This document shows, one piece after another, positions 1-64,000 of a DNA stretch of 64,000 bases (position 1 is its first letter; every line of letters begins with the position of its first letter). A program made the translations under genes and the position numbers. The notes beneath the pieces were generated by a model. It was not told where the DNA came from. It worked only from the letters and a program-made list of their open reading frames with translations, and searched no databases. The stretch comes from Thermoanaerobaculia bacterium (GTDB taxonomy: Bacteria; Acidobacteriota; Thermoanaerobaculia; UBA5066; Gp7-AA6). The stretch is taken from positions 3,539 to 67,538 of the forward strand of contig DATKAE010000084.1 in assembly GCA_035498405.1 (NCBI GenBank), in the 5' to 3' direction.

Positions 1-16
1 AGGAGACCGCGCCGAC

Positions 17-1387
17 TTGACGGAAGACAGTGGGGCCAACCTGCTGTCGCGCGCGAAGCCGGCGCCCGAGCCACCCGCCGCGCCGGTACCCCCGGCCGCT
101 CCGCCTCGGAGGCCGAGCGATTCCTTGTCCAAACGCGCGGCCGCTGCCCTGGAGCAGCCGCCGGACGGGCAGACCATGGCGATCCCGATTCTGGCCAAGC
201 TCTCGGCGACGGCGCCGGAAGCCGCGCCCGGTCCTCCTCCGGCGCGCGAGGCCGCGCCGCCTCCCGAGCCGGCTCCGGTGGCGGCGCCTCCTGCCGAGCC
301 GCGTCCACGTGCCGACCGGGGAGCGGCGCCCGTGCCCGCGGCCGCGACCCGTGCGGCGGAGCCGGCGGGCCCATCGCCGCTGGCAAGCGCGCGCGCCTGG
401 GTGGAGAGGCTCCCTTGGGGCGATTGGCGGAAGCTCTTGCGCGCCGAGGTCAACGTCCAGTACTTCTGGGGCGCGGTTGGCGCGGCCGGGCTCTTCGTGT
501 TGCTCGTCTGCGGGGCGCTCGTCGTGCGCTCGCGGATGGCCGCCCGGCCGACCGCCCCGATGGACCCGGTCGTCGAAAAGGAAACGTGGGACCGCAAGCG
601 TGCGTTGAAGGAGGCGGAGAAGCTCTTCTCGGCGGGCAACTACGAGCAGAGCCTGGCTCTCTTGAGGCAGGTCTTGGCTCGCAGCCCGGGCAACCAGCGC
701 GCCAGGCAGTACGCCGAGATGGCGGAGAACGCCTTGGCCGGCCGGGCGGAGGAGCAGCGCAAGGGCGTCGAGGCGGAGAAGAGCCTCGAGGCGGCGCGCC
801 TCGCGCTGGCGGAGAAGCGCTACGACGATGCGGTTCGCGCCGCGGATCAGACGCTCGCCTTGGATGGCGGCAAGGTCGAGGCGCAGCAGGTGAAGGATCA
901 GGCCGTCGCGAAGATCGCGGAGGCGCGCGCGGCGGAGGCCGAGGCCGCGCGGAAGAAGAAGGAAGAAAAGAAGCCCCCGGCCGGGCGCCGGCCGGCCACC
1001 GCCGTTGCCCAGAAACCGCAGCAGTTCACGGTGGCGACGCCTCCGCCGACGGTCGCGGTAGCCGCTGGCCCGGCCACCCTGCGGCTGTCCTTCGAGTCGC
1101 CGATCTCGGAGGGCAGCGTCATGATCTACGTCAACGACGAGAAAGTTCTGCAGAGGACATTTGACTTCTCGAAGAAGGCGGGGCTCTTCAAGCGCGTCGA
1201 GGGAACCGGAACGCTCGAAGCCTCGATGCCCATCAAGGGTGGCCCGGTGACGGTGAAGGTCTGGCTTTCGGGCAAAGGTCTTACTTCGGCAGCCTACACG
1301 ACCGCGACGGGGCAGGTTCCGGGGGGCGAGACGCGCACGTTGAAGCTCGATTACGCCAAGGGCCAACTCACCGCGCGGATCCAGTAA
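17..1387 (+). CDS. Pro/Ala-rich membrane protein with TPR-like helical region and beta-rich C-terminal domain (hypothetical)
   Basis: 456-aa ORF with TTG start 11 nt after AGGAG. N-terminal low-complexity P/A tract, one TM segment (GAVGAAGLFVLLVCGALVV), then helical repeats (LFSAGNYEQSLALLRQVLARSP). No recognisable enzyme motif. Confidence 0.55.
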   Translation: MTEDSGANLLSRAKPAPEPPAAPVPPAAPPRRPSDSLSKRAAAALEQPPDGQTMAIPILAKLSATAPEAAPGPPPAREAAPPPEPAPVAAPPAEPRPRADRGAAPVPAAATRAAEPAGPSPLASARAWVERLPWGDWRKLLRAEVNVQYFWGAVGAAGLFVLLVCGALVVRSRMAARPTAPMDPVVEKETWDRKRALKEAEKLFSAGNYEQSLALLRQVLARSPGNQRARQYAEMAENALAGRAEEQRKGVEAEKSLEAARLALAEKRYDDAVRAADQTLALDGGKVEAQQVKDQAVAKIAEARAAEAEAARKKKEEKKPPAGRRPATAVAQKPQQFTVATPPPTVAVAAGPATLRLSFESPISEGSVMIYVNDEKVLQRTFDFSKKAGLFKRVEGTGTLEASMPIKGGPVTVKVWLSGKGLTSAAYTTATGQVPGGETRTLKLDYAKGQLTARIQ

Positions 1388-1499
1388 ACCCGGAACGGCT
1401 CGGGAGTGCCTAGCGCGCCGACGTGGCCGGCCAACCCGACCTCAAGCGTCGGACCTCTTTGACCTCCCGCTCCAATTCGAATATAAACACTCGAAGCCT

Positions 1500-1577
<78 letters not shown>

Positions 1578-1635
1578 CAAACTCAAGCAGTTAGTCAACA
1601 TGAAATTCCCGTCGGCGGGCCGACTGTGCCCAAAG

Positions 1636-1806
1636 TCACTTCCGAACCTGCGCCCGATGCGCCGCCGTCCTCTCCAGGGCGTCGCGCTGGTCCTCGCCGG
1701 AGACGATGTTGTAGCGCTCGAATATCGCGGCGGTCTCATGCCTCGAGATGCTCTGGGCGACCGACTGGGCGACCCGAGCCTTCAGCTTGAACTCGGGGCC
1801 GTTCCG
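1636..1806 (-). pseudogene. Tyrosine recombinase (phage-type integrase) C-terminal remnant
   Basis: Hand translation of the minus strand gives RNGPEFKLKARVAQSVAQSISRHETAAIFERYNIVSGEDQRDALERTAAHRAQVRK*. The ...(H)xT..IF(D/E)RYNIV..EDL/QR.A tail is typical of integrase C-termini that carry the catalytic Tyr. It is preceded by an in-frame TAG, has no start codon and has no N-terminal domains. Confidence 0.5.
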
Positions 1807-1869
1807 CTAACCTTCCTCGGACCCCTGATCGTGGCCATCCACACCCCGCTCAAGCGTTAGGCAAAAGTG

Positions 1870-2535
1870 TCAAATTTGCCGGGTCAACCGCCTTTCATCT
1901 AAACAGTCGTTCTCCCGTTCTCGCTTCCGTCGCTTGTGGAAAGGCCGGGAGGCGGAGACCCGGCCCCTCGGCTGCCCCTGCTCCGTCAGTGCGAACGGCC
2001 ACCAAAGGACAAAAGGGGCCGCGAAGCGTCCGACAAGCTGGTGGAAGTGAAATCCGGTCGCCCAGAAATTTCGCGCGAACGGGCCGTAGTTCGCTGCGCT
2101 CCAAGGGCCGAGCCTCGTTGCGTAGAGTGTCCGGACTTGAAAGAAAAGGGCGACGACATGGACCAAGCAGAGGACACCCGCGACAAGGAAAAAGGCTCCC
2201 ACTCGGTCTCCTCGCCAAGGCTTCGCATGCAAGGCGAAGAGGGCGGCGAGGATCACGAAGTTGAAGTGGAGATCGCCGGCGGGGATTCCCGGCCTGGGCG
2301 AGCTGGGAGGAAAGTCTTGGCGCTCGACAAGGATCTCACGGGAGTCGGCGAGAGGCCGGAGCCAAGTCACGGCGGGGTTCTCTGTCGCGCGCAGTACGAA
2401 CTCGGCCGCCGCTGCGAGCAGCCGCTCGTACGGCGCGGCGAAGCCCTTCCAGACCAGCAGGCCGAGAAGGAAACCGAGAAGAAGCCTCCCGGTGACCGCG
2501 AGGCCGCTCTTGGGAAGCGCGAACGTCGTCATCAT
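1870..2535 (-). CDS. Polytopic membrane protein, putative exosortase-associated partner
   Basis: 221-aa ORF with several hydrophobic segments. It lies 9 nt downstream of the exosortase gene on the same strand and has no enzyme motif. The name is by context only. Confidence 0.55.
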   Translation of the reverse strand: MMTTFALPKSGLAVTGRLLLGFLLGLLVWKGFAAPYERLLAAAAEFVLRATENPAVTWLRPLADSREILVERQDFPPSSPRPGIPAGDLHFNFVILAALFALHAKPWRGDRVGAFFLVAGVLCLVHVVALFFQVRTLYATRLGPWSAANYGPFARNFWATGFHFHQLVGRFAAPFVLWWPFALTEQGQPRGRVSASRPFHKRRKRERENDCLDERRLTRQI

Positions 2536-2544
2536 GTCCGAGGC

Positions 2545-3081
2545 TCACCGAGCTCCGGAGGGAGAAGCACCTGGCGAGAGAGCTGTTTCCATCTGCCTGG
2601 CCCAGAGAAGGAACAAGACCACCCCGAAGATGACCATCACGGACTGCCAAAGGACCGTGTGCAATGGGGAAAAGAGAGCAGGACGGTGCCTTCCCACCCA
2701 GAAGAGTGAAGCGACCCGCACGAAATTCAGAAGTTCAATCGCTAGAAATCCCGCGAAGAGCCCGACGGCGCGTCGCTGCCAGTTCGCGGGAAACGCGAGG
2801 ACCGCGGAGCCGAAGAGGAGCACGGTCTCCAGGCCATTGCAGCCGTTCTGGATGTTGACGGCGAACTCGGTCGACCGGATCTCGGTACCGTCCACGGTCA
2901 CAGCCTCTCCGAGGGCCTTCAAGAGAATCGCCGAGACTGCGGCGATCCATCCCGTAAATGGCACGATGACCACGTCGTTGACCGGCCGTAAGGCTACCGC
3001 GAAGAAGAAGAAGAAAAGAATGCCGATGAAGCGGGCCAGAAACACGAGCGAGCGGCGGCGGGCCAAGGGAGCCCCTCGCAT
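2545..3081 (-). CDS. xrtH: Small exosortase family protein (XrtH-like, IPTL-CTERM-type)
   Basis: About 178 aa when trimmed to the internal ATG at 3081 (alternative 3108); the listed 241-aa ORF runs into the upstream gene. Carries the exosortase/archaeosortase signature residues: NGCNGLE (Cys), LLNFVRV (Asn..Arg) and PLHTVLW (His). An IPTL-CTERM substrate is in the same cluster. Confidence 0.75.
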   Translation of the reverse strand: MRGAPLARRRSLVFLARFIGILFFFFFAVALRPVNDVVIVPFTGWIAAVSAILLKALGEAVTVDGTEIRSTEFAVNIQNGCNGLETVLLFGSAVLAFPANWQRRAVGLFAGFLAIELLNFVRVASLFWVGRHRPALFSPLHTVLWQSVMVIFGVVLFLLWARQMETALSPGASPSGAR

Positions 3082-3209
3082 CCGCTCTTTAACTTCGACC
3101 GAATGCATCGCGCTGGCGGTGGATCGGCCTAGGTTCTTCGAGGACTTCGCCACTGTCGGGTTCGCGAGAAGCTTCACGGTACAGAGGACTGATCTTCGGT
3201 CTGCTTCGG

Positions 3210-4736
3210 CTACTGAAAGTAGCCGTTGACGTCGATGATCAGGTGGACCGTTCCGGAGGTCTGGTCGCACCAGACGTCGAGGCCTCCCGAGGGGCCGAGC
3301 GTGGCGATCGCGTTGTTCGCCCGGGTCTCTCCCAGCCGGTAGTTGATGGTCGAGACCAGGGGCAGCGCCGCGCCTCCCGGGAAGAGGCGGAGGTCCCCGG
3401 CAGCCGTGGGCTGTGTAATCGTCACGTTGAGCGAGACGGACCGCGCGTCGGCCGGGATGCCGCAGGTCCCGGCGAGCGGGAAGATCCGGTCTGCCCCGGC
3501 CGCGAGTGCCGGCCCGCCGAGCGGCGCGGCGGCGTTTCGCGTGTCGAGCACCCGGCAGGGAGTAAGCGTGTAGAAGTCGAGGTTGGCCTTCGAAGGGAGA
3601 GCGACCTTGAAGACGGTGCCGAATCCGGATCCTCCGCCGCTGGATGTCGTCCCGTAGAGGTATCCGTCGCTCCCGAGCAGGAGCGGAGCCCTCGGGCTCG
3701 ATCCGTCGGTGCCATGGAAGTAGTGGAAGACGACGAAGTTGCCTGCCGGCGTGATCTGGAAGAGGGTGCCATTGCCATCCACACCGCAGGCGCTGGTCGT
3801 TCCGTACAGGTTCCCGCCTACCTGGATGAGGCCCGCGTTCGGGACGCAGCCATCGGCGTCGACGAAGGAGCGAAGAGTCGCAAAAGAGGTGCCGTCGCGG
3901 GCCATTCGAAAGAGAGTGCCGGCGCCCGCCCCTCCCGATCGCGTGGTTCCGTAAAGGTTTCCGTCGCTCGCCGCGAGGAGCTTTCCGAAAGGTGCGGCTC
4001 CCTCGCCGGGTGAGGCGCCGAAGGAGTGGAGGACCGTCAGGCTTCCGCTGGAAGTCATCCCGTAGATCGTTCCCTGGCCATACGTTCCATAGGCTTCGAT
4101 CGTCCCGTAGAACAATCCATCCGTCCCCTCGATCGGGGGGGCGTTGGGATACCTGCCGGTGCTGCCGTCGAGCGTGTAGAGCGTCGACAGCCCGCCTCCC
4201 GAGGTGACTCGGAAAACCGTGCCGTACACGTACACGGGCCCAATTCCGTGATTGGTCGTCCCGTAGAAATAGCCGTCACTTGCCAGAACGATCCCGTTTG
4301 GCTGGCCGCCCTCGCTGCCGTAGAAGTGGAAGAGCGTCGCAAAGGCTCCCGTCGGCGTGACCCTGAAGAACGATCCATAGTCCAGGAAGCCGTACCCGAC
4401 CGTTCCATAGAAGGCGCCGTCGCTTCCGTCGACGAGGGCGGCGCGCGGAGTCGCGCCGTCGTTTCCGTTGAAGGAGTGAATGGTCATCAGCGTGCCCCCC
4501 GGCGTGATCTGGAAGATCGTCCCCACGCCGTTGCTTCCGCCCCCCGAGGTCGTCCCGTAGAAGTTGCCGTCAGAGCCCTCGACGAGCCCCGCCTCGGGCG
4601 TCGACCCGTCGTCGCCCGTTCCGGAGAAGCTGTGGAGGACCGTCAGGACCTGTCCGCCAGCGGGACCAATCCCGGCACAGAGGCCGAGAAGCAGGAAGGC
4701 CGACGCGAGGGCGCCGCGCCTATTCGAAGTAGCCAT
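3210..4736 (-). CDS. Secreted GloVer (Gloeo_Verruco) tandem-repeat protein with C-terminal 122-aa 'TPCRVLDTR' module
   Basis: Signal peptide MATSNRRGALASAFLLLGLCAG. Repeats of the form LvegsDGnfYGTT.sGG..g.GTiFqiTp.G.lt.lhsF. The last 122 aa are homologous to the C-terminus of the 1717-aa protein. Confidence 0.8.
   Translation of the reverse strand: MATSNRRGALASAFLLLGLCAGIGPAGGQVLTVLHSFSGTGDDGSTPEAGLVEGSDGNFYGTTSGGGSNGVGTIFQITPGGTLMTIHSFNGNDGATPRAALVDGSDGAFYGTVGYGFLDYGSFFRVTPTGAFATLFHFYGSEGGQPNGIVLASDGYFYGTTNHGIGPVYVYGTVFRVTSGGGLSTLYTLDGSTGRYPNAPPIEGTDGLFYGTIEAYGTYGQGTIYGMTSSGSLTVLHSFGASPGEGAAPFGKLLAASDGNLYGTTRSGGAGAGTLFRMARDGTSFATLRSFVDADGCVPNAGLIQVGGNLYGTTSACGVDGNGTLFQITPAGNFVVFHYFHGTDGSSPRAPLLLGSDGYLYGTTSSGGGSGFGTVFKVALPSKANLDFYTLTPCRVLDTRNAAAPLGGPALAAGADRIFPLAGTCGIPADARSVSLNVTITQPTAAGDLRLFPGGAALPLVSTINYRLGETRANNAIATLGPSGGLDVWCDQTSGTVHLIIDVNGYFQ
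3336..3479. repeat. Near-identical 144-nt patch, copy A (partner 4846-4989)
   Basis: 4 mismatches in 144 nt against 4846-4989, including a 66-nt identical run (CCGGTAGTTGATGGTCGAGACCAGGGGCAGCGCC...). Flanking parts of the same domain are clearly more diverged. Confidence 0.85.
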
Positions 4737-7700
4737 TCACGTCCACGATAAGGTGCACGGTTCCCGAGGTCTGATCGCAGCGCACCGAGAGGTCCCCGGA
4801 GTCCCCGAGCGTCGCAATGGCATTGTTGGCGCGAGTCTGACCGGCCCGGTAGTTGATGGTCGAGACCAGGGGCAGCGCCGCGCCTCCCGGGAAGAGGCGG
4901 AGGTCCCCGGCCGCCGTGGGCTGGGTAATCGTCACGTTGAGGGAGACGGACCGCGCGTCGGCCGGGATGCCGCAGGTCCCGACGAGCGGAAACGTTCGGA
5001 CCGCTCCTGCGACGAGGGCCGGACCGCCGAGAGGCCCGTCGGCGTTGCGTGTATCGAGTATGCGACATGGGGTCAGCGTGAAAAATCCGGGAACGGGAGA
5101 CCCGGTGCCTTCGACGGTTGCGCAGGCAGACGAAGAGTCGTTGTCGGAGTTCGGATCGATCTGATCTCCCGAGACGGAGACCGTGTCGCAGGCGCTGCCC
5201 GCCCGCGTCGTCAGCAGCACGACCGTGACGTTCGCCGTCGCGCCGCTCGAGAGATCTCCGAGCGCGCAGGTGATGACGCCGGCCGATAGCTCGCAGGTTC
5301 CGCGGTCAGAGTCGGCCGAGACGAACGCGAGCCCCGAGGGTACGGGATCGGTCAGCGTGACGCCGGTGGCCGTCGCCGGGCCGACGTTCTTTACCTGGAT
5401 CGAGTGTGTCCACGATCCGCCGAGCATCACGGGGTCGGGCGAAGCGGTCGACGTGACCGAGAGATCCGTCGTCTGGCTCGTCTGGGGGATCACCTCCTCG
5501 GTGACCGTCAGCACCTGCGGGCTGCCGGCCGATCCGGTGCTCGTGATCGTGATGTGCGCCGTGTAGGTCCCCGGGCCCGTCAGGGCGCTCGGATCGACGC
5601 CGACGAGGAGTTCGGAGGGCGCGATTCCGGAAGCGGGGCTGAGGGTCACCCAGGACGCGTCGGCCGAGGCGCTCCAGGTGACCGTGCCGGTGCCGGAGTT
5701 GCGAACCCCGAGCTGCTCGGGAGCCGGCGCGGGACCTCCGTTGTCGCTGAAGAAGCGGATGGGTGCGGGACCGGCGACGAGCGTCGGCCCGGGCCTCGCC
5801 ACGCTCGCGGCGATGGTGACCGACACCGTCGACGTGCCCGTCTGGCCGTTGGAGTCGGTGGCGGTGAGGGTCAGCGTGTGCGTTCCGAGCGACAATGCGG
5901 CCGTATGAATCAGATGACCCGTGCCCAATGCGCCGTCGAGGCTCGAGCTCCAGCTGAGCTGCGCATCTCCCAGGGTGCCGTCCTCGTAGTCCTCCCCCAG
6001 ACCTTCGAGTGTGACGACCTGCCCGGCCTGGTAGACGGCGCCGTTGGCCGGGCTCAGAATCTGTGCCTGTGGAGGCTTGCCCGCCACGGTAAATGGGCCG
6101 TTGTCGGCAAAACCGGTGAGCACGCCGTCGCTCCCCACGACACGCAGGTAGCCCGACGCCGCGCCGCCCGTGCCTTCGAGTTCCGAGGCTTCCAGCGGAA
6201 GGCTCGTCCCCGCGATTCCGGTCGCGATGGCTCGCCAGGTGGACTTGCTGGTCGGGCTGTACAGCACGGTGTAGGTGAGGGCGTCGCCATCGACGTCGGA
6301 GCCGCTCCAGCTGAGGGTGACCGGTCCGCTCGCCGGCAGGCTCGGGCCGCCGCTGCGGGAGAGGATCGAGACCGTCGGGGGGTTCGCGCTGACCTGCCTC
6401 GAGGCGATCTCGTGGCCGGTGGCGTCGGAGAAGATCGTGATCCGTTTCGTTCCGGCGGCGAAGTCAACGATCTGCTGGATGATGCCCGTGTCTCCGTCGT
6501 CGGTCGAGACGAGCGGGGTGAAGGGATGGTCGGCCAGAATTCCACCCGCTCCGTCGAGGAGCCGAATGCGATACGGCCCCGCGACGAGGGGGGGCACGGT
6601 CGCGACCTCGGACTGCCGCGAGAGAACGACGAACGACGCGGCGTCGGAGGCGAAATCGATCGTGCCGTAGACCGAGAGGAAGTCCCCGGTCGTCTGGGTC
6701 CGCGCGGCGGCCATGGTCGTGGATCCTGCGACCACGGCCGGGAAAGTCGCGTTGATGTATCCGCTCAGTCCCTTGTAAGTGAAGTCGGAGGCCCACTCGT
6801 AGGCGCAATAGGTCATGATGTCGGTCCAGTTCGGGCTCACGGGTTGCGGTGCGATGTTGAAGCGGGCATCTCCCGCGTCGAACCCCGCAAACTGCAGGGG
6901 ACTCGTGGCGGGGCCTCCGATCAGGCCGTTCGGGTACGGGTAGGCGGGCGCGACCTCACCGGCTGCCCAGACGGCGCCGCAGAACGTGGAATGGTGCCGG
7001 CCGAGCGCGTGTCCGATTTCATGGCAACCGTACCAGTCGCCATAGGCGGCATCGGTATCCCACCTGAAATTCGGGAATGTCTGCGGGTTCCCTGTCGGTC
7101 CCGATGCCTGGAACGACGGGATGCCCGCGGACGAACCTCGCATGAACCCGCCGCTGTCGTCCACCATGCCGTAGTAGACGACACCCGGGTCTCCGGCGTT
7201 CCAATTGTTCCGGATCCAGAGCAGGACCCCGTTCACGACGTTCGAGGTCGGAACGGCCGCAGAAACGTAGTCGACGAAGGTTCGCCGGACCACGTTCAAT
7301 TTGCTGATCGGGTACATGCGGCGCAGTTCCGACTCGAGGAGGCTCTGGTCGAGGGCGGCCGCCGAGACGAGGACTCCTCCGGGAAAGCCGCCGTTGTAGT
7401 ACTGGTAGTTCACGATGCGCAGCGACGGCGTCTTGGCTGCCGCGAACGTTACGTCGACGGAATCGCTGTTGTTACCCGGATCATCCTCGGCGACGGTGTG
7501 CGCCGGATCGATCTGAGCTCGGAGCGTGATCGTTCCGGCGTGGATCCACTCTTTGGGAAGCTCGAAGTAGAACGAATCGTCCAGGAGAGTCCGGTGGGGC
7601 ACCGTCGCAACGTTGATGACGGCGCCGCGGTTCAAGGGCTGGAGGGCGGCGCCGAGGCTCGCGCCGCCCTGCGAGCCCTCGAGTTTCGCGGTGATGCCGC

Positions 7701-9873
7701 TCGCCGGCTTTAGGCCGGCCACGTGGAAGCGCACGAACGTGCGCTTGTCGGCGATGAGGGGGACGCTGTTGGTCAGATCCTGCACGGATTGCGTCACCTC
7801 GATGCTGTGGGACGTGCAGGAGGACCGCAGAGGAAACAGCTCGATCGCGTTCGTCTGCGAGAACTCCGACGTCGAACCGGCGGCGTCGGTGGCCGTCGCG
7901 GTGACGTAAGGAGGGAAAGGCACCGCGCGGGGTGCGAGCGCGGAAAGAGCGGCGTCACCCGGGAGCTTGCCCGCGATCGAGATACAGAATGAGCCGGACG
8001 CGTCAGGCGTCGCGGACGTGAGATAGGTCTTGCCCTCGCCGTGCCCCGAAGGATCGCTCGTGTCGCTCGCGTAGAAATCGATCTGCACCGTCGTCGGGTT
8101 GGCCGTATCGACGTGTCCTCGGAGGATCGTCGTGTTCGAGGCGCCGTCGTAGACCGCGGAGACCCCGACGGGGAAATTCATCAGGCTGTTCGGCCCGGTG
8201 TCGGTGTCTCCCGGATCGTTGGCCGTCACGCCGTCGGCGCCCAGGTCGATGCCGAGCCCGCCATTGTCGTGGATGCTGTCCCCGCGGATGGAGTTTCCTG
8301 TCGCTGCCGCGCCCGTAACGGTCACGCCGTTGCCCGTGTTGAAGGCGATGACGTTAGCCTCGCCGGCAGCGGTCCCGCCGATAAAGTTGCCGGTGGTGGC
8401 GTTGATGAGAACGCCGTCGCCACCATTGTGCCGGTTGGCTCCGGCTGCATTCGACCCGATCCAGTTTCCGAGCACCTTGTTGCCCGTTGCGCCGGCATTG
8501 CGGATCTCGACGCCGTACAGGGTGTTTCCGGAAATGACGTTTCCCGCGCCCGCGACCGTCCCGCCGATCGTGTTGTTCGGGGCGCTGTCGACGACGATTC
8601 CCTTGCTGTTGGGGAGGGCGGCACCGCTCGCGTTGACGCCGATGAGGTTGCCCTGGACCAGGTTGTCGTGCGCGTCCGCGGTCCCGAGAAAGATTCCGGG
8701 AAGCGTGTTGCCCGCGATGACGTTCGATTCCGCCGCGCTCGATCCGCCGACGAAGTTGCCGGGCGCCTGGACGAAGACGCCGTTACCCGCGTTGGGGAGA
8801 GCGGCGGTCCCCGTGCTGTCGGTCCCGATGTAGTTGCCGAGAACCTTGTTTCCCGTCGTACTCGTCCCGACGATGCTGACTCCGGAGGCGCCGACAGAGC
8901 CCGAGACGATGTTGCGGGCGCCGGAAGCCGCACCGCCGATCATGTTGCTCGAGGCGCCGCCGACGATCACCACGCCCTCCTGCGCATTGCCAAGCGGGGC
9001 GGTTCCGAAGACGTCGGTGCCGATGAAGTTGCCCTGCACGATGTTGCCGGTGGCCCCGCTGCCCGTGATCCCGATCCCGGGGAGTGCGTTTCCCGAGATC
9101 AAGTTCCGCACGCTGAAGTCGGTTCCGCCGATGACGTTGTTGGCGGAGTCGATATAGATGCCGTTGCCGGTGTTCGGGATCTTCGCCGTCCCGGACGCAT
9201 CCGTCCCGATGCGGTTGTTCTGCACGGTGTTCCCGGAGGCGCCCGCGCCGGTGATCTCGATTCCCGCGCCGCCGTTTCCCGAGGCGACGTTTCGACCCGC
9301 CGGAGTGTTGCCGCCGATGAAGTTGTCGGCGGAGCCCACGTAAATCCCATCGCCGGAATTCGGGAGGGACGCCGTTCCGGTGGCGTTGGTGCCGAGGAAA
9401 TTCCCCTGGATCACGTTGCCGCCGCCGGTGAGCAAGACGATCCCGTGACCGAATCGATTGATCGCAAGACCCTTCACGGTGCTGGACCCGGCCAGAATTG
9501 TCAGGCCGTTGCCTGGCGCCACAGCGGAGCCGTTGAGCTCGATCAGCGGCGTGGCGGCATAACCGGTCTGCGTCGTGCCGTCGATGATCACCGGGTCGGT
9601 GATGTCGGGAAGCGCGGTTGCCGGTGTGATCGTGTGCACGCCGGTGCCCGGGATGCCGAACGCGATCATGTCGGTTCCCGCGTTGGCGTTGGCCTCCTGG
9701 ATCGCGGCCCGCAGCGTGCAGTTGCCGTCGGTGTCCGCGCAGATACCGTCGCCGATGGTCTTGTCCGGCTTGTCATTGGTGGAGTTCACGGTGAACGTCG
9801 CAGCCGTGGCGACGGCGCCGGTCAACAGCAGGACGAGACCGAGGCACGACTGCCGGTGAGCGATCCCGCTCAC
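4720..9873 (-). CDS. 1717-aa secreted multidomain protein: CSLREA-like motif + parallel beta-helix repeats + metzincin-like protease + Ig-like domains + DUF11-like repeat + C-terminal 122-aa module
   Basis: GTG start at 9873, 5 nt after GGAGG, overlapping the upstream stop as GTGA. Signal peptide SCLGLVLLLTGAVATAATF. Contains GNCTLRAAIQEANA, about 10 repeats of GN.IGG....N.ISGN...GI.I.G..A.GN.VQGN.IGT, WYGCHEIGHALGRHH (nt 7009-7023 = HEIGH) followed by DIMTYC, and a DUF11-like stretch (LTDPVPSGLAFVSA). The listed 2084-aa ORF is a read-through into the upstream gene. Confidence 0.8.
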   Translation of the reverse strand: MSGIAHRQSCLGLVLLLTGAVATAATFTVNSTNDKPDKTIGDGICADTDGNCTLRAAIQEANANAGTDMIAFGIPGTGVHTITPATALPDITDPVIIDGTTQTGYAATPLIELNGSAVAPGNGLTILAGSSTVKGLAINRFGHGIVLLTGGGNVIQGNFLGTNATGTASLPNSGDGIYVGSADNFIGGNTPAGRNVASGNGGAGIEITGAGASGNTVQNNRIGTDASGTAKIPNTGNGIYIDSANNVIGGTDFSVRNLISGNALPGIGITGSGATGNIVQGNFIGTDVFGTAPLGNAQEGVVIVGGASSNMIGGAASGARNIVSGSVGASGVSIVGTSTTGNKVLGNYIGTDSTGTAALPNAGNGVFVQAPGNFVGGSSAAESNVIAGNTLPGIFLGTADAHDNLVQGNLIGVNASGAALPNSKGIVVDSAPNNTIGGTVAGAGNVISGNTLYGVEIRNAGATGNKVLGNWIGSNAAGANRHNGGDGVLINATTGNFIGGTAAGEANVIAFNTGNGVTVTGAAATGNSIRGDSIHDNGGLGIDLGADGVTANDPGDTDTGPNSLMNFPVGVSAVYDGASNTTILRGHVDTANPTTVQIDFYASDTSDPSGHGEGKTYLTSATPDASGSFCISIAGKLPGDAALSALAPRAVPFPPYVTATATDAAGSTSEFSQTNAIELFPLRSSCTSHSIEVTQSVQDLTNSVPLIADKRTFVRFHVAGLKPASGITAKLEGSQGGASLGAALQPLNRGAVINVATVPHRTLLDDSFYFELPKEWIHAGTITLRAQIDPAHTVAEDDPGNNSDSVDVTFAAAKTPSLRIVNYQYYNGGFPGGVLVSAAALDQSLLESELRRMYPISKLNVVRRTFVDYVSAAVPTSNVVNGVLLWIRNNWNAGDPGVVYYGMVDDSGGFMRGSSAGIPSFQASGPTGNPQTFPNFRWDTDAAYGDWYGCHEIGHALGRHHSTFCGAVWAAGEVAPAYPYPNGLIGGPATSPLQFAGFDAGDARFNIAPQPVSPNWTDIMTYCAYEWASDFTYKGLSGYINATFPAVVAGSTTMAAARTQTTGDFLSVYGTIDFASDAASFVVLSRQSEVATVPPLVAGPYRIRLLDGAGGILADHPFTPLVSTDDGDTGIIQQIVDFAAGTKRITIFSDATGHEIASRQVSANPPTVSILSRSGGPSLPASGPVTLSWSGSDVDGDALTYTVLYSPTSKSTWRAIATGIAGTSLPLEASELEGTGGAASGYLRVVGSDGVLTGFADNGPFTVAGKPPQAQILSPANGAVYQAGQVVTLEGLGEDYEDGTLGDAQLSWSSSLDGALGTGHLIHTAALSLGTHTLTLTATDSNGQTGTSTVSVTIAASVARPGPTLVAGPAPIRFFSDNGGPAPAPEQLGVRNSGTGTVTWSASADASWVTLSPASGIAPSELLVGVDPSALTGPGTYTAHITITSTGSAGSPQVLTVTEEVIPQTSQTTDLSVTSTASPDPVMLGGSWTHSIQVKNVGPATATGVTLTDPVPSGLAFVSADSDRGTCELSAGVITCALGDLSSGATANVTVVLLTTRAGSACDTVSVSGDQIDPNSDNDSSSACATVEGTGSPVPGFFTLTPCRILDTRNADGPLGGPALVAGAVRTFPLVGTCGIPADARSVSLNVTITQPTAAGDLRLFPGGAALPLVSTINYRAGQTRANNAIATLGDSGDLSVRCDQTSGTVHLIVDVNGYFE
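4846..4989. repeat. Near-identical 144-nt patch, copy B (partner 3336-3479)
   Basis: See copy A. The two are offset by exactly 1510 nt and occupy the same position within the homologous C-terminal modules. Confidence 0.85.
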
Positions 9874-11027
9874 GAGGGCCTCCGCAACAGGAACAGCCCC
9901 GCCGCCACGAGCGAGAGCGCGAGCACCGCGAGGAACGACGGGGACAGCGTCGGGATGGCGGCCGCCGGGGCAGGACCGACCGGCGGTGCAGCCGTCGGGG
10001 AGGGAGCCGGGCCGAAAGTGGGAGTGACGGTTGCGGTCGGCGTCGCCGTGGGCGCCGCCGCGAGGCTGTAGCGCCCGATCGCACTCGTGTTCTCCTCGGT
10101 GAACCAGATGTTCCCGTCCGGTCCCGTCGCGATGCCCCAGGGTCCGGCGTTGATGGTCGGGACCAGAAACTCGGTGATGACTCCGGCCGTCGTGACCCTC
10201 GCGATCCTGCCCGCGCCGAGGTAATCCTCCGTGAACCACAGGTTCCCGTCCGGGCCGACCGCGATATCGCGCGGCCCGCTGTTGCTCGAAGGGATCGGGA
10301 ACTCGGTGATCACGCCCGCCGTCGTAATCCGCCCGATCTGATTGCCGCCGTATCCCTCCGTGAACCAGAGGTTGCCGTCCGGGCCCGCCGTGATGCCGTA
10401 GGGGCCGCTTGCGGGCGTCGGGATCGGGAACTCCGTGATGACGCCAGCCGTGGTGATCCGGCCGATCTTGTTGGCGAAATCGCGGCCCTCGGTAAACCAG
10501 AGGTTTCCGTCCGGCCCCGACGCGATGAGGTAAGGCAGGCTGCTGGTTGTGGGTATCGGAAACTCGGTGATAACGCCGGCTGTAGTGATCCGCCCGATCT
10601 TGTTGGCTTGTTCTGTGAACCAGAGATTCCCGTCGGAACCGGCGGCGATGCCGAAGGGCCCGCTGGTCGGCGTCGGGATTGCAAACTCCGTGAGAACGCC
10701 GGCTGGCGTGATCCGGTCGATCCGGTTCGTGCTGGAGACCGTAAACCAGAGGTTGCCGTCCGGACCCGGCGCGATGTAGACAGGGCCGCTCGCAAACATG
10801 ACCCCAGGGATTAGGAACTCGGTGATGACGCCGGCCGTCGTGATCCGGCCGACCCGGTTCCCAATGACGTTCGATTCCGTGAACCAAAGGTTTCCGTCGG
10901 CACCCACCGTGATGCTCAGCGGGCCGCCGGCCGTCGGAGTCGAGAACTCCGTGAACATCTGCGCGGTCATGCACCCGCTGGAGAGGATTCCGGCGAGAAG
11001 CCAGGCCCGCGTTGGCCTGCCGCGCAT
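9870..11027 (-). CDS. Vgb-lyase-like beta-propeller repeat protein with IPTL-CTERM sorting signal
   Basis: ATG at 11027 after GGAGG. N-terminus is lipoprotein/signal-like (AWLLAGILSSGCM). Seven repeats of GPDGNLWFTE...IGRITTAGVITEFPIP. C-terminus is a P/A linker followed by IPTLSPSFLAVLALSLVAAGLFLLRRPS (IPTL motif + TM + basic tail). Confidence 0.8.
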   Translation of the reverse strand: MRGRPTRAWLLAGILSSGCMTAQMFTEFSTPTAGGPLSITVGADGNLWFTESNVIGNRVGRITTAGVITEFLIPGVMFASGPVYIAPGPDGNLWFTVSSTNRIDRITPAGVLTEFAIPTPTSGPFGIAAGSDGNLWFTEQANKIGRITTAGVITEFPIPTTSSLPYLIASGPDGNLWFTEGRDFANKIGRITTAGVITEFPIPTPASGPYGITAGPDGNLWFTEGYGGNQIGRITTAGVITEFPIPSSNSGPRDIAVGPDGNLWFTEDYLGAGRIARVTTAGVITEFLVPTINAGPWGIATGPDGNIWFTEENTSAIGRYSLAAAPTATPTATVTPTFGPAPSPTAAPPVGPAPAAAIPTLSPSFLAVLALSLVAAGLFLLRRPS

Positions 11028-11143
11028 GGGTACCTCCCCGGGCCTACTGCCGGACGATCCGGCGCGAGGCCCGCTGTCGCTCTGACAGTCGGCGCGGCGT
11101 TTTGTTTCGCGGCGAAGCCCGGCGGGCGTCGAGCCGGCAGGGT

Positions 11144-11797
11144 CTACGGGGAGGGCGCCTCGAAGCGGTAGACCGTTCCCCGGTAGAGGACGACCACGCG
11201 GGATCCCAGCGAGGCCCACGGCCCGAGATCCGGAATGCGCGAGAGGACCTCCCGTCGCTCTTCGGGTGTCGCGACGCGGACGACCGGTAGGTCGGCGGAA
11301 GGATCGAACTCGCGATCCACCCATTCCCCCGCGATCAGATCGAAGCTCTTGCCGGCGACCACCCGACGGCCGGATCGGTGCAATTCGGGCGGCCGCGAGG
11401 AGTGCCGCGGAGCCGCTGAAACCGCCGGAGCGGGAGCGGCGCCCACCTCCGAGGGTGCAGGCGCGGCGGTGGGTGCGGCCGGCGCAGGGGCGGCGGGCGA
11501 GCGGCCCTCGGAAGGCTTTTCGGAGGTGATCCGAACGCCGAGCCACGCCGCCACGAGAAGCGCAGCCGCTGCGGCGAGCAGGCCAGCGACGGGAGAAAAA
11601 ACGAACCGGGCGTGGCGGGCGCGCGCGGTGAGCGAGACGACCGAACGGCACTCCCGGCAATCCGCGAGGTGCCGGATCATTCGGGATCGGCCCTCCGCGT
11701 TCAGGTTCTCGTCCAGGAAGGCCGCGAGCGCGCTCGTGTCCGGGTCTCCCGGACGGTGGCTCAAGGTGTCTTGTTGCACGTCACTCCTCTTAGACAC
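11144..11797 (-). CDS. Anti-sigma factor (zf-HC2 type), single-pass membrane protein
   Basis: GTG start overlapping the sigma-factor stop by 8 nt (GTGTCTAA). HLADCRECR zinc-finger motif, TM segment FSPVAGLLAAAAALLVAAWLGV, P/A linker and a periplasmic domain of about 100 aa. Confidence 0.75.
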   Translation of the reverse strand: MSKRSDVQQDTLSHRPGDPDTSALAAFLDENLNAEGRSRMIRHLADCRECRSVVSLTARARHARFVFSPVAGLLAAAAALLVAAWLGVRITSEKPSEGRSPAAPAPAAPTAAPAPSEVGAAPAPAVSAAPRHSSRPPELHRSGRRVVAGKSFDLIAGEWVDREFDPSADLPVVRVATPEERREVLSRIPDLGPWASLGSRVVVLYRGTVYRFEAPSP

Positions 11798-12584
11798 GTC
11801 CCCGGCCGCGCTTTTTCGTGTCTGGAGGCGCCGCCAGCAGCGCGCTCAGGTCGAAATCCACCCGTCCGAAATCGACCGGGCCGCCGGTCGTGCTCGCGTC
11901 CGCGCCGGTCTCCTCCTTCTCCCGCGTCGCGATCTCCTGACGCAGCCGCGAGCGAACCTCGGCGAGCCTGCGGCTCAGGGTCGCCTTGGAGACTCCGAGC
12001 ATCGGCGAGATCTGTTCGAGAGTCAGCGACTGCTCGTAGTAGAGCAAGAGCAGCAGTCGGGCATCCGCGTCCAGAGCCTGCAGCGCGGCTGCCGTTGCCC
12101 GCGCGAGCGCGCTGAGATCCCGATCTTCGCCGTCGGGCGCGCGCGAGGGCTCTCCCGCGTCCTCGAGCGGCCGATCCCGTCGCATCGCGGCGAGGGCGTT
12201 GCTGGCGGCGTGGGCGACCAGGGTTCCCAGCCACGTGCGCAGCGAGCTGCGTCCCCCGAACTGGCGGATCTTGGCGCGCTGCCACAGGTCGGCGATGACG
12301 CGCTCCGCCACGTCGCTCGCGGGGGGATCGCGGCGAGTGCAGCGCATCGCGAAGTCCCGGATGAACGGGAAGTGTCGGCGCGACAGCTCCTCCCACGCGG
12401 CTTCCTCGCCGGCCGCGCAGGCGGCCGCGAGATAGAGATCGTCCAAGGCCAGTCGGTCGGGACGCGTCCCGCTGGCCACCGCCTCCCGGACGCGGCTTTC
12501 GAGCCCGGCCGGATCGACGTCGAAACGCCGCCGAACGCGGCGCTCGATCTCGGCGCCGAGGTTCCAACTTCGTTCGTCGCTCAA
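11790..12584 (-). CDS. ECF-type RNA polymerase sigma-70 family factor with N-terminal extension
   Basis: TTG start at 12584 overlapping the stop of the upstream CHAT gene (TTGA). Region-2-like segment (AWEELSRRHFPFIRDFA...ADLWQ) and region-4 HTH (LLLLYYEQSLTLEQISPMLGVSKATLSRRLAEVRSRL). The listed 770-aa ORF is read-through. Confidence 0.8.
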   Translation of the reverse strand: MSDERSWNLGAEIERRVRRRFDVDPAGLESRVREAVASGTRPDRLALDDLYLAAACAAGEEAAWEELSRRHFPFIRDFAMRCTRRDPPASDVAERVIADLWQRAKIRQFGGRSSLRTWLGTLVAHAASNALAAMRRDRPLEDAGEPSRAPDGEDRDLSALARATAAALQALDADARLLLLLYYEQSLTLEQISPMLGVSKATLSRRLAEVRSRLRQEIATREKEETGADASTTGGPVDFGRVDFDLSALLAAPPDTKKRGRGRV

Positions 12585-15358
12585 GGCTCGCCGACCAGCT
12601 CGAATCCGGCCCACAGGGCGGGGTCCCGGAATCGCCGCTGCGCCTCGAGCTGCGCGGCCCGCAACGCCTCCGCCTTGCCGTGCCCGGCCTGCAGATTCGC
12701 GTAGAAGCGGTCCATCAGGAAGGTCGTCGCGCGGTCGTCGACGTCCCACTGGCTGACGACGACGGAGGGCGTGCCGGCGTAGAGGAAGGCGCGGGTCAGA
12801 CCGAGAATGCCTTCGCCGGTCACCTCGCCCAGGCCGGTCGAGCAACCGCTCAGGACGACGAGGTCTGCGTGCAGGACGAGGCCGAAGATCTCGTCGGCGC
12901 GCAGATAGCCGTCCTCGCCCTCGCCTTCCGCGAGGAGCAACGCGGAGTCGAGCGGCCGCCGGTCGGAGACTAGGCCGTGCGTCGCGAAGTGGAGGACCTC
13001 GCGGCCTCCGGAGCGGCTCTTGACCGCGGCCTCGGTGGCCGCGGCGCCGGTCAGCACGTCGCGCCGGGATTCGGGAAAGTGCGCCGCGACGAGCGCGCCC
13101 TCCCGGCGGGCTCCGGCCAGCCTCTCGAGCCCGGATCCCCGGGGCGGGACCGGATCCGCCACGACGAGAGCGCTCGTCAGACCCGGGGAATGCCGCCCCT
13201 TGTTTGCCGTGTAGCGCAGCACGGACACGGCCGGAACGACGACGAGCGTATGCCTCTCGAGAAGGGTGCGACCGCTGCGGTCGAGGAGAGCCGCGAACGG
13301 AAGCAGAGAGAGAATGCCCTGCGGCGCCACGATCAGGAGCTCCTCGGGGCGCGCGGGGAGCCAGCGCGCGACCGGTTCGATGAGCAGGCGATCGAGCTCG
13401 CGCAGGCGCCGGGCGGCGTCGCGCCGCGCGGCCGGGCTCGAGCGGTTCATGTCGGCGAGGACGGCTTGCACGAGCGAAGCGAGGCGGCCCCGTCCCGCCT
13501 CGAGCGATTCCTCGTGCAGCTCTCCTTCGGGAGAGAGCGACCAGAGAAAGAGCCGATCCTCGGTCAGGAGGTATTCGACGAGCGTGCCCCTCCGCGCGGA
13601 GACGGCCTGCCGGATGTCCTCGCCCGTCGGGGTCTCTACCGTCAGGAGGCTTGCAAGCTCGGGGTCGCGTTTCCGGAGCCGCGAGAGCGCCGCGTCGACG
13701 CGGTCGGGAGCGCCACGAGCTCCGGCAGCGACGGCTGCGTCCCCTGTCGGTAGAGGCGTCGCGCGAGTCTCTTCGAGGGCCTGCCGCACGTCTTCGAGGG
13801 CCTCGCGGGCGTCCGGATGCGGTGCCCCGCCTCTCTGCCCGAGGAGGTCGGCGAGGGCGCGGGCGCGGCAGGCCTCCGCGACCTCCAGAGCCTCCTGCGG
13901 GAGCCCCGCTCGGGTGAGCGCCTCGACGAGGTCCTCGAAGGCGCGGCGCCTCTGCTCGAGGAATCCGATCTTCCCCGGGTCGGTCCGGACCTCGGCCCTC
14001 AGGTCGTCGATGAGGCGGACGCTCGCGCGAAGGGCCTCGACCGCTTCGGGATCTCGGCCGAGCGCCCGAAGCGCGCGGGCGCGGTCCGCCTGGACCTGCC
14101 ACTCGATGTCGGGCATGGTGTTCGTGCGCGCCAGCGAGAGTGCGGCGTCCATTCGCGCGAGGGCCTCGGAGGGCCGCCCGGCGCGCAGGTCCAGCACGCC
14201 GAGCGAATCCAGGTCCGAGGCCTCAGGATCCGGTTCCCCGATCTCCCGGGCGATGGCGAGGCTCTCTTCCAGATTGGCGCGCGCCGCTTCCAGATCGCCG
14301 AGCTGGATGCACACGTCGCCGAGCTGCGACAGCGTGCGGGCCGTCTCCGCGCGGCGGCCGAGCTTCTTCCACACCGCAAGCGCCTCGTCGTATCGCTCGA
14401 GGCCCTCGCGTTCGTGGCCCAGATGGGTGAGGCAGACCCCGATGTTCCAGGCGGCAAAGCCGATCTGAGCCTTGTAGCCGATCTTCTTCGCGATGACGAG
14501 GGACTCCTGAAAACGCGGCTTCGCCTCCTCGAACTGTCCCAGATCCATGAGGACCACGCCGATCCCGTTGAGCGTCTGCGCTTCGCCTTGCCGGTCTCCT
14601 CCTTCCCGCCGCAGAGGCAGAGCCTCCGCGTACAGATCGAGCGCCTTCGCGAATCGACCGCGGGCCCGGGCCACGAGACCGAGCGCGTTGAGAGTCTGGC
14701 CGATGGCCGCCGGATTGCCTTGCCCGCGCCGGATCGCCAGGGACCGCTCCATCCATTCCTCGGCGTCTCCGTAGTGGGCGAGGAAGCGATAGACGAGACC
14801 GATGTTCATGGTCGCGACGCCTTCGAGGCGGGCGGAAGGGGCATAGGCGTCGACCTCGAGGGCCCGACGATAGGCGTCGAGGGCCTCGGGGTAGCGGGCA
14901 AGGCTGTAGTTCGAGAGGCCGATGTCGTTCCAGTTGAGGGCCTCCTCGGCGGTCTGGCCCAGACGCTGGCGGATGACGAGCGCCTCGCGCAGCGGCTCGA
15001 GCGCCGCCGCGGAGTCTCCCGAGAGCCAGCGCGCTACTCCCAGCCCTTCGAGGGCGTCACCCGTGCTCCGTTCGTCGCAGAGGGCTTCGGACAGGTCGAG
15101 AGCCGCCTGAAACCGTTCGACGGCTTCCGGGCCGTTGCCGGTCCGGTTGGCCTCCTCGCCGGCCGCGAGCTGCTTTCGAAGCTCCGCTTCCTTCGCCTCC
15201 GAGGCCGACGGCGGCGCCGACTCGACCCGAGTGCCGGCGGAAGGGGCCCCGACGGCGCGGGCGGGACGGTCCGGCGCGGCCGGGTCCGCCGACAGGGATG
15301 GCGTCGCCAGAGCGAGCAGGCACAGCAGGGTCGGGACAGCCAGGAACTGGACCATCAC
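12581..15358 (-). CDS. Exported TPR-repeat CHAT-domain (caspase-fold) protease
   Basis: 925 aa. Signal peptide MMVQFLAVPTLLCLLALATPSLSA|DP. About 10 TPR-like repeats. C-terminal CHAT domain with the dyad HFATHG (His codon 12977-12979) and VLSGCSTG (Cys codon 12842-12844). Confidence 0.85.
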   Translation of the reverse strand: MMVQFLAVPTLLCLLALATPSLSADPAAPDRPARAVGAPSAGTRVESAPPSASEAKEAELRKQLAAGEEANRTGNGPEAVERFQAALDLSEALCDERSTGDALEGLGVARWLSGDSAAALEPLREALVIRQRLGQTAEEALNWNDIGLSNYSLARYPEALDAYRRALEVDAYAPSARLEGVATMNIGLVYRFLAHYGDAEEWMERSLAIRRGQGNPAAIGQTLNALGLVARARGRFAKALDLYAEALPLRREGGDRQGEAQTLNGIGVVLMDLGQFEEAKPRFQESLVIAKKIGYKAQIGFAAWNIGVCLTHLGHEREGLERYDEALAVWKKLGRRAETARTLSQLGDVCIQLGDLEAARANLEESLAIAREIGEPDPEASDLDSLGVLDLRAGRPSEALARMDAALSLARTNTMPDIEWQVQADRARALRALGRDPEAVEALRASVRLIDDLRAEVRTDPGKIGFLEQRRRAFEDLVEALTRAGLPQEALEVAEACRARALADLLGQRGGAPHPDAREALEDVRQALEETRATPLPTGDAAVAAGARGAPDRVDAALSRLRKRDPELASLLTVETPTGEDIRQAVSARRGTLVEYLLTEDRLFLWSLSPEGELHEESLEAGRGRLASLVQAVLADMNRSSPAARRDAARRLRELDRLLIEPVARWLPARPEELLIVAPQGILSLLPFAALLDRSGRTLLERHTLVVVPAVSVLRYTANKGRHSPGLTSALVVADPVPPRGSGLERLAGARREGALVAAHFPESRRDVLTGAAATEAAVKSRSGGREVLHFATHGLVSDRRPLDSALLLAEGEGEDGYLRADEIFGLVLHADLVVLSGCSTGLGEVTGEGILGLTRAFLYAGTPSVVVSQWDVDDRATTFLMDRFYANLQAGHGKAEALRAAQLEAQRRFRDPALWAGFELVGEP

Positions 15359-15453
15359 AATAGTTTCCCGTTTCCGCAGACGACATTCCAGCGGCCGCGG
15401 CGGTCCGCGGAGCGCCCGGATCAGACCCGCGTGGTCCTGAGGGTCGCCTTTGA

Positions 15454-15501
<48 letters not shown>

Positions 15502-16015
15502 TCCCTTCAACGAGTTCCGCTGCCACGCTCCGCTCATTTCTGCATCTACCTCGCTCGGACCGTAGCGGTCCCGTAGCCGTTCGTGGACTGCAAACGTCCG
15601 ACAACCGTCGTCTCGTTCGAACACTCACTCGCGGGTTCGCCCCAAGTCAATCAACCGGGGTATCGAGCGCCGACCGACAGCTACTGTTGGCCTCCACCGA
15701 TGCCCTCAAGGATGGAAGCGCGCAGGCGACTTCGAGAATCGCGAACGACGGCCGCGTCCTCCCAGAGCTCTCGATAAACGATGAATCGGTCACCAACCCT
15801 TTCGGTACAAATGGAACTGGCCAGCCAGACTGCCCTTCGACATCCGCGAAAGGCTTGCGGCCGCTGAAGGCGTCGAGCCAAGAGCCTTACCTCCTCGCCC
15901 CCCTCATCTTTCTCGGTGAGATAAGATTCGCGCAGCGGATCGAGGAGGAAATGGACATCCGGTGCGAGTGCCGGCTCCTGCCTCATTTCTCCCAGCCTTC
16001 CGCCAGGGAGGTCTC

Positions 16016-17416
16016 ATGTCTCGTCTGATTCGTATCTCTCCTCTGATTCTGGCTTCCCTCTTCTACGCCAATGGGGTTCTTGGCCAGGAGATCCCGGCGG
16101 CGCGGCAAATTGCGAACTGGCCGGCGCCGCTCTCTTGGACTCCTTCGGGTGAGACAATGTCTGCCCCCGAGGGGGTCGGGCCTGGGGGCGCACGTGGCCT
16201 GACGCCGCTCTCGACCACGGCAGTTCCCCTGACCTCGCCAGAGCCTTTTGTTGGGATCACGCCCTGCCGCATCGCCAACACCACCGGCAACGGCGGCTTC
16301 TCCGGCGCCTACGGCCCTCCCGCGCTGTCCCAGGGTGTACCCCGCGACTTCACCCTGACCGGCCAGTGCGGGATCCCGGCCTCGGCAGTCGCCGTCTCTC
16401 TCAACCTCACCGTGACCAACACCACCGGTGCCGGCTTCATCAAGATCTTCCCCGCCGGCGGATCGATACCCACCGTCTCGACGCTCAACTACGTGGCCGG
16501 CCAGGTCATCGCCAACGCCGCGGTCGTGCCGCTCGGGACCGGAGGCGCGATCACCGTGATCGCCGGCGTCTCCGGCACCGACTTCATCCTGGACGCCAAC
16601 GGGTATTACGGAAGCACAGCCGCGTCCAACACGAACGTGTTTCTCGGCCCCAGTGCCGGCAACTCGACGATGAGTGGCATCCGAAACACGGCCATCGGCC
16701 ACGAAACGATCCCCTTCAACACCACCGGAAATGACAACACCGCCATCGGCTCCCTCGCGCTCAATGCCAACACCACCGGCGTCCTCAACACGGCTGTAGG
16801 CCGCGTCGCGCTCATCAACAACACCAGCGGCAGTGGCAACACCGCGGTGGGGATTGGTGCGGGCGCCAATCTCACCACGGGAGGCAACAACATCGACATA
16901 GGCAACGCGGGGGTTGCGGCGGAGTCGAACACCATCCGGATCGGCACCAGCGGCACGCAGACGAAATTTGTCGTTGCGGGCGTGCGGGACGCAACCGTCC
17001 TGGGCGACGCGAATGCCGTCCTCATCGATTCCAATGGGACGCTTGGAACGACCCCCTTCTCCTCTGAGAAATGGAAGAGGGAGATTGCAGATATCGGCCA
17101 GGAGAGCTCCGCACTGCTGAAGCTCCGGCCGGTCTCCTTCTACTACACGAGCGACACGAGAGGTATCCGCCAGTACGGCCTGATCGCCGAGGAGGTGGCC
17201 GAAGTGATGCCGGCTCTGGTGCAGTGCTCTGCGAACGGAGAGCCCGAGGCGGTCCGTTACCAATTCCTCGTTCCGATGCTCGTCAACGAGGTCCAGAAGG
17301 ACCGAAAAACGATCCAAGAGCAGAGCCGCGAGATTCAGGAGATCAAGGCGGAACTTCAGCGTTTGGAGGCAGTGATCTCGGTTCGGGCGGATCGGGAAAC
17401 AACGCCCCGGCCATAA
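16016..17416 (+). CDS. Secreted tail-fibre-like protein: 122-aa 'TPCR' module + short Gly/Asn-rich fibre repeats + C-terminal peptidase-S74-type intramolecular chaperone domain
   Basis: ATG at 16016 after GGGAGG, with signal peptide MSRLIRISPLILASLFYANGVLG. Module at nt 16247-16612. Repeats NTAIG..../NTAVG.... C-terminus SSEKWKREIADIG...LRPVSFYY...YGLIAEEVAEVMPALV...VRYQFLVPMLVNEVQK plus a coiled coil, as in phage tail-spike and endosialidase chaperone domains. Confidence 0.7.
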   Translation: MSRLIRISPLILASLFYANGVLGQEIPAARQIANWPAPLSWTPSGETMSAPEGVGPGGARGLTPLSTTAVPLTSPEPFVGITPCRIANTTGNGGFSGAYGPPALSQGVPRDFTLTGQCGIPASAVAVSLNLTVTNTTGAGFIKIFPAGGSIPTVSTLNYVAGQVIANAAVVPLGTGGAITVIAGVSGTDFILDANGYYGSTAASNTNVFLGPSAGNSTMSGIRNTAIGHETIPFNTTGNDNTAIGSLALNANTTGVLNTAVGRVALINNTSGSGNTAVGIGAGANLTTGGNNIDIGNAGVAAESNTIRIGTSGTQTKFVVAGVRDATVLGDANAVLIDSNGTLGTTPFSSEKWKREIADIGQESSALLKLRPVSFYYTSDTRGIRQYGLIAEEVAEVMPALVQCSANGEPEAVRYQFLVPMLVNEVQKDRKTIQEQSREIQEIKAELQRLEAVISVRADRETTPRP

Positions 17417-18034
17417 GCCCCGAGGGGATTCCCGTTCAATTCCAGGTCTGAAGCGCAGGTGGGATGCGTGCGGGGAACCATTTCGACGAGCCACTTACGA
17501 GGTGGCTCGCGGTGGGCAGATGGTGAGCCGTGTGGGACTCGAGAGCCGCCAGGGGAGTCACCCTTCCGTGGACCTTGGCGGGGGACTCAGGAGTCGGAAC
17601 GCGCTTGGCGCAGTTTCAGAGCGCCAGAGAGCCCAAGACATGGGACCGCGTCGTTGATGGCACCCGCCCCGAAGGCGGTGTAAGAGTCGTTTGCCATCGC
17701 GGCCACCGCCCGGAGGGCCTGCCGAATTGCTTCCCGCTCTGCCACCAGGCAGCTGGTGTCCCTTGAGCATCCGTTCTCCTGATTCTCGAAACCCTCCCCG
17801 TGAGCGTGCCGCTTGCAGAGCCAGGGGGGTCCGTGATGCCTTGACGAGTTTCACTGCGTCTCCCTTCTGGCCCTCCTCGTGACCGGGGCCATTCATCTGG
17901 TCACGACGGGCGTGGCTAAAACGTAGCGGTTCAGGCGCCGTCAGGCGGGTGCAGCAGCCTTCATCGCGATCGCGAAGCCCGCGAGTTCCCGAGCATTGAT
18001 GCTCATGGCGTATCATCGGAAACCAGAGTCGGGG

Positions 18035-18081
<47 letters not shown>

Positions 18082-18099
18082 CTGCTCTGCTGTTCTGCG

Positions 18100-18354
18100 A
18101 TGCGGGCCAAGATCGCTGCGAGTTGTACGCCTCGGTGCGGTGTTCTCGTCGAGGGAGAGGTGGAGACCTCCACCCGCGAGTTCATTCATCGATTCATCTT
18201 TCCGGCGGCCTCGGCCGGCGACGTGAAGGCTGCGCGCACCGAGGTCGACGACGTGCGTCTGGCCACGTTTGCGCCCGACTCCAAGAACTGGTTCCTCGAG
18301 TGCCCGCTCTGCGGCTCCAAGATCCGAATCGAAGCGGCAATGCGGACGCCTTGA
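18100..18354 (+). CDS. Small hypothetical protein with two Cys pairs (possible zinc ribbon)
   Basis: 84-aa ORF with CTPRCG ... CPLCGSKI. No homology recognised. Coding status is uncertain. Confidence 0.3.
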   Translation: MRAKIAASCTPRCGVLVEGEVETSTREFIHRFIFPAASAGDVKAARTEVDDVRLATFAPDSKNWFLECPLCGSKIRIEAAMRTP

Positions 18355-18490
18355 CTTACGCCTCTTTTACGCCTAGACTGCAGCGGAGGTCGACGGGTCG
18401 TCCCCGAGGCCACGGGACGACCGCGATGGCTCCGTCGGCCTAACTTTATTGTGACTGGCTTGGCGATTTCCGAAGTTTATTAGGAAGAAT

Positions 18491-19144
18491 ATGAATCTTA
18501 CCAAACGACAGAAGGAAATCCTCGATTTCATTCGAACCTATCGCGCGGAGCAGGGCATCTCGCCCACGCAACGCGAGATTCGTGAGCGCTTCGGTCTCTC
18601 CTCATTCGGCACCGTGCAAAAGCACCTGAAGCGGCTGGAGGAAAAGGGCGCTCTCTCGCGGGAGTGGAACCGTAGCCGGGGGATCTCTCCGGCGGAGCAG
18701 GGGTCGTCCCGACCGGTTGCATTGCTCGGCTTGGTGGCCGCCGGACGCCCGATCGAGCCATTTCCGGATGAGGAGTCGATCGAAGTCCCCGCCTCGCTTC
18801 TCGGCAAGGGAGAGCATTTCGTGTTGCGAGTCCGCGGGGACTCGATGATCGAGGATGGGATCCGGGACGGCGATTACGTGATTGTCGCCCGGCGGTCCCA
18901 GGCTCAGAACGGGCAGACCGTCGTCGCCCTCGTGCGGGGCGAGGCGACTCTGAAGCGCTACTACGGAGAAGGCGGGCGCGTTCGGCTTCAGCCGGCCAAC
19001 GCCGCCATGAAGCCGATGACGTACGACGTCCGTGACGTGACGCTCCAAGGGGTCGTGACCGGTCTGATGCGCAGTTATGTTGGCCCGGCCCGCGCGGCCG
19101 GAGCACGCGTCAGCGCCGCCGCCGGCCGAGACCGCCAGCGGTGA
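18491..19144 (+). CDS. lexA: LexA repressor
   Basis: N-terminal winged HTH (LTKRQKEILDFI...GISPTQREI), cleavage site VAAG, catalytic VRGDSM and LKRY motifs. Confidence 0.9.
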   Translation: MNLTKRQKEILDFIRTYRAEQGISPTQREIRERFGLSSFGTVQKHLKRLEEKGALSREWNRSRGISPAEQGSSRPVALLGLVAAGRPIEPFPDEESIEVPASLLGKGEHFVLRVRGDSMIEDGIRDGDYVIVARRSQAQNGQTVVALVRGEATLKRYYGEGGRVRLQPANAAMKPMTYDVRDVTLQGVVTGLMRSYVGPARAAGARVSAAAGRDRQR

Positions 19145-19188
19145 GCTCCTTTCGGCTCGAGCGCCCCTGCTAGAATGGCGCGGTTCAA

Positions 19189-19264
19189 GGCGACGTACCC
19201 AAGTGGTTAAGGGAGAGGTCTGCAAAACCTTTATTCGGCGGTTCGAATCCGCCCGTCGCCTCCA
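19189..19264 (+). tRNA. tRNA-Cys (GCA)
   Basis: Acceptor GGCGACG/CGTCGCC, anticodon loop CTGCAAA, T-arm GGCGG-TTCGAAT-CCGCC, T-CCA. Confidence 0.85.
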
Positions 19265-19371
19265 GCCCGGAAAGAAAGCCGTGAGTCATCGAGCCGCGCG
19301 CGGCCGCGGGGAGCGTCGCATCGGTCGAGTTTGCGCTTAGGATTGCCGATTCACAATTGAGCAGTCGGAAC

Positions 19372-19460
19372 GCCGGAGTGGCGGAATTGGTAGACGCACG
19401 GGACTTAAAATCCCGAGGGTCGAAAGGCCCGTGCCGGTTCGACTCCGGCCTCCGGCACCA
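19372..19460 (+). tRNA. tRNA-Leu (TAA), long variable arm
   Basis: Acceptor GCCGGAG/CTCCGGC, anticodon loop CTTAAAA, long variable arm, T-arm GCCGG-TTCGACT-CCGGC, A-CCA. Confidence 0.85.
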
Positions 19461-19482
19461 CGGGTGATGGGGGGAGGCGCGG

Positions 19483-20199
19483 GTGAGCGGCGTCATGACG
19501 GAGGCCATCAGCGGTCTTCAGGAACGGATCGGCTACGCCTTTCGCGACCCGAGCCTGCTCGAGCGAGCGCTGACGCACCGATCCTTCTCGAACGAGCACC
19601 GGGAGCTGCGGTCACCCAATAACGAGCGCCTGGAGTTCCTGGGCGACACCGTCCTCGGGTTTGTCATCGGGGACTTCATCTATCGGTCGTTTCCGAACCT
19701 GCAAGAGGGAGCGCTTTCGAAGATCAAGGCGCACCTGGTTTCGGCCAACGCGCTTGCCGCAAAGGGCCGAGAGCTCAATCTCGGGCGCTATCTGCGAATG
19801 GGTGCCGGGGAGGCGCGCTCCGGCGGCTCGGAGAAGCTTTCGCTGCTGGCCGACGCCTTCGAGGCCGTCGTCGCGGCGATCTATCTGGATGGAGGACTGC
19901 CTCCCGCCGAGAGCTTCGTGCGCCGCGTTTTCGGGCCGGACGTGGCGGGCATCGACGTGGGGGATCTCTCCTTTCACGACTACAAGACGGCGTTGCAGGA
20001 GACGGCCCAGAGCCTGGGCCTGCCGCTTCCCGAATACCGCGTGGTTGACGAGTACGGCCCCGATCACGAGAAGTCCTTCGTGGTCGAGGTCTTCTGGGAC
20101 GGCGAATCGTTCGCCTTCGGAAAGGGCTCCTCCAAGCGCGAGGCTCAGCGCAAGTCGGCCAAGGAAGCCCTGAAGAAGCTCGGGCGACTGCCGGGATAG
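19483..20199 (+). CDS. rnc: Ribonuclease III
   Basis: NERLEFLGDTVLG signature, ADAFEAVVAAIYLDGG, and a C-terminal dsRBD (GPDHEKSFVVEV...GSSKREAQRKSAKEAL). Confidence 0.9.
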   Translation: MSGVMTEAISGLQERIGYAFRDPSLLERALTHRSFSNEHRELRSPNNERLEFLGDTVLGFVIGDFIYRSFPNLQEGALSKIKAHLVSANALAAKGRELNLGRYLRMGAGEARSGGSEKLSLLADAFEAVVAAIYLDGGLPPAESFVRRVFGPDVAGIDVGDLSFHDYKTALQETAQSLGLPLPEYRVVDEYGPDHEKSFVVEVFWDGESFAFGKGSSKREAQRKSAKEALKKLGRLPG

Positions 20200-20209
20200 A
20201 ACCGAGGTC

Positions 20210-20245
20210 GGAAGGCGCGAGAACCTCTCACCTTCCTCCTTTTTT
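20210..20245 (+). terminator. Possible intrinsic terminator after rnc
   Basis: GGAAGG...CCTTCC stem followed by TCCTTTTTT. The stem is short and the loop long, so the call is weak. Confidence 0.3.
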
Positions 20246-21936
20246 CACGGCGCCTTCTCCAGCCTCTTCAAGAACGCGTCGGGTCCCTCGAACCCAACCA
20301 GCCGGAGATCCTGTCTCTCGGTTCCGGAGGCATCGAGGAAGATGACGGTCGGGACGCCGAGGATCGAATACTTTCGGGCCAGAGCCAAGGCCTCGGGCGA
20401 GCTCCCGCGAGTCAGATCGGCCTTGAACAACGCTCGCCTCTCCAGCTCCTTGCGGACGCGGGGATCCGAGAAGGTTCTTTGCTCGAGCTCGAGGCAGGGA
20501 ATGCACCAGTCTGCCCCGAAGTCGACGATGCGGGGCCGGCCGGCGGCCTGGATTTCGGACTCGTTGTAGGGTTGCCAGCCTTCGGCCTTCCGAGGAAAGA
20601 AGAAGAGCGCGCCGGCGAGGAATAGCACGGCAGCGGAGCCGCGCAGCAATCGCGGGAGCCCGAAGCCGTGGACCGCCACGAGGATCCCGGCGATGGCCAC
20701 CACGGCAGGCAGCAGCCAGGTGGAGAGCGGCTTGGGCAGGACGAGCCGGAAGAAGTAAGCGGCCATCGCGAGGAGCAGAAGGCCAAAGACCTTCTTGACG
20801 CCGTCCATCCAGCTGCCGGCCCGAGGAAGCCGGGAGAGGCTCCCCGAGAACGCGCCCAAGGCGACGTACGGCGCCCCGAGGCCGAGCCCCAGGACCCCGA
20901 ACAGGAGGGTTCCGAGAGGAACGCTTTGCCGTTCGGCGATGAAGGTCAGCAGGCCGACGGTAAACGGGGCCACGCACGGAGCGGCGACAACGCCGACCAG
21001 GAGTCCCATCGCGAAGGCGCCCGGGATCCCCGTTCGAGCGCCCGCCTTTTGGAGGAGCGCGGCGGGCATCTGGATGTCGTAGAGACCGAACATGGACAGC
21101 GAGAGGAGGATGAGAACGAGCGCGATCCCCGAAAGGACCAGGGGGCTCTGCAGCACGGCGCCGAAGAGCTTGCCGGTCAGGGCCGCGATCACCCCGAGGG
21201 CCGCGTACATCACGACGATTCCGAGAACGTAGAGGGACGCGAGGAGCAGAACCCGGCTCCGATTGCCCGGCGCCTGTCCGCCGAAGAAGCCGATGGTGAG
21301 CGGAATGACGGGATAGACGCACGGGGTCAGATTGAGGCCGAGCCCGATGACGAAAATGCTGAGAAGAACCAGGGGATAGCCCTCTCGGGCGAGGCGCTGC
21401 GAGAGCTCGCCGCCGGGTGCCGTTGTGCCGGCGCTCCCGGCAGACAAGGCCAGGGCGCCGCCCGGGAGCGCGGCGGCGCCGGCCCCGACGTGAAACGCCG
21501 CCGATGCAGGCGGATTGCACTGGCGGTCGTTGCAGGCCTGGTATTCGACGGTTCCCGACAGCGCGGGAACCGGACCGGGCGTCCAGGAGACGGGCACATC
21601 GATCGCGAAGTGCTCGTCATAAACGGAAAGGGGGGTCTCGGAGAAGGCGAACTTCTTCTTCACGCCTTCGGGGTAGCGGGGCTCTCCGAACTGGACTCCG
21701 GAGACCGGGTCGAGCCGGACGGTCGTCGGAATCAGGTAGTCCTCCGAAGGGCGGTGGCTGTTGACGTGCCATCCGGGAGCGAGTGTGGCGGCCAGATGCA
21801 GCGTGCCCTGGCCCGGACCGGCCGCCTGGAGCTCGGCGTCGACGGTCAACAGCGGCCCTGCCGGAAGAGCGAGGCCGATGCCCGCGGCCACCAGACCGGT
21901 GAGGAAGAGCGCGAAACGGATCCGCGGCGCCCTCAA
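20245..21936 (-). CDS. dsbD: Protein-disulfide reductase, DsbD family (N-terminal domain + CcdA-like membrane core + C-terminal thioredoxin)
   Basis: Signal peptide, polytopic core with PCVYPV and PCVAPF motifs, and a C-terminal WCIPC thioredoxin motif. Confidence 0.8.
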   Translation of the reverse strand: MRAPRIRFALFLTGLVAAGIGLALPAGPLLTVDAELQAAGPGQGTLHLAATLAPGWHVNSHRPSEDYLIPTTVRLDPVSGVQFGEPRYPEGVKKKFAFSETPLSVYDEHFAIDVPVSWTPGPVPALSGTVEYQACNDRQCNPPASAAFHVGAGAAALPGGALALSAGSAGTTAPGGELSQRLAREGYPLVLLSIFVIGLGLNLTPCVYPVIPLTIGFFGGQAPGNRSRVLLLASLYVLGIVVMYAALGVIAALTGKLFGAVLQSPLVLSGIALVLILLSLSMFGLYDIQMPAALLQKAGARTGIPGAFAMGLLVGVVAAPCVAPFTVGLLTFIAERQSVPLGTLLFGVLGLGLGAPYVALGAFSGSLSRLPRAGSWMDGVKKVFGLLLLAMAAYFFRLVLPKPLSTWLLPAVVAIAGILVAVHGFGLPRLLRGSAAVLFLAGALFFFPRKAEGWQPYNESEIQAAGRPRIVDFGADWCIPCLELEQRTFSDPRVRKELERRALFKADLTRGSSPEALALARKYSILGVPTVIFLDASGTERQDLRLVGFEGPDAFLKRLEKAP

Positions 21937-22835
21937 CGAGGCCTCGCCTCCTGAAGCTTCTGGATGATCGCATCCACCTGCGCGGCGTAGGCCGACTGCG
22001 GATATGCCTTGCGGAAATCCTGGAGGAGCTTGAGCGCCTCGGCCGGATTGTTCGCAGAAAGCGGGATCTGCGCGCGGAAGAGCTCGGCCCGTTCCTGGCG
22101 CGCGGGATCCTTGGTCGAGGAGATCAGTTTCTGTATCGTTCTCTGCGCGGCGGCGGGGTTCCCGAGCTCCAGCTCCGCCGAGGCCGCGAGCTCGAGCGCC
22201 TCTTCGCGCATCGCGTCGGTGCCCCCGGGAGCCCGGCCCACGCGCTCGAGGCGCGGCAGAGCGGCGGCCGGGTCGTGGCGCTGTGAAAGCTCGCGCCCGC
22301 TCGAGAGAGCTTCGGGGGCCGGCAGCTTGGCGACGTCTTGTGCGTCGATCTTGCGGGCGAAACGGCGGTAGGCGTCGAGCTGCTCGTGGATGTGGCGGTA
22401 GAAGTCCGGCGCGTTCTGAAATCCCTGCATGAGAAAGGCGAGGCGACCCTCGGGGGTCACGACCAGCACGGAAGGCGCCTCATCGATCTCGTAGCGGAGC
22501 CCGAGGGCCTGGCCCTCGGGGGAGTCGAGGTCCACCTTGATCGGGACCATCGGCACGAGGAGGGCCTCGAAATCGAAGGCGGGATAGAGCAGCTGGTCCA
22601 TGCGCTGGCAGTTTCCGCACCCTTGGCGATCGAACTCGACGAAGATGAACTTCTGCTGCCCGGACGCGCGCTGTCGAGCTTCGGCCAGGGACACCGCCCA
22701 ATCCGCGTTGCCGGGACTGCGAACCAGGGGTGTCGGTGTGGCGGAGGGTGCGGGCTGAGCCGGAAGGGCGGAGGCGGCGGCAATCATCAGTATTCCCAAA
22801 GCCAGGACCGGTCGAAAGGAGGCCGGGTTCCGCAT
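21933..22835 (-). CDS. Thioredoxin-fold protein with C-terminal TPR-like region
   Basis: Signal peptide. CGNCQ motif in a thioredoxin-like N-terminal half. 4-nt overlap with the dsbD-like start. Confidence 0.65.
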   Translation of the reverse strand: MRNPASFRPVLALGILMIAAASALPAQPAPSATPTPLVRSPGNADWAVSLAEARQRASGQQKFIFVEFDRQGCGNCQRMDQLLYPAFDFEALLVPMVPIKVDLDSPEGQALGLRYEIDEAPSVLVVTPEGRLAFLMQGFQNAPDFYRHIHEQLDAYRRFARKIDAQDVAKLPAPEALSSGRELSQRHDPAAALPRLERVGRAPGGTDAMREEALELAASAELELGNPAAAQRTIQKLISSTKDPARQERAELFRAQIPLSANNPAEALKLLQDFRKAYPQSAYAAQVDAIIQKLQEARPR

Positions 22836-22932
22836 TTTTTCGGAAACGGTCCGCGGGTCGCCCGAATTCCCGCGGTGTTTGTCAGCCCCATCGGATTTCG
22901 TTACACTTCCGCGCCCCGGCAGTGGCAGGCAC

Positions 22933-23008
<76 letters not shown>

Positions 23009-23102
23009 TACCCGCGAGTGTTGGACGGATTCGGAGGGAATGCGCTCGGGCGACCGACCGAGGGGATTGACGAGTCGGGTTGAAGGCCAAGAGCGACGAC
23101 GG

Positions 23103-23618
23103 ATGATTCTCAAGGTGGCCAAGCTCGGTGTGAAGACGTTGCGCCAGAGGTCGGCGACGGTCGATCCGAAGGCGATCGGTCGGGGCGAGTACGAGCCCTT
23201 CCTCGCGGACCTCGAGGACACGATGCGCGAATACGACGGTACGGGAATCGCGGCGCCGCAGGTGTTCACGCCGCTTCGAATCTTCCTTTACGAGGTGCAT
23301 CCCGAGAAGCGCAAGAGACAGGAGCCGGAGATCCCGCTGACGGCCCTCTTCAACGCGACCTACGAGGGGATCGGCGCGAAGTTGGAGGAGGACTCGGAGG
23401 GGTGCCTCTCGGTTCCGTTTCTCTGGGGCGGTGTCGTTCCCCGTTTCGAGACGATTCGGGTGCGGGCCATCGACCGGGCTGGCAGCGCCGTCGAGTTCGA
23501 GGCCTCCGGATACCACGCCCGCATCCTCCAGCACGAGATCGACCACTTGGACGGACTCGTCTACCTCGACCGGATGCCGGACTTGAAGTCTCTCGCGTAC
23601 ACGGTCAATTTCGGCTGA
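23103..23618 (+). CDS. def: Peptide deformylase
   Basis: GIAAPQ, EGCLSVP and HEIDHLDG motifs. Start trimmed to ATG 23103 because the longer ORF overlaps the tRNA. Confidence 0.85.
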   Translation: MILKVAKLGVKTLRQRSATVDPKAIGRGEYEPFLADLEDTMREYDGTGIAAPQVFTPLRIFLYEVHPEKRKRQEPEIPLTALFNATYEGIGAKLEEDSEGCLSVPFLWGGVVPRFETIRVRAIDRAGSAVEFEASGYHARILQHEIDHLDGLVYLDRMPDLKSLAYTVNFG

Positions 23619-23673
23619 CGCGCTCGGCCGCGGCGTGCGGGCCGGTCCTTCGTTGAAATAGAATTCGCCTGCG

Positions 23674-24228
23674 ATGGCCTTTCCGAGAACGGGCAAGCTG
23701 CCGGCCTTCGACCCGAAAGCGACCGGGGGCGGGAGCGGCACGGACTTCTTGACCACGAAGCTCGAAGCCATGGTCGGCTGGGCGCGCAAGAACTCCCTCT
23801 GGCCTTTTCCTTTCGCGACCGCCTGTTGCGGGATTGAATTCATGTCGGTCGCGGCGGCCCATTACGACATCTCGCGCTTCGGTTCGGAGGTGATCCGTTT
23901 CTCGCCGCGGCAGGCGGACCTGCTCATCGTCGCGGGAACCGTGACCGACAAGTTGGCGCCGATCCTGCGGCGCATCTACGACGAGATGCCCGAGCCGAAG
24001 TGGGTCATCTCCATGGGAGTGTGCGCGTCCTCGGGCGGTTTCTATCGCGCCTACCACGTCACCCAGGGGATCGACGAGATCGTTCCCGTCGACGTCTACG
24101 TGCCGGGATGCCCGCCCACTCCGGAGCAGCTCATTCACGCGGTCATCGAGCTGCAGAAGAAGATCGCCTCGGGAGAGAAGTCTCGCGATCGGCGCTCCGC
24201 GAAATTCGCCGCGGAGCAGCCGACTTGA
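23674..24228 (+). CDS. nuoB: NADH-quinone oxidoreductase subunit B
   Basis: [21 protein letters not shown] and VPGCPP cluster-N2 ligand motifs. Confidence 0.9.
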
Positions 24229-25955
24229 GTATCGCCGAGGCGGTCGCGCTTTCGCCCGCTGCCGAAAAGCTGCGCGAGTGCCTCGCGGCCTCGCCGCTCG
24301 AGGGGCGGGCCGCGGTGGAGGATCGGGACCTTCCCACGGTCGAGGTGGCGCCGGCGGATTGGCCGGTCCTGGCGGGGTTTCTGCGCGACGACCCGGGGTG
24401 CCGCTACGACCTGTTCCTCGACCTGGCCGGAGTCGACAACCTGAAGCGGCAGGGGCCCAAGACGCGCTTCGAGGCCGTGGCCCACCTGCACTCGCTCGCC
24501 CACAACCAGCACCTGCGCGTCCGGGTGCCGTTGCCCGATGCGGACAAGCCGTCCCTTCCGAGTGTCGAGTCGATTTGGCCCGCGGCCAACTGGTACGAGC
24601 GCGAAGCCTACGATCTGTTCGGATTCGATTTCCCCGGGCATCCCAACCTGCACCGCCTGCTTTGCCACGACGCCTTCGTGGGGCACGCGCTGCGCAAGGA
24701 CTACGCCCCCGGGCAGCGCTGGTTCTACACGGAGAGCGACATGCGCGTGCCCGAGTGGGCCAGGCAGACCGACGAACGGGCGGGCCATTTCGAGACGCAG
24801 ACGCTCTCGATCGGGCCGTCGCATCCGGCGACCCACGGGATCATCCATCTGCTCGCGCGCCTGGACGGCGAGCGAATCGTCCGGGCGGAGACCATGATCG
24901 GGTACCTGCACCGCTGTTTCGAGAAGATGGCGGAGACGCACCACTGGAACCAGGTCATCCCGTACGCGGACCGGTTGAACTACGTCTCGGCGATGGTCAA
25001 CGGCGTCGGCTACGCGCGCGCGGTGGAGAGGATGCTCGGCATCGAGATTCCGGAGCGGGGGCAGCTGGTTCGGACGATCCTCTCGGAGTTCACCCGCATC
25101 GTGGATCACGCCGTGTGCGTCGGGGCCAACCTCGTGGACATCGGAGCGCTGACCGCCTTCATCTACCTGTATCAGCCGCGGGAGAACTTCTACAGCTTGA
25201 TGGAGGCCTGCTGCGGCGCCCGCTTGACGGTCTCCTACGTCCGCGTCGGGGGCCTCGCGATCGACGTGCCCGAGGATTTCGTGGCTCGCTGCCGGGAGCT
25301 GATCGAGTCGATTCCGAAGTTTCTGGCGGACGTCGAAAAGCTCGTCGACAACAATCGAATCGTCCGCAACCGTCTCCAGGGCACGGGAGTCGTGACCAAG
25401 GAACAGGCGGTCGCCTGGGGCTTGACGGGGCCGATGCTGCGCGCCTCCGGCGTACCCTACGACGTGCGCCGGTCCCGCCCGTACGACTTCTACGACCGAT
25501 TCGACTGGGAAGTTCCGGTCGCAACGGAAGGCGACAACTTCGCGCGGTACCTCGTGCGGATGGAGGAGATCCGACAGTCCTTGAAGATCATCCGCCAGGC
25601 CCTCGACATCTTTCCGCAAAAGGGGCCGGTCAACTCCGAGGACTGGCACGTCGTGCTGCCCCCCAAGGACGCCGTGTACCACGACATGGAATCCCTCATC
25701 TACCACTTCAAGCTCGTCATGGAAGGCATCCGCGTGCCGCCGGGCGAGCGCTACGAGTGGATCGAGGGCGTCAACGGCGAGCTCGGGTTCTATGCGGTTT
25801 CTGACGGGCGCGGCGGGCCGTATCGCCTCAAGGTCCGGCCGCCGTGTTTCCCGAACATGGCCGCCTTCGAGCGGATCATCCTCGGGGGAACCGTCTCCGA
25901 CATGGTCGCGACCCTGGGAACTCTGAACGTGATCGCAGGAGAGCTCGACCGATGA
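24225..25955 (+). CDS. nuoCD: NADH-quinone oxidoreductase fused subunit C/D
   Basis: TTG start overlapping the nuoB stop (TTGA). NuoC-like N-terminal part, then NuoD ([16 protein letters not shown]...[12 protein letters not shown]...AGELDR). No [NiFe]-hydrogenase CxxC ligand motifs. Confidence 0.85.
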
Positions 25956-26653
25956 TCGGCGTGGTCGATGTGGGCCGGAAAGCGTCGCCGAAGCTCACGC
26001 TTCTGCAGCGGCTCTATCTACCCGAGATCGCGCGGGGGATGGCCGTGACCCTGCGTCACCTCGTGCGCAACCTGGCGCACATCCGGAACCTGCCGACGAT
26101 CCTGTACCCCGAGCAGAAGCGGAATTACTCCGGCCGCTTTCGCGGCAAGCACATCTTGAAGACTCGCGAAGATGGGTCGCTCAAGTGTGTCGCCTGCTAC
26201 ATGTGTCAGCAGGCCTGCCCCGCCGAGTGCATCACGATCGTCGCGGGGGAGCATCCCAAGATCGCTTACGAGAAATACCCCGTTGTGTTCGACATCGACA
26301 TGCTGCGCTGCGTCTTCTGCGGGTTCTGTGTGGACGCCTGCCCCAAGGACGCGATTTGGATGACGCGCGACTACGAGCTGGCGTTCTTCTCGCGGGAGGA
26401 GGCCGTGTTTTCGATCGACCGGCTGACCGAGAAGCCCGGCCTTCCCGTCAAGGACGGGTACGGCTACCGCCCCTATTACCCGGGCGACGGCACCAATCCG
26501 CCGCGGGACTCCTCGGCCGTGCCGGTGATACCGGGAGACGGTGACCGGGACCTGCTACGAGAGAAGGCGATCCCGTTGGTCGCGCGGCAAGCCGGGCCGG
26601 GCCCGTTGAACGCCCCGTCTCAGGCGGAAGCGGCCGAAAGGCATTCTCCCTAG
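25952..26653 (+). CDS. nuoI: NADH-quinone oxidoreductase subunit I (2x[4Fe-4S]) with C-terminal extension
   Basis: ATGA overlap with nuoCD. CVACYMCQQACP and CVFCGFCVDACP motifs. About 70-80 extra C-terminal residues rich in P/G/D. Confidence 0.85.
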   Translation: MIGVVDVGRKASPKLTLLQRLYLPEIARGMAVTLRHLVRNLAHIRNLPTILYPEQKRNYSGRFRGKHILKTREDGSLKCVACYMCQQACPAECITIVAGEHPKIAYEKYPVVFDIDMLRCVFCGFCVDACPKDAIWMTRDYELAFFSREEAVFSIDRLTEKPGLPVKDGYGYRPYYPGDGTNPPRDSSAVPVIPGDGDRDLLREKAIPLVARQAGPGPLNAPSQAEAAERHSP

Positions 26654-26683
26654 AGCGGCCGCGGGCGGCGGACCGAGGTCTCG

Positions 26684-28882
26684 CTACGGACCCGGTCCGA
26701 CGCGCTCGACCCGCACGAGCGTGTTGTAGTCCGGCTCGAGCGATTCCGGGTCAAGGGCGTCCGAGAGCAACCCCATCGCTTCCGGCCAGTGCACCTCGAG
26801 GTTGCCGGGTTTGATGGGAGAAAGGCGCGCTCGTCCGAGGAACTGCCCGGTGTCGGAGACCAGACGCAACTCGTCGCCATCGGAGACCCCGAGCGCCCGG
26901 GCGTCGGCGTCGGAGATCAACACGTCCCGGCGCGCCGCTCCGGTCAAGGGGTCGGTCTGCCGCAGCACCATGGAGTTGAACTGCTTTCCGCGGCGTGTGG
27001 AGAGGAACTTCGTCCCGGCGAGCCGTTGCCGCACAGGGAGTCCCACGGGCAGGAAGCGCGCGCGTCCGTCCGGCGTGCCGAAGCGGCCGTCCTCGAACAG
27101 ACGTTCCCCTCCCCATTGCATCTGGTCGCCGGCCCTCTCGAGCGCCTCGATCCCGCCGTAGAGGGGAATGGCGCGTCCGATCTCCTGCCGGATCGCGGAG
27201 GTGGAGGCGAAAGCCATCCGATCGGCCTGCCGCGGGCGGGCGCTCCGGACGACCTCGGCGAGCACCTCCCACTCGGGGCGGGCGTTCGGGATCCGGCGGC
27301 CCGGGATCTCGGGGGAGAAGATAATCCGGCGCTCCGTCGAGGTCTCGGTCACGCCTCCGGGCGTCTCGTACCGGGTGGCCGCGGGAAGAACGAGGACCGT
27401 GTCGGATGGGTCGGCCAGCATTGCCGTTGTGAGCACGATGTCCTGATGGATTCGCAGGGCCGGCCGCTCGAGAGCGGCGCGGCTTCGCCTCTGGTCGGGC
27501 AGTGTCTCCAAGAAGTTACCTCCCAGGATCCAGAACACGTCGATTCGGCCGTCCGCGGCGGCCTCGATCTGCTCGACCGTGGCCATTCCGGGGAAGCGCG
27601 GCGGGTCAAAACCCCAGACTCTCGCCCAGCGCTCTTGGGTGGGCCGGTCCACATTCGGGATGCATCCGACTTCCGCTCCGCCCTGGACGCCCGAATGCCC
27701 GCGGATCGGCATGAGACCGCACCCCGCGCGCCCCGGAAGTCCGCGGGCGAGGCCGACGTTGACGAGCGCGCGAATCGTGCCGGCCCCGTGCGTGTGCTGG
27801 GTCAGGCCCATCGACCAGACGAAGTTGGCCCTGGGTCGCGCCGTGAGGAGCCTCGCGAACTCTCGCATCGCTCGAGCGGTCGCGCCGCTCGATTCCTCCA
27901 GCGATTCCCAACTCTGTCCGCGCACGGTCTCGGCCGCCTCCTCGAAGCCCGAGGTTCGGCTCTGCACGAACTCGGCGTCGATGCCCCCCGGCTCTTCCAG
28001 CAAAGCCTTGAGCACGCCGTTCAAGAAGGCGAGATCGCCGCCGGTATCCACCTCGAACCAGTGATCCGTGAGCTTCGTGCCGAAGAGCGCGCTCTCGAAC
28101 ACCGAAGGGACCCAGTAGCGCTCGAGTCCGGGCTCTCGGTAGGGGTTGACGACGGCGATCGACGCCCCGGCCTTCTTGGCCTCGTAGAGGTACTTGGTCG
28201 TGACCGGCTGATTGTTCGGCACGTTCGATCCGAAGAAGACGATCAGGTCGGACCCGATCCAGTCGCGGTACGAGCCGGTCGATGCCCCGTAACCGAGAGT
28301 CGCTTTCATCGCCGCGGTCGACGCCGCATGGCAGAGCCGGGCCGAGTTGTCCACGTGGTTGGTTCCGAGCAGGCGCGCCGCCTTCTGGGCCACGTAATAC
28401 GTCTCGTTGGGAATGCCGCGAGAGGTGAGGTAGAAGGCGATTCGGTTCGGGTCCGCCGCCCGCAGCCGGCCGGCCGCGATGCCGACGGCCTCGCTCCACG
28501 AAATGACCGAAAACCCCTTCTCGCCCCGCCGCCGCCGCATCGGGTGGGACAGCCTCCCCAACGCGCGCAACTCTTGCGAGGAGCGTGAGGCCAGGGCGCC
28601 GGCGTCGGCCAGCCGTTTGGGATCGAGCGCCGGCATGGTGTTCAGGCGGAGCAACTCCAGCCGCACCATGCACAGATGGGTACCGCGAATCGTCCAGTCG
28701 CGCATTCCGGTGGTGCCGAGCGAGCAGCCGTCGCAGACCCCGCGCCGCAGGATCCGCCAGGCGAAAGGAATCTCGTCCCGGTTCTCCCAAGCGATCCGGG
28801 CCATCTCGCGGAAGTGGTGGGGCTTGGTCTTGCCGAGGCCGGCCAAGGAGAGGGAGGCCCAGCGCGACCGGTCGAACGCCAT
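26684..28882 (-). CDS. FdhF/YdeP-family molybdopterin oxidoreductase
   Basis: Trimmed to ATG 28882 (MAFDRSRW...). KPHHFREMARIAWENRDEIPFAWRILRRGVCDGCSLGTTG...LLRLNTM matches my memory of the YdeP-type N-terminus. Molybdopterin-binding body and C-terminal beta-barrel domain. Confidence 0.75.
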   Translation of the reverse strand: MAFDRSRWASLSLAGLGKTKPHHFREMARIAWENRDEIPFAWRILRRGVCDGCSLGTTGMRDWTIRGTHLCMVRLELLRLNTMPALDPKRLADAGALASRSSQELRALGRLSHPMRRRRGEKGFSVISWSEAVGIAAGRLRAADPNRIAFYLTSRGIPNETYYVAQKAARLLGTNHVDNSARLCHAASTAAMKATLGYGASTGSYRDWIGSDLIVFFGSNVPNNQPVTTKYLYEAKKAGASIAVVNPYREPGLERYWVPSVFESALFGTKLTDHWFEVDTGGDLAFLNGVLKALLEEPGGIDAEFVQSRTSGFEEAAETVRGQSWESLEESSGATARAMREFARLLTARPRANFVWSMGLTQHTHGAGTIRALVNVGLARGLPGRAGCGLMPIRGHSGVQGGAEVGCIPNVDRPTQERWARVWGFDPPRFPGMATVEQIEAAADGRIDVFWILGGNFLETLPDQRRSRAALERPALRIHQDIVLTTAMLADPSDTVLVLPAATRYETPGGVTETSTERRIIFSPEIPGRRIPNARPEWEVLAEVVRSARPRQADRMAFASTSAIRQEIGRAIPLYGGIEALERAGDQMQWGGERLFEDGRFGTPDGRARFLPVGLPVRQRLAGTKFLSTRRGKQFNSMVLRQTDPLTGAARRDVLISDADARALGVSDGDELRLVSDTGQFLGRARLSPIKPGNLEVHWPEAMGLLSDALDPESLEPDYNTLVRVERVGPGP

Positions 28883-28938
28883 CGAGACGAATTGTAAGAG
28901 AAAGCGCGCGGGCCCGCGTGGAGGGTCTCGGCGTCGTG

Positions 28939-29433
28939 CTACGGGTGCGTGTGCGTCGGGGGATGACCGTCGGTCTTGAAGGCCGACTCGACGAGCAGGA
29001 CGATCTCGTCGTCGGAGGCACCCTTCTGCTTCAGCTCCGCGGCCATGAGGGCCTCGCGCATGCAGATGCCGCACCCCGCCGCATGCTTGTCCGTGAAGCA
29101 GGTCAGGAGCGTCTTGTGATGGAACTGGGGGCTCTCGGCGCACTCGCAAAAACAGTGCAGGCGGTCGACGGTCGCCGGAATCTGGCGAGCGACCTGGTAG
29201 GACGGCTGGACCGAGGGCTCGTAGATCCGCCGGTCGGTGAAGAGCGCCGGGTCGAGCGTGGGGCGGCGCTCGACGCAGGTCTTGCAGCCGTTTGTCGCGG
29301 CGGTCGCCGCCGGTGCCGGAGTGGCCTTCTTGGCGCCGGTCGAGGAGGTCTTGTCCGCGCCGAGAGCGAGGGCCGCCAACAGGACGGAGAGACCGATGGG
29401 CGCGAGGCGCAGGGTCATGGGTATGGCGCTCAC
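28939..29433 (-). CDS. Exported Cys-rich protein, PCYCGC-motif-like family
   Basis: Signal/lipoprotein-like N-terminus. HCFCECAES...H...CF.DKHAAGCGICM cysteine pattern. Family assignment is from memory. Confidence 0.5.
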   Translation of the reverse strand: MSAIPMTLRLAPIGLSVLLAALALGADKTSSTGAKKATPAPAATAATNGCKTCVERRPTLDPALFTDRRIYEPSVQPSYQVARQIPATVDRLHCFCECAESPQFHHKTLLTCFTDKHAAGCGICMREALMAAELKQKGASDDEIVLLVESAFKTDGHPPTHTHP

Positions 29434-29498
29434 GACTCGAGAAACCTTCGCGCCGGCCGGAAACTTCCCGAAAGAATCGCCCGGCGCCGCGCGGGGCT

Positions 29499-30542
29499 CT
29501 ACCGGAGCTCGTCCATCATCGCGGCGAGGGCCTCGCGCGGGGGACGCAGGCGGTCCATCGGCAGCGAAATGAGCGGCTCGTCGGGCAGCCCGAGCAGCGA
29601 CAGGAAGTCCTTCTTGGTCGGCTCCACGTAGATCAGGCCGGTCAGGAACTCGCCCTTCTCCTGGGCCTCGCGCAGCAATTCGAAGGCTTTGCCCTTCTCG
29701 GTCGGGTCGAAGTCCGCCCGCAGCTTCTTGAGCCGGATGTGCGAGCCGTCGTGAAGGGTGACGTCCTGTGTCGTGCCGGGGTCGTAGTCCACTTTGATCT
29801 CTTCGAAATAGGGGATGAAGCCGATTTCCTGAATCGGCTCCTCATGATCCTTGGCCCATTTGTACGATTTGGTCGAGGTCTCGTGGTTGTTGAACGTGAC
29901 GCAGGGGGAAATCACGTCGAGCAGCGCCGTGCCTCGATGAGCGATGGCGCCCTTGATCAAGGCCACGAGCTGCTTCATGTCGCCGGAGAACGAACGTGCC
30001 ACGTACCCGCACCCGAGCTCGATCGCCAGGGCGCACAGGTCGATCGCCGGCAGGTCGTTGACGACTCCCGTCTTCAGCTGCGAGCCCAGGTCCGCCGTCG
30101 CGGAAAACTGGCCCTTGGTCAGGCCGTAGACACCGTTGTTCTCGACGATGTAAACCATGGGTACGTTGCGCCGCAGCAGGTGCACGAACTGGCCCGCGCC
30201 GATCGAGGCCGTGTCGCCGTCGCCCGAGACACCCACGCAGAGGAGCGTCGGATTGGCCAGGGCGGCCCCCGTCGCGATTGCCGGCATCCGGCCATGCACG
30301 GCGTTGAATCCGTGCCCGCGGTCGGCGAAGTAGGCCGTCGTCTTCGATGAGCATCCGATCCCGGACATCTTCCCAACCTTGAACGGCGGCACCCCCATTT
30401 CGTAGAGGGCCTGCGTGATCTGGCGGGTGATGACGTCGTGCCCGCATCCCACGCAGAGCGTGGACTTCAAGCCGCCGTACTCCTTGACGGTCAGCCCAAT
30501 CCGGTTGGTCGGGACTCCCTTCGGCTCTGCAACGGTGGACAT
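29499..30542 (-). CDS. korB: 2-oxoacid:ferredoxin oxidoreductase beta subunit (TPP-binding)
   Basis: CVGCGHD N-terminus, GIGCSS, VSGDGD TPP motif. Directly adjacent to the alpha-subunit gene. Confidence 0.85.
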   Translation of the reverse strand: MSTVAEPKGVPTNRIGLTVKEYGGLKSTLCVGCGHDVITRQITQALYEMGVPPFKVGKMSGIGCSSKTTAYFADRGHGFNAVHGRMPAIATGAALANPTLLCVGVSGDGDTASIGAGQFVHLLRRNVPMVYIVENNGVYGLTKGQFSATADLGSQLKTGVVNDLPAIDLCALAIELGCGYVARSFSGDMKQLVALIKGAIAHRGTALLDVISPCVTFNNHETSTKSYKWAKDHEEPIQEIGFIPYFEEIKVDYDPGTTQDVTLHDGSHIRLKKLRADFDPTEKGKAFELLREAQEKGEFLTGLIYVEPTKKDFLSLLGLPDEPLISLPMDRLRPPREALAAMMDELR

Positions 30543-32392
30543 CAGAGTCTCTCCCCGGCTTCGATCCCCTCGATCACGGTCTCGGCGTCGAGCGGAAAGC
30601 CGTCGTAATGGCGGATGGAGCGAAGTTTCGGAACGTCGGCGGCCGGGATCTCCAGGCGCAGGAGGTCGTGCATTTGTCCGTCCCGATTCTGGTCGACGAC
30701 GTAAACGTGGTCGTGGTTCGCGACGAACGCGAACGTCTCCTCGGTCAAGGGCAGCGCCCGCAGCCGAAGCGAGTCGGCGCGCAGGCCCTTGCGGGCGAGC
30801 AAGTGCCGGGCCTCCTGAACGGCGAAATCCGAGGATCCATAGGCGACGACGCCGACCCGCGAACCCGAGCCGTCCACCTCAGGCTTCGGCACCGCGCGGC
30901 GCGCGGTTTCGAACTTCCTGGCGATCCGATCCATGTTGCGCCGGTAATCGTCCGGACGCTCGGTGTAGGTGGCGCGCTCCGAGTGCCCGGATCCACGCGT
31001 GAAGTAAGCGGCGGCGAGATTGTCGATGACGCCCGGCAGCGTCCGGTAGGGGATCCCGTCGCCATCCACGTCCTTGTAACGGGCGAATTCCTTGAACTTC
31101 CGGACATGCTCCTTGAGCTCGTCCTCCGTGCGGATCACCTTGCCCCGGTCCATCGGCTTATCGATGTAGGGGAAGGGATCGGACATCCAGTTGTTCATGC
31201 CGAGATCGAGGTCGGTCATGACGAACACGGGTGTCTGGAATCGTTCGGCAAGATCGAAGGCTTCCGCGGTGAGCGTGTAGCACTCATGGACCGAGCCCGG
31301 AATCAGCAGGATGTGCTTGGTGTCGCCGTGGGACAAGAAATACGTCGTCAGGATGTCGCCCTGCATCGTGCGCGTCGGCAGACCCGTGGAGGGGCCGACC
31401 CTCTGGACGTCCACGATGACCGCCGGCACCTCGGCGTAGTAGCCGAGGCCGACGAATTCCGCCATGAGCGAAATTCCGGGTCCCGAGGTCGTCGTCATCG
31501 CGCGCGCGCCTGCCCATCCCGCGCCGAGGACCATGCCGACCGCGGCGAGCTCATCCTCCGCCTGCACGATCGCGCAGGTCGGCTTGCCCGTGGCCGGATC
31601 CTTCCGGTGGCGCTTGGCGTACTCGATCAACGCCTCCGCCAGGGAGGAAGAGGGCGTGATCGGGTACCACGAGACCACTTGCACGCCGCCCATGACCGCC
31701 CCGATGGCCGACGCGGCGTTGCCGTCGATGATGATTTTGCCAGCCGTCGCGTTCATGCGCTCGAGCCGGTAAGGATCTTGCTTCGTCAGGTTCTTGGACG
31801 CCCACTCGAATCCGCCCTGGATCGCCTTGTTGTTGATTTCGACGGCTTTCTCCTTTCCCTTGAATTGCTTGACGACCGCGCGGCGGATCTCTTCCATGTC
31901 GATGTCGAGCAGCCAGGCGGCGACACCGACGTAAATCATGTTGACCGCCAGCCGCCGCAGCTTCCCGTCGTGAACGAGCTCGAGAACGAGCTTTTGGAAC
32001 GGAACCGGATAGAACTGCACGTCGTCGCGCAGCGTTTTCAGGTTCAGGCTCTCCTCGTAAACTACCGCGGCGCCCGGGTGAGCCGTCCTCACATCCTCGT
32101 GCGCCGTCTCGGGATTCATGCAGATGAGCACGCCGATGTCCCGGCGCCGGGCGATGAACCCCTCGCGCGACGCCCGGATCGTGAACCAGGTCGGAAGTCC
32201 TTGGATGTTGGAGGGAAACAGGTTCTTGCCCGAGACGGGGATTCCCATCTGAAAGATGGCCCTCATCAGGATGTTGTTCGAGGACATGCTTCCCGAACCG
32301 TTGGCCGTGGCGACGTGGATCGAGAAATCATTGACGACCGGGCGGCGACCCGCCTCGGCGGTCGCCTTGTCTTCCAGGACGGCGGTGGACAT
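30542..32392 (-). CDS. korA: 2-oxoacid:ferredoxin oxidoreductase alpha subunit
   Basis: 616 aa. N-terminal gamma-like domain plus pyrimidine-binding domain (GNAASAIGAVMGG...YPITPSS). Confidence 0.85.
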   Translation of the reverse strand: MSTAVLEDKATAEAGRRPVVNDFSIHVATANGSGSMSSNNILMRAIFQMGIPVSGKNLFPSNIQGLPTWFTIRASREGFIARRRDIGVLICMNPETAHEDVRTAHPGAAVVYEESLNLKTLRDDVQFYPVPFQKLVLELVHDGKLRRLAVNMIYVGVAAWLLDIDMEEIRRAVVKQFKGKEKAVEINNKAIQGGFEWASKNLTKQDPYRLERMNATAGKIIIDGNAASAIGAVMGGVQVVSWYPITPSSSLAEALIEYAKRHRKDPATGKPTCAIVQAEDELAAVGMVLGAGWAGARAMTTTSGPGISLMAEFVGLGYYAEVPAVIVDVQRVGPSTGLPTRTMQGDILTTYFLSHGDTKHILLIPGSVHECYTLTAEAFDLAERFQTPVFVMTDLDLGMNNWMSDPFPYIDKPMDRGKVIRTEDELKEHVRKFKEFARYKDVDGDGIPYRTLPGVIDNLAAAYFTRGSGHSERATYTERPDDYRRNMDRIARKFETARRAVPKPEVDGSGSRVGVVAYGSSDFAVQEARHLLARKGLRADSLRLRALPLTEETFAFVANHDHVYVVDQNRDGQMHDLLRLEIPAADVPKLRSIRHYDGFPLDAETVIEGIEAGERL

Positions 32393-32497
32393 GTGTCTCC
32401 TTTAGCCGATCGCAGACGTCGGGGCTCGAAATGATATCAAACGAGAGAGCGGGGACGAGGCTTCGACCCTGCATAGAATGCGCGCCCGGAGGCATCG

Positions 32498-34570
32498 ATG
32501 CGACGTTCACGCCTGCTTCTGACCACGGCCCTGGGAATCGGCCTCGCGGCGGCCGCCCGCGGCGAACACCCGTTCCGTTTCGACGACCTGGCGCGCGTGG
32601 AGCGCTTGACCACGTTTTGCTTGTCGCCCGACGGAAAGCGCCTCGCCTATGCCGTCACCATCCCCGACGTCGAGGAGAACGGGTCTCGCTCGGCCATTTG
32701 GATCCAAACCGCCGGGGGCGGCGAGCCGCTCCGCCTCACGTCGGGTCAGGCAAGGGATTCCGATCCGCTCTTCTCCCCGGACGGCCGGTTTCTCGCCTTC
32801 CTGTCGAACCGGGATGGCCGGTCCCAGATCTGGGCGATCGATCTGGCCGGGGGCGAGCCTCGCAGGGCCACGTCCTTTCCGAGCGACATCGCCGCCTTTC
32901 GCTGGTCGCCCGACGGAAAGTGGCTGGTCTTCACCGCGGACACCTTTCCGGACTGCTCGGAGGCGGGCTGCATCGAGGCGAGGCTGAAGAGTCGGGAAAA
33001 ATCGAAGATCAAGGCGCGCATCGCCGAGCGCCTGCTCTACCGGCACTGGGACTCCTGGAAGGATGGAATGCGGACGCACATTTGGAAGGCCCCCGCGGAT
33101 GGCGGAACAGCGGTGGACCTGACTCCGGGCGACCTCGACGCCCCGGCCTTCGGCGCCGACCATGACTTCCGGGTTTCATCCGATGGTCGGGAGCTGCTCT
33201 ACGCCTCCAACCCCGACAAGGTGGAGGCTCTTTCGACGAATTCGGACGTGTGGGTCGCCTCCTTCGACGGCGCGGGCTCTCCTCGGGACCTGACCGCCGA
33301 CAACCACGCCTTCGACGGCACGCCGCGTTACTCGCCCGACGGCAAGTGGATCGCCTATCGAGCCCAGAAGCGGCCGGGCTTCGAGGCGGACCGCTTCGAG
33401 CTGATGGTCTACGACCGGGCGGCCAAGCGGACGCGCTCCCTGACCTCCGAGTTCGACAATTGGGTGGAGGAATTCGAGTGGTCGCCGGACTCGAAGTGGC
33501 TGTATTTCGTGGCGCAAGTCGCGGCCCGCGGCAACATCTATCGAGTGCCGGTCGCCGGCGGCGCCGTTGAGGAACTCTGGAAGGGCGGGACCGCGACGAA
33601 TCTGCTCTTTTCGCCCGACGGGAGTCGGCTCTACTTCTCGGCGAGCTCCTTCACACAACCGGCGGACATCTGGAGCCTCGGAGCGGACGGTCGGGGCCCG
33701 CGGACCGAGACGAGGTTGAACGCGGCCTTGCTTTCGGAAGCCAAGCGCGGCACCGTGCTCGAGCGCTGGGTGTCCTCCGCAGACGGCCGGCGGCTGCAGG
33801 GCTGGCTGATCCTGCCTCCGGGCTTCGACCCCGCCCGGACGTATCCGGCGGTCTTCTTCGTCCACGGCGGCCCGCAGGTGCCCATGTCCGACGCTTGGTC
33901 GTACCGGTGGAACCTCGAGGGGTTCGCGGGCTACGGCTACGTCGTCTACGCGGGCAATCCGCGGGGTTCGCCCGGCTTCGGTCAGCAGTTCGTCGACGAG
34001 ATCAGCCGCGACTGGGGCGGACGCGTCTACGACGATCTGATGCGGCAGGCGGACGACCTGGAGTCCCTGTCCTACGTCGACAAGAAACGCATCGGAGCGG
34101 CCGGGGCCTCCTTCGGAGGCTACATGGTCGCCTGGATGCTGGGACACACGACGCGCTTTGCGGCGATGATCTGCCACGACGGCGACGTCGACCTGCCGGG
34201 TGGTCAGCTCGCGACCGAGGAGCTCTGGTTTCCCAAGTGGGAGCTCGGGGGCTGGCCCTGGGAATCGGACCTCTACGAGAAGTGGAACCCGATTCGCTTC
34301 GCGGGCAAGTTTCAGACGCCCACTCTCGTCGTCACCAACGAGAAGGACTACCGTGTCCCCTTCGAGCAGGGTCTCGAGCTCTTCACGGCCTTGCAGCTTA
34401 AAGAAGTCCCTTCCAAGCTCCTCGTCTTTCCCGACGAGGGTCACTGGGTCTTAAAACCCGGAAACGCCCTCTTCTGGCACAACGTCCTGGTCGACTGGCT
34501 GGCGAGGTGGCTGGGCGGCGCACCGGCGGATCCCAAGGTACTGGAGAAGGTTTACAGCGTCACCCGGTGA
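32498..34570 (+). CDS. S9-family serine peptidase (beta-propeller + alpha/beta hydrolase)
   Basis: Signal peptide, PD40-like repeats (SPDGK...), nucleophile motif GASFGGYM, and a C-terminal D...GH catalytic region. Confidence 0.85.
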   Translation: MRRSRLLLTTALGIGLAAAARGEHPFRFDDLARVERLTTFCLSPDGKRLAYAVTIPDVEENGSRSAIWIQTAGGGEPLRLTSGQARDSDPLFSPDGRFLAFLSNRDGRSQIWAIDLAGGEPRRATSFPSDIAAFRWSPDGKWLVFTADTFPDCSEAGCIEARLKSREKSKIKARIAERLLYRHWDSWKDGMRTHIWKAPADGGTAVDLTPGDLDAPAFGADHDFRVSSDGRELLYASNPDKVEALSTNSDVWVASFDGAGSPRDLTADNHAFDGTPRYSPDGKWIAYRAQKRPGFEADRFELMVYDRAAKRTRSLTSEFDNWVEEFEWSPDSKWLYFVAQVAARGNIYRVPVAGGAVEELWKGGTATNLLFSPDGSRLYFSASSFTQPADIWSLGADGRGPRTETRLNAALLSEAKRGTVLERWVSSADGRRLQGWLILPPGFDPARTYPAVFFVHGGPQVPMSDAWSYRWNLEGFAGYGYVVYAGNPRGSPGFGQQFVDEISRDWGGRVYDDLMRQADDLESLSYVDKKRIGAAGASFGGYMVAWMLGHTTRFAAMICHDGDVDLPGGQLATEELWFPKWELGGWPWESDLYEKWNPIRFAGKFQTPTLVVTNEKDYRVPFEQGLELFTALQLKEVPSKLLVFPDEGHWVLKPGNALFWHNVLVDWLARWLGGAPADPKVLEKVYSVTR

Positions 34571-34589
34571 GCGCGACTCCGCTCACCGG
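34564..34589. terminator. Perfect 10-bp stem hairpin between convergent genes
   Basis: CCGGTGAGCG-cgactc-CGCTCACCGG overlapping the peptidase stop codon. There is no T-tract, so function is uncertain. Confidence 0.35.
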
Positions 34590-34674
34590 AATGCCTTGAA
34601 ACGCCTCCTCCGTGGCCGGGCGGCTGACGGATGGCGGTGCGTGTCCGAGACCTGCCCGGCTTCGGGTAACCGCC

Positions 34675-36159
34675 TCAGCCCGCCGGCACGCATCGGCCGG
34701 CCGCCCAACTGCGCAGAGCGGCGATCGACTCGGCGCGCACGACCGACAGCGGACGAGTGGACCGGAGGGCGACGAGCAGGCCGGCGGTGTCCAGCGGAAC
34801 GCCGGCGGCCCGGGCTTCGTATAGCGCCGAGACGATGGCCTGCTCGATTTCGGCCCCCGAGAAGCCCGCGGCGGCATCGGCGAGCTTGGCGAGGTCGAAA
34901 CGGCTCGGGTCCTCGCTCCGGCGGGAGAGGTGAAGCCGGAAGATCTCCGCGCGAGCCGCCGTCTCCGGCAGGTCGACGAAGAAAATCTCGTCGACTCGAC
35001 CCTTGCGCACCATTTCGGGGGGCAGTTCCTGGACGGAGTTGGCGGTGAGAACGAGAAATACGTGGGCGGCGCGCTCCTGCATCCAGGTCAGAAGCGCCCC
35101 GAGCAGGCGCTTGGAGACGCCGCCATCGGTTTCGGTCGTGCGAACCGAGACGAAGGCCTTCTCGATCTCGTCGATCCAGAGCACGCAGGGAGCCATTCGC
35201 TCGACGCGTTTCAAGGCGTCGCGCAGGTTTCGTTCCGATTCCCCGATGTAGGGGGCGAGCAACCTTCCGGCGTCGAGCGAGAGCAGCGGCAATTCCCAGG
35301 AGGCCGCCACCGCCTTGGCGGCCAGGCTCTTGCCGCACCCCTGAACTCCCAGAAGCAGGATTCCCTTCGGGGGATCGAGCGGCTTCTGGCCGGCGGCGGG
35401 CAGGAAGCCGACGCGGCGGGTCGAGATCCACTTCTTCAACCGCTCCAGGCCTCCGATCTGGTCCATTCCGTCGGGAGCGGGCACGAACTCGAGCAGTCCC
35501 CCGCCCTCGACCAGCGCCTTCTTGCCCTCACGGATCTGAGCCCGGTCCGCGACCGTCAAGGCGTTGTCCTCGACGATCGCCCGCGCGAGCGCGCGCTCGG
35601 CCTCGAACAGCGAGAGACCGGAGAGGTCTGCGACCAGGCCATCGACGTCGTTCGAGGACAGGGCCACACGGGTGCCCGGGGTCTCGCGCAGAGTTCTCCG
35701 GATCGTTTGTGTGACGAGTTCTCGAAGCTCATCGGGTCCCGGCAAGTCGAACTCGAAGCGGACCGAGAGGTCTTCGAGCTCCGGCTTGGCGGGTAGGGTC
35801 GGGCCTACCAGCACGATCGTTCGGGCGGAGCCCTCGAATTCCTGTGCGACTTCCCGCAGCGCGCGCAGCGCCGAAGGATTCTCCAGATGGGCCTGCGGGT
35901 CCTTCAGCAGCCAGACGCCATCCTCGGCAACCGCCCGGACGTGGCGTAGCGCGACGGCGAGATCGACCGTCTTCGGCTGATCGGCCGGATGGCAGGGAGA
36001 GAGGCCGGATGCCGCGCTCCAGGTCCAGACCGGCATCGCGAGCTCGCCGGCGACGGCCCGCACCAGGGACTCGAAGCGCTTTTCCTCGACGGTCTGGCAG
36101 ACGACGAGGGGGTGTTTCGAGCGAAAGAGAAGGGCGAGGTCTCTGGCGGGAACGTCCAA
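34675..36159 (-). CDS. AAA+ ATPase (single AAA module with about 230-aa N-terminal domain)
   Basis: Walker A GVQGCGKS, Walker B VLWIDEIEK, and second region of homology. No partner genes nearby. Confidence 0.8.
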   Translation of the reverse strand: MDVPARDLALLFRSKHPLVVCQTVEEKRFESLVRAVAGELAMPVWTWSAASGLSPCHPADQPKTVDLAVALRHVRAVAEDGVWLLKDPQAHLENPSALRALREVAQEFEGSARTIVLVGPTLPAKPELEDLSVRFEFDLPGPDELRELVTQTIRRTLRETPGTRVALSSNDVDGLVADLSGLSLFEAERALARAIVEDNALTVADRAQIREGKKALVEGGGLLEFVPAPDGMDQIGGLERLKKWISTRRVGFLPAAGQKPLDPPKGILLLGVQGCGKSLAAKAVAASWELPLLSLDAGRLLAPYIGESERNLRDALKRVERMAPCVLWIDEIEKAFVSVRTTETDGGVSKRLLGALLTWMQERAAHVFLVLTANSVQELPPEMVRKGRVDEIFFVDLPETAARAEIFRLHLSRRSEDPSRFDLAKLADAAAGFSGAEIEQAIVSALYEARAAGVPLDTAGLLVALRSTRPLSVVRAESIAALRSWAAGRCVPAG

Positions 36160-36185
36160 GTGGCGACAGTGTAGCGGATCGCCGG

Positions 36186-36252
36186 CTAGTGCCGTTCCAA
36201 CTGGTTGCGCCTACCTGAAGCAAGGCCTAGCATCGAGTTGGAACGGCACTAG
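36186..36252. repeat. 17-bp perfect inverted repeat with 33-nt spacer in a divergent intergenic region
   Basis: CTAGTGCCGTTCCAACT (36186-36202) and AGTTGGAACGGCACTAG (36236-36252). Confidence 0.8.
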
Positions 36253-36261
36253 ACTCCGCGG

Positions 36262-37035
36262 ATGCCGGCCCGGCGCGTCATCTCGCTCTGCCCTTCGATC
36301 ACAGAAACGCTGGTCGAGATCGGCGGGCGAGCGGTCCTCGTGGCGGCCACGCGCTATTGCACGCGGCCGAGGGGTATCCTCCGGGGGATCGAGCGCATCG
36401 GGGGCACGAAGGACCCGGACATCGGAGCGATCCTCGCGCTCACGCCGGATCTCGTCTTTGCCAATCAGGAGGAGAACCGGTTGGAGGACGTCGAGGCCCT
36501 GCGGTCGGCCGGTGTCGAGGTGCACGTGACGTTCCCCAAGAGGGTCGCCGATGTGCCGCGGGACATTCGCGAGTGGGGGGCGAGCCTGGGTGGATCCTGC
36601 GAATCCGAGGCGGAGGCGCTTTCCGATCGCGTTTCCCGAGAGGTCGCCCTCCTCGAGGAGGCGACTGCGCCCCCTCAGTTTCGCTACGCCTACTGGATCT
36701 GGAGGGATCCGTGGATGACGATTTCCGATGACACGTACGTGGCCGATCTCCTGCGGTTGGCGGGAGGCGTCAACGCCTACGGCGCCGAAGCCGATCGATA
36801 TCCGGCCACGACCCCCGAGGAGGCGCTCGCGCGAGGTGCCGGCGTTCACTTCCTTCCCGACGAGCCGTACCCGTTCCGGGAGCGGCGCCACGCGAAACTG
36901 GCCGAGGAGCTCTTCGGGGCAGTGTGCCGGCGCCTGTTCGTGCCGGGCGACGACTTCTGCTGGCATGGCTACCGGACGCTCGCCGGCCTCGAGTGGGTCC
37001 GTCGCCTGCGCTCCGGCAGCGCGTTCGGCTCTTAG
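36262..37035 (+). CDS. BtuF/TroA-like 'helical backbone metal receptor' (cobalamin-binding-protein-like), no signal peptide
   Basis: RVISLCPSITETLVEIG...GGTKDPDIGAILALTPDLVFAN pattern typical of class III periplasmic-binding-fold proteins. Confidence 0.65.
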   Translation: MPARRVISLCPSITETLVEIGGRAVLVAATRYCTRPRGILRGIERIGGTKDPDIGAILALTPDLVFANQEENRLEDVEALRSAGVEVHVTFPKRVADVPRDIREWGASLGGSCESEAEALSDRVSREVALLEEATAPPQFRYAYWIWRDPWMTISDDTYVADLLRLAGGVNAYGAEADRYPATTPEEALARGAGVHFLPDEPYPFRERRHAKLAEELFGAVCRRLFVPGDDFCWHGYRTLAGLEWVRRLRSGSAFGS

Positions 37036-37079
37036 GGAAGGGGAGAGCCGGGGCCGCGCGAGACGTCGAGGGTTGCGGG

Positions 37080-37682
37080 TCAGCCCCGGCGGTTCAGGAG
37101 GTCCAAGAACTCCTCGCGCACCGGTTTGTTGAAGAAGATGCCCCGGATCGCGGAGGTGACCGTCAGGGCTCCCGGCTTCTTGACGCCGCGCATCTCCACG
37201 CAGAGGTGTCGGGCTTCGACGACGACCATGACCCCTTGCGGGCGCAGGGTCTGTTCGAGGAAGCCCGCGATCTGCTCGGTCAGCCGCTCCTGGAGCTGCG
37301 GTCGGCGCGCGTAGAACTCGACGATCCGCGGCATCTTCGAGAGACCCACGATCCTCTCGCTCGGGATGTAGGCGACGTGGGCGTGCCCGTAGAAAGGGAC
37401 GAAGTGATGGGAGCAGAGCGAGTAGAAGGGGATGTCCTTCTCCATGACCATCGCGGTGTAGTGCTCATCGTTGGGGAAGCAGGTCACCGTTGGCTCCGCG
37501 CCCTCGGCGAGGCCGTGGAACATCTCGAGGTACATCTTGGCGACCCGCTCCGGCGTCCCGTCGAGGTTGGGATCGGAGACGTCGAGGCCCAGGGCCTCGA
37601 TGATCCGGCGCATGTGCGCCGCGATCTCGGTAACCTTCTGCTCGTCCTCGATCGACGGGACGACGATGTCGATCTCGCTCAT
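37080..37682 (-). CDS. folE: GTP cyclohydrolase I
   Basis: FYSLCSHHFVPFYGHAHVAYIP...IVGLSK...RRPQLQERLT motifs. Confidence 0.9.
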   Translation of the reverse strand: MSEIDIVVPSIEDEQKVTEIAAHMRRIIEALGLDVSDPNLDGTPERVAKMYLEMFHGLAEGAEPTVTCFPNDEHYTAMVMEKDIPFYSLCSHHFVPFYGHAHVAYIPSERIVGLSKMPRIVEFYARRPQLQERLTEQIAGFLEQTLRPQGVMVVVEARHLCVEMRGVKKPGALTVTSAIRGIFFNKPVREEFLDLLNRRG

Positions 37683-37687
37683 GTCCC

Positions 37688-38149
37688 TCAGGCCGCGCGC
37701 GTCTTCTCCAAGAGCTTCGAGATGTCCCGCGCGACCGGAATGTCATTGGCGACGATCTCCTTGACCTTCCCGTCCTTACCGACGATGAAGGCCGTCCGGG
37801 CCGAGATTCCCCTGTCCTCGAGGTAGACGCCGTACTTGCGGGCCACGTCTCCCTTGGGGTGGAAATCCGCGAGCAGCGGGTAGGCAATGCCGTTCTGGGC
37901 CGCGAACGCCTTATGCGACCAGAGCGAGTCGACCGAGATTCCGAGCACCGCAACGTCGTCGGCGCCCCTGCTCGGGAGCATCTCGGCGCACTGCTTGTTC
38001 TCGACGGAGCAAACGGGCGAGAAATCGAGAGGGTAGAACAACAGGAGGACGTTCTTCTTGCCGCGGTAGTCGGAGAGGGTGACCTTGTCCCCCACAGTCG
38101 AGGGAAGGGTGAAGTCGGGGGCGGCGTCGCCCGGTTTGAGCTGTGCCAT
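37688..38149 (-). CDS. Peroxiredoxin (AhpC/TSA-Bcp-like)
   Basis: Trimmed to ATG 38149. APDFTLP...[16 protein letters not shown] with the peroxidatic Cys. Confidence 0.85.
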
Positions 38150-38217
38150 GGGTCGCGCTCCTTTGTCGTCCTCGCGGCTCGGGCCGCGGGGCGGTGATTC
38201 TACCGGAGGGCGGGGTC

Positions 38218-39324
38218 CTAGGAGATGGTCTTCTTGAACGCCCGGGTGCTCCCGGCGACCAGCAGGACGGCGATCACGAGGAGCGCCGCGACGCTGCGCC
38301 AGAGGTCCGCGAAGGTGGCTCCCCGAATGATGATCCCCCTTGCAATGGCGATGAAGTGAGTCGCCGGCAGGATCTGGGAAACGACGCGCAGGGGGGCCGG
38401 CAGCGACGAGAGCGGGAAGATGTACCCCGAAAGCATCACCGACGGGAGCAGGAAGAGCTGCGCCATCTGAATCGCCTCCATCTGGGTGCGGGCGCGAGAG
38501 GAGATGAGCAGGCCGAGGGCGAGCAGGGCGAACAGATAGACAGTCGACAGCCCGAGCAGGAGCGGCAGGCTGCCGTGGATCGGGACCCGAAAGGCCACGG
38601 TCATCAGAAACAGGATGAAGAGCAGCTGCGCGAAGGCCAGCGCGAGGTACGGCAGCAGCTTGCCGAGCACCACGGCGATGGGGGACGCCGGCGTCACCAT
38701 CAGTTGCTCGAGCGTGCCCCGCTCCCGCTCGCGCACGATCGCAAACGCCGCGAGGATCGTGCCGGAGAACGTCAACAGGATGGCGACGAGACCGGGGATG
38801 AGAAGGTTGGCGCTTCGCGAATCGGGATTGAAGAGGAAGAGCGGGTGCGGCCGAATCGGCAGGTCCGTGGTCCCGGCTCGCTCCCCGAGCTCCGTCAGGG
38901 AACGGGAAAGCGCCATTCCGTTGGCGGCGGCGAGCGCCTGGCCCGAGATGGAGGAGTCCGAGCCGTCGATCAAGACCTGGACGTCGGCCGGTTGCGCGTT
39001 CAAGCGCCGCCGCGCGAAGTCCGGCGGGATCTCGATCCCGACCGAGGCCCGCCCGGCCACGATGAGCTCCCTCAGGGCGGCGCGCGAGGGCGCGTAGGCG
39101 ACGATGTCGAAGTAGCTGGTGTTGACGAAGTCCGTCAGGAGCTGGCGACTCTCCTGGGTGCGGCTCTGGTCGAACACGACCGTTCGAACGTGCCGGACGT
39201 TCGTGTCGATCAAGCCGAAGAGCACGAGCTGGAAGGCGGGAACGAGCATCGCGAATTGGAGCGTTCCCCGGTCGCGGACCATCTGGACCGCTTCCTTCTT
39301 GAGCACCGGCAGGAATCCCCTCAT
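38218..39324 (-). CDS. ABC-2 type transporter permease
   Basis: [23 protein letters not shown]-terminus, large periplasmic loop, and 5 C-terminal TM segments. ATGA overlap with the ATPase gene. Confidence 0.8.
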
Positions 39325-40319
39325 GACGTGGCGGCAATCCGGGCCGGATCTTCGGTGCGCCGTTCGATCTGGAGGCGGGTCAGGCGGACGAAGACGTCCT
39401 CGAGCGATGCCGTGATCGGCCGAAGCTCGACCGGAGCGCCGGCCGCCTTCTCGAGGTCCTGCGTGATCCGCTCGGCCGGCACGTCGGCGCGGACGAGCAA
39501 GTGGAGCGAGTTGCCGAAGATCGTGACGTCCTCCACGTACGGCAGGGACCGCGCCCCGCTCATGAACGCCGCGACCCCCTTTTCGCACGCGGCTTCCACG
39601 CGACGCATTCCGCCGGGCGTCACGTCCGACAGTCTCGTGAGCTCGTCGGGTGTGCCTTCGACGAGCATCTTGGACAGGTAGAGATAGCCGACCCGTCCGC
39701 ACCGCTCGGCCTCGTCCATGTAGTGTGTGGTCACCAGGAACGTGACGTCCTCGGCCGCGAGCGTGAAGAGCAGATTCCAAAGCTCGCGGCGGGCGACCGG
39801 ATCGATTCCGGCGGTCGGCTCGTCGAGGAAGAGAACCCGGGGGCGATGCATGAGGGCGGCCGCGAGGGCGAGGCGCTGTTTCCACCCCCCGGACAGCTGT
39901 GCCGCGAGACGGTGGCGGTACGGCCCGATCGAAGTCAGCCCGATGGCCCACTCGCGCCGTTCCTCGAGCAGGGCCCCCTGGAGTCCGTAGACGGAAGCGA
40001 AGAAGTCGAGGTTCTCCAGAACCGTCAGGTCTACGTAGAGGGAGAAGTTCTGGGAGACGTAACCGATGCGGCGCCGGACCTCCTCGCCCTGCCGAGAGAC
40101 GTCGAGGCCGTCCACGCGGGCGCGTCCTTCGGTGGGCGCCAGCAGCCCGCAGAGAATCCGGATGAGCGTCGACTTGCCCGATCCGTTGGGCCCGAGCAGG
40201 CCGTAGATCTCGCCGCGGGGCACCGCCAGGGAGACCCGATCGAGCGCGCGCACCTTGCCGAAGTCGCGCGAAACCGACTCCACCTCGATGCCGTTCTCGC
40301 GGCTCGTGTCCGGCGGCAT
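39321..40319 (-). CDS. ABC transporter ATP-binding protein
   Basis: Walker [10 protein letters not shown], signature LSGGWKQR, Walker B LFLDEPT. Confidence 0.9.
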
Positions 40320-41252
40320 CTAGGGCTCCCGCATTCGCACGGTGGCCGCCATGCCGGGCTTCAGATCCGGCGAGGGATCGATCGCGATCTTCACGCCGAA
40401 GACCTGGTCCATTCGCTGATCGAGGGTCTGAACGTTGCGGGGCGTGTACTCCGATTGCGTGCGGATCTCGACGACATGCCCGTGATACTCGCGCTTCGGA
40501 AAGGTGTCGACCTTCAGGGCCGCTTTCTGGCCGACCCGGACGCGGCCCAGCTCCGGCTCGGGCACATACACGCGCACCCAGAGCTGCGAGGGCTCCAGCA
40601 TCTTCGCCACCGGCTGGTTGGCGCCCACCAGATCGCCGGGACGCAGGTCCATCGACTCGATCACGCCGTCGGCCGGAGCGCGAACCAGCGACTCCGCCCG
40701 CTGGCGCTCGAGATACCCGAGCTGTTTCTCCTCGGCCTCGAGTGTGGCCCGGGCGGCGGCGATGTCCTCGGGGCGATTGCCGCGCTCGAGCTCCAGGAAC
40801 GCCTCGCGCGCGGTTTTCGCAGCCGTCTCGGCCGAGTCGTAGGCCTCGCGGCCGGTGATTCCGCTGTCGAGAAGAGATTGCTGGCGAAGGCGCTCGCGCT
40901 CGGTGTTTTCCGCCAGGGCGCGCGCCGCCGCGATCTGTTCGGCGCGCGGACCGCGCAGCGCCTTCAGCAGGTCCGCCCGCGCCTGCTCCACCCGCGCGCG
41001 CTGCTGCTGGATCTGCAGGTCGATCAGATCGGTCTCGAATTGAACGATCGGCTGACCCGCCGCGACCGTCGACCCCTCGTCGACGAGGACCTTCTGGATC
41101 CGCCCCCCCAGAAGCGACCCGACCTCGACGTCGCGGGCCTCGATGGCCCCGGAGAGGACGAAGGGCTTCTCGCGACCCGCGCGCCGCCAGGCCCAAAACC
41201 CGCCGGCCGCCGCGAGGAGGAGCAGGAGGAGCAGGAGAGCCCGGCGCTTCAT
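40320..41252 (-). CDS. HlyD-family membrane-fusion (periplasmic adaptor) protein
   Basis: N-terminal TM segment, lipoyl-like hairpin flanks, long coiled coil, beta-barrel C-terminus. Abuts the ABC ATPase gene. Confidence 0.8.
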   Translation of the reverse strand: MKRRALLLLLLLLAAAGGFWAWRRAGREKPFVLSGAIEARDVEVGSLLGGRIQKVLVDEGSTVAAGQPIVQFETDLIDLQIQQQRARVEQARADLLKALRGPRAEQIAAARALAENTERERLRQQSLLDSGITGREAYDSAETAAKTAREAFLELERGNRPEDIAAARATLEAEEKQLGYLERQRAESLVRAPADGVIESMDLRPGDLVGANQPVAKMLEPSQLWVRVYVPEPELGRVRVGQKAALKVDTFPKREYHGHVVEIRTQSEYTPRNVQTLDQRMDQVFGVKIAIDPSPDLKPGMAATVRMREP

Positions 41253-41881
41253 CGGCTCTTTCCCCCCGTGACGATGGCCCCATGGGTCCAGATGTCCAGA
41301 ACCGTGTCGACGTAACGGGACAGCGGAATCGGCGGCGCCAGCCGGAGCACCCGATGCAAGAAGACATAGGACTGCAGCGCGCCGACGAACGAGAGAGCGC
41401 CGGCCCGAGGGTCTCTCAAGCGCAGGGTCCCGGCGGCGCGGGCGCGCCGAAAATAGCTCTCGAGGTCCGCGATGATGCGCGCGGGAGGAGAGGACTTCTG
41501 GCGGGGATCGAAGGGGAGGCGAACCGTTCGGGCCTCGTCTTCGGTCCGAGCCCGCAGAAAATGGGCGATGTTTTCTCCCATCTTTCGCTCGATGAAAGGA
41601 ACGAGCGTCGTCGCGAGGCGGCGCAGCGCCCGTCCCGGCGTCTCGGCGTTCGGGAGGCCGACGAGAAAGTCGCTCGGGAGGCCTTCTTCGGCCTCGCCCG
41701 CGGCCATGGCGTCGCGGAAGAGGGCTTCCTTGCTGGGGGAGTGGCGCAGCAACGCCGCCGGGGAGATTCCCAGCCGCGAGCCGATCGCGGCCAGTGTCGT
41801 GCCTTCGTAGCCGCGCAGGGCGAAGGCTTCCCGCGCGGCGCGGAAGACCTCTTCACGCGTGACTCTCGGACGCCGGCCCAT
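41249..41881 (-). CDS. TetR/AcrR family transcriptional regulator
   Basis: N-terminal HTH (FALRGYEGTTLAAIGSRLGISPAALLRHSPSKEALF). First gene of the efflux operon. Confidence 0.85.
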   Translation of the reverse strand: MGRRPRVTREEVFRAAREAFALRGYEGTTLAAIGSRLGISPAALLRHSPSKEALFRDAMAAGEAEEGLPSDFLVGLPNAETPGRALRRLATTLVPFIERKMGENIAHFLRARTEDEARTVRLPFDPRQKSSPPARIIADLESYFRRARAAGTLRLRDPRAGALSFVGALQSYVFLHRVLRLAPPIPLSRYVDTVLDIWTHGAIVTGGKSR

Positions 41882-41896
41882 AATAAGTAACTAAAT

Positions 41897-41907
41897 AGTA
41901 ATTTACT
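41897..41907. promoter_or_regulatory. Candidate TetR operator palindrome in AT-rich leader
   Basis: AGTAAtTTACT palindrome 16 nt upstream of the tetR start, within ATAATAAGTAACTAAATAGTAATTTACTTTTCTTGTCAAGG. This is the only AT-rich stretch for kilobases. Confidence 0.4.
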
Positions 41908-42065
41908 TTTCTTGTCAAGGGTGCGGCGACCCTCCCGTCCCGGCAGCCCCCCGGGGGGGCCCGACTCGAGGAAGCCGGCAGCGCCGGCCATCCCTGCGTG
42001 AGAGCGACGGGACCGTCTCCGGGCGAGGCGGCTGGTTCCGGCGCCTCGGTTAAGATCTGCCTTTC

Positions 42066-42890
42066 ATGCGCGTCGACCTGCACAGCCATTCCAACGTCTC
42101 CGACGGCCTCGACTCTCCGGCCGAGCTCGTGCGTCTGATGGCCTACGCGGGCATTTCGGCCTTCGCCCTGACCGACCATGACTCTCTGCAGGGTCTGCCG
42201 GAAGCCCGGCGGGAGGCGGAGGCGCTCGGGATCGAGCTCATCCCGGGGGCCGAAATCTCCTCGCATTTCGACGGGCAGGACGACATTCACATCCTCGCGT
42301 TGTTCGTCGACGAGAACAACGACCGGTTGAACGGCCAGCTCGTCATCCGGCAGGAGAACCGGCGCCTTCGCGGCGAGAAAATGGCGCGAAACCTGATCGA
42401 GGCCGGGTACCCGATCGATCTGGAGGCCGTTCGCGAGGAAGTGGGTGATGGCGTGTGGGCGCGGCCCCACCTCGCGCGCGCGCTGGTCCGGGCGGGCCAC
42501 GCGCAGGACCACGACGATGCCTTCGACCGGTTCCTGCACGCCGGGACTCCCTGGTACGTGGCCTCGGAAAAGTGGGAGTCTCGGGACGTCGTGCGGACGA
42601 TTCGCCAGGCGGGCGGCATTTCCTCGCTCGCGCATGCGGTCTGGTACAAGGACGTGGAGGCGATGGCGCGCACGCTCGCCGCCGAGGGACTCGACGCCAT
42701 CGAGGTGTTCCACCCGGACCACGGACCGGGAGAAGAGGCGCGGCTCGGGCACCTCGTCAACGAGCTCGGCCTGGCGGTGACGGCGGGCAGCGACTTCCAC
42801 GGTACGCCCGACGGGCGCAAGCGCCCCGGCGGCGTCTCGGGTGACGCCGAGATGCTCGGGATCCTGCGCGCGCGCGCGAAGCGCGGCTGA
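42066..42890 (+). CDS. PHP-domain phosphoesterase (TrpH/YciV-like)
   Basis: MRVDLHSHSNVSDG...ALTDHD and later H/D metal-ligand motifs. Confidence 0.8.
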   Translation: MRVDLHSHSNVSDGLDSPAELVRLMAYAGISAFALTDHDSLQGLPEARREAEALGIELIPGAEISSHFDGQDDIHILALFVDENNDRLNGQLVIRQENRRLRGEKMARNLIEAGYPIDLEAVREEVGDGVWARPHLARALVRAGHAQDHDDAFDRFLHAGTPWYVASEKWESRDVVRTIRQAGGISSLAHAVWYKDVEAMARTLAAEGLDAIEVFHPDHGPGEEARLGHLVNELGLAVTAGSDFHGTPDGRKRPGGVSGDAEMLGILRARAKRG

Positions 42891-43027
42891 GGGACACCGC
42901 GGCGTCGCCGGGCGAGCCGCATCCGGAAACGCTCCGTCGGGGTCGCGCCTCCTTCGCCGCGCTCTCGGCTCCTTCGAGGGGCGGGGCTCGGACTTCATTT
43001 GTCCCCTCGGTCGCCGTCCAATTCCGT

Positions 43028-43054
43028 TGTGGAAAAGCCCTCTGTGGAAAAGCC
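43028..43054 (+). promoter_or_regulatory. Two tandem TGTGGAAAAGCC repeats (DnaA-box-like, one mismatch to the TGTGGATAA complement)
   Basis: 12-nt exact direct repeats at 43028-43039 and 43043-43054, about 110 nt upstream of dnaB. Confidence 0.3.
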
Positions 43055-43162
43055 GGGCCAAAAAATTTCCCCGTCCCGCTGCCGCAGGGGATCGGCGTGG
43101 ACGGAATGCGGAAATGTTGACAGGTCCCCGCGTCGGGTGAAAGATCCGCGGGCTTTTCCCTG

Positions 43163-44533
43163 ATGCTCGAAGAACTCGCTCTCGAAAGAGGCCTGCCGCA
43201 GAACCTCGAGGCCGAACGCTCGGTGTTGGGCTCGATCCTTCTCGACTCCGCGTCGCTCTCCTTCGTGGTTCCGGTGCTGCAACAGGAGGACTTCTTTCCC
43301 GACACGCACCGGCGGATCTACGGTGCGATGCTCGAGCTCTTCGAGCGCTCCTCGGAGATCGACACCCTCACACTCAAGGAGGAGCTCGATCGGACCGGCG
43401 GCGCGGAGAAGGCGGGCGGCGCCGCCTACCTGGCGGCGCTCGTGGATGCGGTGCCCGACGTGTCCAACGTCGAGCACTATGCCCGGATCGTCAAGGAGAA
43501 GGCGACGCTGCGTCGGCTCATTCAGGCCGGGCAGCGACTGGTGCGCCAAGGGCTTTCGCAGGAGCAATCGGCGGAGGATCTGTTGGGCTCGGCGACGGGC
43601 GAGATCTTCGACATCGTCGAGGACTCGCTCCGTGGCAGCTTCACGCCGATCGGTCAGATCGTCAAGCACAACCTGGAGGTCATCGAGGAGGCGCGGAACC
43701 GGCAGGGGATGCTCTCGGGTCTGCCGACCGGATTCACGGAGCTCGACCGCATGACCTCCGGCCTTCAGCCAACCGACCTCATCATCATCGCCGCGCGACC
43801 CTCGGTCGGGAAGACCTCCTTCGCCTTGAACATCGCCCAGCACGTCGCCTTCCGAGAGGGCCGGTCGGTCGGCTTCTTCTCGCTCGAGATGTCACGCGAG
43901 CAGGTTGGATTCCGCGTCCTCTGCTCCGAGGCGGACGTCGATGCCAAGAAGGTGCGTGACGGATACGCGTCTCGGGAAGCCACGGTGCGTCTGGTCACGG
44001 CGCAGGCGAAGATCGCGGGGGCGAACTTCTTTCTGGACGACAGCGCGGCTCTGTCGGTCCCGGAGATGCGCGCCAAGGCTCAGCGGCTGAAGCGAGAAAA
44101 GGGGCTCGATCTGGTGATCGTGGACTACATGCAGCTGATGATGGGCCACGGTCGATTCGACAATCGGACTCAGGAAGTCTCGCAAATCTCGCGGGGCTTG
44201 AAGCTCCTCGCCAAGGAGCTTCGTGTCCCCGTCGTCGCGCTTTCGCAACTCTCCCGTCAGCCCGAACAGCGCAAGGGCGAGCTGCGCAAGCCGCAGCTGG
44301 CCGATCTGAGAGACAGCGGCTCGATCGAACAGGATGCCGACGTCGTCGCGTTCCTCTACCGCGAGGAGCTGTACGACCGGGATACCGAGCGCAAGGGGAT
44401 CGCGGACGTGATCATCGCCAAGCAGCGAAACGGTCCCACCGGCGACTTTCCCCTGGTCTTTCTGGCCGATCACATGACCTTTGCCAACTACGCGGGGGGA
44501 TCGGCGATCGCGCCCGAGGGACAGCCCTTCTAG
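43163..44533 (+). CDS. dnaB: Replicative DNA helicase
   Basis: PQNLEAERSVLGSILLD N-terminus, Walker A ARPSVGKTS, and DYMQLM...SRGLKLLAKELRVPVVALSQLSR motifs. Confidence 0.95.
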   Translation: MLEELALERGLPQNLEAERSVLGSILLDSASLSFVVPVLQQEDFFPDTHRRIYGAMLELFERSSEIDTLTLKEELDRTGGAEKAGGAAYLAALVDAVPDVSNVEHYARIVKEKATLRRLIQAGQRLVRQGLSQEQSAEDLLGSATGEIFDIVEDSLRGSFTPIGQIVKHNLEVIEEARNRQGMLSGLPTGFTELDRMTSGLQPTDLIIIAARPSVGKTSFALNIAQHVAFREGRSVGFFSLEMSREQVGFRVLCSEADVDAKKVRDGYASREATVRLVTAQAKIAGANFFLDDSAALSVPEMRAKAQRLKREKGLDLVIVDYMQLMMGHGRFDNRTQEVSQISRGLKLLAKELRVPVVALSQLSRQPEQRKGELRKPQLADLRDSGSIEQDADVVAFLYREELYDRDTERKGIADVIIAKQRNGPTGDFPLVFLADHMTFANYAGGSAIAPEGQPF

Positions 44534-44590
44534 CGCGTCCGCGCGTTTGCCCGTGCACCGGGGCGCCTGGCTCCGGGGCCGCGGGGGCGG

Positions 44591-45076
44591 TCACTTCGTC
44601 TTCGAGTAGTGCTTCAGCGTCAGGATCTCGTCGAGCTCCGTGATGCCGACGAAGACGTACAGCCACTTTCCATCCTTTTTTCGAGCGATCGTCGAGAATC
44701 GGCCTTTGATCGTCGAGGGTTCCTTCCCCGATTTCGGCTCCAGACGCATCGACAGGTCCCCCCACCCCGCCGAGACGTTCGCCGAGGTCAGATAGCGGGC
44801 ATCCTTGAAGGCGGGCTCGGAGACCTTGTTGGCATTCAAGACGGAGTTCCACTTGAAACGGATCTCCTCCAGGCCCCGGGCGGCCTTCTCTCCGGGCGGA
44901 AAGAGGACGGCGTCGTCGGCGTATAGCCTCATGACTGCCTCGATGTCGCCGGCCTGAAGCGCCTTGACGAAGGCCGCGTTCAGCTGCTCGACACCGTCGC
45001 TGCCTGCCGGCAGTCCGGTAGCCGAGCAGACTCCCACGAGAAGAGACAGCAGCCCGACGCCGATGACTCGTTTCAT
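44591..45076 (-). CDS. Exported SnoaL/DUF4440-like (NTF2-fold) protein
   Basis: Trimmed to ATG 45076 after GGAGG. Signal peptide MKRVIGVGLLSLLVGVCSA. LNAAFVKALQAGDIEAVMRLYADDAVLFPPG. Confidence 0.65.
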   Translation of the reverse strand: MKRVIGVGLLSLLVGVCSATGLPAGSDGVEQLNAAFVKALQAGDIEAVMRLYADDAVLFPPGEKAARGLEEIRFKWNSVLNANKVSEPAFKDARYLTSANVSAGWGDLSMRLEPKSGKEPSTIKGRFSTIARKKDGKWLYVFVGITELDEILTLKHYSKTK

Positions 45077-47358
45077 GTTGGTCTCACCTCCAGCGCTCGC
45101 GGTCGATTCTGTCTTTTTCCGGGCCACCAGTTCCACTTTCCGGCCAACCTCAAGAGCGCCGGCCCGATGACCATTCGCACGATCGTCGCGTCCAAGAGGA
45201 CGGCGGCGGTGAGGGTGAAGCCGAGCATCTGAATCGGCAGGAACTCGCCCAACGCAAACGACGCGAAGACCGCCGTCATGATCGCCGCAGCGCTGGTGAT
45301 CACTCCTCCGGTCCGCGACAGGCCTTCCACGATCGCTGCCCCTTCGGAGAGGCCGCCGCGCCGGGCTTCGGCAACCCGAGAGACCAGAAAGACCTCGTAG
45401 TCCATGCTCAAGCCGAACACGATGCAGAACGCGAGCACCGGGACGATCGTGAAGACGCGTTCGGTCGGCCCGGCCAGGCCAAACCACTCTGCGCCGTGAC
45501 CCTCCTGAAAGACGAGGACGAGGGCCCCGAAGGCGGCGGCAACGGTCAGGAGGTTGAGGGTAACGGCCTTGGCCGCGACCAGAACGGACCGGAATCCGAT
45601 GAAGAGGGCGAGAAAGGTGACGGCCATGACCAGGAGGACGACCAGACGGAATCGCCCGGCGACCATGTCCTCGAACTCGGTGGCCGCCGCGGCGAGGCCG
45701 CCGACGCGCAGGCGCGTTCCCGGGAGGCCCGTCAAGGCTGCCGCGTCGGCGTCCCGCAACTCGCGGGCGAGCTTCTCGGTGTCGGCGCGCAGCCGAGCCG
45801 GATCCGAGGAAGGCATCGCCGGGACGATCTCGAAGAGAACCGAGCGCTCGTCGGCCGAAAGAAGGCCTTGGCGGGCGTTGCGCGAGAGACTTCGGAGCTT
45901 TTCTCGCGTGACCCCGGCGCCGGCGATCGACGCGAGAGAATGGACCCGTTCGATGCGCGGATCGGCCTCGAGAACCTTCGCGAGACGCCGCGTCGCGACC
46001 CATCCGTCCTCGCTCGTGACGGGAGCGTCCGGCGGAAGATCCAGCAGAACGCGAAGCCCCTGAATCACGTTTCCTCGCCCCATGCTCTCCAGGCGCTGTG
46101 CCGCGCGGACCGACTCGAGATTGGTCGGCAGCCCTTCCCCGCCCAGGGCCCCGGTCTTCAAGCGGGAGGCCTGGAGCGCAAGCAGCAGCAGGGGAGCGCC
46201 CCCCAGGGTCAGGGCCACCCAGGGCCTCGCGACGACGTGGTTACCCCACCGGTGCCATCGTTTCGACCGGGCGGCGCGGCGGGCCCTCGCCGGGCCGAGC
46301 AACCGCCCGGCGTCGACGCGTCGCCCCAGCACCGCGAGTGTCGCGGGCAACAGCGTCAGGGCCAACAGCAGCGTGAAAAAGGTCACGAGGATGCCGGCGG
46401 CGCCAATCGATCGGAAGTCGCTGGCGGGCACGCTCAGGAGAGCCGCGAATCCGATTCCCACGGGCAGCGCGGACAGAAGCAGGGTCTGCCCGGCCTTCGG
46501 CACACAATCTTCGGCGGCGCGGTCTCCAGAGCCGGTCAGGAGCAGCGACTCGCGAAAGCGGCTGACCATCAGGAGGGCGTAGTCGATGCCGAGTCCGAGG
46601 CCGATCATCGACGCGATGTTCTGGACGAGGATCGAGAGGTGCCAGACACGGGCCAGCATGGCCGAGGCGCCCAGCGTCAACAAGACGGCAAGAACACCGG
46701 TCGCCACGGGCAAGAGCGCCGCGACGACGGAGCCGAAGGCGACGACCAACAGAAGCAGAGTGATGGGGAGTGCTCGCTTCTCCGCCGCCTGCGCGTCCCG
46801 CGAGCTCGCCTCCCGAACATCGGCGTTGAGAGGGATCTCTCCGGTCCATCCGAGCTCCGCGGCCGGGTAGGCGCGGCGCAGCTCTCCTTGCAGGCCCAGT
46901 GTGGCGAGCCGCAGAGGCGCCATCAGGGACTCGGCGGGCCGATTTCCCGAGTCGAGACCCACGACGAGAAATGTGCCTCCTCTTCCTCGGAAGACGGCCT
47001 CGGGAGAGTCGAGATACGAAACCGTCCCGGCGACACCGGGAAGAGCGGAAACCGCGGCGACGACCCGCTCGAGGGCGCGGCGGCCGTCCGGAGTCTCCGG
47101 GTCCGGTATGCCGCCTACGACTAGCACGACACGATGGACAAAAGGGGAGTGAAAGCGGTGAGCGAGGTCGTCGTCGACGCTGGCCGCGAGCGTGCCTTCG
47201 ACGCGGACGATGGACTCCAGCCGGCGAGCCGCGTTGCGCGCCTCGGGCACCAGGACTGCCGCCAGGATCGCCCAGAAGAGCAGAATTCCGAGCCGGCGCC
47301 GAGGGACCCGCCGCGCCAGCCAGGCCAGCGCGGCGGGAGGAGCGCTATCGGACGACAC
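45073..47358 (-). CDS. MMPL/RND-superfamily membrane transporter
   Basis: 761 aa with two blocks of about 6 TM segments separated by periplasmic domains (GIDYALLMVSRF / GLSMDYEVFLVSR motifs). Confidence 0.8.
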   Translation of the reverse strand: MSSDSAPPAALAWLARRVPRRRLGILLFWAILAAVLVPEARNAARRLESIVRVEGTLAASVDDDLAHRFHSPFVHRVVLVVGGIPDPETPDGRRALERVVAAVSALPGVAGTVSYLDSPEAVFRGRGGTFLVVGLDSGNRPAESLMAPLRLATLGLQGELRRAYPAAELGWTGEIPLNADVREASSRDAQAAEKRALPITLLLLVVAFGSVVAALLPVATGVLAVLLTLGASAMLARVWHLSILVQNIASMIGLGLGIDYALLMVSRFRESLLLTGSGDRAAEDCVPKAGQTLLLSALPVGIGFAALLSVPASDFRSIGAAGILVTFFTLLLALTLLPATLAVLGRRVDAGRLLGPARARRAARSKRWHRWGNHVVARPWVALTLGGAPLLLLALQASRLKTGALGGEGLPTNLESVRAAQRLESMGRGNVIQGLRVLLDLPPDAPVTSEDGWVATRRLAKVLEADPRIERVHSLASIAGAGVTREKLRSLSRNARQGLLSADERSVLFEIVPAMPSSDPARLRADTEKLARELRDADAAALTGLPGTRLRVGGLAAAATEFEDMVAGRFRLVVLLVMAVTFLALFIGFRSVLVAAKAVTLNLLTVAAAFGALVLVFQEGHGAEWFGLAGPTERVFTIVPVLAFCIVFGLSMDYEVFLVSRVAEARRGGLSEGAAIVEGLSRTGGVITSAAAIMTAVFASFALGEFLPIQMLGFTLTAAVLLDATIVRMVIGPALLRLAGKWNWWPGKRQNRPRALEVRPT

Positions 47359-47564
47359 GCGGTCCTGTCGAAACGCGAAACAACGCGGACGCGACCCCCA
47401 ACATCAGACGATTCTCACCGGTAGCTCCTCCAGCGGTCGGACTCGCCGCGTCATCCTAGCCCAGAGCCCCGCCAGTGCCCAACCGCGGGGCGCGCTCCGG
47501 CGATGCTTCGGCCCCTGGCCGTCGCGGGGGTCGCGCGCGAGCGCGTCGGTTTGGTCGCGCGGGG

Positions 47565-48575
47565 CTAGGCTGAGCCGAGCGTCTCGCAGGCGAGACGATC
47601 GTAGAGGCGCGCGAGTGACGCGACGAACGGGGCGGGTCGAAAGTGGGCCGCCAGTCGCAGGGAGGCGCGACGGAACGCCTCACGGTCGGCGGGTGAGAAG
47701 AGTACTTCTCGAAGACGGTCGACAAATCCCGAAACGTCCGCCGCGGCGGCGTACTCGGAGGGATACAACAGCCGGTAGGCAGGGAGATCCCGAAAGATCA
47801 CCGGAATGCCGCAGCTGGCGGCTTCCAGGGGCGCGTAGGGGCAGTTCTCCTGAAAGGAGGGGAAGACGAGCGCATCGGCGGCGTTGTAGGCGAGCGGCAT
47901 CTCGGACAGGTCGAGCGATCCCGCAAAACGGAGATTCTCGGGAGGGTGAGCGCGGAGCCGTCGAAGTTGCCGGAGCCCGGCGCTGACGATTCCAAAGGGA
48001 CTGCCCCCGATCCAGACGAACTCTGCTTCCGGCACCCGGCGGGCGATCTCCGCGAACTCCGCGATGCCCTTTCGGGGCTGAAGCTGGCCAACCCCGATCA
48101 CGAGCGGGCGCTCGCGATCAACTCCGAGGAGGGCTCGTCCCTTGCGCCGTAGCCTCGGCGCCGGGAAGAAGCGGTCGTTTCTCAGGGCGTTGGGAACCAC
48201 TTCCACCGGAGACCGAACCCCGAGGCGTTTCAAGGAGAGAGCCGTGTCCGGACTGACCGCGATGAGCAGGTCGGAGAGGTTGTAGATCGTCTTCAGGTAC
48301 CCGCGCACGAGCGGCCGGGTCAGCGGGCTCATCCAGGGGAGCGCGCCTTCGGCGGTCTCGGGAAGCGCGTGAACGGTGAAAACGCGGCGCCCCCGATAAG
48401 AAAGGGCCTTGGAAACATAGAGCGGGCCCCAACTGTGCGAGTGAAGCAGATCGCATGGCTCCGCGCTGTTGACTCGGATCTCGAGATCGGGGTGTTCGCT
48501 CATGAGGTCGACGCAGTCGAGGAAGGCGGTATGGCCTCCTTGCGCCGTCAGGCCGAACCGCACCGTCTCGGACAT
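47565..48575 (-). CDS. Glycosyltransferase family 4
   Basis: Trimmed to ATG 48575. GT-B C-terminal motif (VFPSFQENCPYAPLEAASCGIPVI). Confidence 0.75.
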   Translation of the reverse strand: MSETVRFGLTAQGGHTAFLDCVDLMSEHPDLEIRVNSAEPCDLLHSHSWGPLYVSKALSYRGRRVFTVHALPETAEGALPWMSPLTRPLVRGYLKTIYNLSDLLIAVSPDTALSLKRLGVRSPVEVVPNALRNDRFFPAPRLRRKGRALLGVDRERPLVIGVGQLQPRKGIAEFAEIARRVPEAEFVWIGGSPFGIVSAGLRQLRRLRAHPPENLRFAGSLDLSEMPLAYNAADALVFPSFQENCPYAPLEAASCGIPVIFRDLPAYRLLYPSEYAAAADVSGFVDRLREVLFSPADREAFRRASLRLAAHFRPAPFVASLARLYDRLACETLGSA

Positions 48576-49103
48576 GACGTTCACTCGGAGCCTTCGCCCG
48601 AGCTTTTCGCGGATGCGGAGAGGGGGAAACGCGGGAGGCGGCGCTCCGGCGAGTCGATCGGGATGCGGCAGCGTCCGCACGCCTTGCTCGACCGGAAGAA
48701 TCGACTGGGTCGTCACCTCGTCGTGCCGGCGAGGGGGGATCCACGGTGCTCGTGCGCCCCGGTTCGAAGAAGTGTGCTCACGTACTTCCGCCCACCGCCT
48801 TTCGCCTGTCCAATCCCCCGACCGAGTGTAGTTTTTGGAACATGAACAGGGGATAAAGCCGGTTCTCGATGGAGCGATCGGTCGAATCGCGATCCGGGCG
48901 ACGAGCGAGGGATAGCCCGCCGGGCGCCGGGAGCCTCGGGTGGCGATGACTTCCTTGTCGAGCGATGGCGCCGCGATCGGGAATCGCTCGCGGCAGCCTC
49001 TCTCGGCCCGTGGTCCACTCGGAAATTCGAAAGGCGCGCCAGGCCGGGGGTTCTCACGGCACTCGTGCGAGACGGCCGAGTTTCGGTTAGGTTTGCAGGC
49101 GCA

Positions 49104-50246
49104 ATGGCCCTCGCCGACGACACCCGATGGCCCTCCCCGGCCCGGGCGATCATCGACCTCGGCGCGATCGCGCGGAACTACCGCTTCCTGCGCGAGCGTG
49201 TCGGCCGGGGGCGCTCCGTCATCGCGGTCGTGAAGGCCGACGCCTATGGCCACGGCGCCCCGGCGGTCGCCAGACGCCTGGCCGTCGAAGGTGCGGACCG
49301 TTTCGCGGTCGCACAGGTCGAAGAAGGAGTCGCTCTGCGCCGGGCCGGCGTCGAGGGAGAGATTCTGGTGCTTTGCCATGCCGAGCCTTCGGATCTGCCG
49401 CGCCAGCGTGCCTATGGCCTGACTCCGACACTCTACGACCGACGTCAGGCCGAGGCGGTCATCCTCGCCTCGCGCGCCCGAGGCGAGCGGCTCCGAGCCC
49501 ACCTGGAGCTGGACACGGGCATGGGACGCGCGGGGATCCGCCGCGACGAACTCGATGCCGTCATTGCTTTCCTGAAAGGAGAGCCCGCCGTCGAGCTCGC
49601 CGGGACCTTCGCAACGCTTTCGGCCGCGGACGACCCCGCGTCGCCGGAAACGGGCCGCCAGACCGCCGCCATGGCGGAGTGCATCGAGCGGCTCCGCGCG
49701 TCGGGCGTGTCGCCCGGTCTCGTGCACGTCGCCAATTCGGCGGGCGTTCTCGCCCATCCGGAGTCCTGGTTCGACGCGGTGCGCCCGGGTCTGGCCCTGT
49801 ACGGCGTTGCTCCATCGGCCGAGCTCGACTCGACCGGCCTCTGCCCGGCGATGAGCGTCGAGACCCGGGTGATCGGCGTGCGGCAGGTTCCGGCCGGGAC
49901 GCCGCTCGGTTATGGCGGACGCTTCGTGGCGCGGCGGCAGACGACCGTGGCCGTTCTGCCGATCGGCTATCATGACGGTTTCCGTCGATCCTTCTCCGGA
50001 AAAATCGACGTGCTCCTGCGAGGGAGCCGAGTGCCCGTGGTGGGAGCCATCAGCATGGACGTCACGCTGGTCGATGCGACCGAAACCGGCGCGGCCCGCG
50101 GCGATCGGGTGGTCTGCCTCGGAAGCGACGGAGCCCAAGCCGTGACGGCCGGCGAGCTGGCACGGGCCGCCGACACGATCCCCTACGAGATCCTCTGCGG
50201 AATCGGGCCGCGCGTCGTTCGCGTCTACACGGAGCGCGTCGAGTGA
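49104..50246 (+). CDS. alr: Alanine racemase
   Basis: AVVKADAYGHG PLP-lysine motif, with C-terminal ...YEILCGIG.RV.R.Y. Confidence 0.9.
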   Translation: MALADDTRWPSPARAIIDLGAIARNYRFLRERVGRGRSVIAVVKADAYGHGAPAVARRLAVEGADRFAVAQVEEGVALRRAGVEGEILVLCHAEPSDLPRQRAYGLTPTLYDRRQAEAVILASRARGERLRAHLELDTGMGRAGIRRDELDAVIAFLKGEPAVELAGTFATLSAADDPASPETGRQTAAMAECIERLRASGVSPGLVHVANSAGVLAHPESWFDAVRPGLALYGVAPSAELDSTGLCPAMSVETRVIGVRQVPAGTPLGYGGRFVARRQTTVAVLPIGYHDGFRRSFSGKIDVLLRGSRVPVVGAISMDVTLVDATETGAARGDRVVCLGSDGAQAVTAGELARAADTIPYEILCGIGPRVVRVYTERVE

Positions 50247-51013
50247 TTCGTCTGCTCGAGGCGGTGGGCCGGGGAGTCCTGCGCTTCCTCGAAGAGCTCG
50301 GCCGCTTCTTCACCATGCTCGGCCGAATTGCGCTCTGGGCCCCGCGGTCGCCGTACGACATGACGGAGCTGCTGCGGCAGATGGTCCGTGTCGGCGTGGA
50401 CTCGATTCCCGTTGTCTTTCTGACGACACTCTTCACGGGAATGGTGCTCGCGCTCCAGACCCACAACGCGTTCGCCAAGTTCAACGCGACGAGTCTCACG
50501 GGAACGGTCGTCGCTCTCTCCCTGATGCAGGAGCTCTCGCCCGTGCTCTCCGCCTTGATGGTCACCGGCCGGGTCGGCAGCTCGATGGCGGCCGAGATCG
50601 GATCGATGCGCATCACCGAGCAGATCGACGCGCTGACGGCGCTCGCGACCGAGCCCGTGCAATACCTCTTCGTCCCTCGCGTGCTGGCGTCGATCGTGAT
50701 GATGCCGCTTCTGGTCGTCATGGGGGACGTCGTCGGCATGTACGGGGGCTACCTCGTCGCCGTCAATCTCCTGGGCTCGAACCCCGTGACCTACTACGAA
50801 AACTCGTTCGAGCATGTCGACATGAACGACTTCACCGCCGGGCTCATCAAGGCGGCGGTCTTCGGCCTGCTCTTCTCGGTCGTGGCCTGCGTGCGGGGTT
50901 ACTACACGGTCGGCGGCGCGGAAGGCGTGGGCCGTTCGACGACGCAGGCGGTCGTCGTCGGGAGCCTCGCCATCTTGCTGTGCGATTTCTTCCTCACGAG
51001 GATCCTGTTTTGA
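50243..51013 (+). CDS. mlaE: MlaE-family ABC permease
   Basis: 256 aa. QMVRVGVDSIPVVFLTTLFTGMVLALQT and ALMVTGRVGSSMAAEIGSMRITEQIDAL motifs. Confidence 0.85.
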   Translation: MIRLLEAVGRGVLRFLEELGRFFTMLGRIALWAPRSPYDMTELLRQMVRVGVDSIPVVFLTTLFTGMVLALQTHNAFAKFNATSLTGTVVALSLMQELSPVLSALMVTGRVGSSMAAEIGSMRITEQIDALTALATEPVQYLFVPRVLASIVMMPLLVVMGDVVGMYGGYLVAVNLLGSNPVTYYENSFEHVDMNDFTAGLIKAAVFGLLFSVVACVRGYYTVGGAEGVGRSTTQAVVVGSLAILLCDFFLTRILF

Positions 51014-51828
51014 CCGCCGACGCCGCGGGGGCGGCCGCTGTGCCGGTGTTGCGTGTCGAGGGCCTGCACAAGGCCTTCGGGGCGCTGAGGGTTCTCGACG
51101 GAATCGATCTGTCGGTCGAGAAGGGCGAGTCCCTGGTGATCGTGGGACCGTCCGGGACCGGCAAGAGCGTTCTCTTGAAGCACCTGATCGGCCTGTTGCA
51201 GCCGGACGCCGGAAAGGTCTATGTCGAGGGGCAGGACCTGTGGGCGCTCGACTCGGTCGCGCGCAACGCGTTGCGGAAGAAGTTCGGCATGTCCTTTCAG
51301 GAGGGCGCCCTGTTCGACTCGATGAGCGTCTTCGAGAACGTCGCTTTCCCCCTGCGGCATTCGGGCCGCTCTGCCGCCGCGGTCAGGGCGCGCGTCGAGG
51401 AGTGTCTGGAGCTGGTCCGGCTGCCCGACATCGGCGCCAAACGGCCGTCGGAGCTCTCGGGCGGCATGCGCCGCCGTGTGGGCTTTGCCCGGGCGATCGC
51501 GCACGCCCCGGAGATCCTGCTGTTCGACGAACCGAATACGGGTCTCGATCCGATCACCACCGACGCCATCGCCGAGGTCATCCTCGGCATCCGCCGACAG
51601 CTTCCCGTGACGATCGTGACGATCACTCACCACATCGCGAGCGCCCGCAAGATCGGCGATCGGCTCGCGCTGCTCTTTCGTGGGAATATCCTCTTCGAGG
51701 GAAGCCCGGAAGAGTTTCTGAGGTCGAGCGACCCGGCGGTGCGGCAATTCGTGGAAGGTCGGGCGGAGGGCCCGTTGACCGTGGAGTTCGAAAAGGCGGT
51801 CCGAACGGCGAATGGGGGGGCGCGATGA
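50980..51828 (+). CDS. mlaF: MlaF-family ABC ATP-binding protein (start uncertain: GTG 50980 or TTG 51010)
   Basis: Walker A GPSGTGKS, signature LSGGMRRR, Walker B LLFDEPNTGLDP. Confidence 0.85.
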   Translation: MRFLPHEDPVLTADAAGAAAVPVLRVEGLHKAFGALRVLDGIDLSVEKGESLVIVGPSGTGKSVLLKHLIGLLQPDAGKVYVEGQDLWALDSVARNALRKKFGMSFQEGALFDSMSVFENVAFPLRHSGRSAAAVRARVEECLELVRLPDIGAKRPSELSGGMRRRVGFARAIAHAPEILLFDEPNTGLDPITTDAIAEVILGIRRQLPVTIVTITHHIASARKIGDRLALLFRGNILFEGSPEEFLRSSDPAVRQFVEGRAEGPLTVEFEKAVRTANGGAR

Positions 51829-53267
51829 GCACCGCAGCGAAGGTCGGGGCGTTCTTTCTCGTGGTTCTCGTGTTGGCCGGGCTTCTGATCTGGAAGATCA
51901 AGGACTTGAGGTTTGGCCGCGTGTCGGCCGAAACCATCTCCGTGCAATTCGACGACGTCGCGGGGCTGAAGAACAAGGCCGACGTCCGGATGGCCGGCGT
52001 GCTCGTCGGCAAGGTGAGCCGAATCCGTCTGATCGGCGGGAAAGCGCTCGTCGACCTGGAGCTGACCAGCGACGTCGCGTTGAGGGAGGGCGCGTCGGCC
52101 ACGATCCAAAGCCTGGGGATGCTCGGCGACAAATATGTGGAACTCGTTCCGGGTCCGGTGGGGGCCGCGGCGCTGCCGGCAGGGACGACCATCCGCGGAG
52201 AGGTCCCGGTCAACTTCGATCAGATCACGAAGCTGGCCCGAGACATCGAGGTCGACATCCGGGATATCACGAAAAACCTCAAGGACTCGCTGGGAGGGGC
52301 GCTCGGCAAGGAGCGCCTGACCTCGATCGTCGACGACGTGCTCGTTCTGTCGAGCGAGCTGCGGAAGCTCCTCGAAGCCAACCGGGCCAACATCGACGCC
52401 ACGACGACGAACTTCCGCGAGTTCTCCGCCCAGATGACGCAGCTCGTCGACCGCATCGACCGGCTGGTCGCCTCGAACCAGGGCAACGTCACGGAAACCA
52501 TGGCGAGCGCGAAGGAGCTCACCAACAAGCTCCAGTCGACGGTTGATAACATGAATGCGATCACCGGGCAGATCAAGTCGGGGGAGGGGACGATCGGAAA
52601 GCTCGTCCAGAGCGACCAGACCGACAAGAACCTGAACGACGCGCTCGTGGCGGTCAAGGACGGCGTCAAGAACCTCACCTCGGCGATGGAGACGGTGAAG
52701 AAGTGGAACATCGACCTCGGTCTGCGTGGCGAATACCTGTCGCGCTTCCAGAAGGGACAGTCGTTCTTTACTCTCGACGTCATTCCAAGAGACAAGCCCC
52801 GCTTCTATCGCCTCGAGCTTTCGAGCGAGCCCTTCGGAGTGCGGAAGGACTATACGACGATCACCACCATCACCTACCCCGACGGACACACCGAGGTCAT
52901 TCACTCCGATCAGGTGGAGTTCAAGGACACCGTCGCCGTCTCGGCGGAGGTGGGCTTCCGGCTCGGGCACTTCATCGGGCGCGCGGGGTTGATCGAGAAC
53001 ACGGGCGGCGTCGGGCTCGACTACCTGACGCTCAAGAACCGCCTCCTCTTGTCGGCGCAGGTCTGGAACTTCGATCGAGGGGACAATCTGAATGCCCAGG
53101 CGAAACTGACGGGACGCTACTACTTCTCCCCGTCGGTCTACGTGACGGGCGGGTGGAACGACTTTCTCAACACCAAGGCGCACCTGGACTCGGCGTTCGT
53201 CGGGGCCGGCGTTCGGTGGGGCGACGAGGACGTCAAGTACCTCGCCGGATTCGTCCCGCTTCATTGA
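51825..53267 (+). CDS. mlaD: MCE/MlaD-domain protein with long coiled-coil and beta-rich C-terminal extension
   Basis: ATGA overlap with mlaF. N-terminal TM segment, MCE domain (VQFDDVAGLKNKADVRMAGVLVGKV...), helical region of about 170 aa, then about 190 aa of alternating-hydrophobic beta-strand-like sequence. Confidence 0.8.
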   Translation: MSTAAKVGAFFLVVLVLAGLLIWKIKDLRFGRVSAETISVQFDDVAGLKNKADVRMAGVLVGKVSRIRLIGGKALVDLELTSDVALREGASATIQSLGMLGDKYVELVPGPVGAAALPAGTTIRGEVPVNFDQITKLARDIEVDIRDITKNLKDSLGGALGKERLTSIVDDVLVLSSELRKLLEANRANIDATTTNFREFSAQMTQLVDRIDRLVASNQGNVTETMASAKELTNKLQSTVDNMNAITGQIKSGEGTIGKLVQSDQTDKNLNDALVAVKDGVKNLTSAMETVKKWNIDLGLRGEYLSRFQKGQSFFTLDVIPRDKPRFYRLELSSEPFGVRKDYTTITTITYPDGHTEVIHSDQVEFKDTVAVSAEVGFRLGHFIGRAGLIENTGGVGLDYLTLKNRLLLSAQVWNFDRGDNLNAQAKLTGRYYFSPSVYVTGGWNDFLNTKAHLDSAFVGAGVRWGDEDVKYLAGFVPLH

Positions 53268-53282
53268 GGAGCCGCCCGTCCT

Positions 53283-54638
53283 GTGTGTCCCCGAGCCGCC
53301 AGCGTCTTCGCTTGCCAGAACTGCGGCGCCACCGCGCCGAAGTGGCTCGGCCGGTGTCCGGAATGCGGTGAGTGGAACAGCTACATCGAGGAGTTGCGGG
53401 CCGAGGGTTCCCGCTCCGGGCCCGCGTCGCCGCGGTCGGCATCCGTCGCGATCGGTGAGATCGGATTCGAGGAGAGGCCGCGCTTGGAGACCGGCCTTCC
53501 CGGTCTCGACCGCGTTCTCGGCGGGGGGCTGGTCCCGGGATCGGTGGTTCTGCTCGGCGGCGAGCCCGGAATCGGCAAGTCCACGCTCCTGCTCCAGGCG
53601 GGAAGAGGGCTCGCCCTCCAATCGCGCGAAGTCCTCTACGCCAGCGCGGAGGAATCGGCGGCCCAAGTCAGGCTGCGCGGGGAGAGGCTCGGCATTCGCG
53701 ACCAGAAGCTCCTCGTGTTGGCGGAAACGGACGTCTCCGGCATCCTCGCCGAGGCCGAATCTCGCGGTCCCGCCGTCGTGGTGGTTGACTCGGTGCAGGC
53801 CGTTCGGGAGCCGGCTCTGGCTTCCGCGCCCGGGACCGTGTCGCAGGTCCGGGCGGCGGCCACGGAGCTCGCCCGCTTCGCCAAGTCGCGCGGCGTTCCG
53901 GTCCTTCTGGTTGGCCACGTGACCAAGGACGGCACCCTCGCCGGCCCCAAGTCCCTCGAGCATCTGGTGGATGCGGTCGTCTCGATGGAGGGAGAGCGAG
54001 GCTCGACGCGGCGGATCTTGCGCGCCACCAAGAATCGCTTCGGGCCGGTGGAGGAGTTGGCACTCTTCGAGATGAGCGGCGAAGGCCTGTCCGAGATCCC
54101 GAATGCCTCGGCGGCGCTTCTGTCGGAGCGCCGCGCGGGGTTGGCAGGAAGCTCGGTGACCGCGGCACGGGAGGGGACGCGGTCGTTGCTGGTGGAGATC
54201 CAGGCGCTCGTCGGGGCAGCCGTCTCGGGCTCGCCGCGGCGAGTCGCGCTCGGTCTGGATTCGTCGCGGCTGGCGCTGCTTCTGGCGGTGCTCGAGGGCG
54301 CGGGGATGGGACTCGCCAGTCGGGAAGTCTTCGTCTCTTGCACCGGCGGGCTCGAGATCAGCGAGCCGGGGGTGGATCTGGCCATCGCTGCGGCCCTGGC
54401 TTCCTCGGTCCAGAACCGGCCCCTCCCGGAGGCGGCCGTGTTCTTCGGAGAGATCGGCTTGCTCGGCGAAGTGCGTCGTGTTCCCTCGGCGGTATCGCGG
54501 CTCAGGGAGGCCGCGGCCCTCGGGTTTTCGACCGCTTACCTTCCCGCCGGAAACGCTCCGGAGGCCGCGGCGTTCCCGGACCTCACGATCCGTCCGGTCG
54601 ATCGTGTGGCGGACTTCTTGAAATCACTGCGTTCTTGA
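53283..54638 (+). CDS. radA: DNA repair protein RadA/Sms
   Basis: Zinc finger CQNCGATAPKWLGRCPECGEWN, Walker A GEPGIGKST, KNRFG motif, Lon-like C-terminus. Confidence 0.95.
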   Translation: MCPRAASVFACQNCGATAPKWLGRCPECGEWNSYIEELRAEGSRSGPASPRSASVAIGEIGFEERPRLETGLPGLDRVLGGGLVPGSVVLLGGEPGIGKSTLLLQAGRGLALQSREVLYASAEESAAQVRLRGERLGIRDQKLLVLAETDVSGILAEAESRGPAVVVVDSVQAVREPALASAPGTVSQVRAAATELARFAKSRGVPVLLVGHVTKDGTLAGPKSLEHLVDAVVSMEGERGSTRRILRATKNRFGPVEELALFEMSGEGLSEIPNASAALLSERRAGLAGSSVTAAREGTRSLLVEIQALVGAAVSGSPRRVALGLDSSRLALLLAVLEGAGMGLASREVFVSCTGGLEISEPGVDLAIAAALASSVQNRPLPEAAVFFGEIGLLGEVRRVPSAVSRLREAAALGFSTAYLPAGNAPEAAAFPDLTIRPVDRVADFLKSLRS

Positions 54639-54695
54639 ACGGGACCGGCTAGAATCGCAGGTGAGGCTGGTTCGAGTGAACTGCTGCGAAGACAA

Positions 54696-55289
54696 ATGAC
54701 ATCTCACGCAAGGCTCGCGGCATTTCTCGCGGCGGTCCTGTTGCTCGCCGGCTGTAGCGGGATCACGACGTCGGTCGACTACGACCGCGCGGCCGACTTC
54801 TCGAGGTTCAAGACCTACGCGTGGAAGGACGTCCACCCGGTCCAGAACGAGATCGTCGAGAACCGTATCAAGAGCGCCGTGGACCGAGCCCTCGCGGCCA
54901 AGGGCTTCCGGAAGGTCGAGACCGGCCCGGACCTCTGGGTCGTCGAGCACATCAGCTTGACCAAGGAGAAGCAGCTGACCACTTACGACAGCGGCTGGGG
55001 ATACGGCTACCGGGGAGGGTGGGGCGGCGGGATGACCACGGCCACCGTCTCCGAGATCCCGATCGGCGAGCTGGTCCTCGACCTCGTCGACGCGAAGCAG
55101 AATCAGATGGTCTGGCGGGGAACGGCGACCAAGGCCATCGATCAGAACGCGACGCCTCAAGAGCGCGAGAAAACGACGGACGAGGCGGTTCAGAAACTGT
55201 TCGCGGGCTTCCCGCCGGGCAAGTCGGCGAATCGCTACGGCCCGGAGAGGGAGGTTCCCGAGCGGGGCGACAGGCTGGCGGGCCGCTAG
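54696..55289 (+). CDS. DUF4136-family lipoprotein
   Basis: Lipobox LLLAGCSG, DYDRAADFSRFKTYAW, and VLDLVDAKQNQMVWRGTA. Confidence 0.75.
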   Translation: MTSHARLAAFLAAVLLLAGCSGITTSVDYDRAADFSRFKTYAWKDVHPVQNEIVENRIKSAVDRALAAKGFRKVETGPDLWVVEHISLTKEKQLTTYDSGWGYGYRGGWGGGMTTATVSEIPIGELVLDLVDAKQNQMVWRGTATKAIDQNATPQEREKTTDEAVQKLFAGFPPGKSANRYGPEREVPERGDRLAGR

Positions 55290-55389
55290 GTCGTTGCAAA
55301 TCGGCGCAGGGCGCCGCCCATACCCCGTGACCATCGCGGGATCGACATAGAATCAGGCCCCTCTGAGGCCTGGAGGCTGTGGAGGAGAC

Positions 55390-55944
55390 ATGACGATGAG
55401 GTTCTGCCGCAAGCTCGCGGTTGTCCTGTTCGGGATTGGGATCCTGACTTCGTGCTCGACACTCGAGACGTCGGATGACTACGACCGCGCCATCGATTTC
55501 TCCAAGTTCAAGACCTATGCCTGGAAGGAAACCGAGCCGATTCCGAACCAGCTGCTCGCGCAGCGCCTCCAGACGGCGGTGGAGGCCACGCTCGCTTCCA
55601 AGGGCCTGCGCAAGGTACCCGAGGGCTCGAGCCCCGACCTCTGGGTCGTCCCGCACACCCGCCTGAGCAAGCAGATGCAGGTCAACACCTACAACACGGG
55701 TTGGGGATACGGATGGGGCTGGGGTTGGGGCGGGGGAATGGGAATGACGACCTCGACGGTCAGCGAGATCCCGGTCGGCACGCTGATCATCGACCTGGTC
55801 GACGCCGGCCGGAAACAGCTCGTCTGGCGCGGGACCGCCAGCAAGACGCTGGAGCCGGACGCCTCGCCGGAAAAGAAGGAGAAGAACATCACGGAAGCCG
55901 TCCAGAAGATGTTCGCGTCCTACCCGCCCGGCGCGCCGAAATAA
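55390..55944 (+). CDS. DUF4136-family lipoprotein (tandem paralogue)
   Basis: Lipobox ILTSCST, DYDRAIDFSKFKTYAW, and IIDLVDAGRKQLVWRGTA. Confidence 0.75.
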   Translation: MTMRFCRKLAVVLFGIGILTSCSTLETSDDYDRAIDFSKFKTYAWKETEPIPNQLLAQRLQTAVEATLASKGLRKVPEGSSPDLWVVPHTRLSKQMQVNTYNTGWGYGWGWGWGGGMGMTTSTVSEIPVGTLIIDLVDAGRKQLVWRGTASKTLEPDASPEKKEKNITEAVQKMFASYPPGAPK

Positions 55945-56015
55945 CCGAGTCTCGGAAAGCGGTTCGGGGCCCCGGCTGGCCGAGCGCGCGGGAGCCGCTC
56001 CCGGCGAGGGGCGCG

Positions 56016-56912
56016 TTAAGTCGTCACGTGTCGGGGCACTGTTCCCGTGAGCAAACGGAACGCGTCCAAGTACTTCTCTCGGGTGGTGCGAATGACGCCT
56101 TCCGGCAGGCGCGGCGCGGGCGGGCGCTTGTTCCAGCCGGTCGACTCGAGCCAGTCGCGCACGAATTGCTTGTCGTAGGAGGCCGGGCTGTGTCCGGCGC
56201 GGTAGAGGATCGCGTCCCAGTACCGGGACGAGTCGGGTGTGAAGGCCTCGTCGATCCAGATCAGCTTGCCGTCCAGACGGCCGAACTCGAGTTTCGTGTC
56301 GGCCAGGAGCAGGCCGCGCGATTGCGCGTAATCGCGCGCCCGGGTGTAGAGCGAGAGCGTCGTCGACCGGAGCCACTCGGCTTCCTCCGATCCGATGACA
56401 TCGACCATGTGGGCGAAGGGCACGTTCTCGTCGTGCCCCCGCTCGCTTTTCGTCGCGGGGGTGAAGATCGGCTCGGGCAGCTTCTCCGCCTCGACCAGGC
56501 CCGGCGGGAGCCGAATCCCACAGACCTCGCCCGTCTTGCGGTACTCCGCCCAGCCCGAACCGGCCAAGTAGCCGCGGGCGACGCACTCGAAGGGGACGAC
56601 CTCCATCTTTCGAACGAGAACGGACCGTCCGGCCAGCTGCTCGGTGGCGGGCCGAAGCTCCTCGGGAAACCGCTCCGCCTCCGTCTCGATCAGGTGGTTC
56701 TCGACATCGGAAAACTTCGCGAACCAGAAGTTGGACAGCTGCGTGAGGATCTTCCCCTTGTCCGGGACGCCCGGCTGGAGCACGCAATCGAAAGCCGAGA
56801 TGCGGTCGCTCGCGACCAGCAGCAGCGCGTCCCCGACGTCGTAGAGGTCTCGCACCTTTCCGCGGCGGGAGAGTCGAGCGACGGACAGGTGGGTTTCACT
56901 CACTTCCAGCAT
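56016..56912 (-). CDS. purC: Phosphoribosylaminoimidazole-succinocarboxamide synthase
   Basis: GKVRDLYDVGDALLLVASDRISAFD and LADTKLEFG motifs. Confidence 0.9.
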   Translation of the reverse strand: MLEVSETHLSVARLSRRGKVRDLYDVGDALLLVASDRISAFDCVLQPGVPDKGKILTQLSNFWFAKFSDVENHLIETEAERFPEELRPATEQLAGRSVLVRKMEVVPFECVARGYLAGSGWAEYRKTGEVCGIRLPPGLVEAEKLPEPIFTPATKSERGHDENVPFAHMVDVIGSEEAEWLRSTTLSLYTRARDYAQSRGLLLADTKLEFGRLDGKLIWIDEAFTPDSSRYWDAILYRAGHSPASYDKQFVRDWLESTGWNKRPPAPRLPEGVIRTTREKYLDAFRLLTGTVPRHVTT

Positions 56913-56973
56913 GGCGGGAATGGCTTATAGCACGACCCGCGGCCGCCCGCTCCTCTGCTAATCTTCTCCGCCC

Positions 56974-58431
56974 ATGCAGATCGACATCACGACCGCCCTT
57001 CCGCGCGGCGCATCGGTGCGCCGCGTCGCGTTTCTCCATGAGGCAGCGGACCCCGCCGCGGAGGCGCCCCGGAGGCTCCGCCCGCTCCTGTCGCGGGCCT
57101 GCCGGCTTGCGGGATTCCGCGGAAAGTCGACGGAGATCGCGACCGCCCCTCTCAAGGAGGGTGCTTGGATTCTCGTCGGACTGGGCCGGCCGCCGGCGGG
57201 GAGCGGACAGCTGCGGCGGGCGCTCCGGCGCGCGGCAAACGAAGCTCTCCGTCCGGGCGCCTCCAAGGTGGTGTTCGTCTTCGGGAACGGGGTCGGACAG
57301 GGGAAGCTTCGGTCGCTCCTGCCGCAACTTTCGGCGCTGGACTATCGGTTCGACCTATACCGATCGAGCCGGGCGGGCGGCTCGAAGAAGACCCGTGGGG
57401 CGCTCTGGGTGGATGATGCCGGCGACGCCCGGGCATTTCGGGCGGCCGCCCGCGAGGCGGCGATCGTCGCCGAGGCCGCGGCCTGGTCGAAGGACCTCGG
57501 GAACACCCCGGCCAACGACCTCGGACCGGTCGAGTTCGCCGCGCGGACCGAGGCGATGGCGGATCGCCATGGCCTCCGGCTTCAGGTCTTCGACAAGAAG
57601 CGGATCGAGAAGGAACGCTTGGCGGGACTGCTCGCCGTCAACTCGGGGAGCGTTCGTCCCCCCCGTTTCCTGGTGGGAGAGCACCGGCCGTCGAGCGCGA
57701 AGGCGACCGCGGTGCTGGTCGGCAAGGGGATCACCTTCGACTCGGGGGGAATCTCCATCAAGCCGTCGGCCGCGATGGGCGAGATGAAGTACGACATGAT
57801 GGGCGCCGCCACCGTTTTCGCGGTGCTCCAGGCGGCGAGCCGGCTGGAGCTCCCCGTCCGGGTCGTCGCGCTCGCTCCGGTGACGGAGAACCTTCCGTCC
57901 GGCTCGGCGTGTCGGCCGGGAGACATCCTGCGAATGCGAAATGGCAAAACGGTCGAGGTGGACAATACGGACGCCGAAGGACGACTGGTTCTCGCTGACG
58001 TTCTTTCCTACGCGGAACAGTTTCAGCCCGACGTCCTCCTGGACTTCGCAACGCTGACGGGCGCGGTTCTGGTGGCCCTCGGCGTCGAGTGCGCGGGGCT
58101 GATGACGCCCGACGACGACTTGAGCCGCGATCTCGTGGCCGCGGGAGAAGCCGTCGGGGAGCGAGTCTGGCGCCTGCCGGTCTGGGACGAGTACCTGGAA
58201 AACCTCAAGTCCGAATGGGCCGACATTCGCAACACGGGCGGCCGAAGCGCGGGCTCCATCAACGGCGGGATCTTTCTGAAACAGTTCGTGCCGAAGGGAG
58301 TGCCCTGGGCGCACATCGACTTTGCGGGGGTCGCGCACATGGAGAAGGAGCAGGCGGGCTGGCCCGCCGGCGCGACGGGGTTCGGTGTGGCGCTGACCGT
58401 GGAATTCCTGAAACGCCGGTTCGGCCTCTGA
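56974..58431 (+). CDS. pepA: Leucyl aminopeptidase (M17)
   Basis: VGKGITFDSGG, MKYDMMGAA and NTDAEGRLVLAD motifs. Confidence 0.9.
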   Translation: MQIDITTALPRGASVRRVAFLHEAADPAAEAPRRLRPLLSRACRLAGFRGKSTEIATAPLKEGAWILVGLGRPPAGSGQLRRALRRAANEALRPGASKVVFVFGNGVGQGKLRSLLPQLSALDYRFDLYRSSRAGGSKKTRGALWVDDAGDARAFRAAAREAAIVAEAAAWSKDLGNTPANDLGPVEFAARTEAMADRHGLRLQVFDKKRIEKERLAGLLAVNSGSVRPPRFLVGEHRPSSAKATAVLVGKGITFDSGGISIKPSAAMGEMKYDMMGAATVFAVLQAASRLELPVRVVALAPVTENLPSGSACRPGDILRMRNGKTVEVDNTDAEGRLVLADVLSYAEQFQPDVLLDFATLTGAVLVALGVECAGLMTPDDDLSRDLVAAGEAVGERVWRLPVWDEYLENLKSEWADIRNTGGRSAGSINGGIFLKQFVPKGVPWAHIDFAGVAHMEKEQAGWPAGATGFGVALTVEFLKRRFGL

Positions 58432-58480
58432 CGAAGGAGACCCCTCGAGCGACCGCCCGCGCGGCCTTTTGGGGGCCGAC

Positions 58481-59839
58481 TCAGGCCTTGGGAGGAGGAG
58501 GCTTCAGCGCCGCCGCGACCGGAATCGAGCGGGCGCCGTTCTTTCCGACCGAGCGGACTCCGAAGAAATGATTGTCGGTCGAGACCCCCTTGAGGACCGT
58601 CTCACCGGTCTGTGACACGAAGTCGTAGACGGACCACCTCGGGTCGGTTGTCTCTCGCCAGAGAATCTCGAAGCCCGCGCGCTGCTCGTCCGCGGGCGCC
58701 GACCATGCGAGGCGAGCGTCCGGCGCGACGCCGCCGGAGATAGTCACCGCCGTCGGCGCGGCCGGCGCCTGGGACAACTGCGCAAGCACCTCGGCGTTGG
58801 TGTGCGCGACATTTCCGAGAAACGTGAAGTTCATGAACTTCGGCCAATCGCCGTACTCGCGTCCTTCCTCGACACGGGGCGTCTGGTGCTCGTGGTCGTA
58901 GTTCTCGAGCGGCTCGGTGAAGCGAACCGCCGGCAGCCCCTCCTCGACGAAGGGGCGGTGGTCGCCGCCGCGCCCGAGCCGGTCGAGTCGGAAGACGAGG
59001 CGCACGGCGTCCCTTCCGGCGATCTCTTCGACGGCGCGCGCCAGGTCTCGCGAGGGAGAGTCGATGCCGTCGGGGCCCCCTCCGGAGAAGACCCGGACGC
59101 GGTGGGTCGCGCCAGGGGCGAAATCGGCTCCGACGATGTCGTTGTCGAGGAATCCGCCGACCGTGTAACCCTTCTGCTTCAGATACTCGAGGAGCCGCTT
59201 TCCCCCGAGCAGCCCCTGCTCCTCGCCGGAGACCGCGGCGAAGAGCAGGCTCGCGCGGTACACGCCCTTGCCCAGCAGCCGGGCGCTCTCGATCGAGACC
59301 GCCACACCGGAGGCGTCGTCGTCGGCTCCCGGGGCGTCGGTGTCGGGATCCAGGGCGGAGGACGGCATCGAATCGAAGTGGCCCGAGACGAGAAAAACCG
59401 TCCGGGCGAGCGCCGGATCGCTCCCCGGGAGCAACGCCAGGACGTTTTCCAGGCGCGCGGGCCGGTCGTGGGTCCGCGGGGAAGTCGCCTCGAAACGGTC
59501 CACGGACACTTGGAGGCGGCCGCCCGACTCCTTCGAGATCGCCTCGAAGCGGGCCAAGATCCGGTCCCGTCCGCAGCCCACGCCGCGCTTCCCGTCGTCC
59601 CAGGAAGATAGGGAGTGTCGCGTGCCGCACTCGACGAGCTCTCCGACGGTCGCGCGTAACGCCTTCTCGTCCACGGCGTCTCGCGAGAGCGACCCCGAGA
59701 GTCGCGGCATGATGCTCGGTTGCGGCTTGCCGCTCGGCGGCTCGGCCGGATCTTGCGCCGCGGCGAACGCGGCGGCGAGCAGGGCCAGGAGGGAGAGTTT
59801 GACTGCGCCGGGGCGCTTTGTTAGCGTGCGCGTTTTCAT
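58481..59839 (-). CDS. Exported M28-family metallopeptidase with C-terminal FN3-like domain
   Basis: Trimmed to ATG 59839. Signal peptide. SGHFDS...GADDDASG...SGEEQGLLG zinc-ligand pattern. Confidence 0.75.
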   Translation of the reverse strand: MKTRTLTKRPGAVKLSLLALLAAAFAAAQDPAEPPSGKPQPSIMPRLSGSLSRDAVDEKALRATVGELVECGTRHSLSSWDDGKRGVGCGRDRILARFEAISKESGGRLQVSVDRFEATSPRTHDRPARLENVLALLPGSDPALARTVFLVSGHFDSMPSSALDPDTDAPGADDDASGVAVSIESARLLGKGVYRASLLFAAVSGEEQGLLGGKRLLEYLKQKGYTVGGFLDNDIVGADFAPGATHRVRVFSGGGPDGIDSPSRDLARAVEEIAGRDAVRLVFRLDRLGRGGDHRPFVEEGLPAVRFTEPLENYDHEHQTPRVEEGREYGDWPKFMNFTFLGNVAHTNAEVLAQLSQAPAAPTAVTISGGVAPDARLAWSAPADEQRAGFEILWRETTDPRWSVYDFVSQTGETVLKGVSTDNHFFGVRSVGKNGARSIPVAAALKPPPPKA

Positions 59840-60622
59840 ATGCCGCTGCGTGAATTCCCGGTTGGGCCGGTCGGTGAGGAAGTCTATCCTCGATTCGTCG
59901 CAGAGCTCGCCGAACGGTTCGACGACCCGAAGCTCGATCGGAATGTCGTGGCGCGCGAGGCGCTTGCGACACTCTACCTGGGGCAGGTTCCGGACTTCGA
60001 CCGGGAGCTCTCCGATTCGCGCGTCTCTCTCGCCCGCAAGGCGTTGCTTGCCTCCTTCGACCCGCGCAACGGGACGCTCGAAGCCGAGTATTACCGCGAG
60101 ATCGATCTGGAGAAGTGGGCCAGAGTCAAGCCGCTGCTCTGGTTCTGGCAGATGTTCGACCACTCGCCCGTCGGTCGGAACGTCCGGCTGGGAACTCAAG
60201 TGCGATACATGCTCGCCCAGCGCGTCTTCCGACGCTGCGGCAAGGGCGTGCGCATCTTCCACGAAGTCGAGCTCTCCTTCGGCTACAACCTGTCGGTCGG
60301 CGACGGCGTCACGATTCACCGCAACGTTCTCATCGACGACCGCGGCGAGGTCGTGATCGGAAACGACGCCTCGATCTCCGACTACGCCAACATCTATTCG
60401 CACTCTCATGCGGTCGAGGACATCCACGAGGTGACCCTCCATAAGACCGTCATCGGCGATCGCGTTCGCGTCACTTACCACGCCGTCGTTCTCTCGGGCG
60501 CCGTGATCGAGGCCGACGCGCTGGTGGGCTCGATGGGCGTCGTTTCCAAGGATGTCGGCCCGGGAGTCATCGTCGCCGGGATCCCGGCCAAGCCGATCGG
60601 CCAGAAGAAGGTCCGAACGTAG
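59840..60622 (+). CDS. Hexapeptide-repeat (LbH) acyltransferase with helical N-terminal domain
   Basis: C-terminal [LIV]G..xx[IV] hexapeptide turns (VGDGVTIHRNVLIDDRGEVVIGNDASISDYANIYSHSH...IGDRVRV). The start abuts the divergent M28 start. Confidence 0.7.
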   Translation: MPLREFPVGPVGEEVYPRFVAELAERFDDPKLDRNVVAREALATLYLGQVPDFDRELSDSRVSLARKALLASFDPRNGTLEAEYYREIDLEKWARVKPLLWFWQMFDHSPVGRNVRLGTQVRYMLAQRVFRRCGKGVRIFHEVELSFGYNLSVGDGVTIHRNVLIDDRGEVVIGNDASISDYANIYSHSHAVEDIHEVTLHKTVIGDRVRVTYHAVVLSGAVIEADALVGSMGVVSKDVGPGVIVAGIPAKPIGQKKVRT

Positions 60623-60674
60623 GCATCGCCGCGCCGCCAGAGGAATCCCCGGCGTTGGCGGCTACACTACCGGC

Positions 60675-62342
60675 ATGCTGCGCCGGCTCCTCGTCAAGAA
60701 CCTCGCGATTGTCGAGGATCTGGAGATGGAGCTCGGAGGTGGTTTGACGGTCGTCACGGGAGAAACGGGAGCGGGCAAGTCCATCCTCGTCGACGCGTTG
60801 GCTCTCCTGGCCGGCGCGAGAGGATCATCCGACCTGGTCCGGGAAGGAGCCGCCAAGCTCGTCGTGGCGGGGGAGTTTGACGGCGGTCCGGGCGTGGGCT
60901 CGATCCTCGCCGAGGCGGGACTTCCCGTCTCGGAGACGTTGCTCTTGCGGCGCGAGGTTTCGGCCGACGGGCGGGGCCGGGCGTTCGTGGAAGACGAGCC
61001 GGCTGCTCTTCGCACGCTCACGCGCTTGGCAGAGCGCCTGGTCCGCATCTACGGCCAGAACTCCGAGCTCGAACTGACGGAGCCGGAAGCTGCCCTCGAG
61101 CTGCTCGACGCCTTCGCCCGCTCGGGCGCGGAGCGGGAAGCCGTGGCGGCCGCGGCGGCGGCGTGGAGGACGGCGGGGGAGGATCTGAAGACTCTCGAAG
61201 CCGCCCGAAGCGATCGGGCAGGGCGCTTGGAGCACCTGGACTATCAGATTCATGAGATCGAAGCCGTCTCCCCCGGCGAGCAGGAGGAGGAGGAGCTCAT
61301 GACCGATCGGCAGCGGCTCCTGCACGCCGACCGGATTCGCCTGGCGGGGGAGGCCGCTCTGGTCGCGCTATCCGAAGGAGAAGGGTCTGCGGCGGATCGG
61401 TTGGGCGCCGTCGTCCGTGCCTTTGCCGACCTTGCGGAGATCGACCCGCGGGAGACCGGGCATCGACAAGAGGCGGAAGACTTGAAGCGGCGCATCGCGG
61501 ACCTCGCGGCGGCGGCCCGCGACGCCGCGGCGAGCATCGAGGCCGACCCCGACCGTCTGACGGCGGTCGAAACGCGCCTGGAGAAGATCTCGCGGCTGAA
61601 GCGGCGCCACGGCGTGCCGGCGGACGAGCTGCCCGCGCTGCTCGCGAGACTGAAGACCGAGCGTCTGGAGCTCTCCCACATCGAGGATGCTCTGGATCGT
61701 CGCCAGCAGGAAGTCGAGAAGGCCCGAGCGGCTTACGTCCAAGCCGCGGCGCGCCTTTCGGCCAAGCGCCGGGCCGCGAGCGGCCGGCTTTCCTCGGCGG
61801 TGGAGAGGGAATTGCGGGCGCTCGCCATGGAGAAGGCCCGTTTTCGGGTGGCGCTGACCGAGACTCCGGCCGAAGTACCCCGCGCCTCCGGCGTCGAGGC
61901 GGCGTCGCTCATGGTCGCTCCGAACCCGGGCGAGCCGGAGAAGCCCGTGGAACGCATCGCTTCGGGAGGCGAGCTTTCCCGGCTGCAGCTTGCGATTCGG
62001 TCGGTGGCCGCCGGTCCGGAGTCGAGGGCCCGTACGTTGGTCTTCGACGAAGTGGACGCCGGCATCGGAGGGCGGACCGCGGAGGTCGTGGGGAAAAAGC
62101 TACGCGAGCTCGCCCGAGAGGACCAGGTTCTCTGCGTCACCCACGTTCCGCAAATCGCCGCGCTCGCCGATCGCCACTTTCTGGCGGAAAAGTCGGAGCA
62201 GAAGGGGCGCACGGTTGCCCGCGTGCGTCTCCTCGCGGAGCGCGAGCGTGTCGTCGAGGTCGCCCGAATGCTGGCGGGTGAAACCGTTCCGGACACGGCT
62301 CTCAAGCATGCGCGGGCGCTGCTGCAGGCGGCTCGCACATGA
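60675..62342 (+). CDS. recN: DNA repair protein RecN
   Basis: MLRRLLVKNLAIVEDLEMELGGGLTVVTGETGAGKSI N-terminus, long coiled coil, C-terminal ASGGELSRLQLA...LVFDEVDAGIGG. Confidence 0.95.
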   Translation: MLRRLLVKNLAIVEDLEMELGGGLTVVTGETGAGKSILVDALALLAGARGSSDLVREGAAKLVVAGEFDGGPGVGSILAEAGLPVSETLLLRREVSADGRGRAFVEDEPAALRTLTRLAERLVRIYGQNSELELTEPEAALELLDAFARSGAEREAVAAAAAAWRTAGEDLKTLEAARSDRAGRLEHLDYQIHEIEAVSPGEQEEEELMTDRQRLLHADRIRLAGEAALVALSEGEGSAADRLGAVVRAFADLAEIDPRETGHRQEAEDLKRRIADLAAAARDAAASIEADPDRLTAVETRLEKISRLKRRHGVPADELPALLARLKTERLELSHIEDALDRRQQEVEKARAAYVQAAARLSAKRRAASGRLSSAVERELRALAMEKARFRVALTETPAEVPRASGVEAASLMVAPNPGEPEKPVERIASGGELSRLQLAIRSVAAGPESRARTLVFDEVDAGIGGRTAEVVGKKLRELAREDQVLCVTHVPQIAALADRHFLAEKSEQKGRTVARVRLLAERERVVEVARMLAGETVPDTALKHARALLQAART

Positions 62343-63370
62343 GCGACTCGTCCGACCGTTACGCGCGCTCGATTCTGTTTCCGGGGATTGGGGAAGAGGG
62401 CCAGCGACGCCTCAGGAGCTCGGCGATGGCCATCGTGGGTGTGGGGGCGGTGGGGGCCGTGGCCGCGGAGTCGGCCGCGCGCGCGGGCTTCGGTCGGCTG
62501 ACCCTCATCGATCGCGACGTCGTCGAGGAGTCGAACCTCTCGCGTCAGTTCCTGTTCGACGCCGCCGATGCCGCGGCGGTCGCGCCCAAGGCGGATGCGG
62601 CGGCGCGGCGCCTGCGTGAGATCGCACCGGACCTGCGTGTCGAGGGTGTCGTGGCCGATCTCGATCACCGCAATGCCCGTTCCCTCCTCTCGGGGCACGA
62701 TCTGGTGCTGGACGCCACGGACAACTTCGAAACGCGCCTGCTCGTCTCCGACGCCGCGCGCTCTCTGGCGTCGGTATCGATCTACGCGGCTTGCGTGGGA
62801 TCGGAGGGCTTGGTGGCGGTCTCCATCCCCGGGCGGACTCCCTGCCTGCGTTGCTACCTGGAGGCCATCCCCCCGGTGGGGGAGGGGCCGACCTGCGATA
62901 CCGTCGGTGTCGTGCCCACCTTGCCCGTGCTCGTGGCGGCGGCTGCGGTGACCGAGGCGCTCCGATTTGCGGTGGGAGAACCGCTACGCGCTGGCCTCTG
63001 GCGGATCGACGTTTGGAAGAACGAGCTCTCCAGCCAATGGCTCCTCGCGGGCGCTCGACCCTCCTCCGCCTGCCCGGTATGCGCGGGCACGCGGTTTCCG
63101 GCGCTCGAGGGAGAGGGCTCCTCCGAAGTCGTCAAGCTCTGCGGTCGGCGGTCGGTGCAGGTGGCTCCTGGAGGACGGGAGCGTCCGAACTTCGACGCGC
63201 TGGAGCAGCGACTGGCCCGCCTGGGGCCGGTCCGGCGCTCGCCGCAGCTGCTCTCGGCCGAGGTCGAGGGTGTTCATCTGACGCTGTTCTCCGACGGTCG
63301 GTGTGTCGTCCGCGGGACGGATGATCCGGTGAGAGCAAAAGGCCTGTACACGAAGTACGTTGGGAGGTAG
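62339..63370 (+). CDS. thiF: ThiF/MoeB-family E1-like adenylyltransferase with ThiF-type C-terminal domain
   Basis: RYARSILFPGIGEEGQ, GVGAVG nucleotide loop, NLSRQ, CLRC...CPVC zinc site. The tail (KLCGRRSVQV...FSDGRCVVRGTDDPVRAKGLYTKYVG) resembles Bacillus-type ThiF from memory. Confidence 0.7.
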   Translation: MSDSSDRYARSILFPGIGEEGQRRLRSSAMAIVGVGAVGAVAAESAARAGFGRLTLIDRDVVEESNLSRQFLFDAADAAAVAPKADAAARRLREIAPDLRVEGVVADLDHRNARSLLSGHDLVLDATDNFETRLLVSDAARSLASVSIYAACVGSEGLVAVSIPGRTPCLRCYLEAIPPVGEGPTCDTVGVVPTLPVLVAAAAVTEALRFAVGEPLRAGLWRIDVWKNELSSQWLLAGARPSSACPVCAGTRFPALEGEGSSEVVKLCGRRSVQVAPGGRERPNFDALEQRLARLGPVRRSPQLLSAEVEGVHLTLFSDGRCVVRGTDDPVRAKGLYTKYVGR

Positions 63371-63380
63371 GTTCTTCACG

Positions 63381-63998
63381 ATGCAACGCGTGCGGATCGA
63401 GGACCTCGCGGCCTCGCGCGAGCAGACTTTCCGCCTCCGGGAGCTGCTCAGCAAGGGGGGGGTGGCGGCCTTGCCGACCGAGACCTTCTACGCCCTGGCG
63501 ACGGATCCCTTAAGCGAGACGGGTGTCCGCCGCATTTGCGAGATGAAGGGACGCGACGACGTGAAGGCGCTGCCCGTGCTGTTTGCGACGCGAGAGCACT
63601 TGAACTGGCTGGGCGTGGACGCGCCGCCGGGAATCCTGGAGCCCTACTTTCAGATCTGGCCGGCGCCGCTCACGGTCGTCTTCTCGATCCGCCAGCCGAT
63701 TGCCGCCTCGCGAGGGATCAAGAAACTCGGGGTCCGGATGCCGGCGGACCGGATGCTTCGCACCCTGCTGCAGAGCCTGGGCCCCGTGACGGGCACCAGC
63801 GTGAACCGCTCGGGCAGTCCTCCTCTGGACGACCCCGACGCGGTCGAGGCGCTGTTTCGCCGAAACATCGACTGGCTCGTCGATGGCGGACGGACTCCGG
63901 GCGGGAAGGCCTCGACCGTCGTCGACGCCACCACCGCCCCGCCGGCGGTGCTTCGGCCGGGCGCCTATGAGTGGCCGCGGATGGCCGCGAGGCTCTGA
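63381..63998 (+). CDS. tsaC: L-threonylcarbamoyladenylate synthase (TsaC/YrdC/Sua5 family)
   Basis: ALPTETFYALATDP, GRDDVKALPVL, TSVNRSG and STVVD motifs. ATG 63381 follows GGGAGG. Confidence 0.8.
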   Translation: MQRVRIEDLAASREQTFRLRELLSKGGVAALPTETFYALATDPLSETGVRRICEMKGRDDVKALPVLFATREHLNWLGVDAPPGILEPYFQIWPAPLTVVFSIRQPIAASRGIKKLGVRMPADRMLRTLLQSLGPVTGTSVNRSGSPPLDDPDAVEALFRRNIDWLVDGGRTPGGKASTVVDATTAPPAVLRPGAYEWPRMAARL

Positions 63999-64000
63999 AT

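Follow-up and report, generated by a model that had tools for sequence, protein, structure and literature searches.

The locus described here raises the question of whether a surface-sorting enzyme can move between bacterial genomes on the same mobile element as the protein that it sorts. Bacterial exosortases are widespread, and most of their systems have many scattered clients and are hard to study; we know of no biochemical demonstration of the attachment target of bacterial exosortase clients. The window (the whole stretch of DNA analysed, 64 kb) comes from a wetland Thermoanaerobaculia (Acidobacteriota) bacterium. We regard the locus as real: a fresh but fairly ordinary example of a sorting system already known, found at an unusual site in the genome. 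The account that we favour, with a probability of about 0.72, is that of an element in tRNA-Pro(CGG) which carries an exosortase H (XrtH), its partner and a propeller client, and which has since lost its integrase.

Five co-directional genes lie on the minus strand between positions 1870 and 11027 (Table 1). A reading made earlier from the sequence alone (hereafter the sequence-only reading) had described them as tightly packed and partly overlapping, and this was confirmed when the coordinates were re-read: the ORF coordinates are as first noted, the stop codon of the propeller gene overlaps the GTG start of the gene for a 1717-aa protein as GTGA, and the GloVer gene overlaps the latter by 17 nt. 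Four metagenome contigs of identical sequence carry gene calls made independently, and these agree. A promoter and terminator scan returned background level only, and a search of the listed RNA runs gave none for the operon.

Table 1. Features at the left end of the window, in order of position, with the basis of each assignment.
Feature	Position	Strand	Basis
tRNA-Pro(CGG), integration target	1500-1576	plus	ARAGORN; Rfam tRNA 65.6 bits
att copy 1, 3' 47 nt of tRNA-Pro	1530-1576	plus	repeat family D5
Tyrosine integrase C-terminal remnant, ~56 codons + stop, SISRHETAAIFERYNIVSGEDQ	1636-1806	minus	tblastn via L088
Predicted XrtH-associated polytopic membrane protein, 221 aa	1870-2535	minus	NF041730 alignment, synteny
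Predicted exosortase H (XrtH), 178 aa	2545-3081	minus	TIGR04177, TIGR04178, Pfam Exosortase_EpsH
GloVer-repeat secreted protein, 508 aa	3210-4736	minus	TIGR03803
C-terminal jelly-roll module copy 2, 121 aa, in GloVer protein	3213-3575	minus	identity to copy 1
1717-aa secreted protein	4720-9873	minus	CSLREA N-terminal domain, HExxHxxGxxH, BACON_2, DUF11, jelly-roll module
C-terminal jelly-roll module copy 1, 121 aa, in 1717-aa protein	4723-5085	minus	AF2, Foldseek
Vgb-like seven-bladed propeller, 385 aa, proposed XrtH client	9870-11027	minus	Pfam Vgb_lyase, repeats
Candidate sorting tail at the C-terminus, IPTLSPSFLAVLALSLVAAGLFLLRRPS, made up of motif, TM helix and basic end	9873-9956	minus	TIGR04174 alignment
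zf-HC2 anti-sigma factor, one TM segment (70-88)	11144-11797	minus	Pfam zf-HC2 25.4 bits
ECF-type sigma-70 factor, 264 aa	11790-12584	minus	TIGR02937 74.9 bits (cutoff 42.9); Sigma70_r2 + r4
TPR-CHAT protein, 925 aa	12581-15358	minus	Pfam CHAT 233.5 bits, TPR_12 163.6 bits
att copy 2, right end of island A	15454-15500	plus	exact 47-nt repeat
Second small island-like segment	15501-18081		ends in att copy 3
Tail-fibre-like protein with diverged jelly-roll module + Peptidase_S74	15920-17416	plus	in second segment
att copy 3, end of second segment	18035-18081		exact 47-nt repeat

The 178-aa product had been called an exosortase from its Cys, Asn..Arg and His residues, together with the suggestion of an HMM check, and it passes the XrtH model of NCBIfam (TIGR04177) with 120.5 bits (cutoff 86). 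This was the best of the exosortase subfamily models, the runner-up being XrtX (65.6 bits, cutoff 170), and the TIGR04178 signature was matched with 54.9 bits (cutoff 23). Residues Cys81, Asn119, Arg122 and His141 are invariant in an alignment of 20 homologs, and the AF2 model (pLDDT 85.6) predicts a wholly helical membrane fold. Having passed its model, the protein is classed by sequence as exosortase H. About 300 homologs were found, and those with a named source are annotated as exosortase H from Thermoanaerobaculia or Acidobacteriota; sequence and fold searches gave no related solved structure, and the viral contigs searched contained no XrtH. As to the start codon, gene callers picked versions of 173 or 187 aa, not the 178-aa one.

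Next to XrtH a polytopic partner protein had been claimed, and it does appear to be a homolog of the XrtH-associated gene; in 82 of the 83 related loci such a homolog is the next gene after XrtH. A simple hydropathy scan places its hydrophobic segments at residues ~10-36, 84-102 and 114-132. The alignment with NF041730 covers positions 7-178 of 184 and scores 21.6 bits, where the cutoff is 35; the partners at three other Thermoanaerobaculia loci (L005, L006 and L007) are likewise below threshold, at 21-24 bits. As far as alignment and gene order tell, the 221-aa protein is the XrtH-associated membrane protein in the form typical of its lineage, which stays under the model cutoff.

The propeller gene contains seven repeat units of ~129 nt, and its product scores 362 bits with Pfam Vgb_lyase. 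With streptogramin lyases it shares only this fold family: the Vgb(A) and Vgb(B) models gave 414.9 and 237.3 bits, against an NCBIfam cutoff of 600, and the reading as such a lyase was rejected also because the propeller is exported and fused to a sorting tail. The tail consists of IPTL, SPSF, LAVLALSLVAAGLFLL and RRPS, with a hydropathy peak at residues 363-381, and follows a linker rich in Pro, Ala and Thr. The sequence-only reading had identified it as an IPTL-CTERM signal. The tripartite layout is indeed present, but the tail aligns over positions 1-27 of 27 with TIGR04174 at 13.4 bits (12.3 on a shorter segment), below the cutoff of 20.5, and failure on this model was half of the refutation criterion that the same reading had set itself. 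Only one NCBIfam model, that of the related midcut-by-XrtH family, scores the tail higher than TIGR04174. The WG of IPTLxxWG is missing from the tail; P0195, a Vgb-like homolog whose IPTLQQW tail is clearer, is also below the TIGR04174 cutoff, at 17.5 bits. It had further been claimed that only one of the three large secreted proteins carries a sorting tail, and this holds for the whole window, where the propeller alone has a tail of the motif-TM-basic type.

The tail could also be a plain C-terminal membrane anchor, with the clients of XrtH located elsewhere in the genome and the adjacency of the two genes a coincidence. The score below the IPTL-CTERM cutoff and the absence of WG would agree with this, as would the position of the client gene, 6.8 kb from XrtH with two unrelated, non-client genes in between, and the fact that 77 of the 83 related XrtH have no client nearby, so that clients are normally distant. 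We nevertheless find a plain anchor quite improbable, since in the sequence around the 83 related XrtH genes (1.42 Mb) there are only two such tails, at L005 and L006, both directly upstream of XrtH and both at the nearest long-contig relatives of the enzyme described here. Moreover, at L005 the client is of the Vgb-like blade type as well and ends in an IPVL tail, and a Pro/Thr/Ala linker like the one that precedes the motif here is typical of sorted proteins. Because such tails adjoin XrtH in related loci, the comparison argues for a lineage variant of the IPTL signal rather than a chance tail, and the propeller is proposed to be a client of XrtH.

An adjacent tail gene is present in three of the six loci of a minor clade and in 0 of 78 others, a split with a chance of 2e-4. 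The XrtH pair belongs to this minor Thermoanaerobaculia clade, which tends to keep one dedicated neighbouring client, and differs from the canonical copy of most class members. A different, conserved context, KAS-KAS-4HBT-XrtH-partner-HTH_8-SMC, is shared by 75 of the 83 related loci. At L096, where XrtH is 89% identical, a gene with the GloVer-module is followed by XrtH in the same order as here.

The two large proteins encoded between the propeller and XrtH are not XrtH clients. For the 1717-aa protein, previously described as a beta-helix/metzincin protein, the zinc motif stands (HEIGHALGRHH, residues 951-961), but the peptidase domains Peptidase_M10 and Reprolysin_3 of Pfam are matched only marginally (E 0.065-0.2). 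Its glycine-rich repeats look beta-helix-like by eye. The GloVer-repeat gene was named correctly, its product matching TIGR03803 with 320.8 bits in 7 stretches; this protein has a signal peptide (N-terminal hydrophobic segment) and no sorting tail. Both proteins end, as had been noticed, in a different shared module, with 105 of 121 residues identical between the copies and the underlying DNA repeat (D2) 83% identical. The AF2 model of the module (pLDDT 90.7) has eight strands, and its best Foldseek match is the C-terminal domain of the Bdellovibrio fibre Bd2133 (E 3e-5, TM 0.58-0.62), with CBM6/CBM36-type modules also among the top matches; on this modelled fold the module is probably glycan-binding. 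That it might be an alternative membrane-sorting signal was rejected, a soluble lectin-like jelly roll being the preferred reading. In other Vgb-like propellers the jelly-roll module forms the end of the protein, replacing SLH domains or the IPTL tail.

The genes lie in a decayed element of 13.9 kb integrated at tRNA-Pro. The integration into a tRNA, which the sequence-only reading had merely asserted, is borne out by att repeats, an integrase remnant and the absence of the block from close relatives. The 3' part of tRNA-Pro is present in three exact 47-nt copies, of which only the first belongs to a complete tRNA-Pro according to Rfam and ARAGORN, the two distal ones being fragments of a tRNA. 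The second copy is followed by a native-type trailer (15501-15516) that matches the relatives L090, L091, L093 and L094, and the order of trailers at the three copies is inconsistent with a simple tandem-insertion model. In L090 and L093, whose flanks are 87-90% identical in DNA and whose flanking kinase is 91-93% identical in protein, tRNA-Pro runs into the native trailer and on into the same sequence downstream, without the island, and the block is absent from all four relatives that could be read across the site (the two mentioned plus L091 and L094). Downstream of the trailer, L090 carries thrABC-asd and then LexA; it has no counterpart of the second segment. The same tRNA-Pro has been reused by elements in L088 and L094.

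The integrase remnant was identified only through its homolog in L088. There, the C-terminal ORF of an integrase (Pfam Phage_integrase, 47.6 bits) lies beside the orthologous tRNA-Pro, and by tblastn it matches positions 1687-1785 of the window with 48% identity over 33 aa (E 3.7e-5). The remnant reads towards the tRNA and has kept its C-terminal RY motif; the L007 integrase matches it weakly around the C-terminal ERY (E 0.005). Pfam gave nothing useful for the 56-aa remnant alone, and tblastn found no match among phage records or in the 83 XrtH loci, and one match at chance level among plasmids.

If the locus were native chromosome that had never received an insertion, unrelated elements would have left the extra tRNA-Pro fragments behind as they came and went, and the block would have been lost from L090 and L093. 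The composition of the island is in keeping with such a history, being host-like (GC 0.678 vs 0.670; tetranucleotide r 0.98) and showing no sign of foreign origin; where the tetranucleotide correlation dips, at 4-12 kb, the repeats of the secreted proteins may be the cause. The interval is also prone to rearrangement, and in four wetland metagenomes (Logan contigs) read depth is even over island and flanks and no excision or empty-site joint was seen; these contigs break at the att copies, assembly drops rare variants, and the scan was uninformative. The searches likewise found no intact or excised copy of the element. Set against this are the exact bounding of the block by att copies with the integrase remnant at the tRNA-proximal end, the native trailer behind the second copy, the four relatives that lack the block, and the location of XrtH elsewhere in 80 of the 83 related loci. 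A native origin is in our view highly improbable.

A different history would make the island a landing pad: a tRNA-Pro element would have integrated and decayed first, and only later would recombination or deletion-fusion have brought in the XrtH operon, or all of the secreted-protein block, from the chromosomal UvrA-SmpB XrtH locus of this or a related genome, so that the sorting unit was never cargo of the element. Several observations point this way. The integrase is cut short in the frame of the partner gene, only 62 nt away from the stop codon of that gene; the closest XrtH outside this operon (78%, 71% and 68% identity) stand in a chromosomal UvrA...GNAT-SmpB context; the interval from tRNA-Pro to LexA is rearranged in all relatives examined; and the composition just described is that of the host. 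Yet the genes from CHAT to the partner are co-directional and fill the space between att 1 and att 2 with little DNA to spare, no second junction or transposase was found within the block, and a secondary insertion would be an extra event. We hold this landing-pad history to be possible but somewhat unlikely.

We thus return to the tRNA-Pro element with XrtH, partner and client on board, from which horizontal transfer of the sorting machinery together with its clients is inferred. An integrative element (1577-15500) would have entered the 3' part of tRNA-Pro(CGG) and later lost its integrase. Its genes all run in one direction and encode the TPR-CHAT protein, the ECF sigma and anti-sigma factors, three Sec-exported proteins, XrtH and the partner. 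The three large proteins would leave the cytoplasm via Sec, as expected from their families, and the C-terminal helix would hold the Vgb-like propeller in the inner membrane. XrtH, as a polytopic Cys/Arg enzyme, could then recognise, with its partner, the [IV]P[TV]L motif that lies immediately outside the helix, cut there and hand the mature propeller to an acceptor, which would take it to the cell surface. This proposed cleave-then-transfer scheme is modelled on the archaeosortase ArtA, to our knowledge the sole family member with experimental support for cleavage followed by lipid anchoring. ArtA is a homologous polytopic enzyme with conserved Cys and Arg that acts on a tripartite substrate signal, and the spacing of 41 residues between Cys81 and Arg122 of XrtH, read from the alignment, is the same in both; it differs in being archaeal and much larger, with many clients and no known mobile context. 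In Haloferax volcanii, ArtA cleaves the tripartite signal (PGF-CTERM), the substrate is then lipid-anchored, and Cys173, Arg214 and Arg253 are critical (PMC9263693).

Among known systems, the exosortase H/IPTL-CTERM system (TIGR04177, TIGR04174 and NF041730) is shared in its main parts: the XrtH model is passed, the partner lies directly downstream, and the client combines a signal peptide with a C-terminal IPTL motif, TM helix and basic end. The differences are a tail without WG and a partner, like the three other Thermoanaerobaculia partners, that both fall below cutoff, a single client within the same operon, and a tRNA island in place of the class-typical KAS-KAS-4HBT context. In the Thermoanaerobaculia tested (one tail, four partners), the curated IPTL-CTERM and XrtH-partner models under-call. 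Our understanding of the exosortase family is unchanged by the locus. Dedicated single-target exosortase systems have reportedly been described, for example VPEID-CTERM/XrtE, in which the gene of a small sortase-like enzyme likewise adjoins its perhaps sole client, although the exosortase subfamily and the motif are different ones.

Islands integrated in tRNA genes are said to follow sublocation rules. The island shares with them the direct repeat from anticodon loop to tRNA 3' end, the integrase beside the tRNA, the tandem arrays and the reuse of the same tRNA in relatives; compared with islands that have tyrosine integrases, it has only a remnant of the enzyme and shows neither a compositional signature nor a sign of mobility. 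The sequence-only reading had presented an exosortase on mobile DNA as unusual. The location inside a tRNA island stands, but the context is less unprecedented than implied, because public records already place xrtM on the Methylomonas plasmids NZ_CP014361.1 and NZ_CP023670.1, beside a phage-integrase gene. There, too, a small exosortase gene on mobile DNA is followed by one for a ~200-aa hypothetical protein with an integrase adjacent; the subfamily is another one (27-31% identity), the carrier is a plasmid and not a chromosomal island, and the hosts are Gammaproteobacteria. To the few exosortases that databases record on mobile DNA, the locus adds one on a chromosomal island, and it suggests that surface-sorting capacity can be acquired by transfer.

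A bolder and, in our judgement, unlikely extension would see the minor XrtH clade, its partner and a dedicated Vgb-like client with a WG-less [IV]P[TV]L tail as a portable surface-display cassette that moves on tRNA-Pro elements between Thermoanaerobaculia genomes, orthogonal to the canonical KAS-linked XrtH of the host. Were this true, machinery and client would be transferred as one functional unit, controlled by an ECF sigma/anti-sigma/CHAT set of its own. The TPR-CHAT gene heads the co-directional block; the CHAT-TPR/sigma module was rejected as a defence system, its PADLOC match being only to a generic TPR. Since a single operon supplies a small enzyme, its partner and the one obvious client, the compact unit would be a convenient system to rebuild in a heterologous host.

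The XrtH enzyme, its partner and its client are read here as a genuine unit that sits, in a wetland bacterium of the Thermoanaerobaculia, within a degenerate island at tRNA-Pro; the sequence-only reading holds in its main points. The unit's signal is a variant and its genomic context is unusual, and its compactness makes it a candidate for experiments on the function of bacterial exosortases. The five tightly packed genes described in the sequence-only reading are present on the minus strand (1870-11027), and gene calls on four metagenome contigs with identical sequence give the same structure. The GTG start of the 1717-aa gene and the propeller stop share 4 nt, and the GloVer-repeat gene overlaps the 1717-aa gene by 17 nt.

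Features of the tRNA-Pro region, in window positions
Feature	Position	Strand	Details
tRNA-Pro(CGG), last 47 nt (att copy 1)	1530-1576		anticodon loop to 3' end
Island A	1577-15500		between att copies 1 and 2
Integrase remnant, 56 codons	1639-1806	-	directly after tRNA-Pro; ends ...SISRHETAAIFERYNIVSGEDQ...
Partner, membrane protein, 221 aa	1870-2535	-	NF041730 alignment
XrtH, membrane protein, 178 aa	2545-3081	-	NCBI exosortase H model
GloVer-repeat protein, 508 aa	3210-4736	-	TIGR03803, 321 bits
1717-aa protein	4720-9873	-	CSLREA N-terminal domain; HEIGHALGRHH zinc motif at 951-961; BACON_2; DUF11
Vgb-like propeller, 385 aa	9870-11027	-	Pfam Vgb_lyase, 362 bits; seven ~129-nt repeat units
att copy 2	15454-15500		exact 47-nt repeat
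Conserved trailer	15501-15516		AATCnnnTCAACGA
Second-segment protein	15920-17416	+	C-terminal Peptidase_S74 intramolecular chaperone domain
Diverged 121-aa module copy	16247-16609		48%; near the N-terminus of the second-segment protein
att copy 3	18035-18081		exact 47-nt repeat

The 178-aa protein proved to be a small XrtH-type exosortase, as had been proposed: it passed the NCBI exosortase H model (TIGR04177) with 120.5 bits (cutoff 86) and scored well under cutoff with all other exosortase/archaeosortase subfamily models. Around 300 homologs were found (58-100% identity), and all those with a source name were labelled exosortase H and came from MAGs of Thermoanaerobaculia or Acidobacteriota. 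Cys81, Asn119, Arg122 and His141 are invariant across an alignment of 20 homologs, and the Cys-Arg spacing (41 residues) is identical to that of archaeosortase ArtA, in which Cys173 and Arg214 are critical by experiment (PMC9263693). AlphaFold predicts an all-helical fold with confidence (pLDDT 85.6), and neither sequence nor fold search returned a solved structure resembling the enzyme. Next to nothing on XrtH itself was found in the literature searched, where the only IPTL-CTERM mention concerned an S-layer protein of Methylomirabilis (PMC8671808).

The neighbouring 221-aa protein aligned with NF041730 over nearly its full length at 21.6 bits, below the cutoff of 35; partners at three further Thermoanaerobaculia XrtH loci reached 21-24 bits, and this model under-calls the partner in all four proteins tested. 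In 82 of the 83 related loci a homolog of the partner is the next gene downstream of XrtH, the sole exception being at a contig edge. Judged by alignment and position, the 221-aa protein appears to be the lineage's form of the XrtH partner.

At its C-terminus the propeller has a linker rich in Pro, Ala and Thr and then IPTLSPSFLAVLALSLVAAGLFLLRRPS, which had been taken for an IPTL-CTERM signal. The IPTL-CTERM model (TIGR04174) aligned 27 of 27 positions at 13.4 bits, under its cutoff of 20.5, and the tail is therefore a non-member by the curated test; the sole better-scoring model was the related 'midcut-by-XrtH'. What holds of that proposal is the layout, together with XrtH adjacency in two relatives. 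A search at ORF ends for [IVL]P[TVAS][LMIV], a hydrophobic core and a basic end recovered exactly one tail in the 64-kb window, the propeller's, in line with the expectation of a single cognate-tail carrier among the three secreted proteins. Around the 83 other XrtH genes (1.42 Mb) only two were recovered, in loci L005 (IPVLFPTML...RRV) and L006 (VPTLGGNG...RRR), each ending at most about 340 nt upstream of XrtH. On long contigs, no XrtH is closer to the window's than these two (71% and 68% identity). In L005 the client (113 aa) is Vgb-like with one blade, so the client type is conserved as well. We take the propeller tail for a variant of the IPTL signal, particular to the lineage and lacking WG, and, inferring from adjacency, the propeller for a cognate client. 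The L005 protein (L005:9653-9994; signal peptide, one blade, IPVL-TM-RRV tail) is separated from the downstream XrtH by 7 nt and could be a client in minimal or decayed form.

The 1717-aa and GloVer-repeat proteins carry signal peptides and no sorting tail, and end, as had been noticed, in a different common module of 121 aa (105/121 identical in protein, 83% in DNA). Its model, built from a small alignment, is a confident eight-stranded jelly roll (pLDDT 90.7), with best PDB matches to a Bdellovibrio fibre protein C-terminal domain and to CBM6/CBM36-type carbohydrate-binding modules. Most simply, the module would bind a ligand or serve for attachment; the reading as a second membrane sorting signal was rejected, given the jelly-roll fold. 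The module also terminates several unrelated Vgb-like propellers from other metagenomes (P0165, P0167, P0181, P0194, P0219, P0232, P0137; ...TRANNA...DVNGYF), a position that SLH domains take in many others and an IPTLQQW tail in one (P0195); such propellers combine freely with differing C-terminal attachment devices. The protein on the second island segment, with its diverged module copy, short NTTG-type repeats and Peptidase_S74 end, has a tail-fibre-like architecture.

Elsewhere, XrtH and partner mostly occupy one conserved chromosomal neighbourhood (75 of the 83 Thermoanaerobaculia loci), ordered as two ketoacyl synthases, 4HBT thioesterase, XrtH, partner, HTH_8 regulator and SMC. Among L007-L086 (for example L007:7135-16131) the synthases, ketoacyl-ACP in type, and 4HBT lie upstream of XrtH, with HTH_8 and SMC downstream. 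Lipid-synthesis genes beside an enzyme that presumably joins its clients to some acceptor are suggestive. In five loci the pair lies between UvrA and GNAT-SmpB-LpxC. A neighbour-joining tree placed the window XrtH, on the longest branch, with L005 and next with this UvrA-SmpB group, a placement that is suggestive only because the alignment is short and the tree has no support values. UvrA again lies upstream of XrtH in L095 (78% identical), and in L096 (89% identical) a GloVer-type module end precedes XrtH, as in the window. In the related loci compared, no other gene of the island was found beside XrtH.

That the unit lies in a tRNA-integrated element was borne out by the 47-nt repeats, the integrase remnant and the relatives L090 and L093, whose tRNA-Pro leads into the conserved trailer and then, in both, into the same native sequence, with no island DNA at the site (91-93% protein identity for the flanking Ser/Thr kinase; 87-90% DNA identity for the flanks). 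Neither distal att copy contains a full tRNA. The remnant resembles the C-terminus of an integrase whose ORF adjoins the orthologous tRNA-Pro on soil metagenome contig L088 (48% over 33 aa, E 3.7e-5; Pfam Phage_integrase 47.6 bits). That gene (L088:776-1809) comprises two overlapping ORFs (776-1411 and 1402-1809), which a frameshift or else an error of assembly would explain. Island A holds the remnant, the operon, a zf-HC2 anti-sigma factor, an ECF sigma factor and a TPR-CHAT protein, all co-directional. On these comparisons the element is a real, degenerate island, and its integrase is dead. The native-type trailer stands behind att copy 2 and not behind the outermost copy 3, where 18082-18097 is the corresponding stretch; simple tandem insertion would not predict this. 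The island is not atypical in composition, no intact copy was found, and four wetland metagenomes gave even depth and no empty-site joint. In all four, contig word depth rose from about 10-20x elsewhere to 67-1800x over the tRNA and the att copies (window positions 1000-1600, 15424-16024 and 17828-18428), likely reflecting many genomes that share these sequences.

The truncation of the integrase lies 62 nt from the partner gene, and the XrtH operon may therefore be either original cargo or a later arrival. This short distance speaks for an operon that landed in an already decaying island, which we consider the less likely course. Small exosortases have been seen on mobile DNA before: xrtM is found on Methylomonas plasmids. 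On the MOBH-mobilizable NZ_CP014361.1 (272837-275789), xrtM is followed by a 203-aa hypothetical gene and a phage-integrase-family gene, with an RHS-repeat protein upstream.

The tRNA-Pro is a recurrent integration site: L094 has its own additional att copy there and L088 an integrase. Comparison of window 1577-18298 with L090:12572-19076, L094:12461-21600 and L091:12554-13442 marks the tRNA-Pro(CGG)-LexA interval as a plasticity zone, different in each relative examined. After the trailer L090 carries thrA-thrB-thrC-asd, which is absent from the window's interval, then LexA, tRNA-Cys, tRNA-Leu and RNase III; L091 carries proC, and L094 a GT2 gene, the extra att copy and other genes.

Follow-up and report, generated by a model that had tools for sequence, protein, structure and literature searches.

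A paired-cysteine beta-sandwich module of secreted proteins in soil Acidobacteria and Actinobacteria, occurring almost always once or exactly three times per chain

Three secreted proteins of different architecture, encoded within 64,000 nt of a Thermoanaerobaculia bacterium contig (the whole stretch analysed, hereafter the window), share a domain of 122 residues, and two of their genes lie beside a gene for exosortase H (XrtH). One question is whether this module is a sorting signal or something else altogether. The relevant features, by position in the window, are the following:

1870-2535, minus strand: probable XrtH-associated membrane protein gene (NF041730 at 21.6 bits, under the cut-off of 35)
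2545-3066, minus strand: XrtH gene, 144 nt downstream of the GloVer gene (TIGR04177; Pfam Exosortase_EpsH)
3210-4736, minus strand: GloVer-repeat protein gene (TIGR03803), 508 aa, secreted, passenger plus module, signal-peptide-like N-terminus
3213-3578, minus strand: module copy 1, C-terminal 122 aa (aa 387-508) of the 508-aa GloVer protein, with the stop codon at 3210-3212 (translation, BLASTP, AF2)
4720-9873, minus strand: gene for a 1717-aa secreted protein with a CSLREA N-terminal domain, repeats, PKD/BACON/DUF11 and the module (Pfam, NCBIfam)
4723-5088, minus strand: module copy 2, last 122 aa of the 1717-aa CSLREA/BACON/DUF11 protein (translation, BLASTP)
9870-11027, minus strand: Vgb_lyase-like beta-propeller gene, 385 aa, with an IPTL-CTERM-like tail and without the module (PF24684 at 4e-116)
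16016-17416, plus strand: gene for a secreted fibre-like protein with signal peptide, module, tail-fibre-like repeats and S74 intramolecular chaperone (Pfam, PHROG)
16247-16612, plus strand: module copy 3, aa 96-217 of ORF 15962-17416, near the N-terminus of the secreted fibre-like protein (translation, BLASTP, tblastn)

The first-pass annotation had described three homologous copies of 122 aa, each retaining two cysteines, and all three were recovered with both cysteines in place, copies 1 and 2 on the minus strand and copy 3 on the plus strand; a tblastn search of the whole window produced no further copy. The peptides quoted for copies 1 and 2 come from minus-strand translation, the plus strand at the same coordinates giving unrelated sequence. 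These two copies are 87% identical (BLASTP, E 1e-64); a central stretch of 123 nt agrees at 117 positions, and the boundary of the module is the exact point where their similarity starts. Copy 3 shows 45-48% identity to copies 1 and 2 (45% to copy 1, E 2e-28).

All three proteins have signal-peptide-like N-termini. The GloVer protein scored 320.8 bits against TIGR03803 (cut-off 44) over seven repeats, and its gene was called in the same way on identical contigs. The 1717-aa protein, whose length was likewise recovered by gene calling on those contigs, contains DUF11 (6e-25) and BACON_2 by Pfam and the CSLREA domain by NCBIfam (TIGR04214). In the fibre-like protein, copy 3 follows the signal peptide at a distance of about 55 residues, Peptidase_S74 was found at aa 367-420 (4e-10), and PHROG tail fibre and spike matches cover aa 149-473; the genes neighbouring it gave no phage match.

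The module proved to be a genuine extracellular domain without a name. Its family, found in soil Acidobacteria and Actinobacteria, is very large and numbers 37,034 clusters (50% identity) at E<=1e-3, of which 13,366 remain at E<=1e-30. Searches with the module, its profile, the three-copy proteins described below and the actinobacterial homologues gave the domain no match in Pfam-A or NCBIfam 20.0 at E<=1, and the module and its homologues had no sequence match in PDB, in agreement with its original description as unassigned. Searches of the literature on choice-of-anchor, GloVer, IPTL-CTERM, XrtH and Acidobacteria sorting domains likewise brought up nothing on it. Two named families were considered: the 'Solibacter C-terminal domain' TIGR03437 matches, in P0054, a region upstream of the module and was rejected as its identity, and PF26607, a precomputed annotation of P0297, did not reappear in our Pfam scan. 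Actinobacterial repeats of the 'R.LDTR' type, which the first-pass annotation placed in cell-wall hydrolases, are real homologues, but none of the three proteins examined is such a hydrolase, one being a cutinase-family protein and the other two PKD-containing proteins. The search for a phage origin was negative too, with no match in 50,697 phage genomes and a single one in 2.9 million viral contigs. A signal-peptide heuristic was positive in 106 of 180 homologues, although this is a crude test and many gene starts are uncertain.

The AlphaFold2 model of copy 1 (pLDDT 97.7) is all-beta, with eight strands, and the fold of about 120 residues is predicted to be a jelly-roll-like beta-sandwich. 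Among 1086 unique modules, 1010 contain both cysteines, 61 neither and only 15 one; this both-or-neither pattern fits a disulfide, Cys8-Cys39, that would usually staple the module. Eight polar residues (R9, D12, T13, R14, N51, N79, N88 and D116) are near-invariant across phyla, and the ending D-x-N-G-Y-F is strongly conserved, reading ...DVNGYFQ in copies 1 and 2, where no hydrophobic helix follows. The best PDB fold matches were the C-terminal tip of Bd2133, jelly-roll coat proteins, the BclA C-terminal domain and carbohydrate-binding modules (CBMs); overall the fold matches are only moderate (TM 0.45-0.6, 13-16% identity).

The module occupies the extreme C-terminus in 115 of 133 single-copy proteins and in 51 of 58 triples, while about 10% of proteins, that of copy 3 included, have it at the N-terminus or internally. 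Its main passengers are GloVer, choice-of-anchor Z, HAF, DUF11 and Vgb_lyase-like propellers, with a few hydrolases (GH18, GH16, GDSL, cutinase). The proposal that it fills the C-terminal slot of the choice-of-anchor class is supported: it is mostly at the extreme C-terminus, and the main passenger families are ones that NCBIfam labels so, or that behave likewise. In the fibre proteins, conversely, it follows the signal peptide at the end opposite the S74-capped tip, presumably the cell-proximal end.

The number of copies per protein is almost always one or exactly three. All 133 ORFs from loci of Thermoanaerobaculia, Vicinamibacteria and Holophagales MAGs contain one copy, whereas 58 of 62 complete ORFs of the Bryobacterales type, from loci chosen by their best single-module match, contain exactly three in tandem, as do the two Streptomyces proteins and the one Curtobacterium protein that we examined. 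Proteins with six copies are laid out as 3+3, and one protein has nine. Linkers between copies measure 7-8 aa at 453 of 578 junctions, and the three-copy protein P0195 was modelled as one rigid body (pTM 0.91) that may, judging from pTM alone, be three-fold symmetric. A fold search with this model returned no global single-chain analogue (TMq <=0.20). A rule of one or exactly three copies points indirectly to a three-fold assembly, in which single-copy modules would form trimers. Copy 3 lies in a protein with an S74 chaperone domain, an established marker of obligate trimeric fibres (PMC10769870), and we count it in favour of such an assembly.

Is the module, then, a sorting signal? Several points favour a C-terminal secretion or sorting domain, recognized by a dedicated export or processing machine and comparable to the T9SS CTD or linked to exosortase H: its nearly constant position at the extreme C-terminus with the conserved ending, its several copies per genome on diverse passengers, and, in the window, the location of two module genes between the gene of an IPTL-CTERM-like substrate and XrtH. 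The exosortase itself is well supported (TIGR04177 at 119.2 bits, cut-off 86; JGI and NCBI name its homologues exosortase H), and a gene in the position of 1870-2535 follows XrtH in all seven other XrtH loci examined. Nevertheless, a check of co-occurrence with exosortases, suggested by the first-pass annotation, showed that XrtH adjoins module genes in the window but that in those seven loci no module gene lies closer to it than 10 kb. Conversely, tblastn found no XrtH near module genes in 78 loci, a result that is uninformative because exosortase substrates are normally scattered over the genome. The presumed XrtH substrate is instead the Vgb_lyase-like protein, whose tail (IPTLS, a hydrophobic helix and RRPS) matched all 27 positions of TIGR04174, albeit at 13.3 bits (cut-off 20.5), and has no second example in the window. 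The module contains no transmembrane segment or basic tail and does not show the motif, transmembrane helix and basic cluster that define IPTL-CTERM and PEP-CTERM. It matched neither the T9SS CTD models (TIGR04183; types A and B) nor other sorting-signal models of NCBIfam, and it is not the single, obligately C-terminal copy expected of a T9SS CTD. Its N-terminal or internal placement in some proteins and its homologues in Streptomyces and Curtobacterium also argue against sorting, and the three-copy form is hard to reconcile with any signal. The sorting role suggested at first pass was not supported, and we regard it as improbable.

Several known systems can be compared with the module. The best PDB fold match was the MAT fibre tip Bd2133 of Bdellovibrio bacteriovorus (PDB 8OND/8OK3; E 3e-4, TMq 0.58 and 0.49), which resembles the module in being a terminal beta-sandwich domain, of about 120 aa, on a secreted protein. 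The rmsd is 5-6 A, the identity 13-15% and the TM moderate, so that homology is at best a possibility. The Bd2133 tip comprises 119 aa and trimerises; its authors described the fold as one not characterised before, which takes the place of the S74 chaperone (PMC10769870). It is, however, the distal tip of its fibre, whereas the module is at the opposite, N-terminal end of fibre proteins and mostly on passengers that are not fibres; also, a three-copy form exists for the module and none is reported for Bd2133. TNF/C1q-like jelly-roll trimers, such as the BclA C-terminal domain and the BC2L-C N-terminal lectin, are compact three-fold units, in many cases at a protein terminus, with ligand sites on the protomers or between them. 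Both were among the fold matches of the module (ranks 15-20 and 49, TMq about 0.40-0.46), those to BclA having TMq 0.42-0.46 and E about 7e-3 to 1.2e-2; no CBM family, C1q or TNF model in Pfam matched the module. The classical TNF/C1q fold has ten strands, against eight in our model. A third parallel, one of position, is with the MAT fibres of Bdellovibrio. Their beta-rich N-terminal domain, about 130 aa long, likewise comes straight after the signal peptide of a secreted S74-type fibre, and a proposed role for it is to bind some element on the producer's surface.

From these data we propose, with roughly even confidence, that the module acts as a three-fold knob, attaching surface proteins through non-covalent binding of a surface ligand. 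In favour of attachment we count the prevailing C-terminal position, the choice-of-anchor passengers, the presence of several, often clustered, module genes per genome, the signal-peptide-like N-termini of the window proteins, and the place of the module in fibre proteins. In single-copy lineages, including all three window proteins, the knob would be assembled from three chains, and in lineages with three tandem copies it would form within one chain, as a pseudo-trimer. The latter form needs no oligomerisation of the passenger, so it is in the knob once assembled that the conserved function should be sought. Its task would be to keep secreted repeat proteins, along with some hydrolases and fibres, on the producer cell or on the surface of a target.

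The same knob could instead be a carbohydrate-binding or lectin module for external substrates, prey or host surfaces rather than for the envelope of the producer. This agrees with the presence of several CBMs and of the TNF-like N-terminal lectin of BC2L-C in the fold search, with the phage tail-fibre proteins that were its best viral matches (TMq up to 0.70), and with the GH18, GH16, GDSL lipase and cutinase passengers, for which substrate binding fits equally well as self-anchoring. The family also spans diderm Acidobacteria and monoderm Actinobacteria, which argues against a single shared envelope ligand. On the other hand, the passengers are for the most part choice-of-anchor-type repeats that are not catalytic, the CBM matches are weak (TMq about 0.34-0.46, around 0.4), and in fibre proteins the module is at the far end from the S74-capped tip, presumably towards the cell; we consider binding of external ligands a minority possibility, rather unlikely overall. 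Resemblance to the terminal trimer domains of BclA and Bd2133, and occurrence in trimeric fibres of the S74 type, would also suit a mere nucleus for folding and trimerisation, devoid of ligand, as in the BclA/C1q C-terminal domain or a foldon. Yet the three-copy single-chain form leaves its passenger un-oligomerised and is dominant in Bryobacterales-type and Streptomyces proteins, and the near-invariant polar residues exceed what a scaffold should need, making this option a poor candidate. The conserved polar cluster and an Asn-Gly near the C-terminus might even point to a small enzyme or self-processing domain, although the top fold matches include no enzyme active site, the domain is small and its architectures look like those of an accessory module; this we judge very unlikely.

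The anchoring knob can also be compared with the C-terminal anchors of choice-of-anchor proteins (IPTL-CTERM/XrtH, PEP-CTERM, T9SS CTD and LPXTG). The module shares their position, their passenger families and their occurrence in several gene copies per genome but is a folded domain of 120 aa without a transmembrane helix or signal motif, and it can be N-terminal or triplicated, so that any anchoring would be non-covalent. It would take the slot of IPTL-CTERM, PEP-CTERM or other anchors without being processed by a sortase or exosortase. We advance more tentatively, as a possibility that falls well short of even, that non-covalent cell-surface anchors include a new class, spread across phyla and represented by this module: a three-fold knob with disulfide staples, made up of three chains or of a single chain with three copies. 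Acidobacteria rank with the most abundant bacteria of soil, yet little is understood of the way in which they display surface proteins. If such a class exists, much of the surface proteome of soil Acidobacteria, as well as many secreted proteins of Actinobacteria, would be displayed by it; its role would be comparable to that of SLH, LysM or the T9SS CTD, to which it would be unrelated. An anchoring knob would also provide a new attachment system of the non-covalent kind, together with a ready-made display tag, and would explain why choice-of-anchor passengers in these phyla often have no recognised sorting signal. The one-or-three rule offers a clear structural hypothesis, and a name for the domain would bring annotation to a great deal of 'hypothetical' sequence. 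One passenger family with either ending is PF24684 (Vgb_lyase-like), whose members carry the module in relatives and the IPTL-CTERM-like tail in the window operon.

Translation and pairwise identity bore out the three module copies that the first-pass annotation had claimed. Its positions were right, but copies 1 and 2 lie on the minus strand; the plus strand at these positions translates into unrelated sequence. No fourth copy was found in the window. The three proteins are:

ORF 3210-4736, minus strand: GloVer protein (508 aa) with a signal-peptide-like N-terminus, seven GloVer repeats (TIGR03803, 320.8 bits) and a terminal module (copy 1, 3213-3578)
ORF ending at 4720, minus strand: 1717-aa protein with a CSLREA N-terminal domain, long repeats, PKD/BACON/DUF11 and the module last (copy 2, 4723-5088)
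ORF 15962-17416 (gene 16016-17416), plus strand: fibre-like protein with a signal peptide, about 55 residues, the module (copy 3, 16247-16612), tail-fibre-like repeats and a Peptidase_S74 chaperone

Copy 1 shares 87% identity with copy 2 (E 1e-64) and 45% with copy 3 (E 2e-28), and its resemblance to copy 2 starts precisely at the module boundary. A central tract of 123 nt is identical at 117 positions between copies 1 and 2 (3335-3457 versus 4845-4967), against approximately 70-80% identity in the rest of the module, and looks like the result of gene conversion between the adjacent GloVer and 1717-aa genes. The mechanical ORF 4720-10974 (minus strand) begins around 367 codons before the true start of the 1717-aa gene; this extension is the Vgb_lyase-like gene read in another frame, a high-GC artefact that lengthens ORFs throughout the window.

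As the first-pass annotation had proposed, the module belongs to no named family: it had no match in Pfam-A or NCBIfam 20.0 even at E<=1, nor did the module regions of sixteen relatives with three to six copies and of three actinobacterial homologues, and a 123-sequence profile found nothing among PDB sequences. A word-indexed search returned 980 close relatives, nearly all short fragments ending in ...VNGYFQ or ...VNGYFE, whose named sources were Thermoanaerobaculia and Acidobacteriota MAGs, and when 1.84 billion cluster representatives were searched exhaustively with a profile, 37,034 proteins reached E<=1e-3, 13,366 of them E<=1e-30. At least 550 loci came from a scan of GTDB species genomes, with up to six from a single MAG; the best 78 all belong to Acidobacteriota (Thermoanaerobaculia, Vicinamibacteria, Holophagales) except for one MAG labelled Acidithiobacillales. 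The actinobacterial relatives that had been suspected also exist, since tblastn against plasmids found the module in 18 Streptomyces records and one from Curtobacterium. Neither the family nor its scale or one-or-three architecture is described in any resource searched, literature included; a terminal trimeric beta-sandwich knob is itself an already known kind of domain.

Phage genomes yielded no matches, and among 2.9 million viral contigs the module was matched in one (L161 7209-8345, IMG/VR contig IMGVR_UViG_3300014494_000029). This ORF, which has a peptidase-like N-terminal region and ends in a single actinobacterial-type module without Cys, may encode a phage lysin-like protein or come from a misassigned bacterial contig.

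The top-scoring cluster representatives contained 3, 6 or 9 matched stretches each, and with a purpose-built HMM six-copy proteins resolved mostly as 3+3, the two triplets being separated by about 90-100 residues. Because this list is skewed towards multi-copy proteins, we retested the copy rule on samples unbiased by copy number. All 133 module ORFs from the 78 genome loci carried a single copy, at the extreme C-terminus in 115. Conversely, in 79 metagenome loci picked by best match to one Bryobacterales-type module, 58 of 62 stop-bounded ORFs carried exactly three copies (C-terminal in 51 of the 58); of the four exceptions, two are neighbouring ORFs on the same contig but in different frames, which suggests a frameshift. 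Streptomyces WP_331736320 and WP_328623562 and the Curtobacterium cutinase-family protein WP_146248389 also have three copies each, lacking both Cys. Tandem copies are joined by linkers of 7-8 residues in 453 of 578 junctions, and of 5-9 residues in 92%. The AlphaFold2 model of the three-copy protein P0195 (pLDDT 93.9) reached a pTM of 0.91, not otherwise expected unless its three domains pack, as predicted, into one rigid body; no single PDB chain resembled the whole model (TMq <=0.20). Copy counts, linkers and this model therefore indicate that the functional unit consists of three modules, contributed by three chains or by one, from which we infer that single-copy modules trimerise. The S74 chaperone is a hallmark of trimeric fibres, and the location of copy 3 within an S74-chaperone protein fits this reading.

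The all-beta pattern noted earlier was recovered in the AlphaFold2 model of the module (123-sequence alignment; pLDDT 97.7, pTM 0.89), which has eight strands and lacks helices. The top Foldseek match in the PDB was the C-terminal tip of the Bdellovibrio fibre Bd2133 (8OND/8OK3; E 3e-4, TMq 0.58 and 0.49), followed by the coat jelly-rolls of ilarvirus and alfalfa mosaic virus, Ena3A and the BclA C-terminal domain; several CBMs and the N-terminal lectin of BC2L-C also matched. Among predicted viral structures, the named top matches were phage tail-fibre proteins (TMq up to 0.70). The Bd2133 tip is a trimerising beta-sandwich of 119 residues that takes the place of the S74 chaperone, termed a previously uncharacterised fold by its authors (PMC10769870). 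From this ranking and description, we read the predicted module as a jelly-roll-like sandwich with no close solved relative.

Of 1086 unique modules, 1010 have both Cys8 and Cys39, 61 have neither and only 15 have one of the two, an all-or-none pattern that supports a putative disulfide; the third Cys that copies 1 and 2 have at position 103 is not conserved. Near-invariant in the single-copy, three-copy and actinobacterial groups alike are P7, R9, D12-T13-R14, P23, R31, P42, N51, T53, P73, S76, N79, G83, N88, D116, G119, Y120 and F121. So many conserved polar residues suggest a binding site or an inter-protomer network.

Among the passengers that precede the module are GloVer, choice-of-anchor Z, HAF and DUF11 repeats, TIG, BACON, PKD, FG-GAP, Flg_new_2 and SBBP domains, NHL/YVTN and Vgb_lyase-like propellers, and a few hydrolases (GH18, GH16, GDSL lipase, cutinase). 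The module is not C-terminal in around one tenth of the proteins; in single-copy lineages most of them are secreted and fibre-like, with the module after the signal peptide, as in window copy 3 and in loci L013, L016, L023, L060 and L077. Besides the module, the proteins of these five loci each have an NWTVPAY motif, Gly-rich repeats and a conserved C-terminal domain (FVEPHPTD...RYVSLEGPE.GTYFRGRG); NCBIfam gave no match for the L016 protein. In L044 and L057, signal peptide and module precede a long region that may be DUF1800-like. Matches of the window fibre-like protein to phage tail fibre/spike PHROGs are confined to aa 149-473 and its gene neighbours had no phage matches; it is a stand-alone secreted fibre rather than part of a prophage, and the neighbouring element assumed in the first-pass annotation was not borne out. 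It resembles the S74 fibres among the Bdellovibrio MAT fibres, all 21 of which have a beta-rich domain of about 130 aa in the same place as the module in fibre-like proteins; the proposal for that domain is that it binds the surface of the predator itself.

In gene calls made on identical contigs and in our own domain scans, copies 1 and 2 fall in a single same-strand string (1870-15358, minus strand), which may be a regulated surface-protein operon:

Gene 1, minus strand: CHAT-TPR protein
Gene 2, minus strand: ECF-type sigma factor
Gene 3, minus strand: uncharacterised 211-aa protein
Gene 4, minus strand: Vgb_lyase-like propeller, C-terminal end AAAIPTLSPSFLAVLALSLVAAGLFLLRRPS
Gene 5, minus strand: 1717-aa module protein
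Gene 6, minus strand: GloVer module protein
Gene 7, minus strand: exosortase H (XrtH; TIGR04177, 119 bits versus a cut-off of 86)
Gene 8, minus strand: probable XrtH-associated membrane protein

The last five genes are closely spaced, with overlaps of 4 nt (1717-aa and propeller genes) and 17 nt (GloVer and 1717-aa genes). The propeller tail aligns to IPTL-CTERM over 27 of 27 positions, at 13.3 bits, under the 20.5-bit threshold. By gene order, the two module proteins therefore lie between a presumed XrtH substrate and XrtH. Vgb_lyase-like passengers carry the module in relatives P0015, P0041, P0052 and P0069, and an IPTL-like tail in the window and in L166, which is direct evidence that this one passenger family takes either C-terminus interchangeably.

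The first-pass annotation had suggested attachment or sorting. Non-covalent attachment is most likely the role of the module, given that it is terminal, that its passengers are of the choice-of-anchor type, that it and IPTL-CTERM replace each other on the same passenger family and that in fibres it lies at what is presumed to be the cell-proximal end. The module is unlikely to be a sorting or secretion signal, because N-terminal and triplicated forms exist, the family has actinobacterial members, the module occurs without any signal-like tail and its link to XrtH is not conserved: the exosortase co-occurrence raised earlier did not extend to the seven other XrtH loci, none of which has a module gene within 10-kb flanks. 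The module is a folded extracellular domain that would act as a three-fold knob, and the conserved function would reside in the knob, not in trimerisation as such, because the three-copy form leaves the passenger un-oligomerised. As to the putative ligand, anchoring to the producer's own surface is favoured, only modestly, over an external surface to which the module would bind as a lectin or CBM.

In two of the seven other XrtH loci, a gene for an IPTL-like protein lies directly upstream of XrtH. One gene order is common to five of the seven (L168-L172, Thermoanaerobaculia contigs, around position 7000-11200 of each): two ketoacyl-synthase genes, a 4HBT thioesterase, XrtH and the XrtH-associated protein. 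This lipid-related order, missing from the window, is conserved across the five contigs; in L170 the ketoacyl-synthase and thioesterase genes are fused.
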